Positions 1-57,028 of a stretch of 57,028 nucleotides of DNA are shown here, piece by piece. The translations under genes and the position numbers were made by a program. The notes below the pieces were generated by a model. It worked only from the letters and a program-made list of their open reading frames with translations. It had not been told where the DNA came from and did no database searches. Position 1 is the stretch's first letter. Each line of letters opens with the position of its first letter. Source of the DNA: a virus (Duplodnaviria > Caudoviricetes); the IMG/VR virus record IMGVR_UViG_3300034411_000354, positions 1 to 57,028 of that record; one strand, 5' to 3'.

Positions 1-55
1 TAGAAGCAGAGCCTGATGCATTTGACTCACTTTGAGCAGCGGCTTGTTCTGACGC
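1..55. repeat. 55-nt terminal direct repeat (assembly circularisation overlap with 56974-57028)
   Basis: Positions 1-55 (tagaagcaga...ttctgacgc) are identical to 56974-57028. 55 is a common assembler k-mer size. The overlap lies inside a 126-bp tandem repeat. Confidence 0.95.
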
Positions 56-2545
56 GAGTGCGTCACCGGCACTAGTATTTGCAGCAACAGCCGACAGATT
101 AGCTGCTGACGCTTCTTGACCAGCCGCCGTCTCTGATGCTGATGCCTCGCTCGCATAGTATGTTGCTGCGACTGCTGCCTGGTTACCCGCGAGTGCTTTA
201 ACATCGCGCCGGTATCCGATAACCGGGGCCTCATCCTCATCCAGGTTTGTTCGCAGGTAGAACGGCTGGTTACCAGAGAAATAGTATGGGCCAGCACCAG
301 TACTTAAATTACTACTGGTAAAAGCACCGGTATACTGGCCCTCCATTCCTAGGTTACCAGCGGTGCCTACGGTCTTTGTGTATAAAAGGTTGTTGTCTTT
401 GTCACGGACGCGAACTTCGAGATTATCTTCGAAACTAGCAACTGCAAAATCGTGCAGGTCTGCGTCTGGGATTATGTATTCATCACCCAAGAATTCGTAA
501 GGGACATGAGTCTCCGTTTGTTGGCCCGCTCCATCGCCAATTGCTGACCCCCATACGAGCTCTTCTAGATCGGTTGTCTCGGTCAATTTGCCGGTTTGGG
601 TGTAGCCTCCAGAATTAGCGGTGACATTGTCGCCAATGCGCTCAAACACCTCCATATGACCTACAATCCGCTCAGATGCAGGGTTGACGACCATATGGTC
701 GTAAGTAGCATTTGAACTGTCTTGCTTGTAGACAAGCACGTCACACGTCGCCTTGATAGTAATGTAACCAGTCGTCGAGGCAGTGTCTGGGAAATCTAAG
801 TTGGTGTCTTCGTATATCGTGCCAGCAGTAAGAGTGACGGGAGTAACTCCCGACATAGCGCCGTAGTCGTAAGTGGTTTCCTTTCGGATATATGCCTCAC
901 CGTCAGTCAGAGGATAAATCCTCAGAGTGACTGGGCTACCTCTATCAAGCTTCAAACCGAACCATCGGCCAGCGTGCGCAAGAGAGGCTAGTGTCTGGTT
1001 ATCACTTGTACAGGCGTTGAAGGGTTTACTAGCCGCTATCTTGTCGCCTTTAGCTAAGGTTTGGGTGCTTATAGAGCCGCGATCTATCGTGGTCAGCAAT
1101 GTGCCGTTTTTATAGATCTCAGTTCCATCCTCCTCCACAGCAAAATTATAACTAGCGCCCCGCAAACAGATACGTTCGCTGATCGAGCCTGACGCTTTTA
1201 GTGCGCGCTCCGCGTCTATGGATCTAGCTTTAGCAACAAGTGATGAGCTGCTAGACGCAGAAGAAGAGGCGGCGGCAGCTGTTGCGGAAGACGCTGCTGC
1301 AATTACGTCGGCTGCTGTAGAGGACGCATCTGCATTGGTTAGCAACACGTCTGCATTGGTTAGCAAAACATCCGCATTGGTCGCACCTCTATCAAGCGCA
1401 GTTTGAGCGGCATCGGCTGCGGTTAATAGAACGTCCTGCCCCGTAGCTAGGAGGTCAGCAGCGGTTGCTGCTACGTCCGTGCCCGTAGATATAACGTCGG
1501 CAGCAGTATCTAAAACGTCTTGCGCAGTTTGTGCCCTATCAAGCGCAGTTTGAGCTGCATCCGCTGTCGTCGTAATCACATCGGCTGCGGTTGCTGCTGC
1601 ATCTGTAGCGGCCTGCCCCGCATCCGAGGCAGCGTCTTGCGCGCTCTGTAAAGCTGCAGCTGCTTGAGTGGTTGCAGTACCGGCGTTTGCCGCAGAATCA
1701 ATCACATCCTGTGCGGTCGCCGCTAGGTCTGCAGCTGTATCTACCGCGTCTTGTGCCGTACTCTGCACATCCGCCGCTGTTAATAAAGCGTCTGCTGCTG
1801 CATCGGCAGCACTCTGCGCTGCTGCTGCGGCACTGGCTGCTGCGTTAACGGTAGTTCCGAATATAGTAGTTAGGTCTGCGATACCGGTTTCGGTGTCCGT
1901 AATCCTGGTCGCAAGGGCAGCAGAAAGTTCGGATTCGGTAATAGCGCCTGCGAGTTCATCGAGCAGTATGGAAACATCAGGAGATGTAGTCGCTACCGTG
2001 CCCTGGGTCGCATTGAAGTTACCGTGCTCACCTGTCGTGGACGTGTGCCTAATCCAGTAGTAGAAAGTCTGTCCGCCACCCACGTTGTCTACATAAGTAG
2101 GCCCCGCTGCAATGCCGACAAGAATCGCATCGCCGATAGAGTCCGTATCGTAACGCCAAACTTCAGTCTGACTGTGGCCGTAGTAGTTAGCGACCTCCCA
2201 ACTCAGTAAGACCTTTTGATACCCGCCTGTTGCGGTAAAGCCGACTGGAGTGTCTGGCGTCTCTAATTCGAAAGGAGCTCCGCTGTCTCCACCGACAACG
2301 CCCATCCCGATGTTGCCCGAGTTGATACTATTCGGATCAAACTTGCTTGCTTTGAGCTCTTCTGCGAGCCCGCTGTTAATCAGCTCCCGCAATGTGATAG
2401 CGCGGTCGCGCGGGTCACCACGGCGACCGAGGCGGATCTCGATCGCTTCTACAATACTAGCTAGGTACTTTCTGGTTGCCGGATCAACGGATGCTGGCGG
2501 TTGCCCAATACCAGGGACTTTAGTGGCAGTCTTTTTAGCTGTCAT
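1..2545 (-). CDS. Giant tail fibre/host-specificity protein, N-terminal part (continues across the contig junction into 56973-46403)
   Basis: ATG at 2545 overlaps the TGA of the upstream 577-aa gene (ATGA). Reads MTAKKTATKVPGIGQPP...EIRLGRRGDPRDRA, then an FN3-like segment (TEVWR...FYYWIRH), Ala/Thr/Asp heptads and a globular module. Absent from the ORF track because no stop is reached before position 1. Frame matches the 46403-56224 ORF once the 55-nt overlap is removed. Spot-checked only, not translated codon by codon. Confidence 0.88.
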   Translation of the reverse strand, partial: MTAKKTATKVPGIGQPPASVDPATRKYLASIVEAIEIRLGRRGDPRDRAITLRELINSGLAEELKASKFDPNSINSGNIGMGVVGGDSGAPFELETPDTPVGFTATGGYQKVLLSWEVANYYGHSQTEVWRYDTDSIGDAILVGIAAGPTYVDNVGGGQTFYYWIRHTSTTGEHGNFNATQGTVATTSPDVSILLDELAGAITESELSAALATRITDTETGIADLTTIFGTTVNAAASAAAAAQSAADAAADALLTAADVQSTAQDAVDTAADLAATAQDVIDSAANAGTATTQAAAALQSAQDAASDAGQAATDAAATAADVITTTADAAQTALDRAQTAQDVLDTAADVISTGTDVAATAADLLATGQDVLLTAADAAQTALDRGATNADVLLTNADVLLTNADASSTAADVIAAASSATAAAASSSASSSSSLVAKARSIDAERALKASGSISERICLRGASYNFAVEEDGTEIYKNGTLLTTIDRGSISTQTLAKGDKIAASKPFNACTSDNQTLASLAHAGRWFGLKLDRGSPVTLRIYPLTDGEAYIRKETTYDYGAMSGVTPVTLTAGTIYEDTNLDFPDTASTTGYITIKATCDVLVYKQDSSNATYDHMVVNPASERIVGHMEVFERIGDNVTANSGGYTQTGKLTETTDLEELVWGSAIGDGAGQQTETHVPYEFLGDEYIIPDADLHDFAVASFEDNLEVRVRDKDNNLLYTKTVGTAGNLGMEGQYTGAFTSSNLSTGAGPYYFSGNQPFYLRTNLDEDEAPVIGYRRDVKALAGNQAAVAATYYASEASASETAAGQEASAANLSAVAANTSAGDALASEQAAAQSESNASGSAS

Positions 2546-4275
2546 GCGTTCTTGATCTCATCAATTGATTGAGCGATACAAATAGAGTCTACAAAGCGTC
2601 GGCCCTTTACTTTGAGTTGCCATTCTTTTGCTGTGACTGCCGGAAGTCTGCATATCGGCTCAGCGAGCGACACATTCCCGATTCCGGTCGGAGTGTAAGT
2701 TGTGAGCGTGTAGCCGTTGATGTTAGCGCCGAACCTGACGCTAAGTACTAGAGTGCCGTCGGCATACACCGAGACAATAGCTCCCCCAGTGCCTGACTCA
2801 GTGCTAAAATCCACGCCCACCCAGGACATCGCTACAGGTCTGTCAGCAACGAAAACCTTTGATTTCCACTCGGCCTCTCGGAAGGTTGTGGCATCGCCCT
2901 GAAATTTATGGATCTTGTTTGCGCTGATGTAGTAAAGGCTACCGTCTCTAGGGTCCTGATAACCGCCTTCAATTTCCTGGGAGCCTGTTGAGAGTTTGAT
3001 CAGAGAAGTATCTTCAGAGCGAGGGTCGTATATCCAACCTTCGTTAGCGCCGCTATCGGTGTAAAACGCGACATAAGTCTCTTCGTATTTGAACGCCTTA
3101 ATGCTTCCTGGCGCGAAATTAGCGTTCCACTGTTTAGGTGTGACTAACCCCTCAGTTACCAACTGGGCTTCTCCGCCGCTTACAGCAACTAACCCATCTG
3201 GGCCTGCATACAAAACATATGAGCCCATATCCACAACGCTGTCTTTATTCACACACGCCTGCGCAATATCTAACTTAGAAGCGGACATCGCGCTCGGGTC
3301 TGACCCCGTTACAAAATACGTGGAGTCCGCTGTAAGACACACGAGACCCGCTCCAGTTGTGGCGATCGCTACAATCTCTTCATCCAAAGTAATTCGATAA
3401 GCAATCGGCCAAGCATGCGGTAGGTACGCCTCGCTTATGCACAATCGCTTGCCGCTGAATCCAGCAAACATGCCGTTCGCGAGCGCAGTGATCCCCATCA
3501 AAGGACCGCTGGGGTACAGGGTGCTGTTATCGTCTGGTGGAGCTATCCACGTATCAGACGGCAAAACCTCACCAAGCTCGTGCGATGCCCTCGTATCGGT
3601 GAACTGTGTCGCAGTGAAGTTGACTTCACCAACAAACTGGAATGTGGTGTTCGTAGAGCCAGAGTTAGATCGATAGATCCGCTTCTTGGCACCAGTTGAG
3701 AAATAATAGTTGCCGGACGGTTGGTCTCCCGTCGGCATTGTAATATCTACGTTCTCAGTATCTGTCAGTTCTTGTGCTGCAGTTGGTGGGCTAGGCGGCC
3801 CCTCTTCCCCCAGAGTTGTCACAAACGTATAAACGTACGACACATCATTGGGGGTCTGGGCTTCATCAGCCGTGCCTGTTCTAGCAGCCTGGGGAGGATT
3901 TGGTGGCGCTGGCACACCCAGTCTGTAGCTCACTGCTGGGTAAGTTGTGCCACTAATCATGCTTGCCGCTATACCAACGCGCGGGTAGTCCTCGCCGGTC
4001 CAATAGAGACGGCCTGCCGTGTCATCAGGGATTGGGCCTTCCACGACGCTTACGTTCGCGTCGTCCCACTGAAACCAGTTGTTACTTGAGTCAAGGTAGA
4101 TTGATTTTCGCGACCCGCCAGTGAGTGTCTGAATTTCACTATCACTGTTCAGTAGGCCGACTTGGCCTGATGCAAAGTCAGCATTTTTCGCGTCTACAGC
4201 AAACTGCTCAGCGAGAAGTTTAGAGCTAACCGCCGGGACCATGCCTTTAAACTGCTGAACCTTAAAATACGCCAT
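2542..4275 (-). CDS. Podovirus tail nozzle/stabilisation protein (tail tubular B/P22 gp10-like)
   Basis: 577 aa, beta-rich, YVYTFVT..GEEGPPSP and SEAYLPHAWP motifs. Lies directly upstream of the fibre gene. Confidence 0.7.
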   Translation of the reverse strand: MAYFKVQQFKGMVPAVSSKLLAEQFAVDAKNADFASGQVGLLNSDSEIQTLTGGSRKSIYLDSSNNWFQWDDANVSVVEGPIPDDTAGRLYWTGEDYPRVGIAASMISGTTYPAVSYRLGVPAPPNPPQAARTGTADEAQTPNDVSYVYTFVTTLGEEGPPSPPTAAQELTDTENVDITMPTGDQPSGNYYFSTGAKKRIYRSNSGSTNTTFQFVGEVNFTATQFTDTRASHELGEVLPSDTWIAPPDDNSTLYPSGPLMGITALANGMFAGFSGKRLCISEAYLPHAWPIAYRITLDEEIVAIATTGAGLVCLTADSTYFVTGSDPSAMSASKLDIAQACVNKDSVVDMGSYVLYAGPDGLVAVSGGEAQLVTEGLVTPKQWNANFAPGSIKAFKYEETYVAFYTDSGANEGWIYDPRSEDTSLIKLSTGSQEIEGGYQDPRDGSLYYISANKIHKFQGDATTFREAEWKSKVFVADRPVAMSWVGVDFSTESGTGGAIVSVYADGTLVLSVRFGANINGYTLTTYTPTGIGNVSLAEPICRLPAVTAKEWQLKVKGRRFVDSICIAQSIDEIKNA

Positions 4276-4331
4276 ATGTCAGTGCCCATCTTTCTGGTAT
4301 TATATTAGTAGAAGTATTTTTCTTCCACTGG

Positions 4332-4682
4332 TTAATAGACCCATAGAACCGGCGTGGTCTCGCGTATATCAACGTGGACAAAAGTTTTTGCCACCCCCAC
4401 AGACATTCCCATTGCCAAGGCATGGTTGACGATCGCGCGCCGCTGGGCACCGCCGCTTACTGCTATATCCGCTGCAATCCCCTGGGCATGCGTGCCTGGT
4501 TTTTCTTTCGCTTTTTCGATGCTGTGAAGCTCTGGGTCGCGATAACCTGACGTCACATAGAAGGGGAAGCCGCAAGCCGCCCTGAGCTGGTCTAAGCTAT
4601 GTATGAACTGCTCAGACATGCGGTTGTTCCCACTCTCTTGGCAGTCAAAATCCTCTATCTTGAAGAATTTAAAGTCAGTCAT
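4332..4682 (-). CDS. Endolysin, peptidase M15A family (Zn D-Ala-D-Ala-type)
   Basis: VTSGYR...H..G.AADI...FVHVD motifs. The likely start is ATG 4682 (MTDFKFF), right after the stop of the upstream gene. Confidence 0.85.
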   Translation of the reverse strand: MTDFKFFKIEDFDCQESGNNRMSEQFIHSLDQLRAACGFPFYVTSGYRDPELHSIEKAKEKPGTHAQGIAADIAVSGGAQRRAIVNHALAMGMSVGVAKTFVHVDIRETTPVLWVY

Positions 4683-4683
4683 A

Positions 4684-4965
4684 TCAGTCTCTAAATAAGT
4701 AAGCCACGTAACCGAGAATTGCCGTCCAGAGCGATGCGATGATGGCGGTGCCAATCTTGGCCGTGTTTTGGTTAGTGAGTGCAGTTTCGGCTACTTCCTC
4801 GATCTTCTTTTCGTTCTCATCGAGTCGAAATTCATGCCGCTTCAAACGAGCGTCAGTGCCAATAAGCTTTTCTTCGACACGCGCTACGCTTGCCAACACT
4901 TCAGTCAACTTATCAATCTTCCCTTCAAGACGATCAAACCTGCGGCTAGTCTCTGGATCGGTCAT
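4684..4965 (-). CDS. Coiled-coil protein with C-terminal TM helix (XhlA/holin-like lysis protein)
   Basis: 93 aa coiled coil followed by a hydrophobic IGTAIIASLWTAILGYVAYLF tail. Sits in the lysis cluster. Confidence 0.6.
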   Translation of the reverse strand: MTDPETSRRFDRLEGKIDKLTEVLASVARVEEKLIGTDARLKRHEFRLDENEKKIEEVAETALTNQNTAKIGTAIIASLWTAILGYVAYLFRD

Positions 4966-5342
4966 TTCTTGCGCATCCCCATTAGTTTCGATGCGCCCTT
5001 GATTCCAAAGGAACTAGAGATCGCTATAAAAAGAAGGTACTGATACCACTCAGGAAGATCGTTCAGCGTTGCAAATGCCTGCTGTACGCGCTCTACCACT
5101 GTCATGTCATCGGCAACGATTGCGTAGCCGACCATAAATATTGGTATTGCTAATATTATAGTCCAAAATTCGTCTTTCCACGAGGAGGCAGACGCATCCA
5201 CCATCTTAGATTCCCAATCGGCGTCGTTCTGGATGACATTCATTTTGGCTTGGTGTTTAGCCTGTTTTTCTTCCGCCCTATTGCTCAGGTATGTCTTACC
5301 TAAATCTGCAACGGGGCCAAGGAGTGCTGTAAATATGCTCAT
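4962..5342 (-). CDS. Holin (3-TM type)
   Basis: 126 aa, SWKDEFWT motif, TM helices, LP.WY..L...I..SFG+KG and a basic C-terminus. Adjacent to the endolysin. Confidence 0.7.
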   Translation of the reverse strand: MSIFTALLGPVADLGKTYLSNRAEEKQAKHQAKMNVIQNDADWESKMVDASASSWKDEFWTIILAIPIFMVGYAIVADDMTVVERVQQAFATLNDLPEWYQYLLFIAISSSFGIKGASKLMGMRKK

Positions 5343-8300
5343 AGAATCGCCTTTGCTATCTGTGGACCGAATGCCGCTACACCGGCTGCAGCCCCTACGG
5401 CTCCGGCTGGTTGCGTTATCCTGTCAGTGATGGGTGTGTCGAAGCGCGGGAAGTCGCCGATGATCTTTTCGATAGACTCAGCCGTCGGGCCAAGTAATGT
5501 CGCGATACCAGAGTTGCCCCATTGTTGGGATCTTTGTGCCGAGTAAAGCAATGAGATGGGGCCATTGAGCCCTGCCCTATCCCAGATCTCAGTCATGTAT
5601 GTGCCCCAGTCCATACGGTCAGACCTGAGATACTTGGTACTGCCGTCAATACCAGGTATTGCATAGCTCAGAGCTACCTTTGCGTACTCTCGTAGCTCAA
5701 GTCCTAGTGCTGCAAGCGGGAGGAATGCAGCCGCTGTTAGCAACATAACGGGCACCAGCGCTGTAATCAGGTTGCGGTCCTCAGCGAGCCTGGTCATGAA
5801 CTCGCGCTCTAGCCCACCTAAGATCGTTTTGTTAAACGAATAGAGGAACGACTTAAGCTGCCAGATCAAAGCGAACCGAGGGTCACTCGCCCATATAGGT
5901 CGCTCAGCTGCGTTGGGCCGGAGTACTGAACTCTCGACAAAGCGGACAAGCGCTTCTTTAACTAACTTCCCCTCTTTTGTTTCTAAGTCGAAGCCGCTCG
6001 CCTCCCAGGCTTTTACCTGTTCAGCTGTCACGCCTAACTGTTTTAGATACCGCTCAGACCGCTTGCCTGGGTGATTTGCGTGCTCCAAGAGAAACTGTCG
6101 CCCCATACCAGATGCGAACTGGCGAGATAACGTGGTCAGGAAATCAAGGCCGATATACTTAAAGTACTTCTCTGTAGCTTCGCGGACTGTTGGATCTAGC
6201 AATTCACCATCCGCTTGCGACATCCAAGCCGTTGCAGCTGCTTCTGACATCGTCACGCCGATGTCGTTAGCTAGTCGTTCGGCTTCAGCCTTGTCTTTGA
6301 TCATTGACATGACTTGCTTGCCGAACATATTAAAACCATTGAACTCGCGGGTGTTCACAACGGCACCCGCAAAGTCGGGAATGGACGCAAAGAACGCGAA
6401 CGGCAGAATCGTCACAGTCTGCACAAGCTGCGCGTAGCTATTCATCTTGCGCCAGAAAGGCTCCATTGGAGTGATGTTGCCCAGGTACGCATTGGTAATA
6501 GACAGAAGGATCTCTTTCTCACGAGAGTTCAGCTTGGCCATTGCGTCTTCTAACTTGCTAGACCCGTCTTCGCGCTTAGTGTGTCTGTTCCACTCGACAC
6601 GCTTGGTGACCCTGTCAATGTAGGACAACAGGGCTACCTCGGGCGGTAGTACATAACCTAGCTGGCGAAGTCTGTTCGGAGGTATAGCAGCAGTAAGTTT
6701 TAGTCCTGACTCAGCAGTTCGAGCTGGCTCGAAAACATCTTCGGGCTTAATGTCTATTTCGCCTTCATCGTCGAGTATGGCTTCTTGGTATGCCTCTAGA
6801 CGCTTCAGTGATTGCCTAACCTTTTTCTCGTTAGCCTCTGGCTCCATTCGCAATATTTCTTGGATCAGGGGCTCTGGGTTCGCGGTTACTTCTGCCAGGT
6901 CGAGTATTCTGGGGTAGTAGTTCTTTACGAACTTAATGTTGGTATTAGACTGCGAGATGTAGTCGGCGTGTATGCGTTCGAGGAACTTACGTAGCTCCTG
7001 AGCCTTTGGTGTAAGGCCTGATGTATTCCTGCCAGACTCGGCCTCAGCAAGAATTCGCTGAGTTACCTCGTTATCCCAATCGGTGCCGATGATATCGAAG
7101 AGTTCTGCACGCATCTTATCCCGAGCAAGCTGTCGCGCCTTAACAAACCCTAACCCTGCCTTTGTGTTCGATGGCATGTAGAACATGTCTGCGATCGTAT
7201 CTGTGGGATCTATGAGACGTAGTACGGTGTCCGCGCTCAAGACAAACTTCAGCGACTCCATCAATGATGGATGCTTACGCGCAAAGTTCTTACCCAATCC
7301 CCTAAAGAACCGAGCCCACTTCGCAGCAGCCTGTTTAGTACCAACGATCGTATCGATCTCTTCACGGACAGCCTGCGCAGTAGCTTTCTGCTCGAAGGGG
7401 ACTTCTGCAGGTATGTTCAGGTCAATCGACCCAAGCGCTGTGCGGTAAGTGACTTTCCCATCGGCGGTCCGAACAGCCCCGGTGGGCAGCTCAACATTTA
7501 CTGCTTGCTGGCGCTGGGTCACCTCGTCCATATACTCGGAGAAGGACTCATCAACTTTGCCTGTGCGGCGAACAATCGGGTGGTTTCTCAGCGCCTTATA
7601 AAGCTTTCGGAACTCGCCGACTAGCTTTCTGAAGTGCGCATCAATAATACCTCGGCTCTTTCTTTTGGACTTGGCGGACTGCTCCATAGAAGCCTTAGTC
7701 CAGGCAGCTACCTGGTCGGCATACCACTCTTCAAACCCAACTTCGTTCCACTGCTTGACGGGCTGGCCTTCATCATTGGCTTTCTTACGATCCGCCTCAA
7801 ATGCTTTCCACATGCGCCCGTAGAGAGCCTTGTTTGTCAGCAACGCATCGATATCCTGGCGATACAATGCATGCCCAAACTCATGGGCCAAAACCATAGC
7901 TAGTCCAGCCTGGTTCTTGTTATGGAGATCATCAATGGTGATGATCGATCCACCTTTGTAGGCTTTGTGGGAGCCGCGACGAGTGTTGTTAGCAGGCAAT
8001 GACTGTCTAAGGTGATTGCCTACCTCTCTCGCCACTTTAAGATCTGTGGTGAAAGGCTTCACTACAGTGAAGGCACTGCCCATTACGATGTCTTCGCCAA
8101 TGGCGGCTGCGTCTGTCTGTGTTGCTACCCAGTCCGCAGCTCGCTTACTTAGTATCTTGCTAGAGGCTAAACTCTGAACCCAGGCACCAACAGCTGCGGT
8201 ATCACCCAAATCCAGAGTCTTCAGCTGCAGCAAGGCTTTTGCACCAGAACCGCTAGTCTTCCTCAGTACCAGACTGCGCATATCTTTTCGGAGAGCTGCG

Positions 8301-11275
8301 TCAAATTCTTTGATGCTTACTACAGCGATAGGTTGTGTGAAACGCACAGCTCTCTGTAGTCGCTGAGCAACCTCACCCAAAAACTTATTACCCATGCCAA
8401 ATGGGAATGTAACGGCACTATCGAACACCACTTCTGGTGCTGGTCGCGCTGGGCCGGTAGATGGCGCACCACCACGAGGACGGGCCTGCGCAGTGTTCAC
8501 ACCGTCTCGCACCTCTTCGATATTCATACGTGTTAGTGGCGACCCGTCGAAAGTGCGCGCTGAGTTCTCGGCGATCTCTACAGTGTCCGTGATGGGGTCT
8601 GCGTCTTGACGACGCTCCATCGCTTCTTCGACACTGACTTCTTCAGTCTGCTTCTCGTCTGGGTATTCAATAACCGTGACGTCTTCTTGCAAGCCAGCAA
8701 ACAGATCTGTCTGTGTGCTATCAGGATCAGTAGGCTCCCGACCGATTTCGGTGCCGTCCACCTCATTAAGAATTGTTTCTTGTCGTACCTGTGGCTCACT
8801 AGGAACATCTACTTCCATAGTGTTCTCAGATGATTTCCCTGGTACATAGGGCTTCAAGAGGGTGTCCAAAGTTAGCGGCTTCTTATTGTTGAAGCCCGCA
8901 GTAATCTTGTCGAAACCAGCCGGTAGCTCTTTGGTTGGGTTTTGGATGTTCTCTAGGAGTACCTCTATCGGCACACCCTGTATCTCTACCTCGTACTCTG
9001 CCATTGCCAGTTGGCCCAACATAGCGAGTAGACCCTGGCGCTGTGAATTTACGTCGCCTCCTTCTGTAAAGGAGCCGGTGTTTGCCTCGTTTAGCCGCCG
9101 TCCAGCGTTTGTGAGGTCAACCAAATTAACTGAAGTAAACTTGTCAGACCCAGGCGCTTTCACATTGACGTTGCGGAACTTACTCTTAGCTGCCTGGGCA
9201 ACAGAGCGCTCCAGGAACTCACCTACAGAAACCTCCGACTCTTCTTTTGTAATTGGGTCTTTGAGTCGTACTTTGACCGTATCTGGTGTGGTCTCGATAT
9301 CGATGCGATACGAACCGTCTGTGTTGATTTTTACACCGACAACTTCATCGGGGTTTGTCTGTTGTAGCTTAGTGGCAGTCTTGAGTAGTGACTCAGACAT
9401 GCGCTTGTAAAAAGGAGTGCTCCACTCTGTCTCACCAAACACCGCTTCATACTCAGTGCGCGCGGGGTCAATACCTGCAAAGGAATCATCGTCTGATGCT
9501 TTGTATGATGATGTAGTTTCCCCACCTCGGTTAAACGTATAGGTGCGGACTTCCGGCTCAAACTCAGAACTGACATCCGTCTCGACGTCAGACTCTTCCA
9601 GCGGATCAATCTCATCCATAAACTGCACGTCAGGTTTATCGCGCTGCTGACGGTCAATCTGTGCCTCTTCTGGTGTGAGCTGTTCTACACGCCCACCTTC
9701 TGGTGCCAACTTCTCAGCAGCAGAAACGGCTTCAGCGAGACCCTCTGGCGTGGTTGACTGCTCAGATACTATGTCGTTCTGCTTGTCGTAAGCACGAACG
9801 ACTACACTGTCGTTGACGCTTTTTACTGAGCTATACCCGAGTGCGGCAGCAAGTACTGCATCTGACGCACTACCCGCTAAAACCTCTTCAGCTAGGTCAT
9901 ATGTCTTAGAAACTAGCGTCCCACGACCAGGGACAAAAACGCTGTATGCCTCTTCTCCATTTACGGTGATTGGCTTTACCTTACCGCGACGTACTGCAAA
10001 CCTTTTATCTGGCTCTGTTCCGGCGATCCAAACAGCTTCTTTGCTGCTTGTTTCATCCAACATCGCGTCAACCTGAGCAGTGATGTCTCGATCAGACTCT
10101 GGTGTAGTCTGACCCGCATCGACGTCTCCGACGACATCATCAACAACAGCTCTAGATGTAACCATCTCTTTGAGCTTGTCCATCATCTGAGCGGATTTAT
10201 CGACTACCTCTGCAGCCTTGTCAGGAGCGTTCTGTATTAGGTCGGATTGAACTGCACTCGATACAACTGACCCTGCGCCACCAATAGCACCACCAGCAAA
10301 GAAGCCGGTGAAGGCAGCCTGCTGCAGTCGCAACTTAGCATCAGCATCTTCATAGGTGGGATCTAGGTCTTGGCGGTTGGCTATCGCGATACCTTCTTGG
10401 ACTACCTCAGCAGTGCCCTCAGTCGCGCCGCCGAGCGAAAAGTCTTTAGCGTACTGTGCCCAGATAGAGTTCTTAGAGCCCGCCTTTTTGGTTGCCATAC
10501 TCTTTAGCATGCTAGCGAGACCAACTTCGCCCAAGACGCCTACAGTGGCCTGCGGTAAAGCAACTGCTCCGGCACGCAACACAGTCCCACGATCTAGCTC
10601 TTCGCCAGCTTCTAGGGCTTCGTTTATGTTGCTACCAGTCAATGGCGCAAATTCTGCTGCACCTGCGCCCGTCAGTGCGCCCTTCGTAAGGTCGCCTCTT
10701 TTACGTTTTGCATACGCTTCACGAAGTGCTTCATACCCACCCTGAGCAATTCTCTTTTGCGTAGCGTCAGCTGTCCCGTTGGCGGTAGCCTCGGCAGCTT
10801 CTTGGATAAGTCTTTTAGATAAGTGCTTGGCTGTCTGCCCTGAAGCGGTTCGAAGTCCTACGGCAGCGACTGCACCTGCACCTGCGGAGCCAATAGATGT
10901 AATTGCACTAGGCAATACCTGACCTGTGCCGGATGCAACTTGAGTAAGAAACCCATCAAACGTCGGGTTCTCTAGGAACTCACCAAACGTCTCGATCTGT
11001 TCCATTGGCAACGCAGCTAACTGCTCTAAGGCTCGGGCATCTTTTACGCTTTCAGCAGCGCCCTTTTCATCACCTACGAGTGTTTGTGCGCCCGCTTTAA
11101 AGTACTCAAGGTCGGCTGATAGGCCCTTTGCACCAGACCTTACGCCTGCTACGAATGTATCAATCAGTCCATCTGGGCCAACTGCTTCCGTAGGCGAGTT
11201 GAGCGCATCTGCAAACTGAGAGGCATCCTTCTCCTCACCGAAAACAAGCTCATTGAACAGATCTGTCTCAGACAA
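5339..11275 (-). CDS. Large internal virion/DNA-ejection protein with a zincin-like HEXXH domain
   Basis: 1978 aa, TTG start with GGAGG RBS. Gly/Ala-rich hydrophobic N-terminus, central LAHEFGH...FEEWYAD, helical C-terminus. Last of the ejection-gene cluster. Confidence 0.75.
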   Translation of the reverse strand: MSETDLFNELVFGEEKDASQFADALNSPTEAVGPDGLIDTFVAGVRSGAKGLSADLEYFKAGAQTLVGDEKGAAESVKDARALEQLAALPMEQIETFGEFLENPTFDGFLTQVASGTGQVLPSAITSIGSAGAGAVAAVGLRTASGQTAKHLSKRLIQEAAEATANGTADATQKRIAQGGYEALREAYAKRKRGDLTKGALTGAGAAEFAPLTGSNINEALEAGEELDRGTVLRAGAVALPQATVGVLGEVGLASMLKSMATKKAGSKNSIWAQYAKDFSLGGATEGTAEVVQEGIAIANRQDLDPTYEDADAKLRLQQAAFTGFFAGGAIGGAGSVVSSAVQSDLIQNAPDKAAEVVDKSAQMMDKLKEMVTSRAVVDDVVGDVDAGQTTPESDRDITAQVDAMLDETSSKEAVWIAGTEPDKRFAVRRGKVKPITVNGEEAYSVFVPGRGTLVSKTYDLAEEVLAGSASDAVLAAALGYSSVKSVNDSVVVRAYDKQNDIVSEQSTTPEGLAEAVSAAEKLAPEGGRVEQLTPEEAQIDRQQRDKPDVQFMDEIDPLEESDVETDVSSEFEPEVRTYTFNRGGETTSSYKASDDDSFAGIDPARTEYEAVFGETEWSTPFYKRMSESLLKTATKLQQTNPDEVVGVKINTDGSYRIDIETTPDTVKVRLKDPITKEESEVSVGEFLERSVAQAAKSKFRNVNVKAPGSDKFTSVNLVDLTNAGRRLNEANTGSFTEGGDVNSQRQGLLAMLGQLAMAEYEVEIQGVPIEVLLENIQNPTKELPAGFDKITAGFNNKKPLTLDTLLKPYVPGKSSENTMEVDVPSEPQVRQETILNEVDGTEIGREPTDPDSTQTDLFAGLQEDVTVIEYPDEKQTEEVSVEEAMERRQDADPITDTVEIAENSARTFDGSPLTRMNIEEVRDGVNTAQARPRGGAPSTGPARPAPEVVFDSAVTFPFGMGNKFLGEVAQRLQRAVRFTQPIAVVSIKEFDAALRKDMRSLVLRKTSGSGAKALLQLKTLDLGDTAAVGAWVQSLASSKILSKRAADWVATQTDAAAIGEDIVMGSAFTVVKPFTTDLKVAREVGNHLRQSLPANNTRRGSHKAYKGGSIITIDDLHNKNQAGLAMVLAHEFGHALYRQDIDALLTNKALYGRMWKAFEADRKKANDEGQPVKQWNEVGFEEWYADQVAAWTKASMEQSAKSKRKSRGIIDAHFRKLVGEFRKLYKALRNHPIVRRTGKVDESFSEYMDEVTQRQQAVNVELPTGAVRTADGKVTYRTALGSIDLNIPAEVPFEQKATAQAVREEIDTIVGTKQAAAKWARFFRGLGKNFARKHPSLMESLKFVLSADTVLRLIDPTDTIADMFYMPSNTKAGLGFVKARQLARDKMRAELFDIIGTDWDNEVTQRILAEAESGRNTSGLTPKAQELRKFLERIHADYISQSNTNIKFVKNYYPRILDLAEVTANPEPLIQEILRMEPEANEKKVRQSLKRLEAYQEAILDDEGEIDIKPEDVFEPARTAESGLKLTAAIPPNRLRQLGYVLPPEVALLSYIDRVTKRVEWNRHTKREDGSSKLEDAMAKLNSREKEILLSITNAYLGNITPMEPFWRKMNSYAQLVQTVTILPFAFFASIPDFAGAVVNTREFNGFNMFGKQVMSMIKDKAEAERLANDIGVTMSEAAATAWMSQADGELLDPTVREATEKYFKYIGLDFLTTLSRQFASGMGRQFLLEHANHPGKRSERYLKQLGVTAEQVKAWEASGFDLETKEGKLVKEALVRFVESSVLRPNAAERPIWASDPRFALIWQLKSFLYSFNKTILGGLEREFMTRLAEDRNLITALVPVMLLTAAAFLPLAALGLELREYAKVALSYAIPGIDGSTKYLRSDRMDWGTYMTEIWDRAGLNGPISLLYSAQRSQQWGNSGIATLLGPTAESIEKIIGDFPRFDTPITDRITQPAGAVGAAAGVAAFGPQIAKAIL

Positions 11276-11278
11276 GGT

Positions 11279-13570
11279 CTAGCCTCCATTTATATCAGCG
11301 GCTAGCTTTAGGAGCTTCGCGACATTCGCATCGGTATCCATAAGTACTGACAGAGGCACGGGCTTGCCCGCTTGCCCGCCAGGAGGTGCGTAGACGATGG
11401 TCTTATCATCCCCTTGTCTTACAAACTCCAGGTTAAAATCACTAACCTGGCCAAGGTCCACATCGTCATCGAACAGCCCCGTGAACTTTTCCCATGCGCC
11501 AGTTCTTACCGCATTGCCCTGTAGGATCATGCTTAGCGCTGGGTTAACCGCGCTTAGAAGTTCGCGCTTCGCTTGTGGTGTCTTGGCCTGTTTTAGTTTC
11601 CGCATGACACCAGGTAACGTGCGCGACACTGTCTGCGCTAGCTCCTTACTAGGTTCTTTACCCTCAATCGTATTTTGGTAGGTAGTAAAGTATTTCTCGG
11701 CATAGTCCTGAGCATCTTTCAACTCCGCCGCTTCAACCTTGGCTGAAGCAGTAGCCCTGGCAGTGCTCGCAGTCGCCTCGCGGGAGAGCGCCCGCTCGTC
11801 GATCACGTTTTGTTGAGCTACGCCCACTTTAGTATCGCCGCGCGTTGCCAAATTAATGAGCTCTTGCGCACGGGCAACTCTCTCTGCGGGTGTGCCTGGG
11901 CTGAAAGAAGCCGCTGTCCAAATAGCGGCTAAGGCCTCTTGTGAAGGGAGGCTACTTTCCGCAATCCCCTCTCTAAATTTGGCGTCCGTAACAAGGCCCC
12001 TGTCTTTTAGGAACTGAACCATGTCTAAACGCTGCTCTTGGGTCGGCTGCTTAGTTTGATCTGTGATCGCTGCGATTACGTTGTCGCGCGTTAGCTCGAA
12101 AGGCGGCGGCTGTATCGAGGACAACATGTTCTTGGGTTCGACCTGACCACCGTCGGTGTCTACACCGTACTGCTTGAAGAACTCTGCTGGCCCTAGCTCA
12201 TCAAACTTTTGCTTGATGCCTGGATTAGAAAACATCTGGATCGCAAGGTCGTCAGTGTTATCGTCGTACCACTTTTCAGCGGCGGTGTTGAGCTTGTAGT
12301 CGTCCTCTGTCTGATCGTCGAAGAACCCAGACTTCCCGCCTGCGCTGCGCAGGTCGCTAGTTGCTCGCTCGATTTCGCGGCTTAGGTCCAACTGACGAGG
12401 GTCCGACATACCCCGCATCGCCAAGTTATCTTCCTGCATCGGCGAGACACTTGGGCGGCCTGACGGATTAATTGTGCGCTCAAACTGGCTACGCTCTGAA
12501 GCTTTTGCGGTTTGAAGTTTCTGCTCCAAAGCTTCTGGGTCGCCGCCTTGGTCCGTGTAGATCTCAAGAAGTTCATCCATCGAGGCGTTGTTAACTACCC
12601 CTAGGTAAGCTCTTGTTGCCTCAGCTGAGTTTGCGTACTTGCTTGTATTTGTTGCGATGAGCTCATCACGAACTAGCTGCTCGCTTTGTCTCAACTCCTC
12701 AGAAGCAGTCAAGCCGCCTTTCTTAACCAGCGCACTTCGGTAAACCTCTGACTCGCTGCCACCGTTATTTAGAGCAGATACGAGTTCGTTGTTAACCAAC
12801 CTCCCAAAGTCTTCGTGCGTTTGGGTAAGCACGATGTCATCGTCAGCGTTAGTTCCGTTTACTGTAGGTGTGAGCTCTTCGCGAGTCTCAGCGTTCACTA
12901 TTCGAGGTATCACTGATTTGTCAGTGATTGTGAAACCGATAACGTCGATTTCGACACGCTCACCGTCAATTACGGCGAACTGAAACCTTTTATGGCGATC
13001 CAGCATGTCCTGAATAAGTACGGGGCGCTCCTGTGCGAGAGCTATCGGATCTGAAATGGTCGTTGGGTCGTCTAACCCATAGCTTTGTGTAGTAGCCAAC
13101 TGCCCTATGAGCTGCTTGTTGTAGTTTTTAACTCGGCGCTCGCCCTCTTTCTGAGCCTCAATATCAGATGCTTGCTGCAATCTACGGTCCTGATTGCCCT
13201 GGCGGACATCCGTATTCTGCGCTCGCTGCTCTGCATTTGCGGCGCGCTCTTCGAGAATAGGTCGTTGGCCAATGTTGTACTCAGATAGTTCGACTGCACG
13301 CGACTCTTGTGCCGCTGCGCGGTTCTCCTGATTTATTAGGCGATCTGACTGACGAGCGTATTCCTCTTCGTTACGTTCTCGAAGTGACTTCTCATACTCA
13401 GATAGCTCGGCTGCGCGACCTTCTTGTGCCGCCGCTCGTGTGTTTGCGTCGTCAGCACGTGTGTTTGCGTCTTCGGCTAGCCTGCGGCGTTGCTCGCCAT
13501 CAAGCATGCCTTGGTAGCCTCTCGCTGCAGAACTAATGCCGCTCGCTAACCCAGTGAAATCTAGAGCCAT
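11279..13570 (-). CDS. Internal virion (ejection) protein
   Basis: 763 aa, amphipathic Gly-rich N-terminus followed by charged helical repeats. Position in the virion operon. Confidence 0.65.
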   Translation of the reverse strand: MALDFTGLASGISSAARGYQGMLDGEQRRRLAEDANTRADDANTRAAAQEGRAAELSEYEKSLRERNEEEYARQSDRLINQENRAAAQESRAVELSEYNIGQRPILEERAANAEQRAQNTDVRQGNQDRRLQQASDIEAQKEGERRVKNYNKQLIGQLATTQSYGLDDPTTISDPIALAQERPVLIQDMLDRHKRFQFAVIDGERVEIDVIGFTITDKSVIPRIVNAETREELTPTVNGTNADDDIVLTQTHEDFGRLVNNELVSALNNGGSESEVYRSALVKKGGLTASEELRQSEQLVRDELIATNTSKYANSAEATRAYLGVVNNASMDELLEIYTDQGGDPEALEQKLQTAKASERSQFERTINPSGRPSVSPMQEDNLAMRGMSDPRQLDLSREIERATSDLRSAGGKSGFFDDQTEDDYKLNTAAEKWYDDNTDDLAIQMFSNPGIKQKFDELGPAEFFKQYGVDTDGGQVEPKNMLSSIQPPPFELTRDNVIAAITDQTKQPTQEQRLDMVQFLKDRGLVTDAKFREGIAESSLPSQEALAAIWTAASFSPGTPAERVARAQELINLATRGDTKVGVAQQNVIDERALSREATASTARATASAKVEAAELKDAQDYAEKYFTTYQNTIEGKEPSKELAQTVSRTLPGVMRKLKQAKTPQAKRELLSAVNPALSMILQGNAVRTGAWEKFTGLFDDDVDLGQVSDFNLEFVRQGDDKTIVYAPPGGQAGKPVPLSVLMDTDANVAKLLKLAADINGG

Positions 13571-13579
13571 GTTAATCCC

Positions 13580-14359
13580 CTACAGGAATGCGACAGCCAT
13601 AATGGCGGCGCTTCCTAAACTTCCAATCGTGGAATATGTATTTGCCTTCGATTGCGCTTTAGCTGCTGCATACGCATTATCAAGAGCCTTCTTATTACTT
13701 GCTGCCGCTGTCATGCCCTGCATCGAGCGCTGGTATACGCCCTGACCAACATCAATAATCTTGCCAAGCATGTCTTGGTTCAGATCACGCTGCGCAAGAC
13801 GTGCGTCTTGGAGTGATTGGATACCGCCGAGCGTACTATCTCTCTGAAAGCTCGCTTGCTGTTGCTGCAGCTGTGCGGGTGTCAAGTTAGCGCCGTAGCG
13901 CTGTCTATTCCGAGATGACACACCTTGTGCCAGCTGCGATGCCATCTCTGAGTCAACGCGAGCATCGTCGATAAGGCTTGTGTCGTTACTTGCGCGGTCG
14001 AGCATGTCTCGCTCAAACTGAGCATAGTCGCGTTCATATGCAGCTGCGTCTGCGCGCGTCATATACGCTAGCAATTCATCTGGGTCGTTCTGGCTTGGAG
14101 CCCCACTCCGGCGACTCCCCGCCAGCCCGAATCCTCTCGGCCCACCTGCTTCATAGCTAGGCACCGAGTAATCTGGAAGGTCTATAGCTGGAGCAGCTGG
14201 AGCAGCTGAAGTAGCTGGGGGGTTCACAATAGGAGCTTGGCGTGCAGGCGCAGTGCCCTTTACTGGGGGCGCGGGCTTCGCCAGCCCTGCCTGCTGCGCT
14301 ACTCTGTCCCTACTCTCGAACATTAGGCGGCCCATGTGGCCTGCGTTGCCTGCTAGCAT
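13580..14359 (-). CDS. Internal virion (ejection) protein
   Basis: 259 aa, Ala/Gln-rich, hydrophobic Gly-rich C-terminus. Confidence 0.6.
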   Translation of the reverse strand: MLAGNAGHMGRLMFESRDRVAQQAGLAKPAPPVKGTAPARQAPIVNPPATSAAPAAPAIDLPDYSVPSYEAGGPRGFGLAGSRRSGAPSQNDPDELLAYMTRADAAAYERDYAQFERDMLDRASNDTSLIDDARVDSEMASQLAQGVSSRNRQRYGANLTPAQLQQQQASFQRDSTLGGIQSLQDARLAQRDLNQDMLGKIIDVGQGVYQRSMQGMTAAASNKKALDNAYAAAKAQSKANTYSTIGSLGSAAIMAVAFL

Positions 14360-14364
14360 GATAG

Positions 14365-14937
14365 CTACCCCTGCGAGTTTACGTTGTCAGTGAACCTAGT
14401 GATAAATTGGCTTGTCTTGCCTTTGCCAAATAGGCCCGCTTCGTTGCCTGCGCTCAGCGAAGCCATAGCCAACTGCCCGGTCATCTTGCTTCGAGCTGCG
14501 TCAACCATTTGTTTGTTCTCAAGACTCTTCAGCCGTTCAGTTGTATCCATCTTCGCTAGTGCTGTTAGCCCTTGATTAGCCACACCAGCCTGCCCCTGAC
14601 GTGTTGCCAGGATGCTTGTCTGTAAATCGTTCTGAAACTTTTTGCCCTTGGCTCCCGCATCCCCAAGCTGCCCTGATAAGGCAGAACCAAGAAGGCCAGC
14701 GTTATCTGTCTTGGTGGCGGCTACATAGGATGGTCCAGAGACTTTCTGCATCGTGTCGGCGTTCGCGCGGCCTTTAAGCGTGCGCGTAACATCGCCTGAC
14801 TCTGAAGCAGCTTTAAGCTCCAGCAGCTTCGGGTTATAAAGATCTTGGAATTTTTGCCAGTCTTTATAGTTCTGCTTCGCGAGCGCTTTGTCCGAAGCAG
14901 TCGGCTCATAGTCTTGTTTTTTTGGTCCGCTACCCAT
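14365..14937 (-). CDS. Internal virion protein
   Basis: Likely start MGSGPKKQ (ATG 14937). Ala/Gly/Gln-rich, like small podovirus ejection proteins. Confidence 0.6.
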   Translation of the reverse strand: MGSGPKKQDYEPTASDKALAKQNYKDWQKFQDLYNPKLLELKAASESGDVTRTLKGRANADTMQKVSGPSYVAATKTDNAGLLGSALSGQLGDAGAKGKKFQNDLQTSILATRQGQAGVANQGLTALAKMDTTERLKSLENKQMVDAARSKMTGQLAMASLSAGNEAGLFGKGKTSQFITRFTDNVNSQG

Positions 14938-15388
14938 AAACGTCTCTCGTATAAACAATGGTGTCTAACTGCCAGCCTGAAGCGAGGATGTAGTCTTTCA
15001 ATTCCACAACTGCTGACCTAACTTCTAGCTTCCGAAACCCACCTAGTCTTGCTTGCTCTATGAAGAAGTCTTGGTGTATTTGCACCAGGTTCTTCCCCCG
15101 CTCTTTTGCCCAGGCTAGCCAAATCAATAGGCTACGTTCGCCGGTATAAACATCTGTAATTCCCGTCGTAACCACCATCCCTTCATCGGTGGTCCAAAGC
15201 CTTGCTTCCCCTTGCACGCACGCTACAAAAATATCCTCGGGCGTAAATGTGAGCTGAGGGTTGTCCCTCAAAATCTCGTTGATCCCACGCAATACCCAGC
15301 TGTGCTGTCTGATATCGCTAAGAACAGGATCAGTAACCTTTTCGCCACCCTCTATTTCGGAATCTAGTGCTCTGCTTGAGTCCGCCAT
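14930..15388 (-). CDS. GNAT/acetyltransferase-fold virion-associated protein
   Basis: LLIWLAWA...ARLGGFRKLE...GW pattern and position before the ejection genes, like the GNAT-fold genes of podoviruses. Start uncertain. Confidence 0.5.
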   Translation of the reverse strand: MADSSRALDSEIEGGEKVTDPVLSDIRQHSWVLRGINEILRDNPQLTFTPEDIFVACVQGEARLWTTDEGMVVTTGITDVYTGERSLLIWLAWAKERGKNLVQIHQDFFIEQARLGGFRKLEVRSAVVELKDYILASGWQLDTIVYTRDVYG

Positions 15389-16010
15389 AATTCACTCTCC
15401 TAGCGATTGGCCTGTCTGGTTGATTCAATTTCTTTGCTTCCTCGCACCCCTTCATGAATAAGGTCTGGTATACCGATGCAGCCTTCAGATCAGACCAAGC
15501 CTTGTTTGGTATGCGGAATAATCTTTGAATAGCGCCGTTCACGATCGTGTCTTTAAAAGGCAGCATTGCGTCGTCTGCGGCTTCGAATGACCCTTTTGTA
15601 GGCTTCGTTACTATATGTGCCTTCAGCGCGTGCTCTGCTGTTTCGGGAGCGGGCCAGACGACGATTTCCATCGGATTAAGCCCCGTCGTAAAGTAATACT
15701 TAGGGTCACCCGTCTCACCATCAACACTCCAACCTGGAACGCGATCGTTCAGTAGCGCCTGAGTTATAGGCTCAACCTCTTTGCCCTTGTAGCTCACCCA
15801 CAAAACCTTGTGAATGTATGAAGCGCCCGAAGGAATACTGAAAGTATTGCCACCAGCCGTCACATTAATGTTTTTTGTAGCCTGAGTGACTTCTGATCTT
15901 TCTGCGAATTCGACAACTGAACTTCGTATAGCGTTTTTTATCGCCAACTCTGGGCAACCGCTGACTACGACCGCGACGTCCGGTACAAAATCTTCATACG
16001 CAATAGCCAT
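15330..16010 (-). CDS. Head-tail adaptor/tail tubular protein A-like
   Basis: 226 aa, GCPE...AIR...EF, P.YY...+WP.P and IVNGA+.RL..IP...WSD motifs typical of podophage adaptors. Confidence 0.65.
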   Translation of the reverse strand: MAIAYEDFVPDVAVVVSGCPELAIKNAIRSSVVEFAERSEVTQATKNINVTAGGNTFSIPSGASYIHKVLWVSYKGKEVEPITQALLNDRVPGWSVDGETGDPKYYFTTGLNPMEIVVWPAPETAEHALKAHIVTKPTKGSFEAADDAMLPFKDTIVNGAIQRLFRIPNKAWSDLKAASVYQTLFMKGCEEAKKLNQPDRPIARRVNYGGLKQSTRFRNRGWRKGY

Positions 16011-16013
16011 GCT

Positions 16014-16700
16014 TTACACCATGCTCGGCTGAGCCATATCCATATTCGGAGTAGTAATCGCGTCGATCTGGGCCTTCCCAGTTACCGAGGCGGTAAACAC
16101 CTGGTAGTGATTGCTGGCTCGCTGTGCGTTACCTGCAAACTCTGCGTCCTTCATGTAAGCCATGTACAAGACGTAGTTCATGATCGCGTTAGCAAAAATG
16201 TCAGGTATCGATAAGTTGTCGTTCTGCCCAACGATGGTTGGGTTCGCTGAGTAGATAATCTCTAAGTAAGCGCTGCCAGAAACACCAGGGTAGACGTAAA
16301 AATTACGGGGGTTCGACTCGTCATAGATGTAGTGCTGGATAACACTGGCGTGTGCCGCATCGCCACTAACACTTGGGTCGTGCCAATCTGGTGTCTGTGC
16401 ATCCAGTACTTCGCGGTCCACGAGACGTACAGCTCGCCGACCTGCACCACCAGAGGAAGCAGACATGTTGCGCACTGCCTTAAGTAGTCGGTTACCCGTG
16501 CTTGGGATAGTCTGCTTAGTACCAGCTACTAGCGTCACAGTGTCATTCTGCGCACTAGCATCAGGCTTAAGTAGCGCAATCTCACGCTGCGCGTCATTGA
16601 CCCACAGCACCAGCTCACCAACTACAGGCCATCGAACGCCCGTTGTGTCTTGAAGCACAGTCTGTGCTCTATCTATAACGCTTTGTACTGTGACTGCCAT
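16014..16700 (-). CDS. Head-tail adaptor (DUF6682-like)
   Basis: LQD..VRW...EL..W+NDAQREI...PDA, LVAGTKQ, FYVYP and YMAYMKDAE motifs. Confidence 0.7.
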   Translation of the reverse strand: MAVTVQSVIDRAQTVLQDTTGVRWPVVGELVLWVNDAQREIALLKPDASAQNDTVTLVAGTKQTIPSTGNRLLKAVRNMSASSGGAGRRAVRLVDREVLDAQTPDWHDPSVSGDAAHASVIQHYIYDESNPRNFYVYPGVSGSAYLEIIYSANPTIVGQNDNLSIPDIFANAIMNYVLYMAYMKDAEFAGNAQRASNHYQVFTASVTGKAQIDAITTPNMDMAQPSMV

Positions 16701-16709
16701 GATAATTAC

Positions 16710-17087
16710 CTATGAGTTAAGTACTGATTCCCAGGCTGCTACTCGCTCATCCGTAGTCACAGTTCGCCCTAGAGCTTTATTAACTGCGGCTGCTTTGGGA
16801 TAGCCGTCTGCCTTAAAATTTTTCGGGTCACCTTCATCCATCATTTTTTCAAGCAAGGTAACCAGGTCTTCCACGTACACCACTTCGGGCACGTCGGTTA
16901 TTTCTTCGAAATCCGCTATCTCCGCATCGCGTTCTTCAACGTATTTCGTATCAAATTCTTTTGCGCCCATCTGTATTGCCAACAGGCCAACTTCATCTGC
17001 TATTTCGCGAGGCACACCTGCCTCAAACAAAACAACGGTCCCTCCAAGGGTCGCCACTCGTAATGGCTGTTCACTCACAATCTTCAT
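16710..17087 (-). CDS. Conserved virion-associated hypothetical protein
   Basis: 125 aa, directly downstream of the capsid gene, with RBS AGGA. Confidence 0.7.
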   Translation of the reverse strand: MKIVSEQPLRVATLGGTVVLFEAGVPREIADEVGLLAIQMGAKEFDTKYVEERDAEIADFEEITDVPEVVYVEDLVTLLEKMMDEGDPKNFKADGYPKAAAVNKALGRTVTTDERVAAWESVLNS

Positions 17088-17103
17088 GATTTAGTCCTAT
17101 AGA

Positions 17104-17133
17104 AAGTAAAAGCCCCCTCCGAAGAGGGGGCCG
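17104..17133 (-). terminator. Intrinsic terminator after the major capsid gene
   Basis: GGCCCCCTC-TTCG-GAGGGGGCT followed by TTTACTTT on the minus strand. Confidence 0.85.
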
Positions 17134-17138
17134 TAGTC

Positions 17139-18284
17139 TTACTGTGCAGTGTCTAGGGCGATAACACCGAAGTCCTGTACAGAGCCACTGATGTCGCTGT
17201 TGTACTTGGGCTTACGGAGGCCGAAGATCTTGCCTACAGAGATACCTGACTGGTTGCCATAGTCGAAGGTGTCTTCAACCATTTCAGGCAGACCAATGTC
17301 AGCCAGGGCCAGAGACTGAGCACCACAGAACAGAGCACGTCCGCCAACAACGTCAGCATCAGCACCCCACTTGTAGCCAGCTGCGCCAGCGTTAGAGGAA
17401 GTACCAGTAGTTGCACCAGAAGTGTTAAACACATGGCGGAACTCGTGGATCATTACGCCATCAACCATCAGGCTAGAAGAGCCAGCGAACAAGCTGTTAG
17501 ACGCACCACGTACACCCGCGTTACGGACGTTAGCGATGAAGTCAGCATCAAGCTTGAGGTCAGCCATTTGCTGAGGAGTAACAAACATGTGGAAAGTTTC
17601 CTGGTTACCAGCACCACGGATCCCACGAATGTAGTTGTCCTTAGCATAAGCCTTGAGGTTAACGATGTGCTTGTATCCGATAGTGTCGGATGAAGTGACA
17701 GCAGTAGTGTCACCGGCAGACAAGCCAGTTCCGTTCACTCGCAAGTGGCGATCTGAAGTAGGAGCAGATACGTCTGAAGCGAACTCCAGGTCAACCAACT
17801 CGTGTCCAGCAGAGCCAGAGGTAGTGCGGAGACCACCGTTGTTCTTGTGAGTGTATGCAACACCAGAAAGAGACAAGAATGCCAACTGGTCACAGCGGTC
17901 AGCCATTGCGTATGCAAGTGCGTCACGAGACTGCTCACGGAAGTTAACAACTGTCTTCTGATCAGTCATGCGGCCCGCGATGCGGTTAGCAAAACGTAAC
18001 TGATCCAGCTCAATGGTGATGTCATACGCGCGGAGGGCTTCTTCGTTGCCTTCCAAAGTATTGTCACCAGTGATGCCGTCGCCGGTCATATCAGCAAGCA
18101 AAGTGATGTTTGCTTTAGTGCCTTTTTGGTTCTTAGTAAGTTCAGTTACTCGCTGAACCATTGCGTTAGAACCACTACCAGCGAACTGGTTGATGAAAGA
18201 TTGGTTGCGAGCTACTTTCCAGAAGTCGCGGCTCCAGGTTTGGAGTTGGTCGCCAGTAAGCGTACCGAAATTTGTTAAAGCCAT
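17139..18284 (-). CDS. Major capsid protein, N4-gp56/DUF4043 family
   Basis: 381 aa, WSRDFW...G.G.N..VQR+TEL, G+TGDNTLEGNEEAL, DQLRFA and DFGVIALDTA. Strong AGGAGG RBS and highly biased codon use. Confidence 0.92.
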   Translation of the reverse strand: MALTNFGTLTGDQLQTWSRDFWKVARNQSFINQFAGSGSNAMVQRVTELTKNQKGTKANITLLADMTGDGITGDNTLEGNEEALRAYDITIELDQLRFANRIAGRMTDQKTVVNFREQSRDALAYAMADRCDQLAFLSLSGVAYTHKNNGGLRTTSGSAGHELVDLEFASDVSAPTSDRHLRVNGTGLSAGDTTAVTSSDTIGYKHIVNLKAYAKDNYIRGIRGAGNQETFHMFVTPQQMADLKLDADFIANVRNAGVRGASNSLFAGSSSLMVDGVMIHEFRHVFNTSGATTGTSSNAGAAGYKWGADADVVGGRALFCGAQSLALADIGLPEMVEDTFDYGNQSGISVGKIFGLRKPKYNSDISGSVQDFGVIALDTAQ

Positions 18285-18299
18285 GATGGCCTCCTATTA

Positions 18300-18500
18300 A
18301 ATTGACGAAATAATTTATGCGGCACATGCCGCCTTATCAGCCGACTTAAAGGAGCGGCTAATCCGTATCTCCGTATCGTGGAGCAACGAACTAGCGCTTA
18401 TTAACGAGGGGCGACCTCGACAGGTTTTACGCCTTTGTAGGCGAAGAATACGTTTTTTACGGCTACGGGCCGACCTCATATCGTAGAGGTACACGTATAG
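18300..18500 (-). ncRNA. Candidate structured cis-regulatory RNA leader of the capsid gene
   Basis: About 200 nt non-coding with 7 closely packed hairpins, two of which share an ACGAUA loop. See findings. Confidence 0.55.
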
Positions 18501-18503
18501 TGA

Positions 18504-18520
18504 ATATTAGTATAGGTATT
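18504..18520. promoter_or_regulatory. Representative copy of the genome-wide ATATTAG-N5-GTAYT box (candidate operator)
   Basis: ATATTAG TATAG GTATT. Other copies at 4302, 25667, 26160, 27431, 31757(rc), 31772, 34527(rc), 37071(rc), 39432 and 42946(rc), all intergenic. Confidence 0.7.
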
Positions 18521-18540
18521 ATATCAATGCAACAACTATA

Positions 18541-18906
18541 TCAATCTGCGGTTACGCCCTTTTCTAGAGCTGCGAGCCTTAACTTGAGAGTATGGATATC
18601 GTCTAGCAGCACTTCCCCTCTAACTATTTCTTTATCAAGCAGGTTAGCCGTGTACTCGATCAACATATCTTGGCGAGCATCAGCCGGAAGGGCCCCTAGT
18701 TCTCCCCTAGGCCATTTAATGCGGAACTCAGAGTTAGACGCTATGTCCATTTGGGTTTTGTCTAAGGCGTGCTCAAGGGTGTTCAACCGCTCTTGAACTG
18801 AGAAATACGCCATTGTAGATACTGAGGTGAACGCAATCATTGCGATCAGGTTCCTCAGTGGGATTGTCACCGCCGTGTCTTCAGATAATTCTGCCATTTG
18901 CCTCAC
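18541..18906 (-). CDS. Hypothetical protein with N-terminal TM helix and coiled coil
   Basis: 121 aa, IPLRNLIAMIAF hydrophobic segment. Coupled to the upstream gene. Confidence 0.65.
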   Translation of the reverse strand: MRQMAELSEDTAVTIPLRNLIAMIAFTSVSTMAYFSVQERLNTLEHALDKTQMDIASNSEFRIKWPRGELGALPADARQDMLIEYTANLLDKEIVRGEVLLDDIHTLKLRLAALEKGVTAD

Positions 18907-19298
18907 CTGTGACGTGCTGTCTTCTTTGCAATCTTTTTAGGTTGTTTACTAAACTGCTTACCAGCCTTCGTATCTTTCCGCTTCTTTGCGCTGGTTTTTG
19001 CATATTCTTTTTTACTAAGGGCTTCTCGGGCTTTTTTCGGTAAGTACCGCTCGCCGGTAGCCTTGCTACCCTGTGTGCTGTTCTTCCCGCTCTTGGTGCC
19101 CCACTTCTCTTTGGTCCATTTCGAGAGTGACTTCTGTGCCTTTGTCTTTGGCCCACTGTAGCCACCTCCTGCTTTTTTATAACGCTGCGTTGCCAGCTGT
19201 GCCTTTCTGGCACTCCATTGGCCGGGCCTGCCGCCCTTAGCTCCTGCTTTTACAGCCGCTACAATGCGTTTCCACTTTGCCTCGTCTGTTCTAGCCAT
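18903..19298 (-). CDS. Lys-rich basic protein (DUF5872-like)
   Basis: GG.PGQWSARKAQL....YK..GGGY and QKSL.KW..E.W motifs. Likely start MART (19298). Confidence 0.75.
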   Translation of the reverse strand: MARTDEAKWKRIVAAVKAGAKGGRPGQWSARKAQLATQRYKKAGGGYSGPKTKAQKSLSKWTKEKWGTKSGKNSTQGSKATGERYLPKKAREALSKKEYAKTSAKKRKDTKAGKQFSKQPKKIAKKTARHR

Positions 19299-19300
19299 CG

Positions 19301-19735
19301 TCAAATCACCTTGAATAACTTTAAGCCGAAAAAAATAAAGGCCGGAAAAACCAATAACGTCCCGACCATCCACCAAGCGAATGTCATGAGCAGCTCCAGG
19401 TTCTCCTCTCGCTGTCTGTTCGCATCGCGCAGGGCTTTCGCGCGCGCCCGCTTTCGTTCGCTTTGGAACTTGAGCCAGTCTTGGTACATGTCAGGTCGGC
19501 CAGCGTAGATCATGTGGTCGCGGAGCCACTCCTCCTGCGCTTTGATCTTCTCCAGCTCCATGAAACAAGCCATATCGTCCTTGTTACCTGAACGATTAGC
19601 CCTCTTGGCTATGGCTGACTTGTTATCAAAGAATTTGGTTGCCTGGTCGGTTACGTCGTAGAGCTCCTTACCATTCTCTAACGCAGTCTTAATGACCTGG
19701 AATGCCGCATTAGCGGCAGCAATTTCAGCAAGCAT
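19301..19735 (-). CDS. Hypothetical protein with C-terminal TM helix
   Basis: 144 aa, MLAEIAAANAAF start, helical body, hydrophobic C-terminus. Confidence 0.7.
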   Translation of the reverse strand: MLAEIAAANAAFQVIKTALENGKELYDVTDQATKFFDNKSAIAKRANRSGNKDDMACFMELEKIKAQEEWLRDHMIYAGRPDMYQDWLKFQSERKRARAKALRDANRQREENLELLMTFAWWMVGTLLVFPAFIFFGLKLFKVI

Positions 19736-19739
19736 GGCG

Positions 19740-20030
19740 CTACCATTTCACACGATTAGCCCAGTAGGCCGCGCTCATTTTGCCCTTGGCGATGTTGCGA
19801 CCATGACGAGCTTTGAAGCTTGCACGCTTCTTCTTCATCTTTTCGCCTTCGCCTTTCTTGGGTTTGCCCGCCGTCTTAGCACCCTGCTCACCGAATCGGA
19901 TCGTCTTGATCTTATCGCCCTCTTTAGCCACAACGATGTGCGACTTCTTAGGGTGACTAGGCGTCCTCTTTGGTTTGTTAAAGCCCGAGACTCCTGCTCG
20001 GGCTAGTCTTGGATCTTTTTTGGCTGGCAT
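19740..20030 (-). CDS. Small basic protein
   Basis: 96 aa, NKPKRTP.HP.KSH+V...IRFGEQG...SFKARH...AYWAN. A very basic, recurrent marine-phage protein type. Confidence 0.75.
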   Translation of the reverse strand: MPAKKDPRLARAGVSGFNKPKRTPSHPKKSHIVVAKEGDKIKTIRFGEQGAKTAGKPKKGEGEKMKKKRASFKARHGRNIAKGKMSAAYWANRVKW

Positions 20031-20041
20031 TGCTTACCTCG

Positions 20042-21052
20042 CTATAAAAGGTCGCCTCGCAGGCGCTTAAGTGTGGCTTCTGGTAGTGCGTCGAACTCTT
20101 CCTCAGTCAGCAAAGAGATATCCAGGGGCTTATCACCGTGGTTCGCGGAACTTTCCCCTGGCAATTCAGGCGGCTGTGCCTCTGCAGCTCTCAATTTGGC
20201 GCTAACTTGGGCACGCTTTTTGGCAACTTCATCAACCCTTTTCTGCGCTTTCCCAGCCAAACTTGGGACACTTTCTTGCGGTTGGTCTAAACCGTGGTCT
20301 TTTACGACGTACTTCACGGCTTTGGACAGTGCATCCACCGCTTCGTAGTCCTTCATGATGAAAGCGTCACGCAGTTCGATCACTTCATTGGTCATTTCCT
20401 GATCGAAAACCTCAGAATTAGGGTCGAAAACTGGGTAATCTTCCTCCATCGCTGTCGCGGCCTGCTGTAACGCAGTCATCGCACGGTCCTGGCTAACGGT
20501 TTGCGTCATTTCCTGGCGCATTTCGTACTGGAACAGTATCCGCTCTTGCTGTCGGATCTCTCTCCGTAGGGCTGTGGCTTTAGCATTCTCGCCGTCGAGC
20601 ATCAGATTCTGGTATTCGTCCTCTTTTGCATCGAAATCGTAGGCTTCAGGCGCTTCGGCAGCCTTTTCATTGGCCGCGTTTACCTCATCGAGCTGTTTTT
20701 GCAGTGCTTTGTTCTTCGCTAACACCTCATCAAGGCGAGATTTAGGCACCGTCGGCTTCTTTGCAGGCTTTTCTTCCGTTACCGCCTGCTCTTCTTCGAC
20801 CTCTGCCTCTTCTTCCAACTCTGCTTCGGGCTCTTCTTCTGTTTCTTCCAGCGCTTCGTCGGTTACTTCTTCGACAGCGTCCTCGGATTCTTCTGTTTCG
20901 GCTTCCGCAACGGTCTCTTCGGGTGCGGGCTCCTCAAGTTCTGGAAAACTAAGGTCCAGTTGAGGTGCATCATCCTCTTCTGGTGCGTCAGCACCTGGCA
21001 TTACATCGAAACTTATTGTCTCTTCCTGGGGGGTTTCTGTTTTCTCACTCAT
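20042..21052 (-). CDS. Capsid scaffolding protein (putative)
   Basis: 336 aa, highly acidic N-terminus, VPKSRLDEV coiled coil and C-terminal EEFDALPE..LKRLRGD. Lies between portal and capsid genes. Confidence 0.75.
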   Translation of the reverse strand: MSEKTETPQEETISFDVMPGADAPEEDDAPQLDLSFPELEEPAPEETVAEAETEESEDAVEEVTDEALEETEEEPEAELEEEAEVEEEQAVTEEKPAKKPTVPKSRLDEVLAKNKALQKQLDEVNAANEKAAEAPEAYDFDAKEDEYQNLMLDGENAKATALRREIRQQERILFQYEMRQEMTQTVSQDRAMTALQQAATAMEEDYPVFDPNSEVFDQEMTNEVIELRDAFIMKDYEAVDALSKAVKYVVKDHGLDQPQESVPSLAGKAQKRVDEVAKKRAQVSAKLRAAEAQPPELPGESSANHGDKPLDISLLTEEEFDALPEATLKRLRGDLL

Positions 21053-23178
21053 AAAGTATTCCTTGCCTCAGCTTGAGGGGGTTTGGGGGTGGTTTTCGAC
21101 GCTTGAAGCGCCGTCGTTGCTAACTTCGTGGCCGCACTTGTCTGCATTTGGTCAGCACGCTGCTGATTAGTTGCCGACGAGAGCTCTCTGCGGAGATCCA
21201 ACTGCTGTTGGTTCATATCGATCTTGGCTTGCAGCTCTGCCATGCGCATTTGCGGATCAACCTCTGCAACGTCCTGAACCTTCGCAATATTGACCGCCGC
21301 CTCTGACTGCAGCTTCTTAACCTCAGCCTCTGCTTTGGCGATTTCTAGCTGGATGCCCATCATTTCTATTTCTGCGCGGGCTGCAGCTTCAGCCTGCTGG
21401 GCTTCATTCATAGGCTCTGCGCCTGTCAGCATTCGGATTCGCTTGGCTAGCTCACCTTTGCGCGCCAAATGGCTGTACTCGATGATCGCGTCGTCTGGAA
21501 TCGCGACACCTGCTTGTCTTAGGTTGATCGCTTCAGCGAACTGGACCTCATCGAAGCTATCTCTAGCTGGTGCGGTAGCTACGACCACGTCGTACTCACC
21601 CAACATGAGGTTGTTGATGATCTCGCCCTCTGGGCCTGGCTCGTTAACCACCATTTGCTCACGGGGCTTGAGTGGGTCGTCCTCGTTCGTTACCTGAATG
21701 ATTCGGGTCTCGGTGTAGAACGTCTGTATTAGGTTGAGGATCTTCTCCGCCAGGTACTGGCGCGACTTGCGCAAGTTGTCTAGCGGGACAGCAATCATGA
21801 CTGCGCCACGATTCTGCTTAGCCTGGATCGCAATGCCCGATACTTCTGCACTATCTGTACCAAGCATCGAGTCGTTTACACCTGATATGGTCTTGATATT
21901 CGCCGCAGCTTTCTGGGCTATGCGGTCGAGACCCGTTGGTATCTGGTTTGGCTGAATCTTTGTCGGCGCGTTGGTGCCCCTGTTGTACTCAAGAACCAAG
22001 CCTGTCTCAGCGCCATGCTCCTCAAGATCATCAGCAGTCATGCCAACCAGCGACCCGCTCTCTACCAGCCAGCCGCTATTCGCTGTGGTGTTCACGATAT
22101 GCAGCTCTTGGCTCGCGATCTTGTTCAGCTGCTCCTGCGGAGATAGCAGGTTACGCACTACGCCAAACGGTCTGCCCCGGCGGAAGTAGCAGAAGAACGG
22201 TACGATGGTGAACTGGTTGTAAGGAGACCAGTCATCGTGCAGCACGACCTTGTCGCAAGTGACCGTCCATCGAACCTTACGAACCGCTTTGGAGATCAAC
22301 TCTAGGTTGTACTTCTTAGCGAACTTCTTAGTCTTAGCATCCGACCAAGCCGCAGGTGCCTCACGTTGGTCACCCGTGTCTGGGTCAACCAAGAAACTAG
22401 TGCGAACCAACTTCTTGTGCTGCCGCTCAATAACGCGCAGCGACCGTACCTGCCGGTAGCCCTCGTCATCAGAGTTATCAGCACCGAAATAGTCTTCAGT
22501 ATCAGTGTCGCCGTATCGCGTCTCTTGGTACTCAACAGAGTCAGAGCCGAAACTCATCCCATTCTCGGCAATAAACAGTAGGCGCTCTGCCTTCTTCTTG
22601 CCGTACAGTTCTTCGATCTCATCAAGTGTCATCCACTTGGTCTCAAAGACCTCGCTCCAGGTCTTCGGATCCGCATCTTTAGCATCTGGATCGATCAGTA
22701 TGTCTAGTGGATCCTTAGCCGTGATGCGAATTTCGCCCTCAACGTGATCCGAAAAGTCCATACGTACGTCGAAGTACCCTCGCCCGTCCATGATTAAGCC
22801 ATCAGAAAATACCTGCTGCTCAACCCAGTCCAGTTTGTTGTTGTCGGCGATCTGCATGTACAGCTTAGACAGCGTATGAGCTACGTCTTCGCTGCCCCCT
22901 CTGCGGGGTTTGAACTTAATGTCTGCCCGTCGATTGGACTGTTCGCCCAGGATGGTGTTTACCGTTGGCAGTATCGTGTTGATGGTGAGCGCCGGACGCC
23001 CTTCACTTTCCAAGGCAGCAACGTCGTCGTCATCCCACTGCTCTCCCTGATAGTACTCATCACATTTTTTAGCCATCCATACGTATTCAAGATGCCCATT
23101 GTCCCGCGCACGTTCGTAGCGATCCCACTGCGTGCGAGTGATCATTTCTTCCTTATCTGGAGATATATTCTTAGCCAT
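21049..23178 (-). CDS. Portal protein (P22 gp1-like)
   Basis: 709 aa, YY.G.QW......L...GRP.LTIN, VPFF......P.G+VR.L..PQ..LNK, SG.AI...Q, long C-terminal helical barrel. Confidence 0.92.
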   Translation of the reverse strand: MAKNISPDKEEMITRTQWDRYERARDNGHLEYVWMAKKCDEYYQGEQWDDDDVAALESEGRPALTINTILPTVNTILGEQSNRRADIKFKPRRGGSEDVAHTLSKLYMQIADNNKLDWVEQQVFSDGLIMDGRGYFDVRMDFSDHVEGEIRITAKDPLDILIDPDAKDADPKTWSEVFETKWMTLDEIEELYGKKKAERLLFIAENGMSFGSDSVEYQETRYGDTDTEDYFGADNSDDEGYRQVRSLRVIERQHKKLVRTSFLVDPDTGDQREAPAAWSDAKTKKFAKKYNLELISKAVRKVRWTVTCDKVVLHDDWSPYNQFTIVPFFCYFRRGRPFGVVRNLLSPQEQLNKIASQELHIVNTTANSGWLVESGSLVGMTADDLEEHGAETGLVLEYNRGTNAPTKIQPNQIPTGLDRIAQKAAANIKTISGVNDSMLGTDSAEVSGIAIQAKQNRGAVMIAVPLDNLRKSRQYLAEKILNLIQTFYTETRIIQVTNEDDPLKPREQMVVNEPGPEGEIINNLMLGEYDVVVATAPARDSFDEVQFAEAINLRQAGVAIPDDAIIEYSHLARKGELAKRIRMLTGAEPMNEAQQAEAAARAEIEMMGIQLEIAKAEAEVKKLQSEAAVNIAKVQDVAEVDPQMRMAELQAKIDMNQQQLDLRRELSSATNQQRADQMQTSAATKLATTALQASKTTPKPPQAEARNTL

Positions 23179-23180
23179 GT

Positions 23181-24824
23181 TTATGCGCTCATTGCCGATT
23201 TAGTGCGTTCACCTTTAAGTAATCCAGGCAGCTTGTCCCTCCAGCTCGGTACGTGTTCAACCTTCTCTACAAAGGTGCTGAACTCGGTCATCATCAGACC
23301 GATCCAAGCCAGGGCATCTACCTGGTCGTCATGTACCCCGTTAGGGAAGCGCAGTAACTCTGCTACCAAAGGGCCCGTAAATTCTTCATCTCTGGGCAGA
23401 TAAACCATGCCCTGCTGCATCCGACCTTGGATTGCTCTGGCTCGCGCTTCTTTATCCCTGCGGCCAGTCTTTAAATCTTTGAAGTAAGCCTCGTAGAGTC
23501 CGCGCTCACGTACGCGCTTTTCGAGGAACGGTCCGAGGGCCATCTCAATGTGGCCCTTCTCGATACCGATAATTGATGGCTTCCACACCTCGTAGAGATC
23601 TAGGATCTGCTCGACCAGCTCGAAGCCGTCAAAGCGTCCACGGACCACGTCCATCACAAACATCTGGTCGTACTCATCGACACCTACAACGATGCCGACG
23701 GTGTAGTCGTTCCGATCGTTCTTTCCGATCGCTAAGTCCCAAGCGCAGTAGTAGCGCATGCGGTCCTCGTCGATCTCGTCGCGATCGTAGTAATTGATCA
23801 TGTCTCGGGTGAAGTAGTCGCCGTCATCGGCTACTGGGTTCTGCTGATACAGGGCAGACCAGTCACGCGGGCCTACCGCTTTCTCTATGCGAGCCAGCGC
23901 CTCCTCGTCGTAACGCTCTCTGTGTAGCGCCTCACCCTGCTTCCGAAAAGTCTCATCAACTTCGGCTCGTGCTGGGTAGTTGACCACTTCCCACTGCTCG
24001 CCATTGTCGGCAGCGGCTTTGAGTAGTCGCCCTGCAAGGTCATCATCGTGCCAGCGAGTAAGGATAACCAGCACACCACCACCAGGAGCGAGGCGTGTGT
24101 ACGCCGTAGACGTATACCAGTCCCAAGCAGAGTCACGGGCGTTTGCGGATTCAGCATCATCACGGTTCTTTACAGGGTCATCGATAACAAGGATATGAGC
24201 GCCTTTACCAGTGATACCGCCACCCACACCAGCAGCAACATACCCGCCACCCACAGTGGTAAGCCAAGCCTCGGCTGACTGAGACTGCGGATCAAGGCGT
24301 GTTTTGAAAGCCGATTTGAAGCCCTCTTCACGTAGAAGGCCCCGTACCTTGCGAGAGAATCCCATTGCGAGCGAACCCGAGTACGAGCACGATATAAATT
24401 CGTGTTCAGGGTGGCGACCCAAGTGCCACGCAGGGAAGGCCACAGACGCGAGAGTGCTTTTGCCGTGTCGCGGCGGCATAAATAGCATAAGACGCGGACT
24501 CTTCTTCTGACTGACATCTTTCGAGAACTCCTCTAGGCGTTTACATATGTCTTTGTGTACCCACCCCGCCTGGTACTCGGGGTTAAAACGCTCCACAAAC
24601 GGGAGCAGCTTTCGACGAGTCAGGAACCGTAGAGCAAGTTCCGCGCGCGCCTTGTCTTCTAACGTCTCTTCAACCGTGGGCTCCGGTTCGGGAGTCGCGG
24701 GCTGCGGTTCCTGCTCCGCGATGTCCGCTTTGCAATACACGCAGAGTCGGTCGCCCCCCGAATACAACGTCTCGGGGTGTGACGCTTTGCAGCGTATGCA
24801 CTCGACCTTTGCGACTTCCGTCAT
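23181..24824 (-). CDS. terL: Terminase large subunit
   Basis: Walker A PPRHGKS, GGGITGKGA, IDDPVK, TRWH.DDL, WDLA nuclease motif and FPNG.HDDQVDA. Has an N-terminal CxxC...CxxC extension. Confidence 0.95.
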   Translation of the reverse strand: MTEVAKVECIRCKASHPETLYSGGDRLCVYCKADIAEQEPQPATPEPEPTVEETLEDKARAELALRFLTRRKLLPFVERFNPEYQAGWVHKDICKRLEEFSKDVSQKKSPRLMLFMPPRHGKSTLASVAFPAWHLGRHPEHEFISCSYSGSLAMGFSRKVRGLLREEGFKSAFKTRLDPQSQSAEAWLTTVGGGYVAAGVGGGITGKGAHILVIDDPVKNRDDAESANARDSAWDWYTSTAYTRLAPGGGVLVILTRWHDDDLAGRLLKAAADNGEQWEVVNYPARAEVDETFRKQGEALHRERYDEEALARIEKAVGPRDWSALYQQNPVADDGDYFTRDMINYYDRDEIDEDRMRYYCAWDLAIGKNDRNDYTVGIVVGVDEYDQMFVMDVVRGRFDGFELVEQILDLYEVWKPSIIGIEKGHIEMALGPFLEKRVRERGLYEAYFKDLKTGRRDKEARARAIQGRMQQGMVYLPRDEEFTGPLVAELLRFPNGVHDDQVDALAWIGLMMTEFSTFVEKVEHVPSWRDKLPGLLKGERTKSAMSA

Positions 24825-24826
24825 TT

Positions 24827-24916
24827 TTAGTAAGGCTTGTAAGCCTTGTTCTTCGTTGAAGATCTAACAACGGGCTTGCGCTTGGGCGCGGCCTTCTTCT
24901 TTGTCTTCTTAGTCAT
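24827..24916 (-). CDS. 29-aa Lys-rich peptide
   Basis: MTKKTKKKAAPKRKPVVRSSTKNKAYKPY. It exactly fills the terS-terL gap and is below the ORF-track cutoff. Confidence 0.6.
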   Translation of the reverse strand: MTKKTKKKAAPKRKPVVRSSTKNKAYKPY

Positions 24917-24918
24917 AG

Positions 24919-25434
24919 TTAGTCACTCTTGGGTTCTAGGTAATCCATCTCTCTACCCGCGATCTTCAACAAGTCCTCGTCCGACATGCGTTCGAGCTGC
25001 TTCGTACCGTTGATATTGATATTTACCAGGGGCTTTTCTTCTTCCTTCGCCAAACCGTGCAGCTTGACCAGGGAATCGGTGGTGTTCTTCATCTCAGTGG
25101 CGTTTGCCGAGGCGTTGTAGGCCTCCATGTACATCATGTGCGCGTTCTGACTGTTAAATTTCACCGTCTCGCGCATTTCTTCGCGGTGGTACTCAAGTGC
25201 GGTTTGTACAGCAGGCAATTTTGATGCGGAGTAAGCAGCCTGGGGGGTGGAATACCCTGCCCCGCGTCCCGCAGCAGCAGTCGTCATTCCTGAACAGATG
25301 AGCATGACCAGCTTTTCTTGCTGCATGGTCAACGAACCACGGGCGAGACCCATGTACGGGAGCTGTGACTGAAACTCCACATGTGGATCAATGGAGGAGT
25401 TTGCTGGCTCCTCGCTTGGCGGCGATGACTTCAT
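24919..25434 (-). CDS. Terminase small subunit (putative)
   Basis: LT.QQEK...GM..AAA...AGY HTH pattern and C-terminal L..MSDE.LL. Upstream of terL. Start uncertain. Confidence 0.65.
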   Translation of the reverse strand: MKSSPPSEEPANSSIDPHVEFQSQLPYMGLARGSLTMQQEKLVMLICSGMTTAAAGRGAGYSTPQAAYSASKLPAVQTALEYHREEMRETVKFNSQNAHMMYMEAYNASANATEMKNTTDSLVKLHGLAKEEEKPLVNININGTKQLERMSDEDLLKIAGREMDYLEPKSD

Positions 25435-25666
25435 CTCGGAGACTGCTGTCTGCATATATAAACACTGGGGTATCTTCACCGAGGTCGTCTCTCTCCAAGA
25501 GCTCGATGAATTCTTCGTATTCCTCGTCAGACCCCTCGTGGGCCATCAGAAGTTCTTCGATCTTGTATGCGTCATATACGAGTACTTCTCGACCGCCCCG
25601 AAAGCAGGTGCCGATAATCGCTGAGTCCCATCCTTCAATGGCATACATCTGTGTCATTTTCGTCAT
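25388..25666 (-). CDS. Conserved phage hypothetical protein
   Basis: 92 aa, G.D.AIIG...VLVYD..KI...L...LGE.TP+F pattern. Confidence 0.7.
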   Translation of the reverse strand: MTKMTQMYAIEGWDSAIIGTCFRGGREVLVYDAYKIEELLMAHEGSDEEYEEFIELLERDDLGEDTPVFIYADSSLRDEVIAAKRGASKLLH

Positions 25667-25685
25667 ATATTAGCTTAGGTATTAT

Positions 25686-26153
25686 TTAATCACAAGAACA
25701 GTCAAATAAATTTTTTATCCACCAGTAAAAATCGCCCTCGCTCAGGGTGTGTTTCATCAGATTTACACGGTACGCAACCAGCTGCACATTGTCCCTGGTG
25801 TACGATTTATGGTTCGCGATTCGGTCGATCGAGGCGTTTGTATCACGGGGCCCGGTTCCGTCTTTATGATGCGTCAAAAACACCCCAGACAACGCACATT
25901 TGCCCTTTTGGTCTTCCCAGATATCGATGAGATCTTCAATGTCTATGCAGTATTCATGGTCGGAGACGCGATTACCTCTCCCTACTGCTGATTTGGAGTG
26001 ATTGAGCAGATTCTTTAGATAGTTCTCATAACTTAAGGAATCATGAACTTGTTTTTGGTGAGTTCGGCAGGTATTGCAAGTCTTCCTGTTCCCGTCGAAT
26101 CTTCTAAGCTCAACCGGCTTGCGACACTTCACGCACACCTTGGTGTCAGGCAT
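25686..26153 (-). CDS. Zn-binding HNH-like endonuclease
   Basis: CxxC...CxxC, Q.GKCALSG, SIDRI....Y..DNVQLV...N.MK. First gene of the packaging arm. Confidence 0.75.
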   Translation of the reverse strand: MPDTKVCVKCRKPVELRRFDGNRKTCNTCRTHQKQVHDSLSYENYLKNLLNHSKSAVGRGNRVSDHEYCIDIEDLIDIWEDQKGKCALSGVFLTHHKDGTGPRDTNASIDRIANHKSYTRDNVQLVAYRVNLMKHTLSEGDFYWWIKNLFDCSCD

Positions 26154-26403
26154 GGCGCTACATTAGCATAGGTATTAATCTACTTACAAATTTGATCCGT
26201 ATAAATTTTTCGAAAAATTTTTTTTGAAAATACCTTTCTATATCTCTCACCCATATCTCCCCCCTAGCCCTGATCGTGGACCCCGTTCCCCGATTCGTGG
26301 TTTGTGAACCTTGTTTACGTTTTGGCTTGTGGAACCTTGTCCCGTTTTTGCGTCCCGCAAATCCGGTCGGTGTCTGTTGTGTCTACAACATAGGAGATTA
26401 GAC

Positions 26404-26619
26404 ATGTTCAACAAATTACGTACAGACGCACTTTTATTCACAGCTCAACACCAGCCCAAGGCAACCGCAGCTTGGGCGTTCGCTAAGGAGAACTGGAAGG
26501 ACATCGCCATCGGGCTATCAGTGGCTCTGATCATCGAGGACGTCGATGACATGGCAGAAGCATCTGAAGTATCGGCAACCGTCGATGTCCTCACCGCAAT
26601 TGATAACGGAGTAGTCTAA
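26404..26619 (+). CDS. Early hypothetical protein
   Basis: AGGAG RBS, ATG 26404 (MFNKLR...). Internal start of track ORF 26311-26619. Confidence 0.65.
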   Translation: MFNKLRTDALLFTAQHQPKATAAWAFAKENWKDIAIGLSVALIIEDVDDMAEASEVSATVDVLTAIDNGVV

Positions 26620-26810
26620 TGAAAGGTACAACATTCAAGAACATCTGCTCACCGAGCCACGACAAGACACTCATCATCGGCACTAACAAGAAGAACCAGC
26701 GATGGTTCTACCGAGTCCCGAGCCGTCGTGCTGCGATACAGATCAGCAAGGCCATCATGGTGAAGGGAGGTAAGTGCAGCCTCAACGGATGGACACCCTA
26801 CACCGTGTAA
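26619..26810 (+). CDS. Early hypothetical protein
   Basis: 63 aa, coupled by TAATG. Confidence 0.65.
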   Translation: MKGTTFKNICSPSHDKTLIIGTNKKNQRWFYRVPSRRAAIQISKAIMVKGGKCSLNGWTPYTV

Positions 26811-26829
26811 CACGAACCACGGTTCACGA

Positions 26830-26864
26830 AACCCGACCCGCTCCGCGCGGTTCGGGTTTTTTTG
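26830..26864 (+). terminator. Intrinsic terminator-like hairpin
   Basis: AACCCGA-CCCGC...GCGG-TTCGGGTT followed by a T run. Confidence 0.7.
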
Positions 26865-26892
26865 TGTCTTCAACAACGTACGGAGAAAGCCC

Positions 26893-27000
26893 ATGAAAAA
26901 GTTTAGCTACGCATGGTGGTATGCCTACTACACACGAGCCGGATACACGGACCACGAGTCACGATCCAAGGCCCACGACGCTGTGGCTCGGCGGCTATGA
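26893..27000 (+). CDS. 35-aa hypothetical peptide
   Basis: GGAG RBS, MKKFSYAWWYAYYTRAGYTDHESRSKAHDAVARRL. Below the track cutoff. Confidence 0.45.
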   Translation: MKKFSYAWWYAYYTRAGYTDHESRSKAHDAVARRL

Positions 27001-27003
27001 CCT

Positions 27004-27308
27004 CTTGTGCCAGCTTGTGCCAGCTTGTGCCAGAAACAATCGCGTTTCCGGCACGACGCAAGTCATTGATATACAACACATTAATCAGATTTGTGCCGGA
27101 TGTGCCAGCTTGTGCCACCATTTTCAAGTTCGTTTTAAAAAGTTTTGGACACATGAAATTTTAGGTCTGAAATTGAAAATGAATCCAAAAATGCTGGCAC
27201 AAGTGGCACAAATGGCTACAGCCCGCATAAACACTCACTTTTTGCTGGCACAAATCGTGGCACAAACGTGGCACAAAGCTGGCACAAACCCTCTGTTTCC
27301 GGCACAAA
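27004..27308. repeat. Inverted iteron-like array (6x TGTGCC, AT-rich core, 7x GGCACA) with an IHF box; candidate replication origin
   Basis: TGTGCC at 27006, 27016, 27026, 27092, 27101, 27111. GGCACA at 27196, 27205, 27247, 27259, 27270, 27281, 27301. WATCARNNNNTTR match on the minus strand at 27059-27071. Confidence 0.8.
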
Positions 27309-27468
27309 CCCCGAACCGTGGTTCGTAAATCGTGTTTCACACCCCCTAAATCGCAGTAAACGGCCATCCGATTCGCGCTTCGCGCTCATCGGTCGGTTTT
27401 TCGGGTGTCTGGTTAATTCTGACCATTCGAATATTAGTTATAGTATTATTCCTTAGGAGGAACTCGCT

Positions 27469-27663
27469 ATGAGATATGCACCATTAAACCTGAACGTCGA
27501 GCCGTGGGACCAACTACCAGCAGAGCACGTCGCATCGGAGCTGGACTTCGGATACTTCGACCTGACGCAGGTAGCAGAAAGCATCGCAGGTGAGATCGAC
27601 ACCAACGATCTCCCGTGGAACTACAACCTCGACAGCTTCAACAAGCCAAGTGGCGCGCACTAA
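27469..27663 (+). CDS. Early acidic hypothetical protein
   Basis: 64 aa, AGGAGG RBS. Confidence 0.7.
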   Translation: MRYAPLNLNVEPWDQLPAEHVASELDFGYFDLTQVAESIAGEIDTNDLPWNYNLDSFNKPSGAH

Positions 27664-27685
27664 CCGCAGCTCGGCAGTAGACCAA

Positions 27686-27728
27686 GCCGATTTGGTAACC
27701 ACTTCGTGGTTACCGGTCGGTTTTTTTT
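27686..27728 (+). terminator. Intrinsic terminator-like hairpin
   Basis: CCGA..GGTAACCAC-TTC-GTGGTTACC..TCGG followed by T8. Confidence 0.75.
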
Positions 27729-27778
27729 ATGTCTTTGACATGTCGTCACTGACCAATTTTTCATCCTAGGAGGATGCT

Positions 27779-28447
27779 ATGAACAACGTAACTTTTATCG
27801 ACACCGTCATCACCAACATGTCTAGCAACAAGAACCGCAACGGTGCTATTGCCCGACTCGTTGACTCGCAAGACGCCCCGTTGAGCGCGAACCGTATTGC
27901 AATGGCGTGGGACGTACTGACCAAGAAGCGCAAGCAAGCCAACCTCGAAGCAATCCGCTCAGGAGTGCCTGCTCCAGCAATGACAGAGAAGCCAGAGCAC
28001 ATGTTGTCCTTTGTGCAGAACGTCATGAACACCAGCTGTTGGGCAGCACGCCGAGTACTTAACTCTGGCCTGCAGACAGACCTCGCCAACGGTATTGATT
28101 TCTCGCAAGACGTAGCGGCGCAGGCAGGCGACATCGAGTCCGCGCGATTTGCAGATATCGAAGTAACGCTCATGGATGACTTCGCAATCCTCAACGAGTT
28201 GCACTCGTGGTTGTGCAGCAACATGAACTACATGACCGACCTCGACCCGCTGTTTGTCTTCGCCGAGAAGGTAGAAGTAGAAGAAGGAGTGTGGGAGCAC
28301 GCACATATGTGCATGAGCTTCGACGATGTACTCCCAGTACTCGAGGAGAAAGCGCTAGAGCTTGCAGAGCAAGCAGACAGCAAGCAAACCGAGCACGCAG
28401 CAACGCATGTGTTCGGTGCCAAAGAACCAGAAAAGCAAGCCGCTTAA
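27779..28447 (+). CDS. Early hypothetical protein
   Basis: 222 aa, AGGAGG RBS, followed by a terminator. Confidence 0.85.
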   Translation: MNNVTFIDTVITNMSSNKNRNGAIARLVDSQDAPLSANRIAMAWDVLTKKRKQANLEAIRSGVPAPAMTEKPEHMLSFVQNVMNTSCWAARRVLNSGLQTDLANGIDFSQDVAAQAGDIESARFADIEVTLMDDFAILNELHSWLCSNMNYMTDLDPLFVFAEKVEVEEGVWEHAHMCMSFDDVLPVLEEKALELAEQADSKQTEHAATHVFGAKEPEKQAA

Positions 28448-28456
28448 GGTTCACAC

Positions 28457-28490
28457 GCCCATCTGGCCTTCGGGTCAGGTGGGTTTTTTT
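28457..28490 (+). terminator. Intrinsic terminator
   Basis: CCCATCTGGCC-TTCG-GGTCAGGTGGG followed by T7. Confidence 0.85.
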
Positions 28491-28557
28491 ATGTCAGCCA
28501 TAGCAGCACACGCCAGAACTAGCGGCGCTTGTGTGGCAGCAGAAGGAGAAAGCAAGG

Positions 28558-28746
28558 ATGACTCGCAAAGAAGCTCACAACATCAGAACGCAGATTTTTG
28601 TAGCCACGGAGCTGGTGACAGAAATGGTAGACGACTACCCAGAGTCAACGTCTGTCCAAGTAGCTGCATCGAAGCTTGAAGACGTGCAAGAGCTGCTTGA
28701 CATGTTCTTCAGCGGACTAATTTTCAGAGAGGACCGTAGGCCATGA
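28558..28746 (+). CDS. Early hypothetical protein
   Basis: AGGAG RBS, ATG 28558. First gene of a translationally coupled chain. Confidence 0.7.
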   Translation: MTRKEAHNIRTQIFVATELVTEMVDDYPESTSVQVAASKLEDVQELLDMFFSGLIFREDRRP

Positions 28747-29009
28747 ACCACGAATCGAAGCCAAAAAGCACGTTAGACGAGTTCATCGAGTGGGTGGACA
28801 CGTACCGCAGCTTCAAACATTACGACCACGAAGACCTCGTGAAAGAGTTCAACCCCAAAGCGGAGGTGTGGTTTGAGCAGAGGCAGTTTGACTCAGACCC
28901 CTATTACGGACGGCTGACCTTCATCAACTTCCCTGACGATTCAGAACTCGTCATTAACTACAAAGGCGAAGTGGAATTTAGCTACGAACCAATCAGGAGA
29001 GAAGCATGA
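28743..29009 (+). CDS. Early hypothetical protein
   Basis: 88 aa, ATGA-coupled. Confidence 0.7.
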   Translation: MNHESKPKSTLDEFIEWVDTYRSFKHYDHEDLVKEFNPKAEVWFEQRQFDSDPYYGRLTFINFPDDSELVINYKGEVEFSYEPIRREA

Positions 29010-29233
29010 AACACGTTTCGTACACCACGACCACTGGTACGTGGCCAGAAGACGACAGCTGGGAAATGTTCCCCAATCAACACGGTTTCGTTGATCTCAA
29101 TTTCAGGTTCGATGAGGACACCAACAAGTTAATGCTCGTTGTGTACCAGGCATCGGACTGCGGCAGGCAAACCAACGTCACAGACCCCGAAACATGGAGG
29201 GTCTTTGATCTAGTCGAGAGGACATCATCATGA
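29006..29233 (+). CDS. Early hypothetical protein
   Basis: 75 aa, ATGA-coupled. Confidence 0.7.
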   Translation: MKHVSYTTTTGTWPEDDSWEMFPNQHGFVDLNFRFDEDTNKLMLVVYQASDCGRQTNVTDPETWRVFDLVERTSS

Positions 29234-29514
29234 AAACAGCAGTGTATTGGGAATGGGAAGAAGCCTTCAGCAAATTTGGTTTTGACGACGGCGACGGACC
29301 TAATTTCACTCGCACAGTAGAAGAATTCTTATACGACATAGGGTGGAACGCTGAACCTGACGATTGGGGTATTCATAACTTCATGATCAAAGACATAACA
29401 GGCCCGAATAACGAAAAACCAATGATCGGCTACGTAGTTGGTTACGACTGCCCACGAACATACCTACCAACCGAACTTATAAAAGCTCTCGATGAAAAAT
29501 TTCCAAGAGGATAA
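29230..29514 (+). CDS. Early hypothetical protein
   Basis: 94 aa, W.EAF.KFGF.DGDG...WG+HN..I...GYD.PR.YLP. ATGA-coupled. Confidence 0.75.
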   Translation: MKTAVYWEWEEAFSKFGFDDGDGPNFTRTVEEFLYDIGWNAEPDDWGIHNFMIKDITGPNNEKPMIGYVVGYDCPRTYLPTELIKALDEKFPRG

Positions 29515-29517
29515 ATC

Positions 29518-29676
29518 ATGAACCGTCAAGAAATAACCAGAAAAGCAAAGCTGTATTCATTCATCGGGTTAGCGAAAACGTGTGAAGGCATGGAAAAGCT
29601 GACCAGGTGGGCAGGTAAACAATGCACCAACGCAGATATCTGGTTCACAGCGAAGTCTACCAAGTACAGGAGATAG
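29518..29676 (+). CDS. 52-aa hypothetical protein
   Basis: GAGG RBS, MNRQEITRKAK... Fills the gap in the chain and is below the track cutoff. Confidence 0.55.
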   Translation: MNRQEITRKAKLYSFIGLAKTCEGMEKLTRWAGKQCTNADIWFTAKSTKYRR

Positions 29677-29678
29677 CG

Positions 29679-29933
29679 ATGATTGGCACGCACCACGAAT
29701 GCGAGTTCCCGTTTGAAGAGATACGCGAGGTAAATGGTGATTACTTTCGCACGCGCGCAGCTGTCAAAAAAGCGGGATTTGAAGACTCTCAAACCTGGTC
29801 AGTAATCGAATGTGACGGCGCATATTCATTCGGACCGCCCCACCACTACGTGAATTTACTCGGGTACATCGCAACCACCGAGCATCACGACAACAACACC
29901 TACTACCACGAGCGAGCGGAGGACTACTCATGA
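29679..29933 (+). CDS. Early hypothetical protein
   Basis: AGGAG RBS before ATG 29679. WSV.E.D...G..H.VN.LGY..T motif. Confidence 0.7.
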   Translation: MIGTHHECEFPFEEIREVNGDYFRTRAAVKKAGFEDSQTWSVIECDGAYSFGPPHHYVNLLGYIATTEHHDNNTYYHERAEDYS

Positions 29934-30178
29934 AGTACTACATAGTTGAAGAGCACCAAACTTTCGCGCGCGTCGTGCAGACCCTGGGTAAATTCGCTGC
30001 GAAACAAGCACAACTGTCCAAAGACGGCACGCGATACAAGGTGTACCGCACTAAAGCTGCGTTCAAAGACGGCTTCGAATACACCAGCTACGAACTCATC
30101 GGCGGCAAGCTGAAGAAGACTAAGTCGCAGCCTATCGCCTACCTAAACCGACTACTACTAAGCAGGGAATCAGCATGA
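29930..30178 (+). CDS. Early hypothetical protein
   Basis: 82 aa, GGAGG RBS, ATGA-coupled. Confidence 0.7.
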   Translation: MKYYIVEEHQTFARVVQTLGKFAAKQAQLSKDGTRYKVYRTKAAFKDGFEYTSYELIGGKLKKTKSQPIAYLNRLLLSRESA

Positions 30179-30348
30179 ATCGCTACGAATGCATCGTAGA
30201 GCTGGGAAGACTCAACCCAGTGCGCTACGCCGAAAGCAAAGAGGAGTTCATCGAGAACCTGCTCAACGAATACAACCAAGCCTGCGACGGTCTGTTCTAC
30301 CTCGACCGCGCAGACATCAAAGACATTTGTGAGGAACCAGCCCCATGA
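30175..30348 (+). CDS. 57-aa hypothetical protein
   Basis: ATGA-coupled at both ends, MNRYECIVELG... Below the track cutoff. Confidence 0.6.
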   Translation: MNRYECIVELGRLNPVRYAESKEEFIENLLNEYNQACDGLFYLDRADIKDICEEPAP

Positions 30349-30491
30349 ACCGTATGCCGTGCAGCATTACCGACGACCCGTACAACGACTACTCAGATTA
30401 CATCGAGCAGAAAGGTGTCTACAAACCTTACCAGGAACCCGACGAGGACTATGAGTACGAGCGTCGGAGAGAGGAGCAAGACAATGACTGA
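30345..30491 (+). CDS. 48-aa acidic hypothetical protein
   Basis: MNRMPCSITDDPYNDY..., coupled to its neighbours. Confidence 0.55.
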   Translation: MNRMPCSITDDPYNDYSDYIEQKGVYKPYQEPDEDYEYERRREEQDND

Positions 30492-30615
30492 TGAAGAAAT
30501 CATCGACATGTTTGACACATACCCGAACCTCTTCTTGCACGAAATCGCTCAGATGGCGGGCAAGTCAGTAGAGGAACTAAAGAAAATCTTAATGAACAGC
30601 AGGAGATGGAACTAA
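30484..30615 (+). CDS. 43-aa small HTH-like protein
   Basis: GAGGAG RBS. MTDEEIIDMFD..PNL.L.EIAQMAGKSVEELKKIL. Confidence 0.6.
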   Translation: MTDEEIIDMFDTYPNLFLHEIAQMAGKSVEELKKILMNSRRWN

Positions 30616-30968
30616 TGTCCGCACTACAACTCAATTCTTTTTACGGCAGCCAGACATTCACCATGTGGTCACCTTTGACCAAAAGCGTTCTGACTGAAGG
30701 TACTTTATATGTAGCTGAAGAAGCAGGTGCTTACTGGTTGTTTGATGCAATCCAAGCACACATCGATTCCACCAAGGCTGACTGGGCTCAAACGATCCTC
30801 GAAGTCCACGAAGACGACAGCGCCACGCTGACAATGACGAACGGGAACGACGAACCGCTCAGCTCGCAGAAGATACCGTTCACCGACTTCCCCGAACCAA
30901 AGATAACAATCTGGTCTGTACGCAACGAGCTTGGTGCTCACACCCACATGCTGCCATCGGAGTATTAA
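30615..30968 (+). CDS. DUF6876-like protein
   Basis: LTEG..YVAE.AGAYWL.DAI...Q.I.FTDFP...MLPSEY signature. Confidence 0.75.
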   Translation: MSALQLNSFYGSQTFTMWSPLTKSVLTEGTLYVAEEAGAYWLFDAIQAHIDSTKADWAQTILEVHEDDSATLTMTNGNDEPLSSQKIPFTDFPEPKITIWSVRNELGAHTHMLPSEY

Positions 30969-30970
30969 TC

Positions 30971-31228
30971 ATGAACGAAATGACCCACAAGACCGTGCGC
31001 GTCGAAGCCACTATGCACACCAGTCTCTATATGTACATCAACGTCCCTATCGACACAGATGACGACACCGTATGGCAATACATCCGTGACGGAAACATCG
31101 ACGGCGGAAGCATGATCGAAGAAGAAGGCTATATGAGCGGGGGCTGGACATGGGAAGACCCCCACTGCGACTGGGATTTCGAAGAAAACGCAAAGGACGT
31201 ATCAGAGGAGATTAAAGACTATGAGTGA
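30971..31228 (+). CDS. Acidic hypothetical protein
   Basis: 85 aa, GGAG RBS. Confidence 0.7.
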   Translation: MNEMTHKTVRVEATMHTSLYMYINVPIDTDDDTVWQYIRDGNIDGGSMIEEEGYMSGGWTWEDPHCDWDFEENAKDVSEEIKDYE

Positions 31229-31415
31229 CACCACCCATTTACTACAACCTGTTGGGCTTGTTCATACACCTAAAGACTTGGACGAGCTTCAAAAATACAT
31301 CAACCAGTTTAATGGAGGAGAAGCCGTTGTTGCCTTCACCTGTGCCTATATGGCCTGGAACTTGGCAGCCAAACTCACCAACCCAGAAGGGAGAACAGCA
31401 AATGAACATGCCTGA
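31221..31415 (+). CDS. Hypothetical protein
   Basis: 64 aa, GAGGAG RBS, overlaps its neighbours. Confidence 0.65.
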   Translation: MSDTTHLLQPVGLVHTPKDLDELQKYINQFNGGEAVVAFTCAYMAWNLAAKLTNPEGRTANEHA

Positions 31416-31758
31416 AACTGACTTCATGTTTGAGTTTAAAAAATTCCTAGATAACCACGTAGACATTCGGTTCCAAGAACACGAGCGTGACAACGATTCA
31501 ACAACCGACGACTACTCAAGTGGCCTCGAATCGCGAATCGATGACATCGAAACACAAGCCACAGATCACGAAGATCGTATCGATATGCTTGATGGTTTCA
31601 CTGAAGAATTCCAAGCGTATGAAGACCGCATATTCGCACTCGAAACGAAGCTCAGCCAACTAGACGACATCAACAACATACTTGAAAGAAAGATCCAGCA
31701 GCTATTGCAGATGAATCGTATCAAGTTGTACCTGGCTTCAGCAGCGCCGACTGACTAA
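31402..31758 (+). CDS. Coiled-coil hypothetical protein
   Basis: GGGAG RBS before ATG 31402. Heptad LESRIDDIE...EDRI repeats. Confidence 0.7.
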   Translation: MNMPETDFMFEFKKFLDNHVDIRFQEHERDNDSTTDDYSSGLESRIDDIETQATDHEDRIDMLDGFTEEFQAYEDRIFALETKLSQLDDINNILERKIQQLLQMNRIKLYLASAAPTD

Positions 31759-31809
31759 TACTTGAGCTAATATATTAGCTTTGATACTATTTCGCTCTAC
31801 TAGGAGAGT

Positions 31810-32133
31810 ATGATGAGTATAGATAAAGCAACGCCTGCTGAGTGGAATCAAGCTGGCAACAAAGTATACATCGACCCGTACGACGCCCCACCCGCCCCTA
31901 CTGCACCCAAAAATGATCCAGTAAATCGTCCAGCGCATTACAACGTGGGCACGATTGAATGCATTGACTACCTAAAAGACAGCTTAGGTGATGGGTTCAA
32001 AGCATACCTTGAAGGTTCAGTTAAGAAATACCTTCACCGATATCGCTACAAAAACAAACCTATAGAAGATCTGCGCAAAGCGAAGTGGTACATCGATCGC
32101 TTAATTCAGGAAGAGCTCAACGCTGAACAATGA
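31810..32133 (+). CDS. DUF3310 / T7 gp1.7-like nucleotide kinase domain protein
   Basis: DPVN.P.HY..G.IECID....G...G..KYL.RY..K...EDL.KA.WY. Confidence 0.9.
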   Translation: MMSIDKATPAEWNQAGNKVYIDPYDAPPAPTAPKNDPVNRPAHYNVGTIECIDYLKDSLGDGFKAYLEGSVKKYLHRYRYKNKPIEDLRKAKWYIDRLIQEELNAEQ

Positions 32134-32330
32134 ACACATTGTTCACTGATGTTGATGCAGCTATCGAAGAAGCGCATTTCATCCAGCATGAGCTAAAGAA
32201 AACCGCGCATATCCTGCTGGATACCGACAACCAACTGCATGTCGTCACGAATGACCAGTACATGCGACCGTCATGGGAGACATTCAGAGTCATAGAAACA
32301 TTTCGCCGAGGAGGGTGGTATGAAGACTAA
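32130..32330 (+). CDS. Hypothetical protein
   Basis: 66 aa, coupled. Confidence 0.7.
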   Translation: MNTLFTDVDAAIEEAHFIQHELKKTAHILLDTDNQLHVVTNDQYMRPSWETFRVIETFRRGGWYED

Positions 32331-32511
32331 TGAATATTTTAACGAGCTTAAGAAGCTAGACACCGACCAGATACATCCTGAGTTCCATACCTATGCAACT
32401 GTATGGATCAGATCTCGGATGCCTGAGCGCTATCAAGAACTCAAAGCCGCGTTTCACAACTACGAAGGTGAGATCTACGCAGCGCAACAACACGAGGAGA
32501 TCGACTTCTAA
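32320..32511 (+). CDS. Hypothetical protein
   Basis: 63 aa, GGAGG RBS, coupled to the polymerase by TAATG. Confidence 0.7.
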   Translation: MKTNEYFNELKKLDTDQIHPEFHTYATVWIRSRMPERYQELKAAFHNYEGEIYAAQQHEEIDF

Positions 32512-34319
32512 TGATCGTTACCCTCGACTTTGAAACCTACTTCGACACCAAGGTGTCACTAACAAAACTAACAACAATGGATTACGTCCGGCACGAGCAG
32601 TTCAAAGTGTGGGGGGTAGGCATCAAAATAGATCATGGCGAAACCACCTGGTACGGTGAAGACGAAGTCGAGGACGCCATTGCAGAGATCGATTGGGACG
32701 ACGCAACGCTCATTTGCCACAACACCCCTTTCGACGGATACATCCTGACGCAATACTATCGCGTCATACCTAAATTCTACGTCGATACTGCTGCCATCAG
32801 TCGTGGCCTTTTCCCAGGGAAATCTGCATCACTGCGTGACACAGCAATACGCCTGTTCCCAGATGACGAGACAAAGCGAAAAGGTGACGAGCTCATTTCA
32901 GCTAAGGGTATCTATGACTTAGATCCTGAAACTGAGGAAGCCCTGGCTGGCTACTGTATCCAGGACGTCGAACTTACCTACGCAATCTATCGCAAGACAA
33001 TCAACGACATGCCATTGACTGAGCTAGAGCTCATCGACATGACGTGCCGTATGTTCTGCGAACCAAAACTAACCGTGGATCGTGAAGCGCTTATCGCTTT
33101 CCGTGATGCGGAGATCAATGCCAGTGAAGCAGCAATAGCTGCAGCTGGTATCGATCGCAAAGTGCTCAGTTCAAATCAACAGTTTGCTGAGTACATGCAG
33201 AATGATCTTCGGATCGTCCCACCTACCAAGATGAGTCCTACAACCGGCAACTCTATACCGGCCCTTGGTAAAAACGATAAAGCGTATCAACAGATGGTTG
33301 CAATGAACCCTCAACTGCAACATATCTGGGATGCTCGTACCGCTGCAAAGAGTCGCATTAATGAGACTAGGGCGCAGCGCTTTATCGACGCAACGCATGA
33401 CGACGGAACCATCAGTGTGCCTCTCAGGTATTACGCAGCTCACACTGGTCGATTCGGTGGTACTGAAAAACTGAACATGCAGAACATGCCGCGCAACTCT
33501 CCGTTGCGCAAAGCACTGCAAGCCCCTGACGGTAAGCTGGTCTTCGTTGCTGATCTATCAAACATCGAAGCCCGCATGCTTGCCTGGTTAGCAGATGAGC
33601 AAGATTTACTTCAGCAGTTCAGAGATGGCCAGGATATCTACAGCAACTTTGCTTCAGAGATCTATGGTAAGCCAATCAATAAGTACGACCACCCGACTGA
33701 AAGATTCGTAGGCAAGACCGCTATCCTGGGTCTTGGTTACGGCATGGGTGCAGGTAAGTTCAGAACTACCCTCGCTACCGGCGCAATGGGTCCGCCACTC
33801 AATATCAGTAACGACCGAGCGTTTAGCGTTGTTAGTTCGTACCGCAACTACTTCAGTGGCGTCCCTACCCTATGGGACAGACTCGAAACCAAACTGGTCT
33901 CGACTATCCAAGCCAATTATCACGAAGCATGGCGCTGTCTTACCTTTGCAAACCGGAAAATCATGCTACCTAACGGTATGTCACTCTGTTACGACCAGCT
34001 TGGTTACGATGATGCTGGGCAGCTGTCCTATGAGTCTCGTCACACTGAGACAACCTGGGGCGGGCGAATAACAGAAAACGTAGTACAAGCACTGTCGCGA
34101 ATCATCGTTACGGACGCAATGCTCCGCATCGATGCTGACAGAGACCTTGACGCCGATATAGTTCTCACCGTACACGATGAGATCGTTATTATTGGTAACG
34201 CTAATAACCCTGATGCTACAATGGCTAAGCTGATTGAGCATATGTGTGTGCCCCCACATTGGGCACCAGACCTCCCCCTCGATGCTGAGGGAGGGTACGA
34301 CAAGGGATACAGCAAATAA
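32511..34319 (+). CDS. polA: Family A DNA polymerase with 3'-5' exonuclease
   Basis: ExoI LDFET, ExoII HN..FD, ExoIII YC..D, HTGR, motif A DLSNIEAR, motif B R..GK...LGLGYG, motif C VHDE. Confidence 0.95.
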   Translation: MIVTLDFETYFDTKVSLTKLTTMDYVRHEQFKVWGVGIKIDHGETTWYGEDEVEDAIAEIDWDDATLICHNTPFDGYILTQYYRVIPKFYVDTAAISRGLFPGKSASLRDTAIRLFPDDETKRKGDELISAKGIYDLDPETEEALAGYCIQDVELTYAIYRKTINDMPLTELELIDMTCRMFCEPKLTVDREALIAFRDAEINASEAAIAAAGIDRKVLSSNQQFAEYMQNDLRIVPPTKMSPTTGNSIPALGKNDKAYQQMVAMNPQLQHIWDARTAAKSRINETRAQRFIDATHDDGTISVPLRYYAAHTGRFGGTEKLNMQNMPRNSPLRKALQAPDGKLVFVADLSNIEARMLAWLADEQDLLQQFRDGQDIYSNFASEIYGKPINKYDHPTERFVGKTAILGLGYGMGAGKFRTTLATGAMGPPLNISNDRAFSVVSSYRNYFSGVPTLWDRLETKLVSTIQANYHEAWRCLTFANRKIMLPNGMSLCYDQLGYDDAGQLSYESRHTETTWGGRITENVVQALSRIIVTDAMLRIDADRDLDADIVLTVHDEIVIIGNANNPDATMAKLIEHMCVPPHWAPDLPLDAEGGYDKGYSK

Positions 34320-34322
34320 GAA

Positions 34323-34514
34323 ATGTCTAGACTAGTCCTTACAAGGAAGATAGACGAATCAGTCATCCTACATGATGATGACGGCGTTCTGGCGAGAGTA
34401 AAAATCTCAAAGGTTGATAGGAATCAAGTCCGCCTCACCTTCGAAGCGGATAATAAGATCAAGATTGATCGACAGGAAGTATTCGACAAAGCGCATGACC
34501 TACAAAAAATTTAA
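34323..34514 (+). CDS. csrA: CsrA/RsmA-family RNA-binding protein
   Basis: LVLTRK..ES+.L.......V......QVRL.F.A...I.I.R.E. matches the CsrA fold pattern. Confidence 0.85.
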   Translation: MSRLVLTRKIDESVILHDDDGVLARVKISKVDRNQVRLTFEADNKIKIDRQEVFDKAHDLQKI

Positions 34515-34565
34515 CTATGCTGTTTTAGTACTTGTGCTAATATAGTTAGCTCTGTAGGAGGAGCC

Positions 34566-37067
34566 ATGCAAGTCACGTTTTTGGAGGCGTCTAACGGAGT
34601 TAGCCTCAGCAAAAAGCACTCTGTTAATAATGGGTTCACCCCTTACCCCCACGTAAAGAATGTAACGTCCCATGAGCACATCATCCCTAGTGATGGTGCC
34701 GGGCTAGCTATGCTAGAACGTCTGCTGATTGACCACGGTAACGTCGGTCACTGCATGCTCAAGGGCCAACTCAAGCGTTCAATTGAAAACGAATCGCGAG
34801 CCGGAAAGACTGATCGCGTTGCGTATTCCAACCTGCTCGTACTCGATATCGACGGCGTAGTGTTGCCTCAGTGGTCTCGGCCCCTGGGCAAACTAACTCA
34901 AACAGATGTCACTAACCTAGCTAAGCTAGTGATGCGTGAGCTTCCTCTTGAGTTTCAGAACGTCAGCTATATCGCTCAAGCCTCTGCTAGCCTGGGGCTC
35001 AAGGGAGACAAAGCATCTCTCCACATCTTTATATTTCTAAAGCACGCTATGCCCGCCAAAGCAGTAAAACTGTGGCTGCAAAACGCTAATTTTGATTCTG
35101 AGTTGTTTTCAGCCCAGCTTGATCTGTCGTCTAACGGACACTCTCTGAAGTATCCGCTCGACGTAAGTGTGGCTGACAACTCCAAACTAATCTTCTGCGC
35201 TCCTCCTACGTTCGAAGATGGGACCCACGATCCGTTCAGCTCTAGTTCTGAGCGGGTCGTGCGTGTTTCTAACAACGAGGACGCATTGGATTTAGCGGGC
35301 ATGATGAGCGACATCAGCCCAGAGGTTGTGTATCAGAAATCAAACGATGCAAAAAACAGACTGCGTAAAGACCGTGGATTCCACGCAAAGAAAGAAAAGC
35401 TAACGATTGCTGCAGTGAATAACCGGACTGAAGAGATCCTTCAGAACCCTGATCGCATGTCGATCACCATCACTGATGACAACAACCCACCGTACATCCG
35501 TTGCAACGTGAATGGTGGCAACAGCAATGCATACTACTTTCTGCTTGATGACCCTACGTACATGTACAACTTCAAAGGTGAGCCAATCTGGTCTATAGAA
35601 AAAGCAGATCCAGATTTCTATACGTCAGTATTCGAGCACTTCAAAGAAGAGATCGCAGAAAACGGTAGAGCCAACTATCCGGTTGCATTGCGTGACTTCT
35701 ACACAGACACCTACTACAACGGTGTCTTTGATCCGAACCTTAACCAGTTCAGCAATGACTTCCCTCTCATGCCCTGCGCATCAGCAAGCATCGAGGGATT
35801 CATGCGATCACACGGTCGGCCAAAGCCTGACTTCATTCCAGACGCAAAAGTCGTATTCGACCCCGCGTCAAATGATGTCGCAGTCAATCTGACTAATGTG
35901 CCTTACCACATCAACATGTTCCGAAAAACACAGTACATGTTGTCAGACCGTGAGCACGAACCGCTAAGCATGGGTGACGCAGCAAAGATCGCTGACTCAT
36001 GTCCACTGATCTATAAGTTGATGACTCACATCTTAGGAGGACAGGCTTTAGAAGTTGAACACTTCACTAACTGGCTGGCCTATATATTTCAAACTAAGAA
36101 GAAGGCAATGACTGCATGGGTACTGCAGGGTGTACCAGGTACAGGTAAAGGTATCTTCTACACCAAAGTACTCAGACCGTTGTTTGGCAACGAGCACGTA
36201 CCAATGCGTGCGCTGCAAAACATTGAAGAACAGTTCAACTTGTACATGAGACAAGCCCTCTTCCTTGTCGTTGACGAGTTTCACATGGCCTCAGCTAACT
36301 CAGGCACTGTGAAAATCGCCGACAAACTCAAGAACGCCATCACAGAAAACACGATGACCATTCGTGCGATGCGTTCCAACCAAGTAGAGATGCCTAACTT
36401 TACAAACTTCATCTTTCTCACCAACCGTATGGATGCCGTGAAAATCGAGGAGGGGGATAGGCGATACAACATCGCTCCGAGACAAGAGCAAAAGTTAGAG
36501 CATGTCTACCCAGAAGTAATCGATGGCATCGATGACATATCCAAAGAGCTAGACAAGTTCGCCGCCCTACTTCGCAACTACAGAGTAAACAAGCAGCTTG
36601 TACGCACACCTATTGCCAACAATGCAAAAGCACAGATGGCCCAGGTGACGATGTCAGTCATGGAAGAGTTCTTCGCCAATGTAAAACACGGCAAGCTAAC
36701 TCTTCTGCTAGATATCCTCGACATCAGTATCAACAACGTCATGCAAGCTCAAGAGATCACAACCGCGCAACGGTTTGTAAAGCAATGGATTGCAGAGTCA
36801 CAGTGGCCCTACTCCGTTATACCAATGGAGCACCTACGTGTTGTGTACGGCGTGTTGACTGATGACCGTATATCACAACGTGAGTTCATCAAACGCGCAG
36901 AACGTAACGGATTAACTCGTGAACGTAGACGTGCTCATAACGCTCCAAGCTCCGCCAACCCAACGCGCGGTGTAGTTGTTGAGTGGCGTGTTGATGACGA
37001 GCAGTTCAACGAAATTACCGACAAATACTTCAACACTGAAGACCGTAAGCTGCTTGAAGCTGTATAA
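34566..37067 (+). CDS. Primase-helicase (N-terminal primase-like domain, C-terminal SF3/D5-DUF5906 helicase)
   Basis: LVLDID and SLH+F+FL (AEP-like motifs), Walker A GVPGTGKG, Walker B VVDE, FIFLTN, DRRY. Confidence 0.88.
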   Translation: MQVTFLEASNGVSLSKKHSVNNGFTPYPHVKNVTSHEHIIPSDGAGLAMLERLLIDHGNVGHCMLKGQLKRSIENESRAGKTDRVAYSNLLVLDIDGVVLPQWSRPLGKLTQTDVTNLAKLVMRELPLEFQNVSYIAQASASLGLKGDKASLHIFIFLKHAMPAKAVKLWLQNANFDSELFSAQLDLSSNGHSLKYPLDVSVADNSKLIFCAPPTFEDGTHDPFSSSSERVVRVSNNEDALDLAGMMSDISPEVVYQKSNDAKNRLRKDRGFHAKKEKLTIAAVNNRTEEILQNPDRMSITITDDNNPPYIRCNVNGGNSNAYYFLLDDPTYMYNFKGEPIWSIEKADPDFYTSVFEHFKEEIAENGRANYPVALRDFYTDTYYNGVFDPNLNQFSNDFPLMPCASASIEGFMRSHGRPKPDFIPDAKVVFDPASNDVAVNLTNVPYHINMFRKTQYMLSDREHEPLSMGDAAKIADSCPLIYKLMTHILGGQALEVEHFTNWLAYIFQTKKKAMTAWVLQGVPGTGKGIFYTKVLRPLFGNEHVPMRALQNIEEQFNLYMRQALFLVVDEFHMASANSGTVKIADKLKNAITENTMTIRAMRSNQVEMPNFTNFIFLTNRMDAVKIEEGDRRYNIAPRQEQKLEHVYPEVIDGIDDISKELDKFAALLRNYRVNKQLVRTPIANNAKAQMAQVTMSVMEEFFANVKHGKLTLLLDILDISINNVMQAQEITTAQRFVKQWIAESQWPYSVIPMEHLRVVYGVLTDDRISQREFIKRAERNGLTRERRRAHNAPSSANPTRGVVVEWRVDDEQFNEITDKYFNTEDRKLLEAV

Positions 37068-37117
37068 AATAGTACCTATACTAATATCTTAGGCGGAACA
37101 ATAACTTAGGAATAGTC

Positions 37118-37867
37118 ATGATCAAGCTAACTCAGGAAAAGAGTGCGCAAAACTTACCAGAGTTCGAGAAACCAGAGATATTAGGTGACGTTAGAGCCTG
37201 GAGTTACTCAGCACTTAAAGTGTACGAAGAGTGTCCTTATCGGACATACATAAGCCGTGTCAAAAACATTAAAGAACCCAGCGGCCCAGCTGCAGACCGT
37301 GGTACGGAAATACACCAATACGCTGAAGACTACGTTAACGGCACTATGGGCGAAATGCATGACACCCTTCACAAGTTTAAAGATGACTTTGAAGAACTGC
37401 GCCAGCTCTATATCGAAGCAAAAGTAGAACTCGAAGGCGAATGGGGTTTCGATCTCGACTGGGAGACTGTCGGGTGGATGCAGAAAGAAACCTGGGCTCG
37501 CATCAAGCTAGATGCCCTGGTAACTGAAGATGAGACCTCAGCCCGCGTTATCGACTACAAGACAGGCAAGAAGTGGGGTAACGAAGTAGGCCACGGGCAG
37601 CAGGGTCTGCTGTATGCCATTGGTACATTCTTTAGATACCCGTCACTCGAACACGTACAAGTAGAGTTCTGGTATCTCGACAAAGGCGAGACCACCAAGA
37701 AAACCTACACACGAGAACAAGCCATGTTGTTTGCACCAGCGTTCCATCGCAGGGCAGTCAAGATGACTACAGAAACAGAATTCGCTCCAACACCAAGCAA
37801 AGACAGCTGTCGCTGGTGTTCGTTCCGTAAAGGTGACGAGCCCGAGTGCAGTTGGGGCGTCGAGTAG
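37118..37867 (+). CDS. PD-(D/E)XK exonuclease (RecB/Cas4-like)
   Basis: WSYS.L..YE.CP, RGTEIH, IKLDA...VIDYKTGK, Q..LY and a C-terminal CRWC...C cluster. Confidence 0.9.
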   Translation: MIKLTQEKSAQNLPEFEKPEILGDVRAWSYSALKVYEECPYRTYISRVKNIKEPSGPAADRGTEIHQYAEDYVNGTMGEMHDTLHKFKDDFEELRQLYIEAKVELEGEWGFDLDWETVGWMQKETWARIKLDALVTEDETSARVIDYKTGKKWGNEVGHGQQGLLYAIGTFFRYPSLEHVQVEFWYLDKGETTKKTYTREQAMLFAPAFHRRAVKMTTETEFAPTPSKDSCRWCSFRKGDEPECSWGVE

Positions 37868-37894
37868 TTTTACCTCCCCTAGAAGTAACCCTTT

Positions 37895-37932
37895 CCCCGC
37901 TTAGGTCCCAGGCCTAGCGGGGTTTTTTTATT
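37895..37932 (+). terminator. Intrinsic terminator
   Basis: CCCCGCT-TAGG...CCTA-GCGGGG followed by T7. Confidence 0.8.
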
Positions 37933-37981
37933 CCCGATCGGAATTCAAATGATCCTCATGAACCATGTAGAGAGAATCCCT

Positions 37982-38164
37982 ATGAAAAAGCTAAAGCAAT
38001 TCTTAACCACCTGTGCGTTGTATTTGCTCAGCGCACTAGCTATCTGCCTCGCCTTCTTCGCAGCGATACAAGCTTTGTATGTCGGACTTCTCGGCATGTT
38101 TGTACTCGCCTGTGTCGCAGGTGTGGCTTACCTCTATTACCGGAGCCAACAACATGATCCTTGA
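37982..38164 (+). CDS. Small 2-TM membrane protein
   Basis: MKKLKQ followed by two hydrophobic helices. Confidence 0.6.
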   Translation: MKKLKQFLTTCALYLLSALAICLAFFAAIQALYVGLLGMFVLACVAGVAYLYYRSQQHDP

Positions 38165-38276
38165 CCAAGTCATCCTCGCAATCGAAGTCACACTCGTTCT
38201 TATAACCTTACTAGGAGTTATCTATGATTTTAGCCGGTCTTATATCGTCACTGGGACTACTGTTCCTTCTGTTTAA
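38154..38276 (+). CDS. Small single-TM peptide
   Basis: GGAG RBS, MILDQVILAIEVTLVLITLLGVIY. Confidence 0.45.
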   Translation: MILDQVILAIEVTLVLITLLGVIYDFSRSYIVTGTTVPSV

Positions 38277-38523
38277 ATTCGGCCCCCGCCGGATCATTTC
38301 GTACGACATACCCATCGATATCGCAGCTACCGTGCTGCTGATGGTCCTATTTGCCGGGACGTTCTCCGGGATGATGGCTGCAATGTTTGGCGGTCTCATC
38401 ATCTCAGTCACATTGTTTGCCATGCGCCAAACCATGATTCGCGAACAGCTGTCCCTGGTCAAAGTCAAAAAGTTCCCATACCGCGCCTGGCGTTGGGTGG
38501 AGGTTGATCCCGATGGAAAGTAA
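38224..38523 (+). CDS. Multi-TM membrane protein
   Basis: 99 aa, AGGAG RBS, about 3 hydrophobic helices. Confidence 0.75.
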   Translation: MILAGLISSLGLLFLLFKFGPRRIISYDIPIDIAATVLLMVLFAGTFSGMMAAMFGGLIISVTLFAMRQTMIREQLSLVKVKKFPYRAWRWVEVDPDGK

Positions 38524-38567
38524 ATACAAAGACCTGTTGTGTGGTCACCTAAAGGAGATGTTCGACA

Positions 38568-38852
38568 ATGCAGATGTTTTACAAGCGCAATGGATCCCTA
38601 GTCGAGTACAGAATCGTAACCGACCCAGAGGAAGCGATGTACTGGACTACACACCGTTTGAAGAAATCCGAGATCAAGATAGTGACCCAGTGCGACAGAA
38701 CGACAGCGGCACAAATCAGACAGGAGATTCTAGATGACATCCTTAGCCGTGAACCTAATCCCAGCAAAAAACGTGCATCTGCCTCAGACCAGGTATCTAA
38801 AGAACGTAAAGTCACCACATTTGCAGATGTTAAAAAGAGGCAAAGCCAATAA
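38568..38852 (+). CDS. Hypothetical protein (alternative frame 38513-38737 also plausible)
   Basis: 94 aa with AAGGAG upstream. Overlaps the next gene by 119 nt. Confidence 0.45.
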   Translation: MQMFYKRNGSLVEYRIVTDPEEAMYWTTHRLKKSEIKIVTQCDRTTAAQIRQEILDDILSREPNPSKKRASASDQVSKERKVTTFADVKKRQSQ

Positions 38853-39432
38853 AAAACTCGGTAACAAAGTATCAGTCAAGATGTGGAAAGGCATGACCAT
38901 CTACTCTCTTACATTAGAAGAACGGTCTACCTGCCCTACTGACTGTGAGCAATGGGACAACTGCTACGGTAACAACATGCCCTTTGCACATCGCTTTGAT
39001 CACACCGATCCATCGTTCAAAGAGATGCTCGAACTGCAGCTCCAAGAACTAAACAACAAACACAAAAACGGTTTTGTTGTCCGGCTGCATGTGCTCGGTG
39101 ACTTCTACGACGGCTTGTACATTGCTACCTGGCAACACTGGTTACACAAGTTCAAGAACCTAAACGTCTTCGGCTACACACACCACGCTTACACGTCACA
39201 ACTGGGCACGATGATTAGCAATATCAACAACATCTACCCAGACCGATTCCGCGTGCGTTTCTCTGATGACAAGGACGTGTCGTTTAACGCGACAGTCATC
39301 AAACCCGAAGACAAAAACATCTGGACAGGACCAGGAATCTTATGTCCAGAACAAGCCGGTGCGACACCTAGTTGCGCTGACTGCGGATACTGCTGGGCTA
39401 GCGACCAACCCGTCGTTTTTATTGAGCACTAA
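38734..39432 (+). CDS. GP88-family protein (Cys-rich, radical-SAM-like)
   Basis: N.KLG, SLTLEER.TCP..C.....CY, VRLHVLGDF, +FGYT, CPEQ.....C..C..CW. Confidence 0.75.
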   Translation: MTSLAVNLIPAKNVHLPQTRYLKNVKSPHLQMLKRGKANKKLGNKVSVKMWKGMTIYSLTLEERSTCPTDCEQWDNCYGNNMPFAHRFDHTDPSFKEMLELQLQELNNKHKNGFVVRLHVLGDFYDGLYIATWQHWLHKFKNLNVFGYTHHAYTSQLGTMISNINNIYPDRFRVRFSDDKDVSFNATVIKPEDKNIWTGPGILCPEQAGATPSCADCGYCWASDQPVVFIEH

Positions 39433-39466
39433 TATTAGCTATGGTATTATTCTAAACCATCAATGA

Positions 39467-40813
39467 GTGATGAATATGTTAAAACCGTTTGAACATCAGA
39501 GCGCTACGACAGCGCACATCCTCGCCAATCCACGAGTACTAATTACATCGGATCCTGGCACCGGCAAGACTCGTTCTGTTCTTGACGCACTAACTAAACG
39601 TGGAGCGCGGACCTTAGTTCTTGCACCGCTATCCATACTCGAAGCCTCGTGGGCAGATGACATCGAGAAGTTCACACCCGAACTGTCGTACGCCGTTGCG
39701 TACGCAAAGAACCGTGAGAAAGCTTTCTCGGGTTACGAAGACATTGTCATTACCAATCACGATGCAGTGAAGTGGTTACTCAAGCATCAAACAGCACTCA
39801 AGGGTTTCGATACCCTGGTCATTGACGAGTTCACTGCATACAAAAACCAATCAAGCCAGCGCAGCAAAGCGATCCGCAAGTTAGTTGATTACTTTCAATA
39901 TCGCATCGCCATGTCCGGTACACCTAACAGCAACACCATCCTAGACATATGGCACCCCACCCTTCTCGTAGACGACGGGCAACGCTTAGGTCACAGGTTT
40001 TACAGCTTCCGAGCTGCTGTTTGCACATCACGGTTCAACGGATTCGCTAACGAGTGGATAGACAAAGACGATGCTGAAGAGATTGTTGCTGCGCTAATCA
40101 GTGACATCAATGTCAGGTACTGCCTTGAAGAGTGTCTGACTATGCCAGAACAAACAACGAATACGCTGTTGGTACAACTACCCAAGAAAATCATGTTCGA
40201 GTACCAAACGCTCAGCGAAGACAGTGTGTTGTACACGGGCAAAGAAACAATCAACGCAGTTCATGCAGGTGCCAAAGTCAAAAAGCTACTACAGCTTTGT
40301 ACTGGTGCCATCTACAACGAAGAAGGTGGTGTTACATCGATACACCCCGAACGCTACGACATGGTCATGCAGCTCGTATCAGAGCGCAAACATTCCCTGG
40401 TTGCATTCAACTGGAAGCACGAGAAGCAAGCACTGACCCAACTCGCAGACAAGATGAAGATCAAATACGCAACGATCGACGGTGATACCCCCGCGCACAA
40501 ACGCAAAGACATCGTTGATCGCATGCAAGCAGGACACCTCCAGGTTGTGTTCTGCCACCCACAATCAGCCGGACACGGCTTAACCATGACCAAAGCAACT
40601 GCAGTGATCTGGGCGTCACCAACTTACAACGCCGAGCATTACCAGCAGTTCAATCGACGCATATACCGAGCCGGTCAAACGCAGCGCACAGAAATCATAC
40701 ACATCGCAGCGCGCGATACGTGGGAACCAGAAGTTTACGAAAAACTCACTAGCAAACTAAAACGAATGGAAGACCTCTTACTGATTCTAAACAAACTCAA
40801 TCACGCAGCCTAA
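39467..40813 (+). CDS. SNF2-family helicase
   Basis: PFEHQ, DPGTGKT, IDE, MSGTP, G.GL, QQFNRRIYRAGQ. Confidence 0.92.
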   Translation: MMNMLKPFEHQSATTAHILANPRVLITSDPGTGKTRSVLDALTKRGARTLVLAPLSILEASWADDIEKFTPELSYAVAYAKNREKAFSGYEDIVITNHDAVKWLLKHQTALKGFDTLVIDEFTAYKNQSSQRSKAIRKLVDYFQYRIAMSGTPNSNTILDIWHPTLLVDDGQRLGHRFYSFRAAVCTSRFNGFANEWIDKDDAEEIVAALISDINVRYCLEECLTMPEQTTNTLLVQLPKKIMFEYQTLSEDSVLYTGKETINAVHAGAKVKKLLQLCTGAIYNEEGGVTSIHPERYDMVMQLVSERKHSLVAFNWKHEKQALTQLADKMKIKYATIDGDTPAHKRKDIVDRMQAGHLQVVFCHPQSAGHGLTMTKATAVIWASPTYNAEHYQQFNRRIYRAGQTQRTEIIHIAARDTWEPEVYEKLTSKLKRMEDLLLILNKLNHAA

Positions 40814-40823
40814 AGGAAACCTC

Positions 40824-41189
40824 ATGAATATTAATGAACTAATCGAAGCCAGAGCCAAAGTGAAAGACGCTATCGCAGGTCTTAACGCGGAGCTCAAGGA
40901 GCTGAACAAGTCCAAAGATGAACTTGACTACAAGCTCTTAAACCAATTGGACGAGCAGGGTTTGTCACGTACCGCCAACGACAAAGCCAGTGTGTCCATT
41001 AACCAAGACACTGTACCTGACGTGACTGATTGGGATGCTCTTTACGCGCATATCAACAGCACCCAGGACTTCAGTCTCTTACAGCGACGGGTCTCGTCTA
41101 CTGCATACAAAGAACTTCTTAAGCTCGGTGAAGAAGTCCCTGGTTTGCAAGCCCGTGAAATCAGACGCATTAACTTTCGTTCCCTCTAA
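40824..41189 (+). CDS. Conserved phage replication-module protein
   Basis: 121 aa coiled coil, V.DWDA+Y..I......LLQRRVS..A.KE....G..VPG. Confidence 0.8.
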   Translation: MNINELIEARAKVKDAIAGLNAELKELNKSKDELDYKLLNQLDEQGLSRTANDKASVSINQDTVPDVTDWDALYAHINSTQDFSLLQRRVSSTAYKELLKLGEEVPGLQAREIRRINFRSL

Positions 41190-41221
41190 ACATGAATCAA
41201 CCAAACCATTAGGAAACTATT

Positions 41222-41914
41222 ATGACAGCAGCAGCAAAAGAAGTAGCAAAAGTAGCACCACTCGTAGCTTCATCTGACACACTCCCAGCCCACCTCAAGT
41301 CTATCGACGGCGTAGGTCGTGGTAACGAGAACGTCGGTCAGAACGTAGCTATCCCGCGTATCAAGCTACTCCAGAAGATGTCTAACGAGGTAGACAAGCA
41401 TCACGCCAACTACGTTGAAGGTTGTGAGCCTGGCCACTTTGTTAACACTCTGACTAACCAGAACTATGGCAACGATCTCTATGCGATCAGCCTGACGTTC
41501 AAAACAGAATTTGTCGTATGGCGACAGCTTGACGCTGGTGGCGGCTACCTAGGTGCGTTCGATACACGCGAACTTGCCCAGGCAAAAGTCAACGAACAAG
41601 ACAAGCCCGGCGAATACGACATCAACGAGACACACGCACATGTGATCCTGCTCAAGAACCCAGAGACAGGTGAGCTTGACCGTACGCCAGCCATCATGGA
41701 CTTCGCATCATCTAAGCTGCGTGTATCCAAGAACTGGAACTCACAGATCGGTATGCGTGGCGGTGACCGTTTCGCTGGCTTGTGGCAAGTCTCCGGCGTT
41801 TCAACCGAGAACAAGATGGGCAAGGCATTTATGAATTGCGAAGTATCTTGGTGCGGTTGGGCTATGGAACAGGACTACAAGGCTGCCGAAAACTTGTACG
41901 AAGCCTACAAGTAA
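41222..41914 (+). CDS. Putative ssDNA-binding/annealing protein
   Basis: G.G.ENV.....IPR+KLLQ..S, V.W.....GG and S.LRVS..WN pattern, located in the replication module. Function inferred. Confidence 0.55.
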   Translation: MTAAAKEVAKVAPLVASSDTLPAHLKSIDGVGRGNENVGQNVAIPRIKLLQKMSNEVDKHHANYVEGCEPGHFVNTLTNQNYGNDLYAISLTFKTEFVVWRQLDAGGGYLGAFDTRELAQAKVNEQDKPGEYDINETHAHVILLKNPETGELDRTPAIMDFASSKLRVSKNWNSQIGMRGGDRFAGLWQVSGVSTENKMGKAFMNCEVSWCGWAMEQDYKAAENLYEAYK

Positions 41915-41947
41915 TACCAGGGCGGGGGTCTCTGACCCCCATTTCCA

Positions 41948-42337
41948 TTGAACGAACACAGTTTCATAAGATCCATACATCGATACTTATCACCGGACGT
42001 CTACTCATGGAAGATCCATGACACGTTTACCGGAGGCGTCCCCGACGCAATGTATGTAGGCCCTAAAGGACTGCTGTTTGTTGAATACAAATATGTTAAA
42101 ACGCTGCCCAAAAGAGACAGCACACTGATCAAACATTCATTATCTGAACTGCAACTGCAGTGGTTACAACGTGTAAATGGGCCTGCAAAATCAGCTTTAA
42201 TTATAGGCGTAGAAGATTCAGCTATAATATTAGATTGCGATTATTCTACTAATATTAGTAAACTTCACTATATAGAACAATCTGTAAGTAGGCGAGATGT
42301 TGCTGCCTACATATATAACGTGACTCATTTAGGATGA
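41948..42337 (+). CDS. VRR-NUC / Holliday junction resolvase-like nuclease
   Basis: TTG start. E..F, GVPD......FVEYK and LS.LQ..WL. Confidence 0.85.
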   Translation: MNEHSFIRSIHRYLSPDVYSWKIHDTFTGGVPDAMYVGPKGLLFVEYKYVKTLPKRDSTLIKHSLSELQLQWLQRVNGPAKSALIIGVEDSAIILDCDYSTNISKLHYIEQSVSRRDVAAYIYNVTHLG

Positions 42338-42344
42338 ATGCAAC

Positions 42345-42905
42345 ATGTCAAGGGAAGACTTACCTCAGTCCGTAAAGAACCTACGGAGGATTTGGGACGC
42401 AAAGAAAGTCGAGATGCGCTTCACACAAGTTGAAGCAGCGAAGACACTCGGCTGGTCTCAGGGGGCGATTTCACATTACCTAAACAACATTACCAAACTA
42501 CAAGCACCGGCTATCATCAAGCTGGCTAACTTTCTGGATGTTGATCCCAGGGAAATTGATCCGAGTATCGAAGCTCAGCTGCCGTCCGTTGAGCGCAGAG
42601 AAATATCCTTTGACGCAAATGATGTCACTAAACCGATAAAAGAAACCATACTCAGTCGGCGTGATGACTCATCCATCATGGTTAGAATTCCAAGAAAAGA
42701 ACCTTACCTAGACTTGTTCTTCGAGCGTTACATGTATTCGTTCTGTTACGTACGGCTGATTTCCCCATCACAATTAAAAGAACCAAGCTGCTACGCAGCC
42801 CGTCTCAAAGGCAAAAAGAACTTAGAATTCTTTGATCCAAGCAGCCTACCGGCACCCAGCAAAATCCACACTCTCTGGTCGGTTGTCGCTTTTGTCTACT
42901 ACTGA
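42345..42905 (+). CDS. XRE-family HTH transcriptional regulator (repressor-like)
   Basis: TQVEAAKTLGWSQGAISHYLN...LANFLDVDPREIDP matches a cI/Cro-type HTH. No clear S24 peptidase motif in the C-terminal part. Confidence 0.88.
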   Translation: MSREDLPQSVKNLRRIWDAKKVEMRFTQVEAAKTLGWSQGAISHYLNNITKLQAPAIIKLANFLDVDPREIDPSIEAQLPSVERREISFDANDVTKPIKETILSRRDDSSIMVRIPRKEPYLDLFFERYMYSFCYVRLISPSQLKEPSCYAARLKGKKNLEFFDPSSLPAPSKIHTLWSVVAFVYY

Positions 42906-43015
42906 ATAGTTTTGTCTAGTTTGACTTAATTATTAGCTTAACAATAATACTTATACTATTATTCATATGTTGTAGCTATCCCGCTGCGGCAGGGACCAGC
43001 TACGCGAGGAGAGCA

Positions 43016-43234
43016 ATGAACTTACAGGATGTACTGTGCAAGCGTTACGGCCCGTTCATGGATATAAATGAACTGTCGTTACTACTAAGAATTAAGCGGC
43101 AATCGATGTACCAACAGATCTACCACGGTCGATTGCCCATCCCACATGCCAAGCTTGGCAAAAAATATTTATTCCCTACAGAAGAAGTAGCTAACTACTT
43201 CACAGATCGGCTAAATCTTCCGGGCGAAGATTAA
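43016..43234 (+). CDS. Excisionase/AlpA-like HTH protein
   Basis: +M.+.EL..LL.I...S+Y..I..G.LP....+GK..LF....V. Converges on and overlaps the integrase. Confidence 0.8.
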   Translation: MNLQDVLCKRYGPFMDINELSLLLRIKRQSMYQQIYHGRLPIPHAKLGKKYLFPTEEVANYFTDRLNLPGED

Positions 43235-44198
43235 CATAACGACTGAGCTGATCTAACGTGCGGTGACCACTCACTACCCTCACCTGTTCCACTCGCATCC
43301 CACGCTCAAACATACGACTAATTGCTTCATGACGCAGATCGTGGAACCGAAGATCTTCGATTCCCAAACGGCTTGTCATGCGCGCAAACTTGTCTGAAAT
43401 CGACTCGCTCCTCTGTACGCGGAACAGGTTATCCCCTTGCTCAGTTGTGTTTCGTGCGCGTAGAAGCGCCTCTCTCACGCCCTTTAAAAGGGGTATTTTG
43501 GCCTTACTGCGCCCGTTTTCAGCGCTCTTATCTTTGCGATAAAGATGGATCACGCCCGCCTTTTCATCAATGTCTGACCACCGCAACCGGTGGATTTCAC
43601 TTTGACGCATCGCAGATTCAACTGCGATATCGATGGCAGTGCCAATCCAATGGTCTCCCGCCTCTGCCATCAACGCTTCAAACTCTCCTGGTCCCAGACG
43701 ACGATCCCGTCGCTTACTTCCCATGATTATTTTTTTCTTTTGCAGCTCATCGATTGCCTGGTCAACGATTTTCTCTTCTGTCTTTACCCTGCTGTTCTCT
43801 ACTACCTGCTTCAAATAATACATCTGCGTCTGAAGCGTGCTCGCACAAACGCTTTTTCGACGGTGGGCTGCAAACTCAAGCGCGTCATCTAAAGTCAGGT
43901 CATGTATTGAGACGCCATCAAAATACTGGCGGATCTGGTTGAGCTGCCCAAGCTTCGGCCCAGCAACATCTAGCCCAAATCTTTCGTAGCTGTAGATTAA
44001 ATCATCGACCATCTGGCTAATGAGCACGGACCGTGATTCACGAGTATCGATCCACGAACCGTCGTCCATGCTCATTTCAATACGCCTACACCAAGCCGTT
44101 GCCGCTGCTTTAGTGCGGAAGGTTCGAGTCTGTTGGGGGTAACCTTTGCGGCGTATCTGACTGTGCCAGAGATCACCGCGCTTCCGTATGCTTGCCAT
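43200..44198 (-). CDS. int: Tyrosine integrase
   Basis: N-terminal arm-binding MASIRKRG...Q+RRKG, R of MRQSE, HDLRHEA, SGH..LD.L.RY catalytic residues. Confidence 0.95.
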   Translation of the reverse strand: MASIRKRGDLWHSQIRRKGYPQQTRTFRTKAAATAWCRRIEMSMDDGSWIDTRESRSVLISQMVDDLIYSYERFGLDVAGPKLGQLNQIRQYFDGVSIHDLTLDDALEFAAHRRKSVCASTLQTQMYYLKQVVENSRVKTEEKIVDQAIDELQKKKIIMGSKRRDRRLGPGEFEALMAEAGDHWIGTAIDIAVESAMRQSEIHRLRWSDIDEKAGVIHLYRKDKSAENGRSKAKIPLLKGVREALLRARNTTEQGDNLFRVQRSESISDKFARMTSRLGIEDLRFHDLRHEAISRMFERGMRVEQVRVVSGHRTLDQLSRYVNLRPEDLADL

Positions 44199-44270
44199 TC
44201 AATGTGCCGTCCGTGTGCCTGAGCTTTCTATAATAATTAAAAGGCCAAGCAAAACAAGCACTTAGTAAAG

Positions 44271-44290
44271 TGGCGGAGAAGGAGGGATTC
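44271..44290 (-). mobile_element. attP core identical in form to the 3' end of a tRNA-Ser
   Basis: Minus strand reads GAATCCCTCCTTCTCCGCCA, the T-loop half, acceptor strand, discriminator G and CCA typical of tRNA-Ser. It lies 73 bp upstream of int, and the T-loop breaks off at the boundary. Confidence 0.8.
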
Positions 44291-44319
44291 TAGTCGTAAA
44301 AAAACAATAAATAGTTCTA

Positions 44320-44387
44320 TATCAGTATCTTAGGTTCTATTTGTGCATATCTAGTTTTAGACAATAGAAAACCCTAACTTACTGATA
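44320..44387. promoter_or_regulatory. Two IHF consensus sites in attP
   Basis: TATCAGTATCTTA (44320-44332, +) and TATCAGTAAGTTA (44375-44387, -) both match WATCARNNNNTTR. Confidence 0.65.
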
Positions 44388-44440
44388 AAGCTAGTTATTT
44401 TATTTTCGATTATTTTTCATTGTGCCAGCGGCACACTATT

Positions 44441-44530
44441 TCAGTAGCGCTTCTTCTTCGCTGCTTTCTTCTTCTTTTTACCTTTCGACGCTGGGGCTGC
44501 GTTTAGCACGCACTGCTTACCTTTATGCAT
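44441..44530 (-). CDS. 29-aa Lys-rich peptide, last gene of the late arm
   Basis: AGGAG RBS, MHKGKQCVLNAAPASKGKKKKKAAKKKRY. Starts immediately after the chaperone stop. Confidence 0.6.
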   Translation of the reverse strand: MHKGKQCVLNAAPASKGKKKKKAAKKKRY

Positions 44531-44977
44531 TTATGCTCCTGGTTCAGATGGCCAAATAATCTCTTCAAGATCAGTAATGTTTGGGTTGTTTGCAGGGACG
44601 TCCCGCAACGCTTGTCGGTAGGTAGCCCACTCCGTTTTTACTGAGTCAGACAGAGGACTGTCCGCTACCTGTGTCCAGTCAGAGCGCCCTAATTTGTAGT
44701 CACGTAGACTACGCATCTCAGTCTCTAGCGCTTCAGTATCTAAGGCCCACTCGTAGTCAACCCAGTTGTAATATGGAGAAGGTCTTGCGGGTTTATTTTT
44801 TACCCATGCATGCCGCCAGTACCATTCGTTTATAACGACTGTGTCTGATATCTCGTACGGAAAACTATGCGCTGTCTCTGTACCTACCTGCTGCCCTTCG
44901 CTCCACATGTTGTCATGCGAAGGGTGGACGGTTGACACGACCTCACCGTTCTCAGCAACTAATGCGAACTTATTCAT
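44531..44977 (-). CDS. Tail fibre assembly chaperone
   Basis: C-terminal R..RD..L..SDWTQ..DSPL....W.TYRQALRD+P....WP..P signature. ATG 44977 is coupled to the upstream gene. Confidence 0.85.
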   Translation of the reverse strand: MNKFALVAENGEVVSTVHPSHDNMWSEGQQVGTETAHSFPYEISDTVVINEWYWRHAWVKNKPARPSPYYNWVDYEWALDTEALETEMRSLRDYKLGRSDWTQVADSPLSDSVKTEWATYRQALRDVPANNPNITDLEEIIWPSEPGA

Positions 44978-45729
44978 ACAACATACCCCACGATTTCTGT
45001 TCGGTGCCCTTCCCATACCTTGGTATAGGTCGTTGGTTCATAACCTGCTTGCCCACCAGCGGTTACGATATGAGTTTTAATCACTGCATTTGGGTAGTCC
45101 CAACGTAGCGTTCGTGACTTAGCTTGATATTCACGATCAGCTGATGGCCCAAAAATCCTGTAGTAATAAGAATAGTAGCCCATAGCTAAACCATAGATAT
45201 CTTCTAGGTCTGTGCTATCAACGCCCGTATACCATGTACCCGCTCCAGAACTAGAGGCTGTTACATTGTGGTGCCGTGCTGCTTGGACACGGTAAGTAGG
45301 TTTCTCTGTGGTAAAACTCAGCGTGCCATCAGACTGGTACACATTCAGGCCCACGTTGGGTGGGTTTTGACCGCTAATAACGCTGTCGTCGAATTCACTA
45401 CAGCGTTGGATAATGGCGTAGTCCGCAGCTTCCGTAGCCAAAAGACTAGACCCGTATGCAAAGTTCATAAAGCACTTACGAACACGGGTTCCGTTGTTAG
45501 TCGTATCGGTGTAATAAGCGTACAGCGTGTAGTGTGTTGAGGTGGTTGGGTTATTAGGTTTTGCTACCACTAGTATATCGTCAGGGTAACTATTAGGAAT
45601 CGTCACAGAGTTAATCGAACTGTTGCCGCTTGCCGCGACAGTCCCCGTAGCAAGCACCTGAAAACCCTGGGTTGTGTCGTCAATCTGAGTAAACCCAGAC
45701 TCGTTTTCTACCCTAATACCGTATGTCAT
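44974..45729 (-). CDS. Tail-associated protein
   Basis: 251 aa, YG+.+.N..G..QID and G+.VY..DG...F motifs seen in genes downstream of J-like fibres. Confidence 0.7.
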   Translation of the reverse strand: MTYGIRVENESGFTQIDDTTQGFQVLATGTVAASGNSSINSVTIPNSYPDDILVVAKPNNPTTSTHYTLYAYYTDTTNNGTRVRKCFMNFAYGSSLLATEAADYAIIQRCSEFDDSVISGQNPPNVGLNVYQSDGTLSFTTEKPTYRVQAARHHNVTASSSGAGTWYTGVDSTDLEDIYGLAMGYYSYYYRIFGPSADREYQAKSRTLRWDYPNAVIKTHIVTAGGQAGYEPTTYTKVWEGHRTEIVGYVV

Positions 45730-46403
45730 TATTGGTTCAACTTAAATACGTTAACGCGCCAAGTAATCGTAGCGCCAGAACTGCTGACAACGAACTGGCC
45801 AGAGGATGAGAGTACTTTTAAGTCAATCTCCACAGGAGTTACATCAATCCCCCAATCGCCGTTAGTAATGTCATAACCCCCGCCCACTGAGATCGTAGTG
45901 CTAGAGCTAGATGTTACGGTGCCGGAATACGATGCGTAGTGCATGATCTGCTTGTCTTTGGTATCAAGCCTGGGCAGATTTGAATTACTGGGATGCCACA
46001 CCTGCAGGCCCATATCCGGTGTGCCGGAACTGCCGCTGAAGGTGCCACTAATCGTAAACTCAGCCTGCTGGTGGTCCGTTGAAGGGCCACCATACTGGTG
46101 CCCGCCAGGCAGGTAGTACACGAGCACCCCATTACACGAGTAATTCGAATTCGTGGTCGTCGGAGTAATCGTAAACGAGCCACGGTTCTTAACACTTGTC
46201 GGGGAGATTGTGCAGTTGACCAGGGTAAAGACGATGTCATTGTCTTCGTTATCCAAGTAATTGGTCTGTTGTGTGCTAGTAGCTTCCTGATCAAAGCTCG
46301 CTGTTATGGTGTCGCCAACCGTCAGATTTCTAGTAGCTGTCGTTGTACCGCCGTAAGGCAGTGCTGCCGATGTAATGGATAAATTTTCTGTGTAGGTAGT
46401 CAT
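45729..46403 (-). CDS. Tail-associated protein
   Basis: 224 aa, Thr/Ser beta-rich, GLQVW motif. Coupled to the fibre gene. Confidence 0.7.
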   Translation of the reverse strand: MTTYTENLSITSAALPYGGTTTATRNLTVGDTITASFDQEATSTQQTNYLDNEDNDIVFTLVNCTISPTSVKNRGSFTITPTTTNSNYSCNGVLVYYLPGGHQYGGPSTDHQQAEFTISGTFSGSSGTPDMGLQVWHPSNSNLPRLDTKDKQIMHYASYSGTVTSSSSTTISVGGGYDITNGDWGIDVTPVEIDLKVLSSSGQFVVSSSGATITWRVNVFKLNQ

Positions 46404-49400
46404 TACAGATTACCTAGCTTGATGCGGACCGTGCCGCTTGAATCGAAGACCTTGATTGAATCAGCTTTAATCTCCATTCGCGCGCCAGTAGCAGCAGACT
46501 TCAAATCAATGCCCGACGTAACACCTTCGATGTTTACGTTCGCCGCATTAAGCGTACCGGTGCTTATCTTGCCCGCTGATAGGTTCGCAATCTTAGCGTC
46601 ATCAATAGCCGCATTACCTATCTTCGCGGTGTCAATCGTACCGTTCGCAATGAACGCATCAGTGATATAGACACCAGGAGTTACGGTCACGCCGTTGTTT
46701 GTATATGAGCTGGTCACTACGCTAAATGGGACCTGCGCAGTGCCGGTGTCGCTAGCGTCCTTGAGGATCGCGAACCGGTCAGCGTTAACAATAAACTCAC
46801 TGACGATGTTGCCGGAGCCCGTGGTTGTACTGGCCAAGCCGTAACCAGCGACCGCGCCGTTGTTGTCGATCTTTACAGTGTACTGGGCTTCTAATCCGTT
46901 AACAGATTGTGCGTTCGCACTCACTGTAGCTGTCTGGCCATCAACCGCAGATTGAACGGTGTTAACCTGCTTGGCTATCGCCTGAACAGAGTTATCTCCA
47001 AGCTTTGCCTGTCGAGCGCCCAGCAGTACCGTCTCGTCATCGTCGCCACCTTCCTGTGCAATCAAATGGAATGGTGCCGTGCCGACAAATCGATAAGGAC
47101 CGCCGCCCGTGTTTATGTTTGTGTTGCCAGTATTGGAGCCTTGCGAGACAAACAAGGGAGCTGATGTCGATGCGGCAGACAGATCCTCTCGATACAGGAC
47201 AGTGCCATCCGCCTTCATCACGGTCACTTCACAAGGCTCTACCGCAACAATTCGATAGTTAGAAAGATTTGGTTCAGGCCATACATACAGGTCTGACATC
47301 GCCTCTCTGGGCAAGCCAAATTCTGCGTCACCACCAGCACCATCCGCATGACCGTAATACGCGATGTGCATGTCTTCATCGTCGGTTGCGTAGTAGCGAG
47401 CGTTACCGTTCGTTATGCGTGTTGGAGTGCCGCTAGTCTTTGAGTTTGCGTAAAAAACAATCTCACCTGCCGCCTCATAGTTAGAGACTGCTTCACCGTT
47501 GGTCATTGGAATCATGAGCATGTTGTCGCCGCCACCAGTTGGGCGGAATATGCCAGTGATTCTAGCGTCTGACTTAAAGATAAAGGTAGCGGCTGCGTCG
47601 TTAGCGCTTAGATCTACGTCCGCTTCGTAGTGGTAGTACCCACCAGCCGGAATAATGATCGTGTCATCTACCGTGGATGATGACTCAATGAAGTCAGCGG
47701 CACCGTTGGCGTCGTAGTACACATCAACCTGTGCCTCACCATACGGTGCGAAAAGGTAGATATCATAGGGGTTGTAGCGTGAGCCGCTGTTAGCAAGAAG
47801 CGTCGAGCTGAAGTTTGCTGGCGCTCCCATAACACCGTCAGCATGCTTACAAATGATAGGACCAGAGGCGAATACCCTCCAAGGACCATCACCTGACTGC
47901 GATGTCTCTGAAGGTATGTTGTAGTTGGTGTAGGCGTCAGCGTTTTCCTTAACGGTGTACTGCGTACCATCAGTCATCTTCTCAATGTAGATGTTGACAC
48001 CATCTTCCAGCGCAACCACGTAAGCCGGAGCGCCAGCTCCATCGATGCTTCGAAGATACCAGTCGTTACTGACATAGTGACCATTGAGGCCAGAGGTGAC
48101 TCGTGCCTCTAATAGCCGCACATCTAACGCAGCTGCCGCCGCACTTGAAGCCGCATTTGAAGCCGAGGTAGCCGCTCCCGACGCAGAATTAGCAGACGCC
48201 GTTGCTGAACCAGCCGCGTTACCTGCAGAAGCAGACGACAAACCGGCTTGCGTGGTTGCAGTATTCTCAGAACCCGCCGCGTTCGACGCTGAATTAGCCG
48301 CGTTCGACGCAAAGGTAGAGGCCTCGCCTGCTTTAGTTGTAGCAATGCCCGCTTGCGACGTAGCCGTGGTCGCTTCTTGTCCAGCTGTATTAGCCGAGGC
48401 GGAAGCCTGACCGGCAGATGTACTAGCGGCAGACGCTGATATGTCAGCCAACTCCTGAGCAGTAGAGCCTCTATCGCTAGTCTCAACAACAGTGAGGTCG
48501 TGATGGCCTCGGACAAAGACCAACCCATCGAAAAAGATTTCTTTGCCAGAGCCGCCTGTGTGGCTACGTACATCGATTGATATATTAGCCCCTGGAGTGC
48601 TGCTAGCCGTGCCTTGACCAGTTACAAACTGCCATGCGTTTGTGGAGGTTACGAAGCCAACGGCCCAGCCGCCATCGTACGGGAACTGCAGAGAAATATT
48701 GCCGCTAAAGTTTTTGTAAACCCAAACACCCCAGGTGAATTTCTCACCTGTGATCTGCTCTATATCCGTCTGATAAATAATTGGGCTACTGTCACTATAG
48801 AAGTTGCTGGAGCTAAGAGTTTTAGCACTGTGTGTACCAAACTTCTTCTGCGTAGTACTGCGCTCAAGGAACGTAGTGTTCCACCCGCCTCTTAAATTGG
48901 CTTCCTCAAGCCGTGAATCCACAACAACATTATCCAGAACCATGCTGTCCCGAGCCGCTTCTGCATTAGTGCGTGCTGTAGCTGCTAGACCCGCTTGCGT
49001 GGTTGCAGTGGTCGATGAGCCAGCCGCGTTTGACGCTGAATTAGCCGCGTTCGACGCAAAGGTAGAGGCGTCTCCTGCTTTTGTAGTTGCAATCCCCGCT
49101 TGCGTCGTAGCCGTAGTCGCTTCTTGTCCCGCTGTATTAGCCGAGGCGGAAGCCTGGCCCGCAGACGTATTAGCAGCAGACGCTGAGTCGCTAGACTTGT
49201 GGGCTGATCGAACAGCTGAGTCATCTACTTCTACTGTCGTTAGATCTACTTCACCCCTAACAACAATAACGCCATCAACATAGACCGCGTTGTCTGTTGT
49301 GGTCCCGATAGGGGCGGATCGAAGTTCGAGTCTTAGACCGTATAAAGGGGGCCACGATCCTGCAGTGCCCGTTTGAGTAAGGAATACCCAAGAGTTGCGG

Positions 49401-52400
49401 ACAGCCGTAGAAGCTGTTCCCCAACCGCCGTCGCCTGCAAAACCAAATGACTCAGACGTAGTGCCAGACCCGTCGATGTAAACCCACATCCCCCAAGTAA
49501 GCTTGTCGCCTGTCGCGATATCGGGGAATGAGTCCAAAAGAGCTGTCTCAAAAATATCAACGCTCGATGTGCCGCTCGCGGGGATTTTAAGGCTATGCGT
49601 ACCAAGCTTAAAATACGTGGTTGATGTGGCGCAGTTGCTGCTCTGATCAGTCCACTGCGGTTTAACGCCACCAGGGAACGTGCCGTCAAAGGCATAGTTC
49701 TGGTAAACGATAGCGTCACGCGCGTCCTCAGCATCAGACGCTGCAGTGGCGGCTAGACCTGCTTGAGTACTGGCCGTGGACGAGGACCCCGCAGCGTTGG
49801 ACGCGGACTGCTGAGCTTGACTCGCGAACCCCGAAGCGTCACTCGCGAACCCTGATGCGTCACCCGCTTTCGTGCTCGCGATACCCGCTTGTGTGGTGGC
49901 AGTAGACGCAAAATTGCCAGCGTCACTTTCACTTGCGGATGCATTACCTTCAGAAACAAGGGCTGCGGCTGCAGAGACAGCTGCAGCATCTGCTTTTATC
50001 TCCGCCTTAATCGCCTCAGTAACATCGATGACTTCCATCGACTGTATTGATGGCTGGCCGTCGGTAAGGCCGCCAGCGTTATGACGTATTTGGAAGTTTA
50101 CGAATGCTAAATCAGGTTCATTGTTAGTACCTGAATTGGGTGGGATAATCGCCCACGCCCTACCACCACTTTGCAGATCAGGTGCGTTTTCAGTTACTAA
50201 ATCAAACGCTTCTAGCTCCGCATCTGTGTAGTCACTACCGCCAAAGAAAACGGACAACTCATAAACGCCATCAGCGACAGTTTTTGTTACGTTAACGGGC
50301 TGGTAGTTGTTTAAATCAGGTGAACTAGTAATCCTAGTGCCATCTGCTTTCCAACCATTAATTCCGAGGCTTAACCTTACCCCAGTGCCAATCGTGGGAC
50401 CGTCGTTAAGAACGCGGGATATTACTCGCACGAGATAAACTTTGTCAGAGCTATACGGCTGTACTCGTCGCGGCGATATCGAATCATTCAGACCAAGAGT
50501 GGGTACGTAGGCGTTACCGAACTCAGCGTCATTAGTAACGAAAAAACTAGCGGTGGCATTACCAGCACCAGCAAATCGATTATCGGTGGAATATAAATTG
50601 TGGCTCTGCTGGGTCTGTTGCCAGCTTGTAGGGTTGATAAATTGGATCTCGCCATTCGCTGCTGTCTCTACTAACACAGCATCTTTTAAGTCGTCAGTGT
50701 CAGACCTGGCAGTAGCCGCCAACGTAGCCTGAGATGAAGCCGAAGACGCAGAACCAGCCGCGTTAGTTTCTGATTGAGCTGCAGCTGACTCACTTGCCTG
50801 TGCGTTTGTTTCAGCCGTCTCAGCATCATTTTTTGCAGTAGTAGCAAGTGTTGCCTGCGCGGCGGCAGTGTTAGCAGAACCCTGAGCATTCGACTCACTT
50901 GTCGCTGCATTACCGGCTGAGGTTGAAGCCTCTCCAGCCTTGGTAGTAGCAACACCTGCCTGATTGCTCGCGGTAGTAGCGAAACCACCTGCCGCACCCT
51001 CGCTTGCGGATGCGTTAGCCGCAGATGTCTGTGATGCTGCAGCGCTTATTGCGCTCTCTACTGTGCCTTTATTAGTCTCAACAATTGAGCCGTTAGACGA
51101 TAGGAACTGCACATCGTCAATGTAGCCACGGAAGTTACCACCAGCCGCCCATGTGACGTAATTAACAAGAACATCGGTGCCGATGTTGCCAGGCTGATCA
51201 TCAATTAGGATAAGGTCAATTCGAACAAATGCTGTATTAGCAGGCGCAGTGCCCTCATCAGAGACGTAGTCAAACCAGGTCTGCTGTGGCGCTCTTGAAG
51301 ACCCACTTACCCATGAACCGTTTGCCTGGTTGTATTCAGAAGTAGCCGAAGGTACAGCGGTTTGACTAAGCAGCGCGCCGTCTTCGTCGTACCAGTTGTA
51401 GATGATGAAAACGTCGTCCTCATCAACCCACTCTGGATCACGGTTATAGGGAGCTGGGACAGTGCCCGCCAGATTTACCGCCATATCGACGTTAAATTTC
51501 TGGGACGGTTCAGCAATAAAGTACTTACTTAACCGCATCCAGTCTCCGGTACTGCCAGAGTCGGTTACATGCGTACCAAAACTTTGTGTTGAGGAAAAAT
51601 CACCACTGCTGTTGACGACGGTAGAAACAACACCAACATCGTTAGGGGCATCAGCTCGTTGGCCGTCGCAGTCCCAGCCAGTTGGCCAAGTGTCTACCGA
51701 TGTAGATGCTTGATCAGCCTCAAAGCCCGCATTCACAACACCGCCATCGACCAGGTTCATACGCTCTTGGATCGCGACCGCTACACCTTCAGAAGTTGCT
51801 GCGGATGAACTAGATCCAGCCGCACTTGTCGCGCTACCTGCAGCAGCGTTTTGATACGTCAGGGCGTTAGCTTCTGAGGAAGCGGCGTCTGACGCGCTGC
51901 TCGCTGCATTGCTCTCACTACTCGATGCGGCTGACTCACTACTCGCGGCATTCGTCTCACTTTGTGCCGCGTTGGCAGCTGAGGTGGAAGCCTGGCCTGC
52001 TTTAGTAGTAGCAATACCAGCCTGGTTAGTTGCGGTAGTGGCAAAACCGCCAGCCGCGCCTTCGCTTGCGGAGGCATTACCTTCAGAGACAAGAGCTGCG
52101 GCTGCAGAAACAGCTGCTGCATCTGCTTTTATCTCAGCGAGGACGGCCTCAGTTATATCGAACACTTCGAACGATTTAACCGCTATTGAGCCGTCGGAGT
52201 GATTTGATGCGTTTTGACGAATATGGAAGCCGATAGACTTTGCCGGAGTATCTGAACCGTTTGCAGAAGATGTGGAATTCACAGTCAGCAGACCACTGAA
52301 AGTATTGTTAACCTGCGTGGTCTTGTTGTCGTTAACAATATCTAAACCGTTAATAACAGCGCTGGTATAGTCATCGCCATGAAATACCATGACGAATTCG

Positions 52401-55400
52401 GTCTCACCGTCAGCCTGGTTAGGTTGTTGCTGACCTGGCTGAAGATTCTCACGCAGTGTTAAGCCGTCACCACCTCGCGTAGTTGCCCCTAAATATACGT
52501 TCGTAGCGCTGCTGGCATAGGTGGATACAGTGCTCTCCAGAGCGACACGATAAATAGCACGAAGCATATAAACTTTATCTGGCCCGTAGGGGTACGACTT
52601 TCTCGGCCCGAAAGTGTCATTGCCCCTATTCCCGCCAAAGTTATATGCATCGCCAAACACGCTGTCTGTTGTGGTGAAGTCCGTTTCTAATATTTGGCCC
52701 GTGTTAATAAACCGGTCATCTGAAGAATCCAGATTCTTATCAAACGGGTTAAAAGCCCAGCTCTCAACAATAGGTGTAACTCTTGATGGCCCAGACGCCG
52801 CTAACTCGACCAAGGTTTCGGCGAGCGCGTCCTCTGCTGCAGACTGCGCTGACGCTGCTAACGTGCTACTTGAGGACGCTGATGACTCAGATCCAGCAGC
52901 ATTTGATTCTGATGTTGCAGCATTAGTCTCGGAAACTAATGCGGCGGCTTCACTGGCCGAGGCATCGGATGCGCTTTGTGCTGCCAGGCCTTCACTTGCA
53001 AGAGCCGCTGAAGCAGAGTTGCCAGCCGCTGTTTGGCTTGCTGTAGCACTCTGTTGCGACAAAAGCGCCGCATCAGCAGAGGCGTCAGCTTTTTCACTCG
53101 CCGTACTTGCAGCGTCACTAGCCTCAACAACAGTTAGATCGTGGTGGCCGCGCACGAGAATCAGTCCATCTATGAAGACTTGTCGCGTTCCAGAGCCACC
53201 CATGTGGCCGCGTATGTCCATCTCTAGGTTCACAGCCATCGTAGAGAGCGCAGTGCCTTGGCCAGTTACAAACTGCCATGCGTTTGTGGCAGTGACCGTA
53301 CCCGCAGCCCAACCACCAAACTGCTGGAATTGGATTGTAATATCGGTGTTCCAGTTCTTATAAACCCAAGCGCCCCAGGTGAATTTCTCACCTGAAATTA
53401 TGGGTATATCAGTGTAGTAAAAAATTGGGTACTGGTTGGTAAAGACGCCAGAAGTGGATCCTAAGCTATGCGTACCAAACTTTGACTGCCCGCTAGAGCG
53501 CTGATAAAGATTTGTGGAGTCCCAGCCGCCTATTAAAGAGCTTTCAGATAGCCTTGAATCAACAATCAAATTTTCAAGGACCATCGCGTCTCTAGCAGAT
53601 TCGGCATCCGCTCTTGCAGACGCTGCGAGACCTGCTTCCGTTGAAGCATTACTAGCAGAACCTGAAGCATTCGACTCTGACGACGCGGCGTTACTTGCTG
53701 AGACTGCTGCTTCACCAGCTTTGGTGGTAGCAATACCAGCCTGAGAACTGGCGACACCAGCGGAGGAGTTGGCAGCGCTTTGACTCGCAGTAGCACTCTG
53801 CTGTGATACCAGAGCAGCGTCAGCGAAATCTGCGCTATTGTGAGCTGCCCGCACTGCTGAATCATCAACTTCTACAGACGTTAGATCGACTTCACCTTTT
53901 ACGATTATGACGCCATCAATGTACGTCGCTACATCATTAGATTCGAGTGGGTTCGATCGGAACTCTAACTTCACGTCAAGCGTATTTGCGGCCTGGTTGC
54001 CCATCGTTCCTGTAGCAGTAAGGAACACCCACTGGTTGCGCGTGCTGGTAGATGCTGTAGCCCAACCGCCATCGCCAGCTAGACCGTAGCTTTCCGTACT
54101 AGTGCCAGACCCATCAATATAGACCCACATCCCCCACGTATACTTGTCACCAATTACAGACTCGGGGAAAAAGTCGAGCTGGTCACTATAGAAGATATCT
54201 GTACTTCCAGTCTGGCCGGAGGTAACTTTTAAACTGTTAGACCCAAACTTAGCTTGAGTCGAAGATATTGAAGCGTCGGCACTTTGTGAAACCCATATTG
54301 GCTTTGTAGTGGTGGGGAAGGTCCCGTCAAACGCAAAGTTCTGATACACAATGCCATCGCGCGCAGATTCAGCAGCCGTCTGTGCGGAGGCCGCCAGTGT
54401 TGAGCTTTGAGAAGCGGTAGATGCGTGTCCAGCAGCGGTAACAACAGATGCAGCAGCAGCCTGTTCAGACGCTAGCGCATTTGTCTCAGCGGTCTCAGCG
54501 TCGGTCTTTGCAGTAGTAGCTAGACCTGCTTGCGTACTTGCAGTAGAAGCAAAACCGGACGCATTCGACTCACTTTGCGCAGCAGCCTGTTCAGACGCTA
54601 GCGCATTAGTCTCAGCCGTTTCAGCTCCACCTCTGGCGGTAGTAGCTAGACCCGCTTGCGTACTTGCAGTAGACGCATGCCCCAGCGCGGTAGAGGCAGA
54701 ACCTGCCGCTGCACCTTGACTAACGGACGCTGCAGTCGCACTGATTGCTGCCTCCATCGGGCCTTGGGAAATTTCTTGGATAGAACCGTCGGTGCATAGG
54801 AACTGCACATCGTCGATGCGGCCCATCCAGTTGCCACCCGTCCACGTTGTGTAGTCACCGCGATTACTTACTGGAATCACCTGACCATTATAGTCAACGC
54901 CAACGATTTCAATTTTTGCGTATACGGAGTTGGCCGGTACGGTTACTGCTGCTGGCTCGAAGTCGATCCAAGTTTCGTTTACTGCTGCGCCAAGCGCCCC
55001 TGACGTAGTGATGTTGTTAGCAACAGCGTACAAATGTCCTGCACTCTGAGAGTACAATGACGATAGGAACACGCCCTCAGAATCATAGAATGACCACACG
55101 CAAATTGTGTCGTCTTCACCGACCCAATAGCTGTCCTGGGGGTCTGTAGTGGTCGGGGTAATGTTCTCGTAGTCATAGTTCCAAACACGGCACTTCGTTT
55201 TTAGTGTCTTACCTGGCTCAACCAAGAAGTGTTTGTAATGTGTTACCCAGTGCCCGGTGCTGTATACCGTGGGGCTTATAATACCGTAAGACAGCTCCGA
55301 GCCGAACTCGCTAGTCGTACCTACATCCGTTACAAAACCTAAATTAGTGATCGAGTTTTGTGCTTCTACTGTCCAGCCTGCGGGAGCTCCAACGCCTGCT

Positions 55401-57028
55401 ACACCTTGTTCGAAACCAGCGTTGCTTGCACCCTGGTCTATTAGGTTCGCTCGCGCGCCTACGCTTGTAGCCAGGTCAGCTTTTGTAGACGCAGTAGAGG
55501 CGTGTCCAGCGGCAGTAGCTGCCGAGCCTGCTGAAGCGATCTCGCTATTTGAAGCCGCTGTCTCGCTAGCTTGTGCGTTAGTCTCCGCTGTTTCTGCGCC
55601 CGACCTAGCCGTAGTGGCGAGACCTGCCTGAGTTGATGCTGTGGACGCATGTCCCGACGCGGTAGAGGCAGAGCCTGCTGCCGCTCCAGCACTTACGCTC
55701 GCGCTACCTGCAAACCCAGAAGCCGCGTCTGCTTGAATCTCTGCTTTGATAAGCTCAGTAACATCGATGACCTCAAAAGACTTTAGAGCTACCTGGCCAA
55801 TCGTAGAAGAACTGTTTTGTCGCAGCTGAAAAGCAATGGAGGTGGGTACTGGGTCTGTACCAGTAGTGGTAACATAGGCCCTGTCACCAGATTGCCCTGA
55901 CGGCGCATTGTCAATCACCGTGTTTAAGGCTTCCAGTTGAGCATCTGTGTAATCTGGCCCGCCGATAAAACCAGCGATTTCAAATACGCCGTCGCTGACC
56001 AGTTTATAAACTGAGAAGGGCTGCACGTTGTTGTAGTCGGGATTAGTTTGCTGACGGGTCCCGCTGGCATCAAAACCGTTATACCCAAGTAATACGCGGC
56101 CCCCACCGTTATCAGTTCCGTCATCTACGACACGAGCTACGACTCGCACAAAGTAAACTTTGTCCGATGCGAAGGGGTACACTTTTCGCGGACCCACTGC
56201 GTGATTATCCGCAAGAGCACCCATATATGCGACACCGAACTCTGCGTCGTTAGTGATGAATTCAGCAGACGTACTAGTGTACGTACTAGAGTTACGGATT
56301 AATCTTGGGTCGTCCGTCCCTAAGTCATAACTTTGTGGGTTCTTTATCCAAGCGTCTTTCGTTACAAACCTAATCTCGCCTGCCGCTGCTGTTTCTATAA
56401 GAACAACGTCTCTCGCGTCTTCTGAATCTGAAGCAGCGTCTGTAGCTAAAGTAGCCTGAGTTGAAGCAACAGAAGAGTGACCTGCTGCTGTAATGACAGA
56501 TGCCGCAGCCGCCTGCTCAGACGCCAGTGCATTAGTTTCAGCAGTTTCAGCGTCGGTCTTTGCAGTAGTAGCTAAACCCGCCTGAGTAGTTGCAGTAGAA
56601 GCAAAGCCTGATGCATTTGACTCACTTGTTGCAGCCGCCTGCTCAGACGCCAGTGCATTTGTCTCAGCAGTTTCAGCCCCACCTCTGGCGGTAGTAGCTA
56701 GACCAGCCTGAGTAGTTGCAGTAGAAGCAAAGCCTGATGCATTTGACTCACTTTGAGCAGCGGCTTGTTCTGACGCTAATGCGTTCGTTTCAGCAGTTTC
56801 AGCTCCACCTCTGGCGGTAGTAGCTAGACCGGCCTGTGTAGTTGCAGTAGAAGCAGAGCCTGATGCATTTGACTCACTTTGAGCAGCGGCTTGTTCTGAC
56901 GCTAATGCGTTCGTTTCAGCAGTTTCAGCTCCACCTCTGGCGGTAGTAGCTAGACCGGCCTGTGTAGTTGCAGTAGAAGCAGAGCCTGATGCATTTGACT
57001 CACTTTGAGCAGCGGCTTGTTCTGACGC
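46403..57028 (-). CDS. Giant modular tail fibre/host-specificity protein, C-terminal part (about 4371 aa in total with 1-2545)
   Basis: The frame stays open upstream of the track's ATG 56224 through to the window end. Ala/Ser/Thr heptad stalks alternate with duplicated beta-sandwich modules. Ends with a DUF1983/J-like domain (YTVKID.NG.VAG+GL...F+VNADRFA...VYI..AFI..G.I..AKI...VRIKLG.L). Confidence 0.92.
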   Translation of the reverse strand, partial: ASEQAAAQSESNASGSASTATTQAGLATTARGGAETAETNALASEQAAAQSESNASGSASTATTQAGLATTARGGAETAETNALASEQAAAQSESNASGFASTATTQAGLATTARGGAETAETNALASEQAAATSESNASGFASTATTQAGLATTAKTDAETAETNALASEQAAAASVITAAGHSSVASTQATLATDAASDSEDARDVVLIETAAAGEIRFVTKDAWIKNPQSYDLGTDDPRLIRNSSTYTSTSAEFITNDAEFGVAYMGALADNHAVGPRKVYPFASDKVYFVRVVARVVDDGTDNGGGRVLLGYNGFDASGTRQQTNPDYNNVQPFSVYKLVSDGVFEIAGFIGGPDYTDAQLEALNTVIDNAPSGQSGDRAYVTTTGTDPVPTSIAFQLRQNSSSTIGQVALKSFEVIDVTELIKAEIQADAASGFAGSASVSAGAAAGSASTASGHASTASTQAGLATTARSGAETAETNAQASETAASNSEIASAGSAATAAGHASTASTKADLATSVGARANLIDQGASNAGFEQGVAGVGAPAGWTVEAQNSITNLGFVTDVGTTSEFGSELSYGIISPTVYSTGHWVTHYKHFLVEPGKTLKTKCRVWNYDYENITPTTTDPQDSYWVGEDDTICVWSFYDSEGVFLSSLYSQSAGHLYAVANNITTSGALGAAVNETWIDFEPAAVTVPANSVYAKIEIVGVDYNGQVIPVSNRGDYTTWTGGNWMGRIDDVQFLCTDGSIQEISQGPMEAAISATAASVSQGAAAGSASTALGHASTASTQAGLATTARGGAETAETNALASEQAAAQSESNASGFASTASTQAGLATTAKTDAETAETNALASEQAAAASVVTAAGHASTASQSSTLAASAQTAAESARDGIVYQNFAFDGTFPTTTKPIWVSQSADASISSTQAKFGSNSLKVTSGQTGSTDIFYSDQLDFFPESVIGDKYTWGMWVYIDGSGTSTESYGLAGDGGWATASTSTRNQWVFLTATGTMGNQAANTLDVKLEFRSNPLESNDVATYIDGVIIVKGEVDLTSVEVDDSAVRAAHNSADFADAALVSQQSATASQSAANSSAGVASSQAGIATTKAGEAAVSASNAASSESNASGSASNASTEAGLAASARADAESARDAMVLENLIVDSRLSESSLIGGWDSTNLYQRSSGQSKFGTHSLGSTSGVFTNQYPIFYYTDIPIISGEKFTWGAWVYKNWNTDITIQFQQFGGWAAGTVTATNAWQFVTGQGTALSTMAVNLEMDIRGHMGGSGTRQVFIDGLILVRGHHDLTVVEASDAASTASEKADASADAALLSQQSATASQTAAGNSASAALASEGLAAQSASDASASEAAALVSETNAATSESNAAGSESSASSSSTLAASAQSAAEDALAETLVELAASGPSRVTPIVESWAFNPFDKNLDSSDDRFINTGQILETDFTTTDSVFGDAYNFGGNRGNDTFGPRKSYPYGPDKVYMLRAIYRVALESTVSTYASSATNVYLGATTRGGDGLTLRENLQPGQQQPNQADGETEFVMVFHGDDYTSAVINGLDIVNDNKTTQVNNTFSGLLTVNSTSSANGSDTPAKSIGFHIRQNASNHSDGSIAVKSFEVFDITEAVLAEIKADAAAVSAAAALVSEGNASASEGAAGGFATTATNQAGIATTKAGQASTSAANAAQSETNAASSESAASSSESNAASSASDAASSEANALTYQNAAAGSATSAAGSSSSAATSEGVAVAIQERMNLVDGGVVNAGFEADQASTSVDTWPTGWDCDGQRADAPNDVGVVSTVVNSSGDFSSTQSFGTHVTDSGSTGDWMRLSKYFIAEPSQKFNVDMAVNLAGTVPAPYNRDPEWVDEDDVFIIYNWYDEDGALLSQTAVPSATSEYNQANGSWVSGSSRAPQQTWFDYVSDEGTAPANTAFVRIDLILIDDQPGNIGTDVLVNYVTWAAGGNFRGYIDDVQFLSSNGSIVETNKGTVESAISAAASQTSAANASASEGAAGGFATTASNQAGVATTKAGEASTSAGNAATSESNAQGSANTAAAQATLATTAKNDAETAETNAQASESAAAQSETNAAGSASSASSQATLAATARSDTDDLKDAVLVETAANGEIQFINPTSWQQTQQSHNLYSTDNRFAGAGNATASFFVTNDAEFGNAYVPTLGLNDSISPRRVQPYSSDKVYLVRVISRVLNDGPTIGTGVRLSLGINGWKADGTRITSSPDLNNYQPVNVTKTVADGVYELSVFFGGSDYTDAELEAFDLVTENAPDLQSGGRAWAIIPPNSGTNNEPDLAFVNFQIRHNAGGLTDGQPSIQSMEVIDVTEAIKAEIKADAAAVSAAAALVSEGNASASESDAGNFASTATTQAGIASTKAGDASGFASDASGFASQAQQSASNAAGSSSTASTQAGLAATAASDAEDARDAIVYQNYAFDGTFPGGVKPQWTDQSSNCATSTTYFKLGTHSLKIPASGTSSVDIFETALLDSFPDIATGDKLTWGMWVYIDGSGTTSESFGFAGDGGWGTASTAVRNSWVFLTQTGTAGSWPPLYGLRLELRSAPIGTTTDNAVYVDGVIVVRGEVDLTTVEVDDSAVRSAHKSSDSASAANTSAGQASASANTAGQEATTATTQAGIATTKAGDASTFASNAANSASNAAGSSTTATTQAGLAATARTNAEAARDSMVLDNVVVDSRLEEANLRGGWNTTFLERSTTQKKFGTHSAKTLSSSNFYSDSSPIIYQTDIEQITGEKFTWGVWVYKNFSGNISLQFPYDGGWAVGFVTSTNAWQFVTGQGTASSTPGANISIDVRSHTGGSGKEIFFDGLVFVRGHHDLTVVETSDRGSTAQELADISASAASTSAGQASASANTAGQEATTATSQAGIATTKAGEASTFASNAANSASNAAGSENTATTQAGLSSASAGNAAGSATASANSASGAATSASNAASSAAAAALDVRLLEARVTSGLNGHYVSNDWYLRSIDGAGAPAYVVALEDGVNIYIEKMTDGTQYTVKENADAYTNYNIPSETSQSGDGPWRVFASGPIICKHADGVMGAPANFSSTLLANSGSRYNPYDIYLFAPYGEAQVDVYYDANGAADFIESSSTVDDTIIIPAGGYYHYEADVDLSANDAAATFIFKSDARITGIFRPTGGGDNMLMIPMTNGEAVSNYEAAGEIVFYANSKTSGTPTRITNGNARYYATDDEDMHIAYYGHADGAGGDAEFGLPREAMSDLYVWPEPNLSNYRIVAVEPCEVTVMKADGTVLYREDLSAASTSAPLFVSQGSNTGNTNINTGGGPYRFVGTAPFHLIAQEGGDDDETVLLGARQAKLGDNSVQAIAKQVNTVQSAVDGQTATVSANAQSVNGLEAQYTVKIDNNGAVAGYGLASTTTGSGNIVSEFIVNADRFAILKDASDTGTAQVPFSVVTSSYTNNGVTVTPGVYITDAFIANGTIDTAKIGNAAIDDAKIANLSAGKISTGTLNAANVNIEGVTSGIDLKSAATGARMEIKADSIKVFDSSGTVRIKLGNL
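56500..57028. repeat. 126-bp (42-aa, six-heptad) tandem repeat in the fibre stalk
   Basis: Anchors at 56509, 56635, 56761, 56887 and 57013. Unit ASEQAAAQSESNASGSASTATTQAGLATTARGGAETAETNAL. Related units occur at about 54455-54720. Confidence 0.9.

What the first reader, a model, noticed from the sequence alone, without database searches (positions are those of the whole stretch)
44162..44435. The same TGTGCC hexamer plus IHF boxes also flanks attP: possible shared grammar linking integration and replication
Seen: TGTGCC at 44162, 44203 and 44214 (left of the core; the last two are 11 bp apart) and TGTGCC/GGCACA as an inverted pair at 44421 and 44430 (right of the core), plus two IHF boxes. 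These are the positions where integrase arm-type sites would be expected. The identical hexamer with IHF defines the array 17 kb away at 27.0-27.3 kb. Inference, in three alternatives: (a) Int binds both loci, so it could silence the origin or use the array as a second recombination or titration site; (b) the primase-helicase binds both, making a bipartite origin like P4 ori1/crr that integration would rearrange; (c) coincidence. Either (a) or (b) would be an unusual way to couple the lysis-lysogeny decision to replication. This is my best candidate for an undescribed system here.
Basis: partly seen in the sequence, partly recalled or inferred. Interest (0 to 1): 0.8.

Follow-up and report, generated by a model that had tools for sequence, protein, structure and literature searches.

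The report
Integrase arm sites, not a replication link
The repeated TGTGCC words beside this phage's integration site are most likely the docking sites of its own integrase, and their identity with the repeat word of an array 17 kb away looks like coincidence, so this is an ordinary though neatly built attachment site.

Summary
TGTGCC lies at 44162, 44203, 44214, 44421 and, inverted, 44430, with two IHF-consensus boxes between them. That is 5 hits in 274 bp against 0.16 expected; 0 of 1000 simulated genomes reached 5.

The window is a complete 57-kb temperate phage. The region 44199-44530 is its attP. The core, 44271-44290, is identical to the last 20 nt of a tRNA-Ser gene.

Four of the five hexamers form a conserved layout: a direct pair 11 bp apart just upstream of int, and a palindrome 218 bp away. 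In 22 of 29 related phages both elements carry the same 6-mer. That word differs between phages (TGTGCC, TGTGAC, GGTGTC, TCCGTC, TGCGTC and others) and follows integrase residues 12, 14 and 24, in a predicted beta-sheet N-terminal domain. It does not follow primase-helicase or seven other proteins. These are best read as integrase arm-type sites. The fifth hexamer (44162) is int coding sequence.

Only 2 of 11 genomes use one word at both loci (1.0 expected, P 0.27). Relatives with TGTGCC at att have TGTAGCA arrays. The protein that binds the array stays unidentified.

The parts
43200..44198 (-). Tyrosine integrase gene (332 aa). Codons 1-46 (44061-44198) encode the predicted arm-binding domain.
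   Evidence: Pfam Phage_integrase E 1.4e-20 and PHROG 1. Lambda Int is the best solved relative by sequence. The AlphaFold2 model has strands 2-7, 10-15 and 23-27 and a helix at 30-45.
44203..44219 (+). Int-proximal arm: two TGTGCC copies in direct repeat (44203-44208 and 44214-44219), 11 bp apart, 5-21 bp upstream of the int ATG and 51 bp from the core.
   Evidence: An exact 6-mer direct repeat at 11 bp occupies this position in 24 of 29 relatives. The same is seen in 27 of 29 tRNA-int spacers of distant chromosomal relatives, against 2.8 expected.
44271..44290 (-). attP core: 20 nt identical to the 3' end (T-loop to CCA) of a tRNA-Ser(GCU) gene.
   Evidence: 20 of 20 match in L282, with identity ending at both edges. 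All five genome matches at up to 2 mismatches are tRNA-Ser 3' ends.
44320..44332 (+). IHF-consensus box 1 (TATCAGTATCTTA), 29 bp from the core.
   Evidence: A + match sits 49 nt after the core start wherever one is found in relatives.
44375..44387 (-). IHF-consensus box 2 (TATCAGTAAGTTA), inverted relative to box 1.
   Evidence: A - match sits 104 nt after the core start in relatives. Both boxes are exact in 12 of 29 loci.
44421..44435 (.). Int-distal arm: palindrome TGTGCC-AGC-GGCACA, 130 bp from the core.
   Evidence: It carries the same 6-mer as the direct pair in 22 of 29 relatives, against 2 of 670 in a cross-locus control. By subtracting the positions listed, the spacing from the first direct copy is 218 bp in 17 loci, 217 in 3 and 228 in 2.
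44162..44167 (+). The fifth TGTGCC, inside int (codons W11-H12-S13). Not part of the site set.
43016..43234 (+). HTH_17 protein of 72 aa, convergent with int. Candidate excisionase (directionality factor).
   Evidence: Pfam HTH_17 E 2.5e-8. The role is inferred from family and position only.
27006..27306 (.). Separate element: 13 iterons (consensus TTGTGCCAGC) in two opposed blocks around an AT-rich centre, with one IHF box, between the packaging/late genes and the early operon. Candidate origin or packaging site; its binding protein is unknown.
   Evidence: Present at the same place in 44 related loci, each with its own iteron word. TerL lies at 23181-24824.

Best explanation
Region 44199-44530 is the attP of a lambda-type (heterobivalent) tyrosine integrase that integrates into the 3' end of a tRNA-Ser gene. 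Four TGTGCC hexamers are its arm-type sites: a direct pair 11 bp apart just upstream of int, and a palindromic pair on the far side of the core behind two IHF boxes.

The small N-terminal domain of Int (three beta strands and a helix) reads the hexamer, mainly through residues 12, 14 and 16 on strand 2 and residue 24 on strand 3. IHF-induced bends fold the distal arm back, so that the four N-domains of an Int tetramer can hold both arms while the catalytic domains act on the core.

After integration the order would be tRNA-Ser, direct pair, int. Int bound to the direct pair probably also represses its own gene, as shown for KplE1 IntS and ICEMlSymR7A IntS.

Shown here: the positions, the conservation, the covariation of site word with Int residues, the core identity and the predicted fold. 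Inferred: binding, looping and autoregulation.

The identity of the hexamer with the core of the 27-kb iteron is a coincidence between two independently evolving sets of short TGT-anchored words.
For: 1. Layout. 22 of 29 Int-bearing relatives have an exact 6-mer repeated at 11 bp within 75 nt of the int ATG and the same 6-mer as an inverted pair distally. Using one locus's word on another locus gives 2 of 670.

2. The word changes between phages: TGTGCC 7, TGTGAC 10, TGCGTC 4, GGTGTC 2, TCCGTC 2, GGGGCC 2, GGTGCC 1, GGTACA 1. The roughly 195 bp between the two elements does not follow the word (AUC 0.57; identity 0.70 for same-word pairs and 0.68 for different-word pairs). Block linkage therefore does not explain the match.

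3. The Int columns that follow the word best are residues 14, 12 and 24 (same-minus-different identity 0.76, 0.76, 0.73). Residues 1-30 give AUC 0.88, against 0.59-0.62 for the rest of Int. No residue quadruple 12/14/16/24 is shared by two word classes in 29 sequences.

4. On a tree of Int residues 60-332 the word changes at least 15 times.

5. Eight other proteins, among them primase-helicase (AUC 0.49), HTH_17 and the cI-like repressor, have no column above 0.49.

6. The model places residues 12-16 and 24 on strands of a beta-beta-beta-alpha domain, pLDDT 85-93.

7. The core matches 20 of 20 to a tRNA-Ser 3' end.

8. Among chromosomal Int relatives of at most 34% identity, 29 of 60 loci scanned have a same-strand tRNA ending 70-160 bp upstream of int. 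Of those 29, 27 carry a 6-mer repeated at exactly 11 bp, against 2.8 expected; three of them use GGCACA.

9. Against coupling. Only 2 of 11 genomes use the same word at att and array (WIN and L029); permutation mean 1.01, P 0.27. L009 and L040 have TGTGCC at att but TGTAGCA arrays, and L060 has a GTGTGCCA array but no TGTGCC at att.

10. Precedent. PMC2951348 (passages read) and PMC11963761 (passages read) describe int promoters that overlap arm-type sites, with negative autoregulation by the integrase.
Against: No binding was measured.

The fold searches with the N-domain model did not return the lambda or Tn916 Int N-domains. The best DNA-binding hit was the AP2/GCC-box domain at Z 4.9, which is within noise.

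Seven of 29 loci fail the exact-6-mer test. L038 has a TGTGCC direct pair but a TCCGCC palindrome. L054 has a direct instead of an inverted distal pair. L068, L031, L051, L060 and L061 have imperfect repeats. Word labels for those loci were assigned by eye, and L051 was left out of the covariation counts.

The direct pair and Int codons 12-24 lie within about 100 bp of each other, so their covariation alone could be linkage. The argument rests on the distal palindrome.

No sigma-70-like promoter or terminator was found in 44100-44600, so autoregulation is by analogy.

No integrated copy of this phage clade was found, so no attL or attR junction was seen.

Both word families begin with TGT, which I cannot explain.

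The 11 paired genomes are not all independent: G006 and G016 look alike, and L009 and L040 share an array type.
Confidence: 0.78

Rival explanations
1. Lineage-specific cross-talk. In this phage the array iteron TTGTGCCAGC contains the whole arm word, so Int also occupies the 13 iterons. That would titrate Int, or silence whatever the array does, and so link integration to replication or packaging.
For: The arm word needs little more than (G/T)TGTGCC, judged by eye from the flanks of TGTGCC-type relatives. By eye, 12 of the 13 array copies read T-TGTGCC. A second lineage, L029, also shares TGTGAC between att and array.
Against: The match is absent in 9 of 11 genomes and occurs at the chance rate. 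The array keeps its architecture in 44 loci whatever the word. Chromosomal elements of the same Int family use GGCACA pairs, and nothing links those to an array. So any cross-talk is not a conserved design.
Confidence: 0.07
2. A bipartite origin like P4 ori1/crr. The primase-helicase, or another array-binding protein, also binds the att hexamers, and integration splits the origin.
For: The 833-aa protein has DUF5906/VapE-like primase-helicase domains and a weak match to an 'origin binding' PHROG. By eye, its C-terminal 110 residues are the most variable part and look like a basic helix followed by a strand.
Against: The att word does not follow primase-helicase: AUC 0.49, best column 0.35. In five genomes (the window and four relatives) the array word has a single cluster, with none at att and no second locus. 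No 40-residue stretch of primase-helicase follows the array word above background either (AUC 0.59-0.73). Only 2 isolated columns of 479 variable ones were pure within iteron groups.
Confidence: 0.03
3. The hexamers are operators of another small regulator, either the HTH_17 protein or the cI-like repressor. That regulator would control int and the end of the late operon, and Int would not read them.
For: A palindrome with a 3-4 nt spacer is typical of a dimeric helix-turn-helix protein. The direct pair overlaps the int translation start region. HTH_17 has the second-highest column score, 0.49.
Against: Neither protein has a column approaching those of Int (0.49 and 0.30 against 0.76). The three top Int columns fall on two predicted DNA-facing strands. 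The same 11-bp pair is found next to distant chromosomal integrases, but I did not examine the neighbouring genes of those loci.
Confidence: 0.07
4. The distal palindrome is mainly a hairpin at the 3' end of the late operon, acting as a terminator or RNA stabiliser, and its likeness to the direct pair is secondary.
For: It lies a few bases after the stop of the last small ORF on the - strand, and it folds as a 6-bp hairpin. Changes in relatives are symmetric in the two halves.
Against: No U tract follows it and the terminator scan finds nothing. The fold of the 3' region is no better than shuffles, z 0.06. A hairpin role does not explain why its stem equals the direct-repeat word in 22 of 29 phages, or the helically phased spacing of 217/218/228 bp.
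Confidence: 0.05

Closest known systems
Phage lambda Int / attP (heterobivalent tyrosine recombinase with arm-type sites and IHF sites)
   Same: The catalytic domain is related: lambda Int chains are the best solved matches by sequence (E 1e-7) and among the best by fold. Both have a separate small N-terminal domain, short arm words unlike the core on both sides of it, and IHF-consensus boxes in the long arm.
   Different: Here attP lies upstream of int rather than downstream. There are four arm sites, arranged as one direct pair and one palindrome, where lambda has five (the lambda arrangement is recalled, not tested). The core is a tRNA 3' end. The N-domain shows no sequence match to Pfam arm-binding families.
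KplE1 (CPS-53) IntS / attL of E. coli, the 'tRNA then integrase' arrangement (PMC2951348)
   Same: In the integrated state the integrase gene follows the tRNA in the same orientation, and the P' arm-type sites overlap the int promoter region. The paper shows negative autoregulation and finds the layout common (passages read). The 29 chromosomal relatives have this layout.
   Different: Autoregulation is not shown here and no promoter was predicted. The Int proteins were not compared with IntS.
ICEMlSymR7A IntS / attP (PMC11963761)
   Same: A 283-bp attP sits directly upstream of intS with several short arm-type motifs, and IntS represses its own promoter (passages read).
   Different: That attP has five sites with a 10-bp consensus TGKTGGTATC. 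The element is an ICE, not a phage, and its RDF gene is encoded far from int.
Satellite phage P4 ori1/crr (bipartite origin bound by the alpha primase-helicase)
   Same: The window encodes a primase-helicase of the same broad kind, and it has an iteron array.
   Different: The defining feature, the same iteron at two distant loci, is not conserved here. P4 details are recalled, not tested.

Membership tests
attP of a heterobivalent (lambda-type) tyrosine integrase | Tyrosine recombinase catalytic domain encoded next to the site | tested here: met
   PF00589 E 1.4e-20. Invariant R198, H286, R289, H312 and Y321 in 18 sequences. Lambda Int hits.
attP of a heterobivalent (lambda-type) tyrosine integrase | Separate N-terminal arm-binding domain (three-stranded sheet plus helix) | tested here: inconclusive
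   The model shows strands 2-7, 10-15 and 23-27 and a helix at 30-46, pLDDT 85. Foldseek found nothing at E <= 0.001. VIA-align gave the AP2/GCC-box domain at Z 4.9, within noise, and lambda and Tn916 N-domains were not listed. No Pfam arm-domain match.
attP of a heterobivalent (lambda-type) tyrosine integrase | Arm-type sites: a repeated short word, unlike the core, on both sides of it | tested here: met
   Direct pair plus palindrome of one word in 22 of 29 relatives, control 2 of 670. The word covaries with Int residues 12, 14 and 24.
attP of a heterobivalent (lambda-type) tyrosine integrase | Core sequence shared with a bacterial attB | tested here: met
   20 of 20 identity to the 3' end of a tRNA-Ser(GCU) gene, with identity stopping at both edges. 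Only 5 genomes were searched, and no attL/attR junction of this clade was seen.
attP of a heterobivalent (lambda-type) tyrosine integrase | Binding sites for a bending protein (IHF) in the arms | tested here: met
   Two consensus matches at 44320 and 44375, at fixed offsets in relatives, both exact in 12 of 29. This is consensus and conservation only.
attP of a heterobivalent (lambda-type) tyrosine integrase | Int actually binds the arm words and needs them for recombination | not testable with these tools
   Needs EMSA or footprinting and recombination assays.
Shared-motif coupling of att and origin (P4 ori1/crr-like bipartite site, or Int-bound array) | The same repeated word at both loci, changing together across relatives | tested here: not met
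   2 of 11 genomes share the word; permutation mean 1.01, P 0.27.
Shared-motif coupling of att and origin (P4 ori1/crr-like bipartite site, or Int-bound array) | One protein whose sequence follows both words | tested here: not met
   Int follows the att word only. Primase-helicase follows neither. The HMM of the Int N-domain finds no second copy in the window's six frames; next best E is 0.76.
Iteron-type replication origin (for the 27-kb array) | Iterons flanking an AT-rich stretch, plus an identified initiator that reads them | tested here: inconclusive
   The iteron blocks, AT-rich centre and IHF box are present and conserved. No protein follows the iteron word. A packaging site is not excluded, because TerL lies 2 kb away.

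The most novel reading that the evidence does not exclude
In this phage, and separately in the L029 lineage, the arm word of Int has come to equal the core of the array iteron. The 13 iterons would then act as extra Int docking sites, so that Int levels feed back on replication or packaging, or the array buffers free Int.

A broader reading, also not excluded, is that the repeated recoding of the arm word (at least 15 switches among 29 integrases that all target tRNA-Ser-like cores) is selected to keep co-resident phages' integration machineries from interfering with each other.
Probability: 0.08. Interest if true: 0.65.

Novelty: new member of a known kind. Interest (0 to 1): 0.3.

Why it matters
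The proposed new system, one grammar linking lysogenic integration to replication, is not there, so the region should not be followed up as a coupling device.

What remains is a well-resolved natural example of an attP whose arm word and integrase N-domain have been recoded together many times in otherwise similar phages. It yields a small residue-to-word table: residue 14 is Q with TGTG--, E with T(C/G)CGTC, and I with GGTG--. That table could guide the design of integrases with separate arm specificities, and it helps annotate att sites in uncultured marine phages.

It also shows that the 27-kb iteron array is a conserved feature of this phage group with a fast-changing word and no known reader. 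That is the more open question.

Tried and rejected
- **DNA search for relatives.** DNA similarity searches of the att and array regions against GenBank phages found nothing. The protein search gave only about 30% relatives (KPP25, phiR18).
- **Integrated relatives.** The Int scan of bacterial genomes found only relatives at or below 34% identity, so there is no prophage junction for this clade.
- **Search for the array reader.** All five attempts were negative.
  - No column in 14 early proteins was pure within the iteron groups. With three groups only, there were 4 isolated columns in 12 proteins.
  - ORF clusters around the array in 44 loci showed high association only for frames that overlap the array itself, or for clusters present in few loci.
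  - By eye, the N-terminus of the 186-aa gene upstream of TerL does not follow the word.
  - The cI-like repressor does not follow it either: AUC 0.63, and no clustering by eye in its identity matrix.
  - Sliding windows along primase-helicase gave AUC 0.59-0.73 throughout.
- **Second Int N-like domain.** An HMM search of the window found none.
- **Fold of the N-domain.** Foldseek gave no match at E <= 0.001. VIA-align gave only Z values up to 5.6, and the lambda and Tn916 N-domains were not listed.
- **Promoter and terminator scan of 44100-44600.** Nothing found.
- **RNA fold of the late-operon 3' end.** Not better than shuffles.
- **Extending the primase data.** A search in five more contigs found the gene in only one.
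- **Rows dropped from the att-versus-array count.**
  - L072 and L064: only weak 5-6 copy ATCGATG repeats, and homology to the array is doubtful. Both would count as 'different'.
  - L041: same array as L040, but no int in the locus.
- **Literature.** Searches for co-variation of arm sites with the Int N-domain, and for inverted arm pairs, listed no paper on this (listings only). Supplements were not seen.
Full report
**What the window is**

The window is a complete 57,028-bp virus record with terminal repeats. It is a temperate phage. Its annotated genes are:
- a tyrosine integrase at 43200-44198 (-);
- a 72-aa HTH_17 protein at 43016-43234 (+);
- a cI-like HTH_3 protein at 42345-42905;
- a family A DNA polymerase at 32511-34319;
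- an 833-aa primase-helicase at 34566-37067;
- a tail-fibre assembly gene at 44531-45016 (-);
- a large terminase at 23181-24824 (-).

GenBank phages hold no DNA relative. The nearest cultured phages, KPP25 and phiR18, share about 30% of the primase-helicase. IMG/VR holds at least 383 contigs with a relative of that protein at 54-83% identity, and 80 of them were fetched.

**The observation**

The cluster exceeds chance. At the background rate of 0.585 per kb, 0.16 hits are expected in 274 bp (P 7.7e-7). None of 1000 simulated genomes had 5 hits in any 275 bp.

The hexamer at 44162 is int coding sequence (W11-H12-S13). It is not conserved among TGTGCC-type relatives (3 of 7). A TGTGCC also turns up in the int codons of four TGTGAC-type relatives. 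I set it aside.

**What the region is**

On the minus strand, 44290-44271 reads as the last 20 nt of a tRNA. In five marine bacterial genomes searched with up to 2 mismatches, all five matches were 3' ends of tRNA-Ser genes. One, tRNA-Ser(GCU) of a Porticoccaceae MAG, matched 20 of 20, and identity stopped exactly at both edges. That is the attP core. The host hint is weak because only five genomes were searched.

Thirty of the 80 related loci encode an Int homologue. One of them (L035) holds only a 44-residue fragment. With the window added, 30 att regions were lined up on the int start codon, and they showed one architecture. In order it is: the int ATG; two direct copies of a 6-7 nt word 11 bp apart; about 50-70 bp; the tRNA-like core; an IHF-consensus box 49 nt after the core start; a second, inverted box 104 nt after it; then a palindrome of the same word with a 1-4 nt spacer.

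An automatic test gave the following:
- It was run on 29 regions. L045 was too short.
- An exact 6-mer repeated at 11 bp was found in 24 of 29.
- The same 6-mer occurred as a distal inverted pair in 22 of 29.
- Using one locus's word on another locus with a different word succeeded in 2 of 670 pairs.
- By subtracting the listed positions, the distance from the first direct copy to the palindrome is 218 bp in 17 loci, 217 in 3 and 228 in 2. That is one extra helical turn in the last two.

**The word is not fixed**

Among 29 loci the word is TGTGCC in 7, TGTGAC in 10, TGCGTC in 4, GGTGTC in 2, TCCGTC in 2, GGGGCC in 2, GGTGCC in 1 and GGTACA in 1. L051 was left unassigned, and seven labels were set by eye.

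The two elements change together, while the roughly 195 bp between them does not follow the word. Identity there is 0.70 for same-word pairs and 0.68 for different-word pairs, AUC 0.57. Pairs such as L013 (TCCGTC) and L014 (TGTGAC) are 86% identical in between. A simple block exchange therefore does not explain the match. Something reads the word at both places.

**Who reads it**

In the Int alignment the three columns that best separate same-word from different-word pairs are residues 14, 12 and 24 (0.76, 0.76, 0.73). Residues 6, 3, 16 and 23 follow. Residues 1-30 give AUC 0.88, and the rest of Int gives 0.59-0.62.

The quadruple at positions 12/14/16/24 reads as follows:

| Quadruple | Arm word |
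|---|---|
| HQRT or KQRT | TGTGCC |
| QQRS or QQRT | TGTGAC |
| QIKQ | GGTGTC |
| QIKR | GGTGCC |
| Y/F-E-R-N/R | TGCGTC |
| FERN | TCCGTC |
| MRKS | GGTACA |
| RAKT | GGGGCC |

No quadruple is shared by two classes. On a tree built from Int residues 60-332 the word changes at least 15 times among 29 sequences. The window's nearest neighbours on that tree, L010 and L024, use GGTGTC and TGCGTC.

Eight other proteins of the same loci have no column above 0.49. Primase-helicase has AUC 0.49, HTH_17 has a top column of 0.49, and the cI-like protein has 0.30.

AlphaFold2 models of whole Int and of residues 1-61 give strands 2-7, 10-15 and 23-27 and a helix at 30-46, with pLDDT 85-93. A disordered linker then leads to the core-binding and catalytic domains. 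Residues 12, 14 and 16 alternate along strand 2 and residue 24 lies on strand 3, as expected for a sheet laid in the major groove. That last point is an inference.

Whole Int matches Tn1549 and lambda integrases by fold and lambda Int by sequence. The small domain alone found no convincing solved relative. The AP2/GCC-box domain scored Z 4.9, which is within noise.

**The design is family-wide**

Bacterial genomes hold only distant relatives of this Int, at or below 34% identity. Of 60 such loci scanned, 29 have a tRNA gene on the same strand ending 70-160 bp before int. In 27 of those 29 the spacer holds an exact 6-mer repeated at exactly 11 bp, against 2.8 expected from shuffles. The words include GTCACA, GGGACA, GCGACA, GGTACA and, in three loci, GGCACA, which is the complement of TGTGCC.

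This is the 'tRNA then integrase' layout. For it, KplE1 IntS and ICEMlSymR7A IntS were shown to bind arm sites overlapping their own promoter and to repress it (PMC2951348; PMC11963761; passages read in both). I infer the same here, although the promoter scan found nothing.

**The array and the proposed link**

The 27.0-27.3 kb array is real and conserved. In 44 loci found through the gene upstream of the terminase, a roughly 300-bp array of 7-14 iterons in two opposed blocks lies 1.5-2.2 kb from that gene. An IHF-consensus box lies inside 20 of the 37 compact arrays. The iteron word varies between phages: TGTGCCA, TGTGACA, TGTGACG, TGTGTCAG, TGTGCGC, TGTAGCAG, TGTGTAC, TGTGCAG, TGTGCAC, TGTGTAA, TTGGTCCAA and TCGTGCCA.

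For 11 genomes I could read both loci:

| Genome | att word | Array word | Same word? |
|---|---|---|---|
| Window | TGTGCC | TTGTGCCA | yes |
| L029 | TGTGAC | GTGTGACG | yes |
| L009 | TGTGCC | TGTAGCA | no |
| L040 | TGTGCC | TGTAGCA | no |
| L060 | GGGGCC | GTGTGCCA | no |
| G002 | TGTGAC | TGTGTCA | no |
| G004 | TGTGAC | TGTGTACC | no |
| G003 | TGTGAC | GTGTAGC | no |
| G006 | TGCGTC | TGTAGCA | no |
| G017 | TGTGAC | TGTGTCAG | no |
| G016 | TGCGTC | TGTAGCAG | no |

Two matches of 11 equal the permutation expectation (mean 1.01, P 0.27). In the four relatives' genomes checked, the array word has a single cluster and none at att.

**What reads the array is unresolved**

No conserved early protein follows the iteron word. 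Neither does any part of primase-helicase or any ORF family around the array. The window also has no second domain like the Int N-terminus.

The basic, variable C-terminal 110 residues of primase-helicase are a lead only. Because the terminase genes are adjacent, a packaging site is as open as an origin.

**Exceptions and limits**
- L038 has a TGTGCC direct pair and matching Int residues, but a TCCGCC palindrome. It looks like a recombinant across the core.
- L054 has a direct distal pair instead of an inverted one.
- Five loci have imperfect repeats.
- No binding, looping or autoregulation was measured.
- No integrated copy of this clade was seen.
- Both word families start with TGT, and I cannot say why.
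- Supplements of the two papers were not available.

**Verdict**

The sequence pattern is real and functional, but it is an ordinary kind of thing: the arm-type sites of an attP. The link to the array is best explained by chance.

Noticed in passing
window 27006-27306; loci L195-L272: The iteron array is conserved in position and architecture in 44 related loci: two opposed blocks, an AT-rich centre, often an IHF box. Its word differs from phage to phage, mostly TGTG plus three variable bases. No protein tested follows the word, so its reader and its role (origin or packaging site) are open.
   Followed up: partly
L038:12685-13085 (att region): A hybrid att. The direct pair and Int residues are of the TGTGCC type, but the distal palindrome is TTCCGCCA-gt-GGCGGA. 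That differs from the TCCGTC type by one symmetric change in each half. It suggests exchange between phages across the shared core.
   Followed up: no
window 44441-44530 (-): By eye, a 29-codon lysine-rich ORF starts at the stop of the tail-fibre assembly gene (TAAATG) and ends just before the palindrome. In several relatives (L009, L077, L042, L029, L038) the corresponding place reads, by eye and on the reverse strand, like a gene ending in an HNH-like motif (HHKDGNPRNN).
   Followed up: no
window 46403-57028 (-): An open frame of at least 3541 codons runs off the window end. Since the record has terminal repeats, it may continue at the other end. It was not examined.
   Followed up: no
window 44162-44167: The codons for Int residues W11-H12-S13, which include a specificity residue, themselves spell the arm word on the coding strand. 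This is seen in 3 of 7 TGTGCC-type phages and is probably a coding accident.
   Followed up: partly
L117-L182 (bacterial loci): Distant integrases of this family across Proteobacteria sit 70-160 bp downstream of tRNA genes of many kinds (Arg, Ala, Val, Ser, Pro, Lys, Thr, Glu, His). In 27 of 29 the spacer has a 6-mer repeated at exactly 11 bp. This signature could serve to find att arms automatically.
   Followed up: partly
window 26830-26865 and 27370-27400: By eye, two hairpins each followed by a T run on the + strand bracket the array. The second lies just before the early operon (RBS and ATG at 27469). A similar sequence is seen by eye in L083.
   Followed up: no
window 36700-37067 (primase-helicase residues about 715-833): By eye, the C-terminal part is the most variable stretch of the protein. 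It is basic, with a helix-like SQREFxKRxxRNG segment followed by RGVxxxW. Three of four TGTAGC-array phages read QKR where the others read RKR. This is a weak hint that it could read the iterons.
   Followed up: partly
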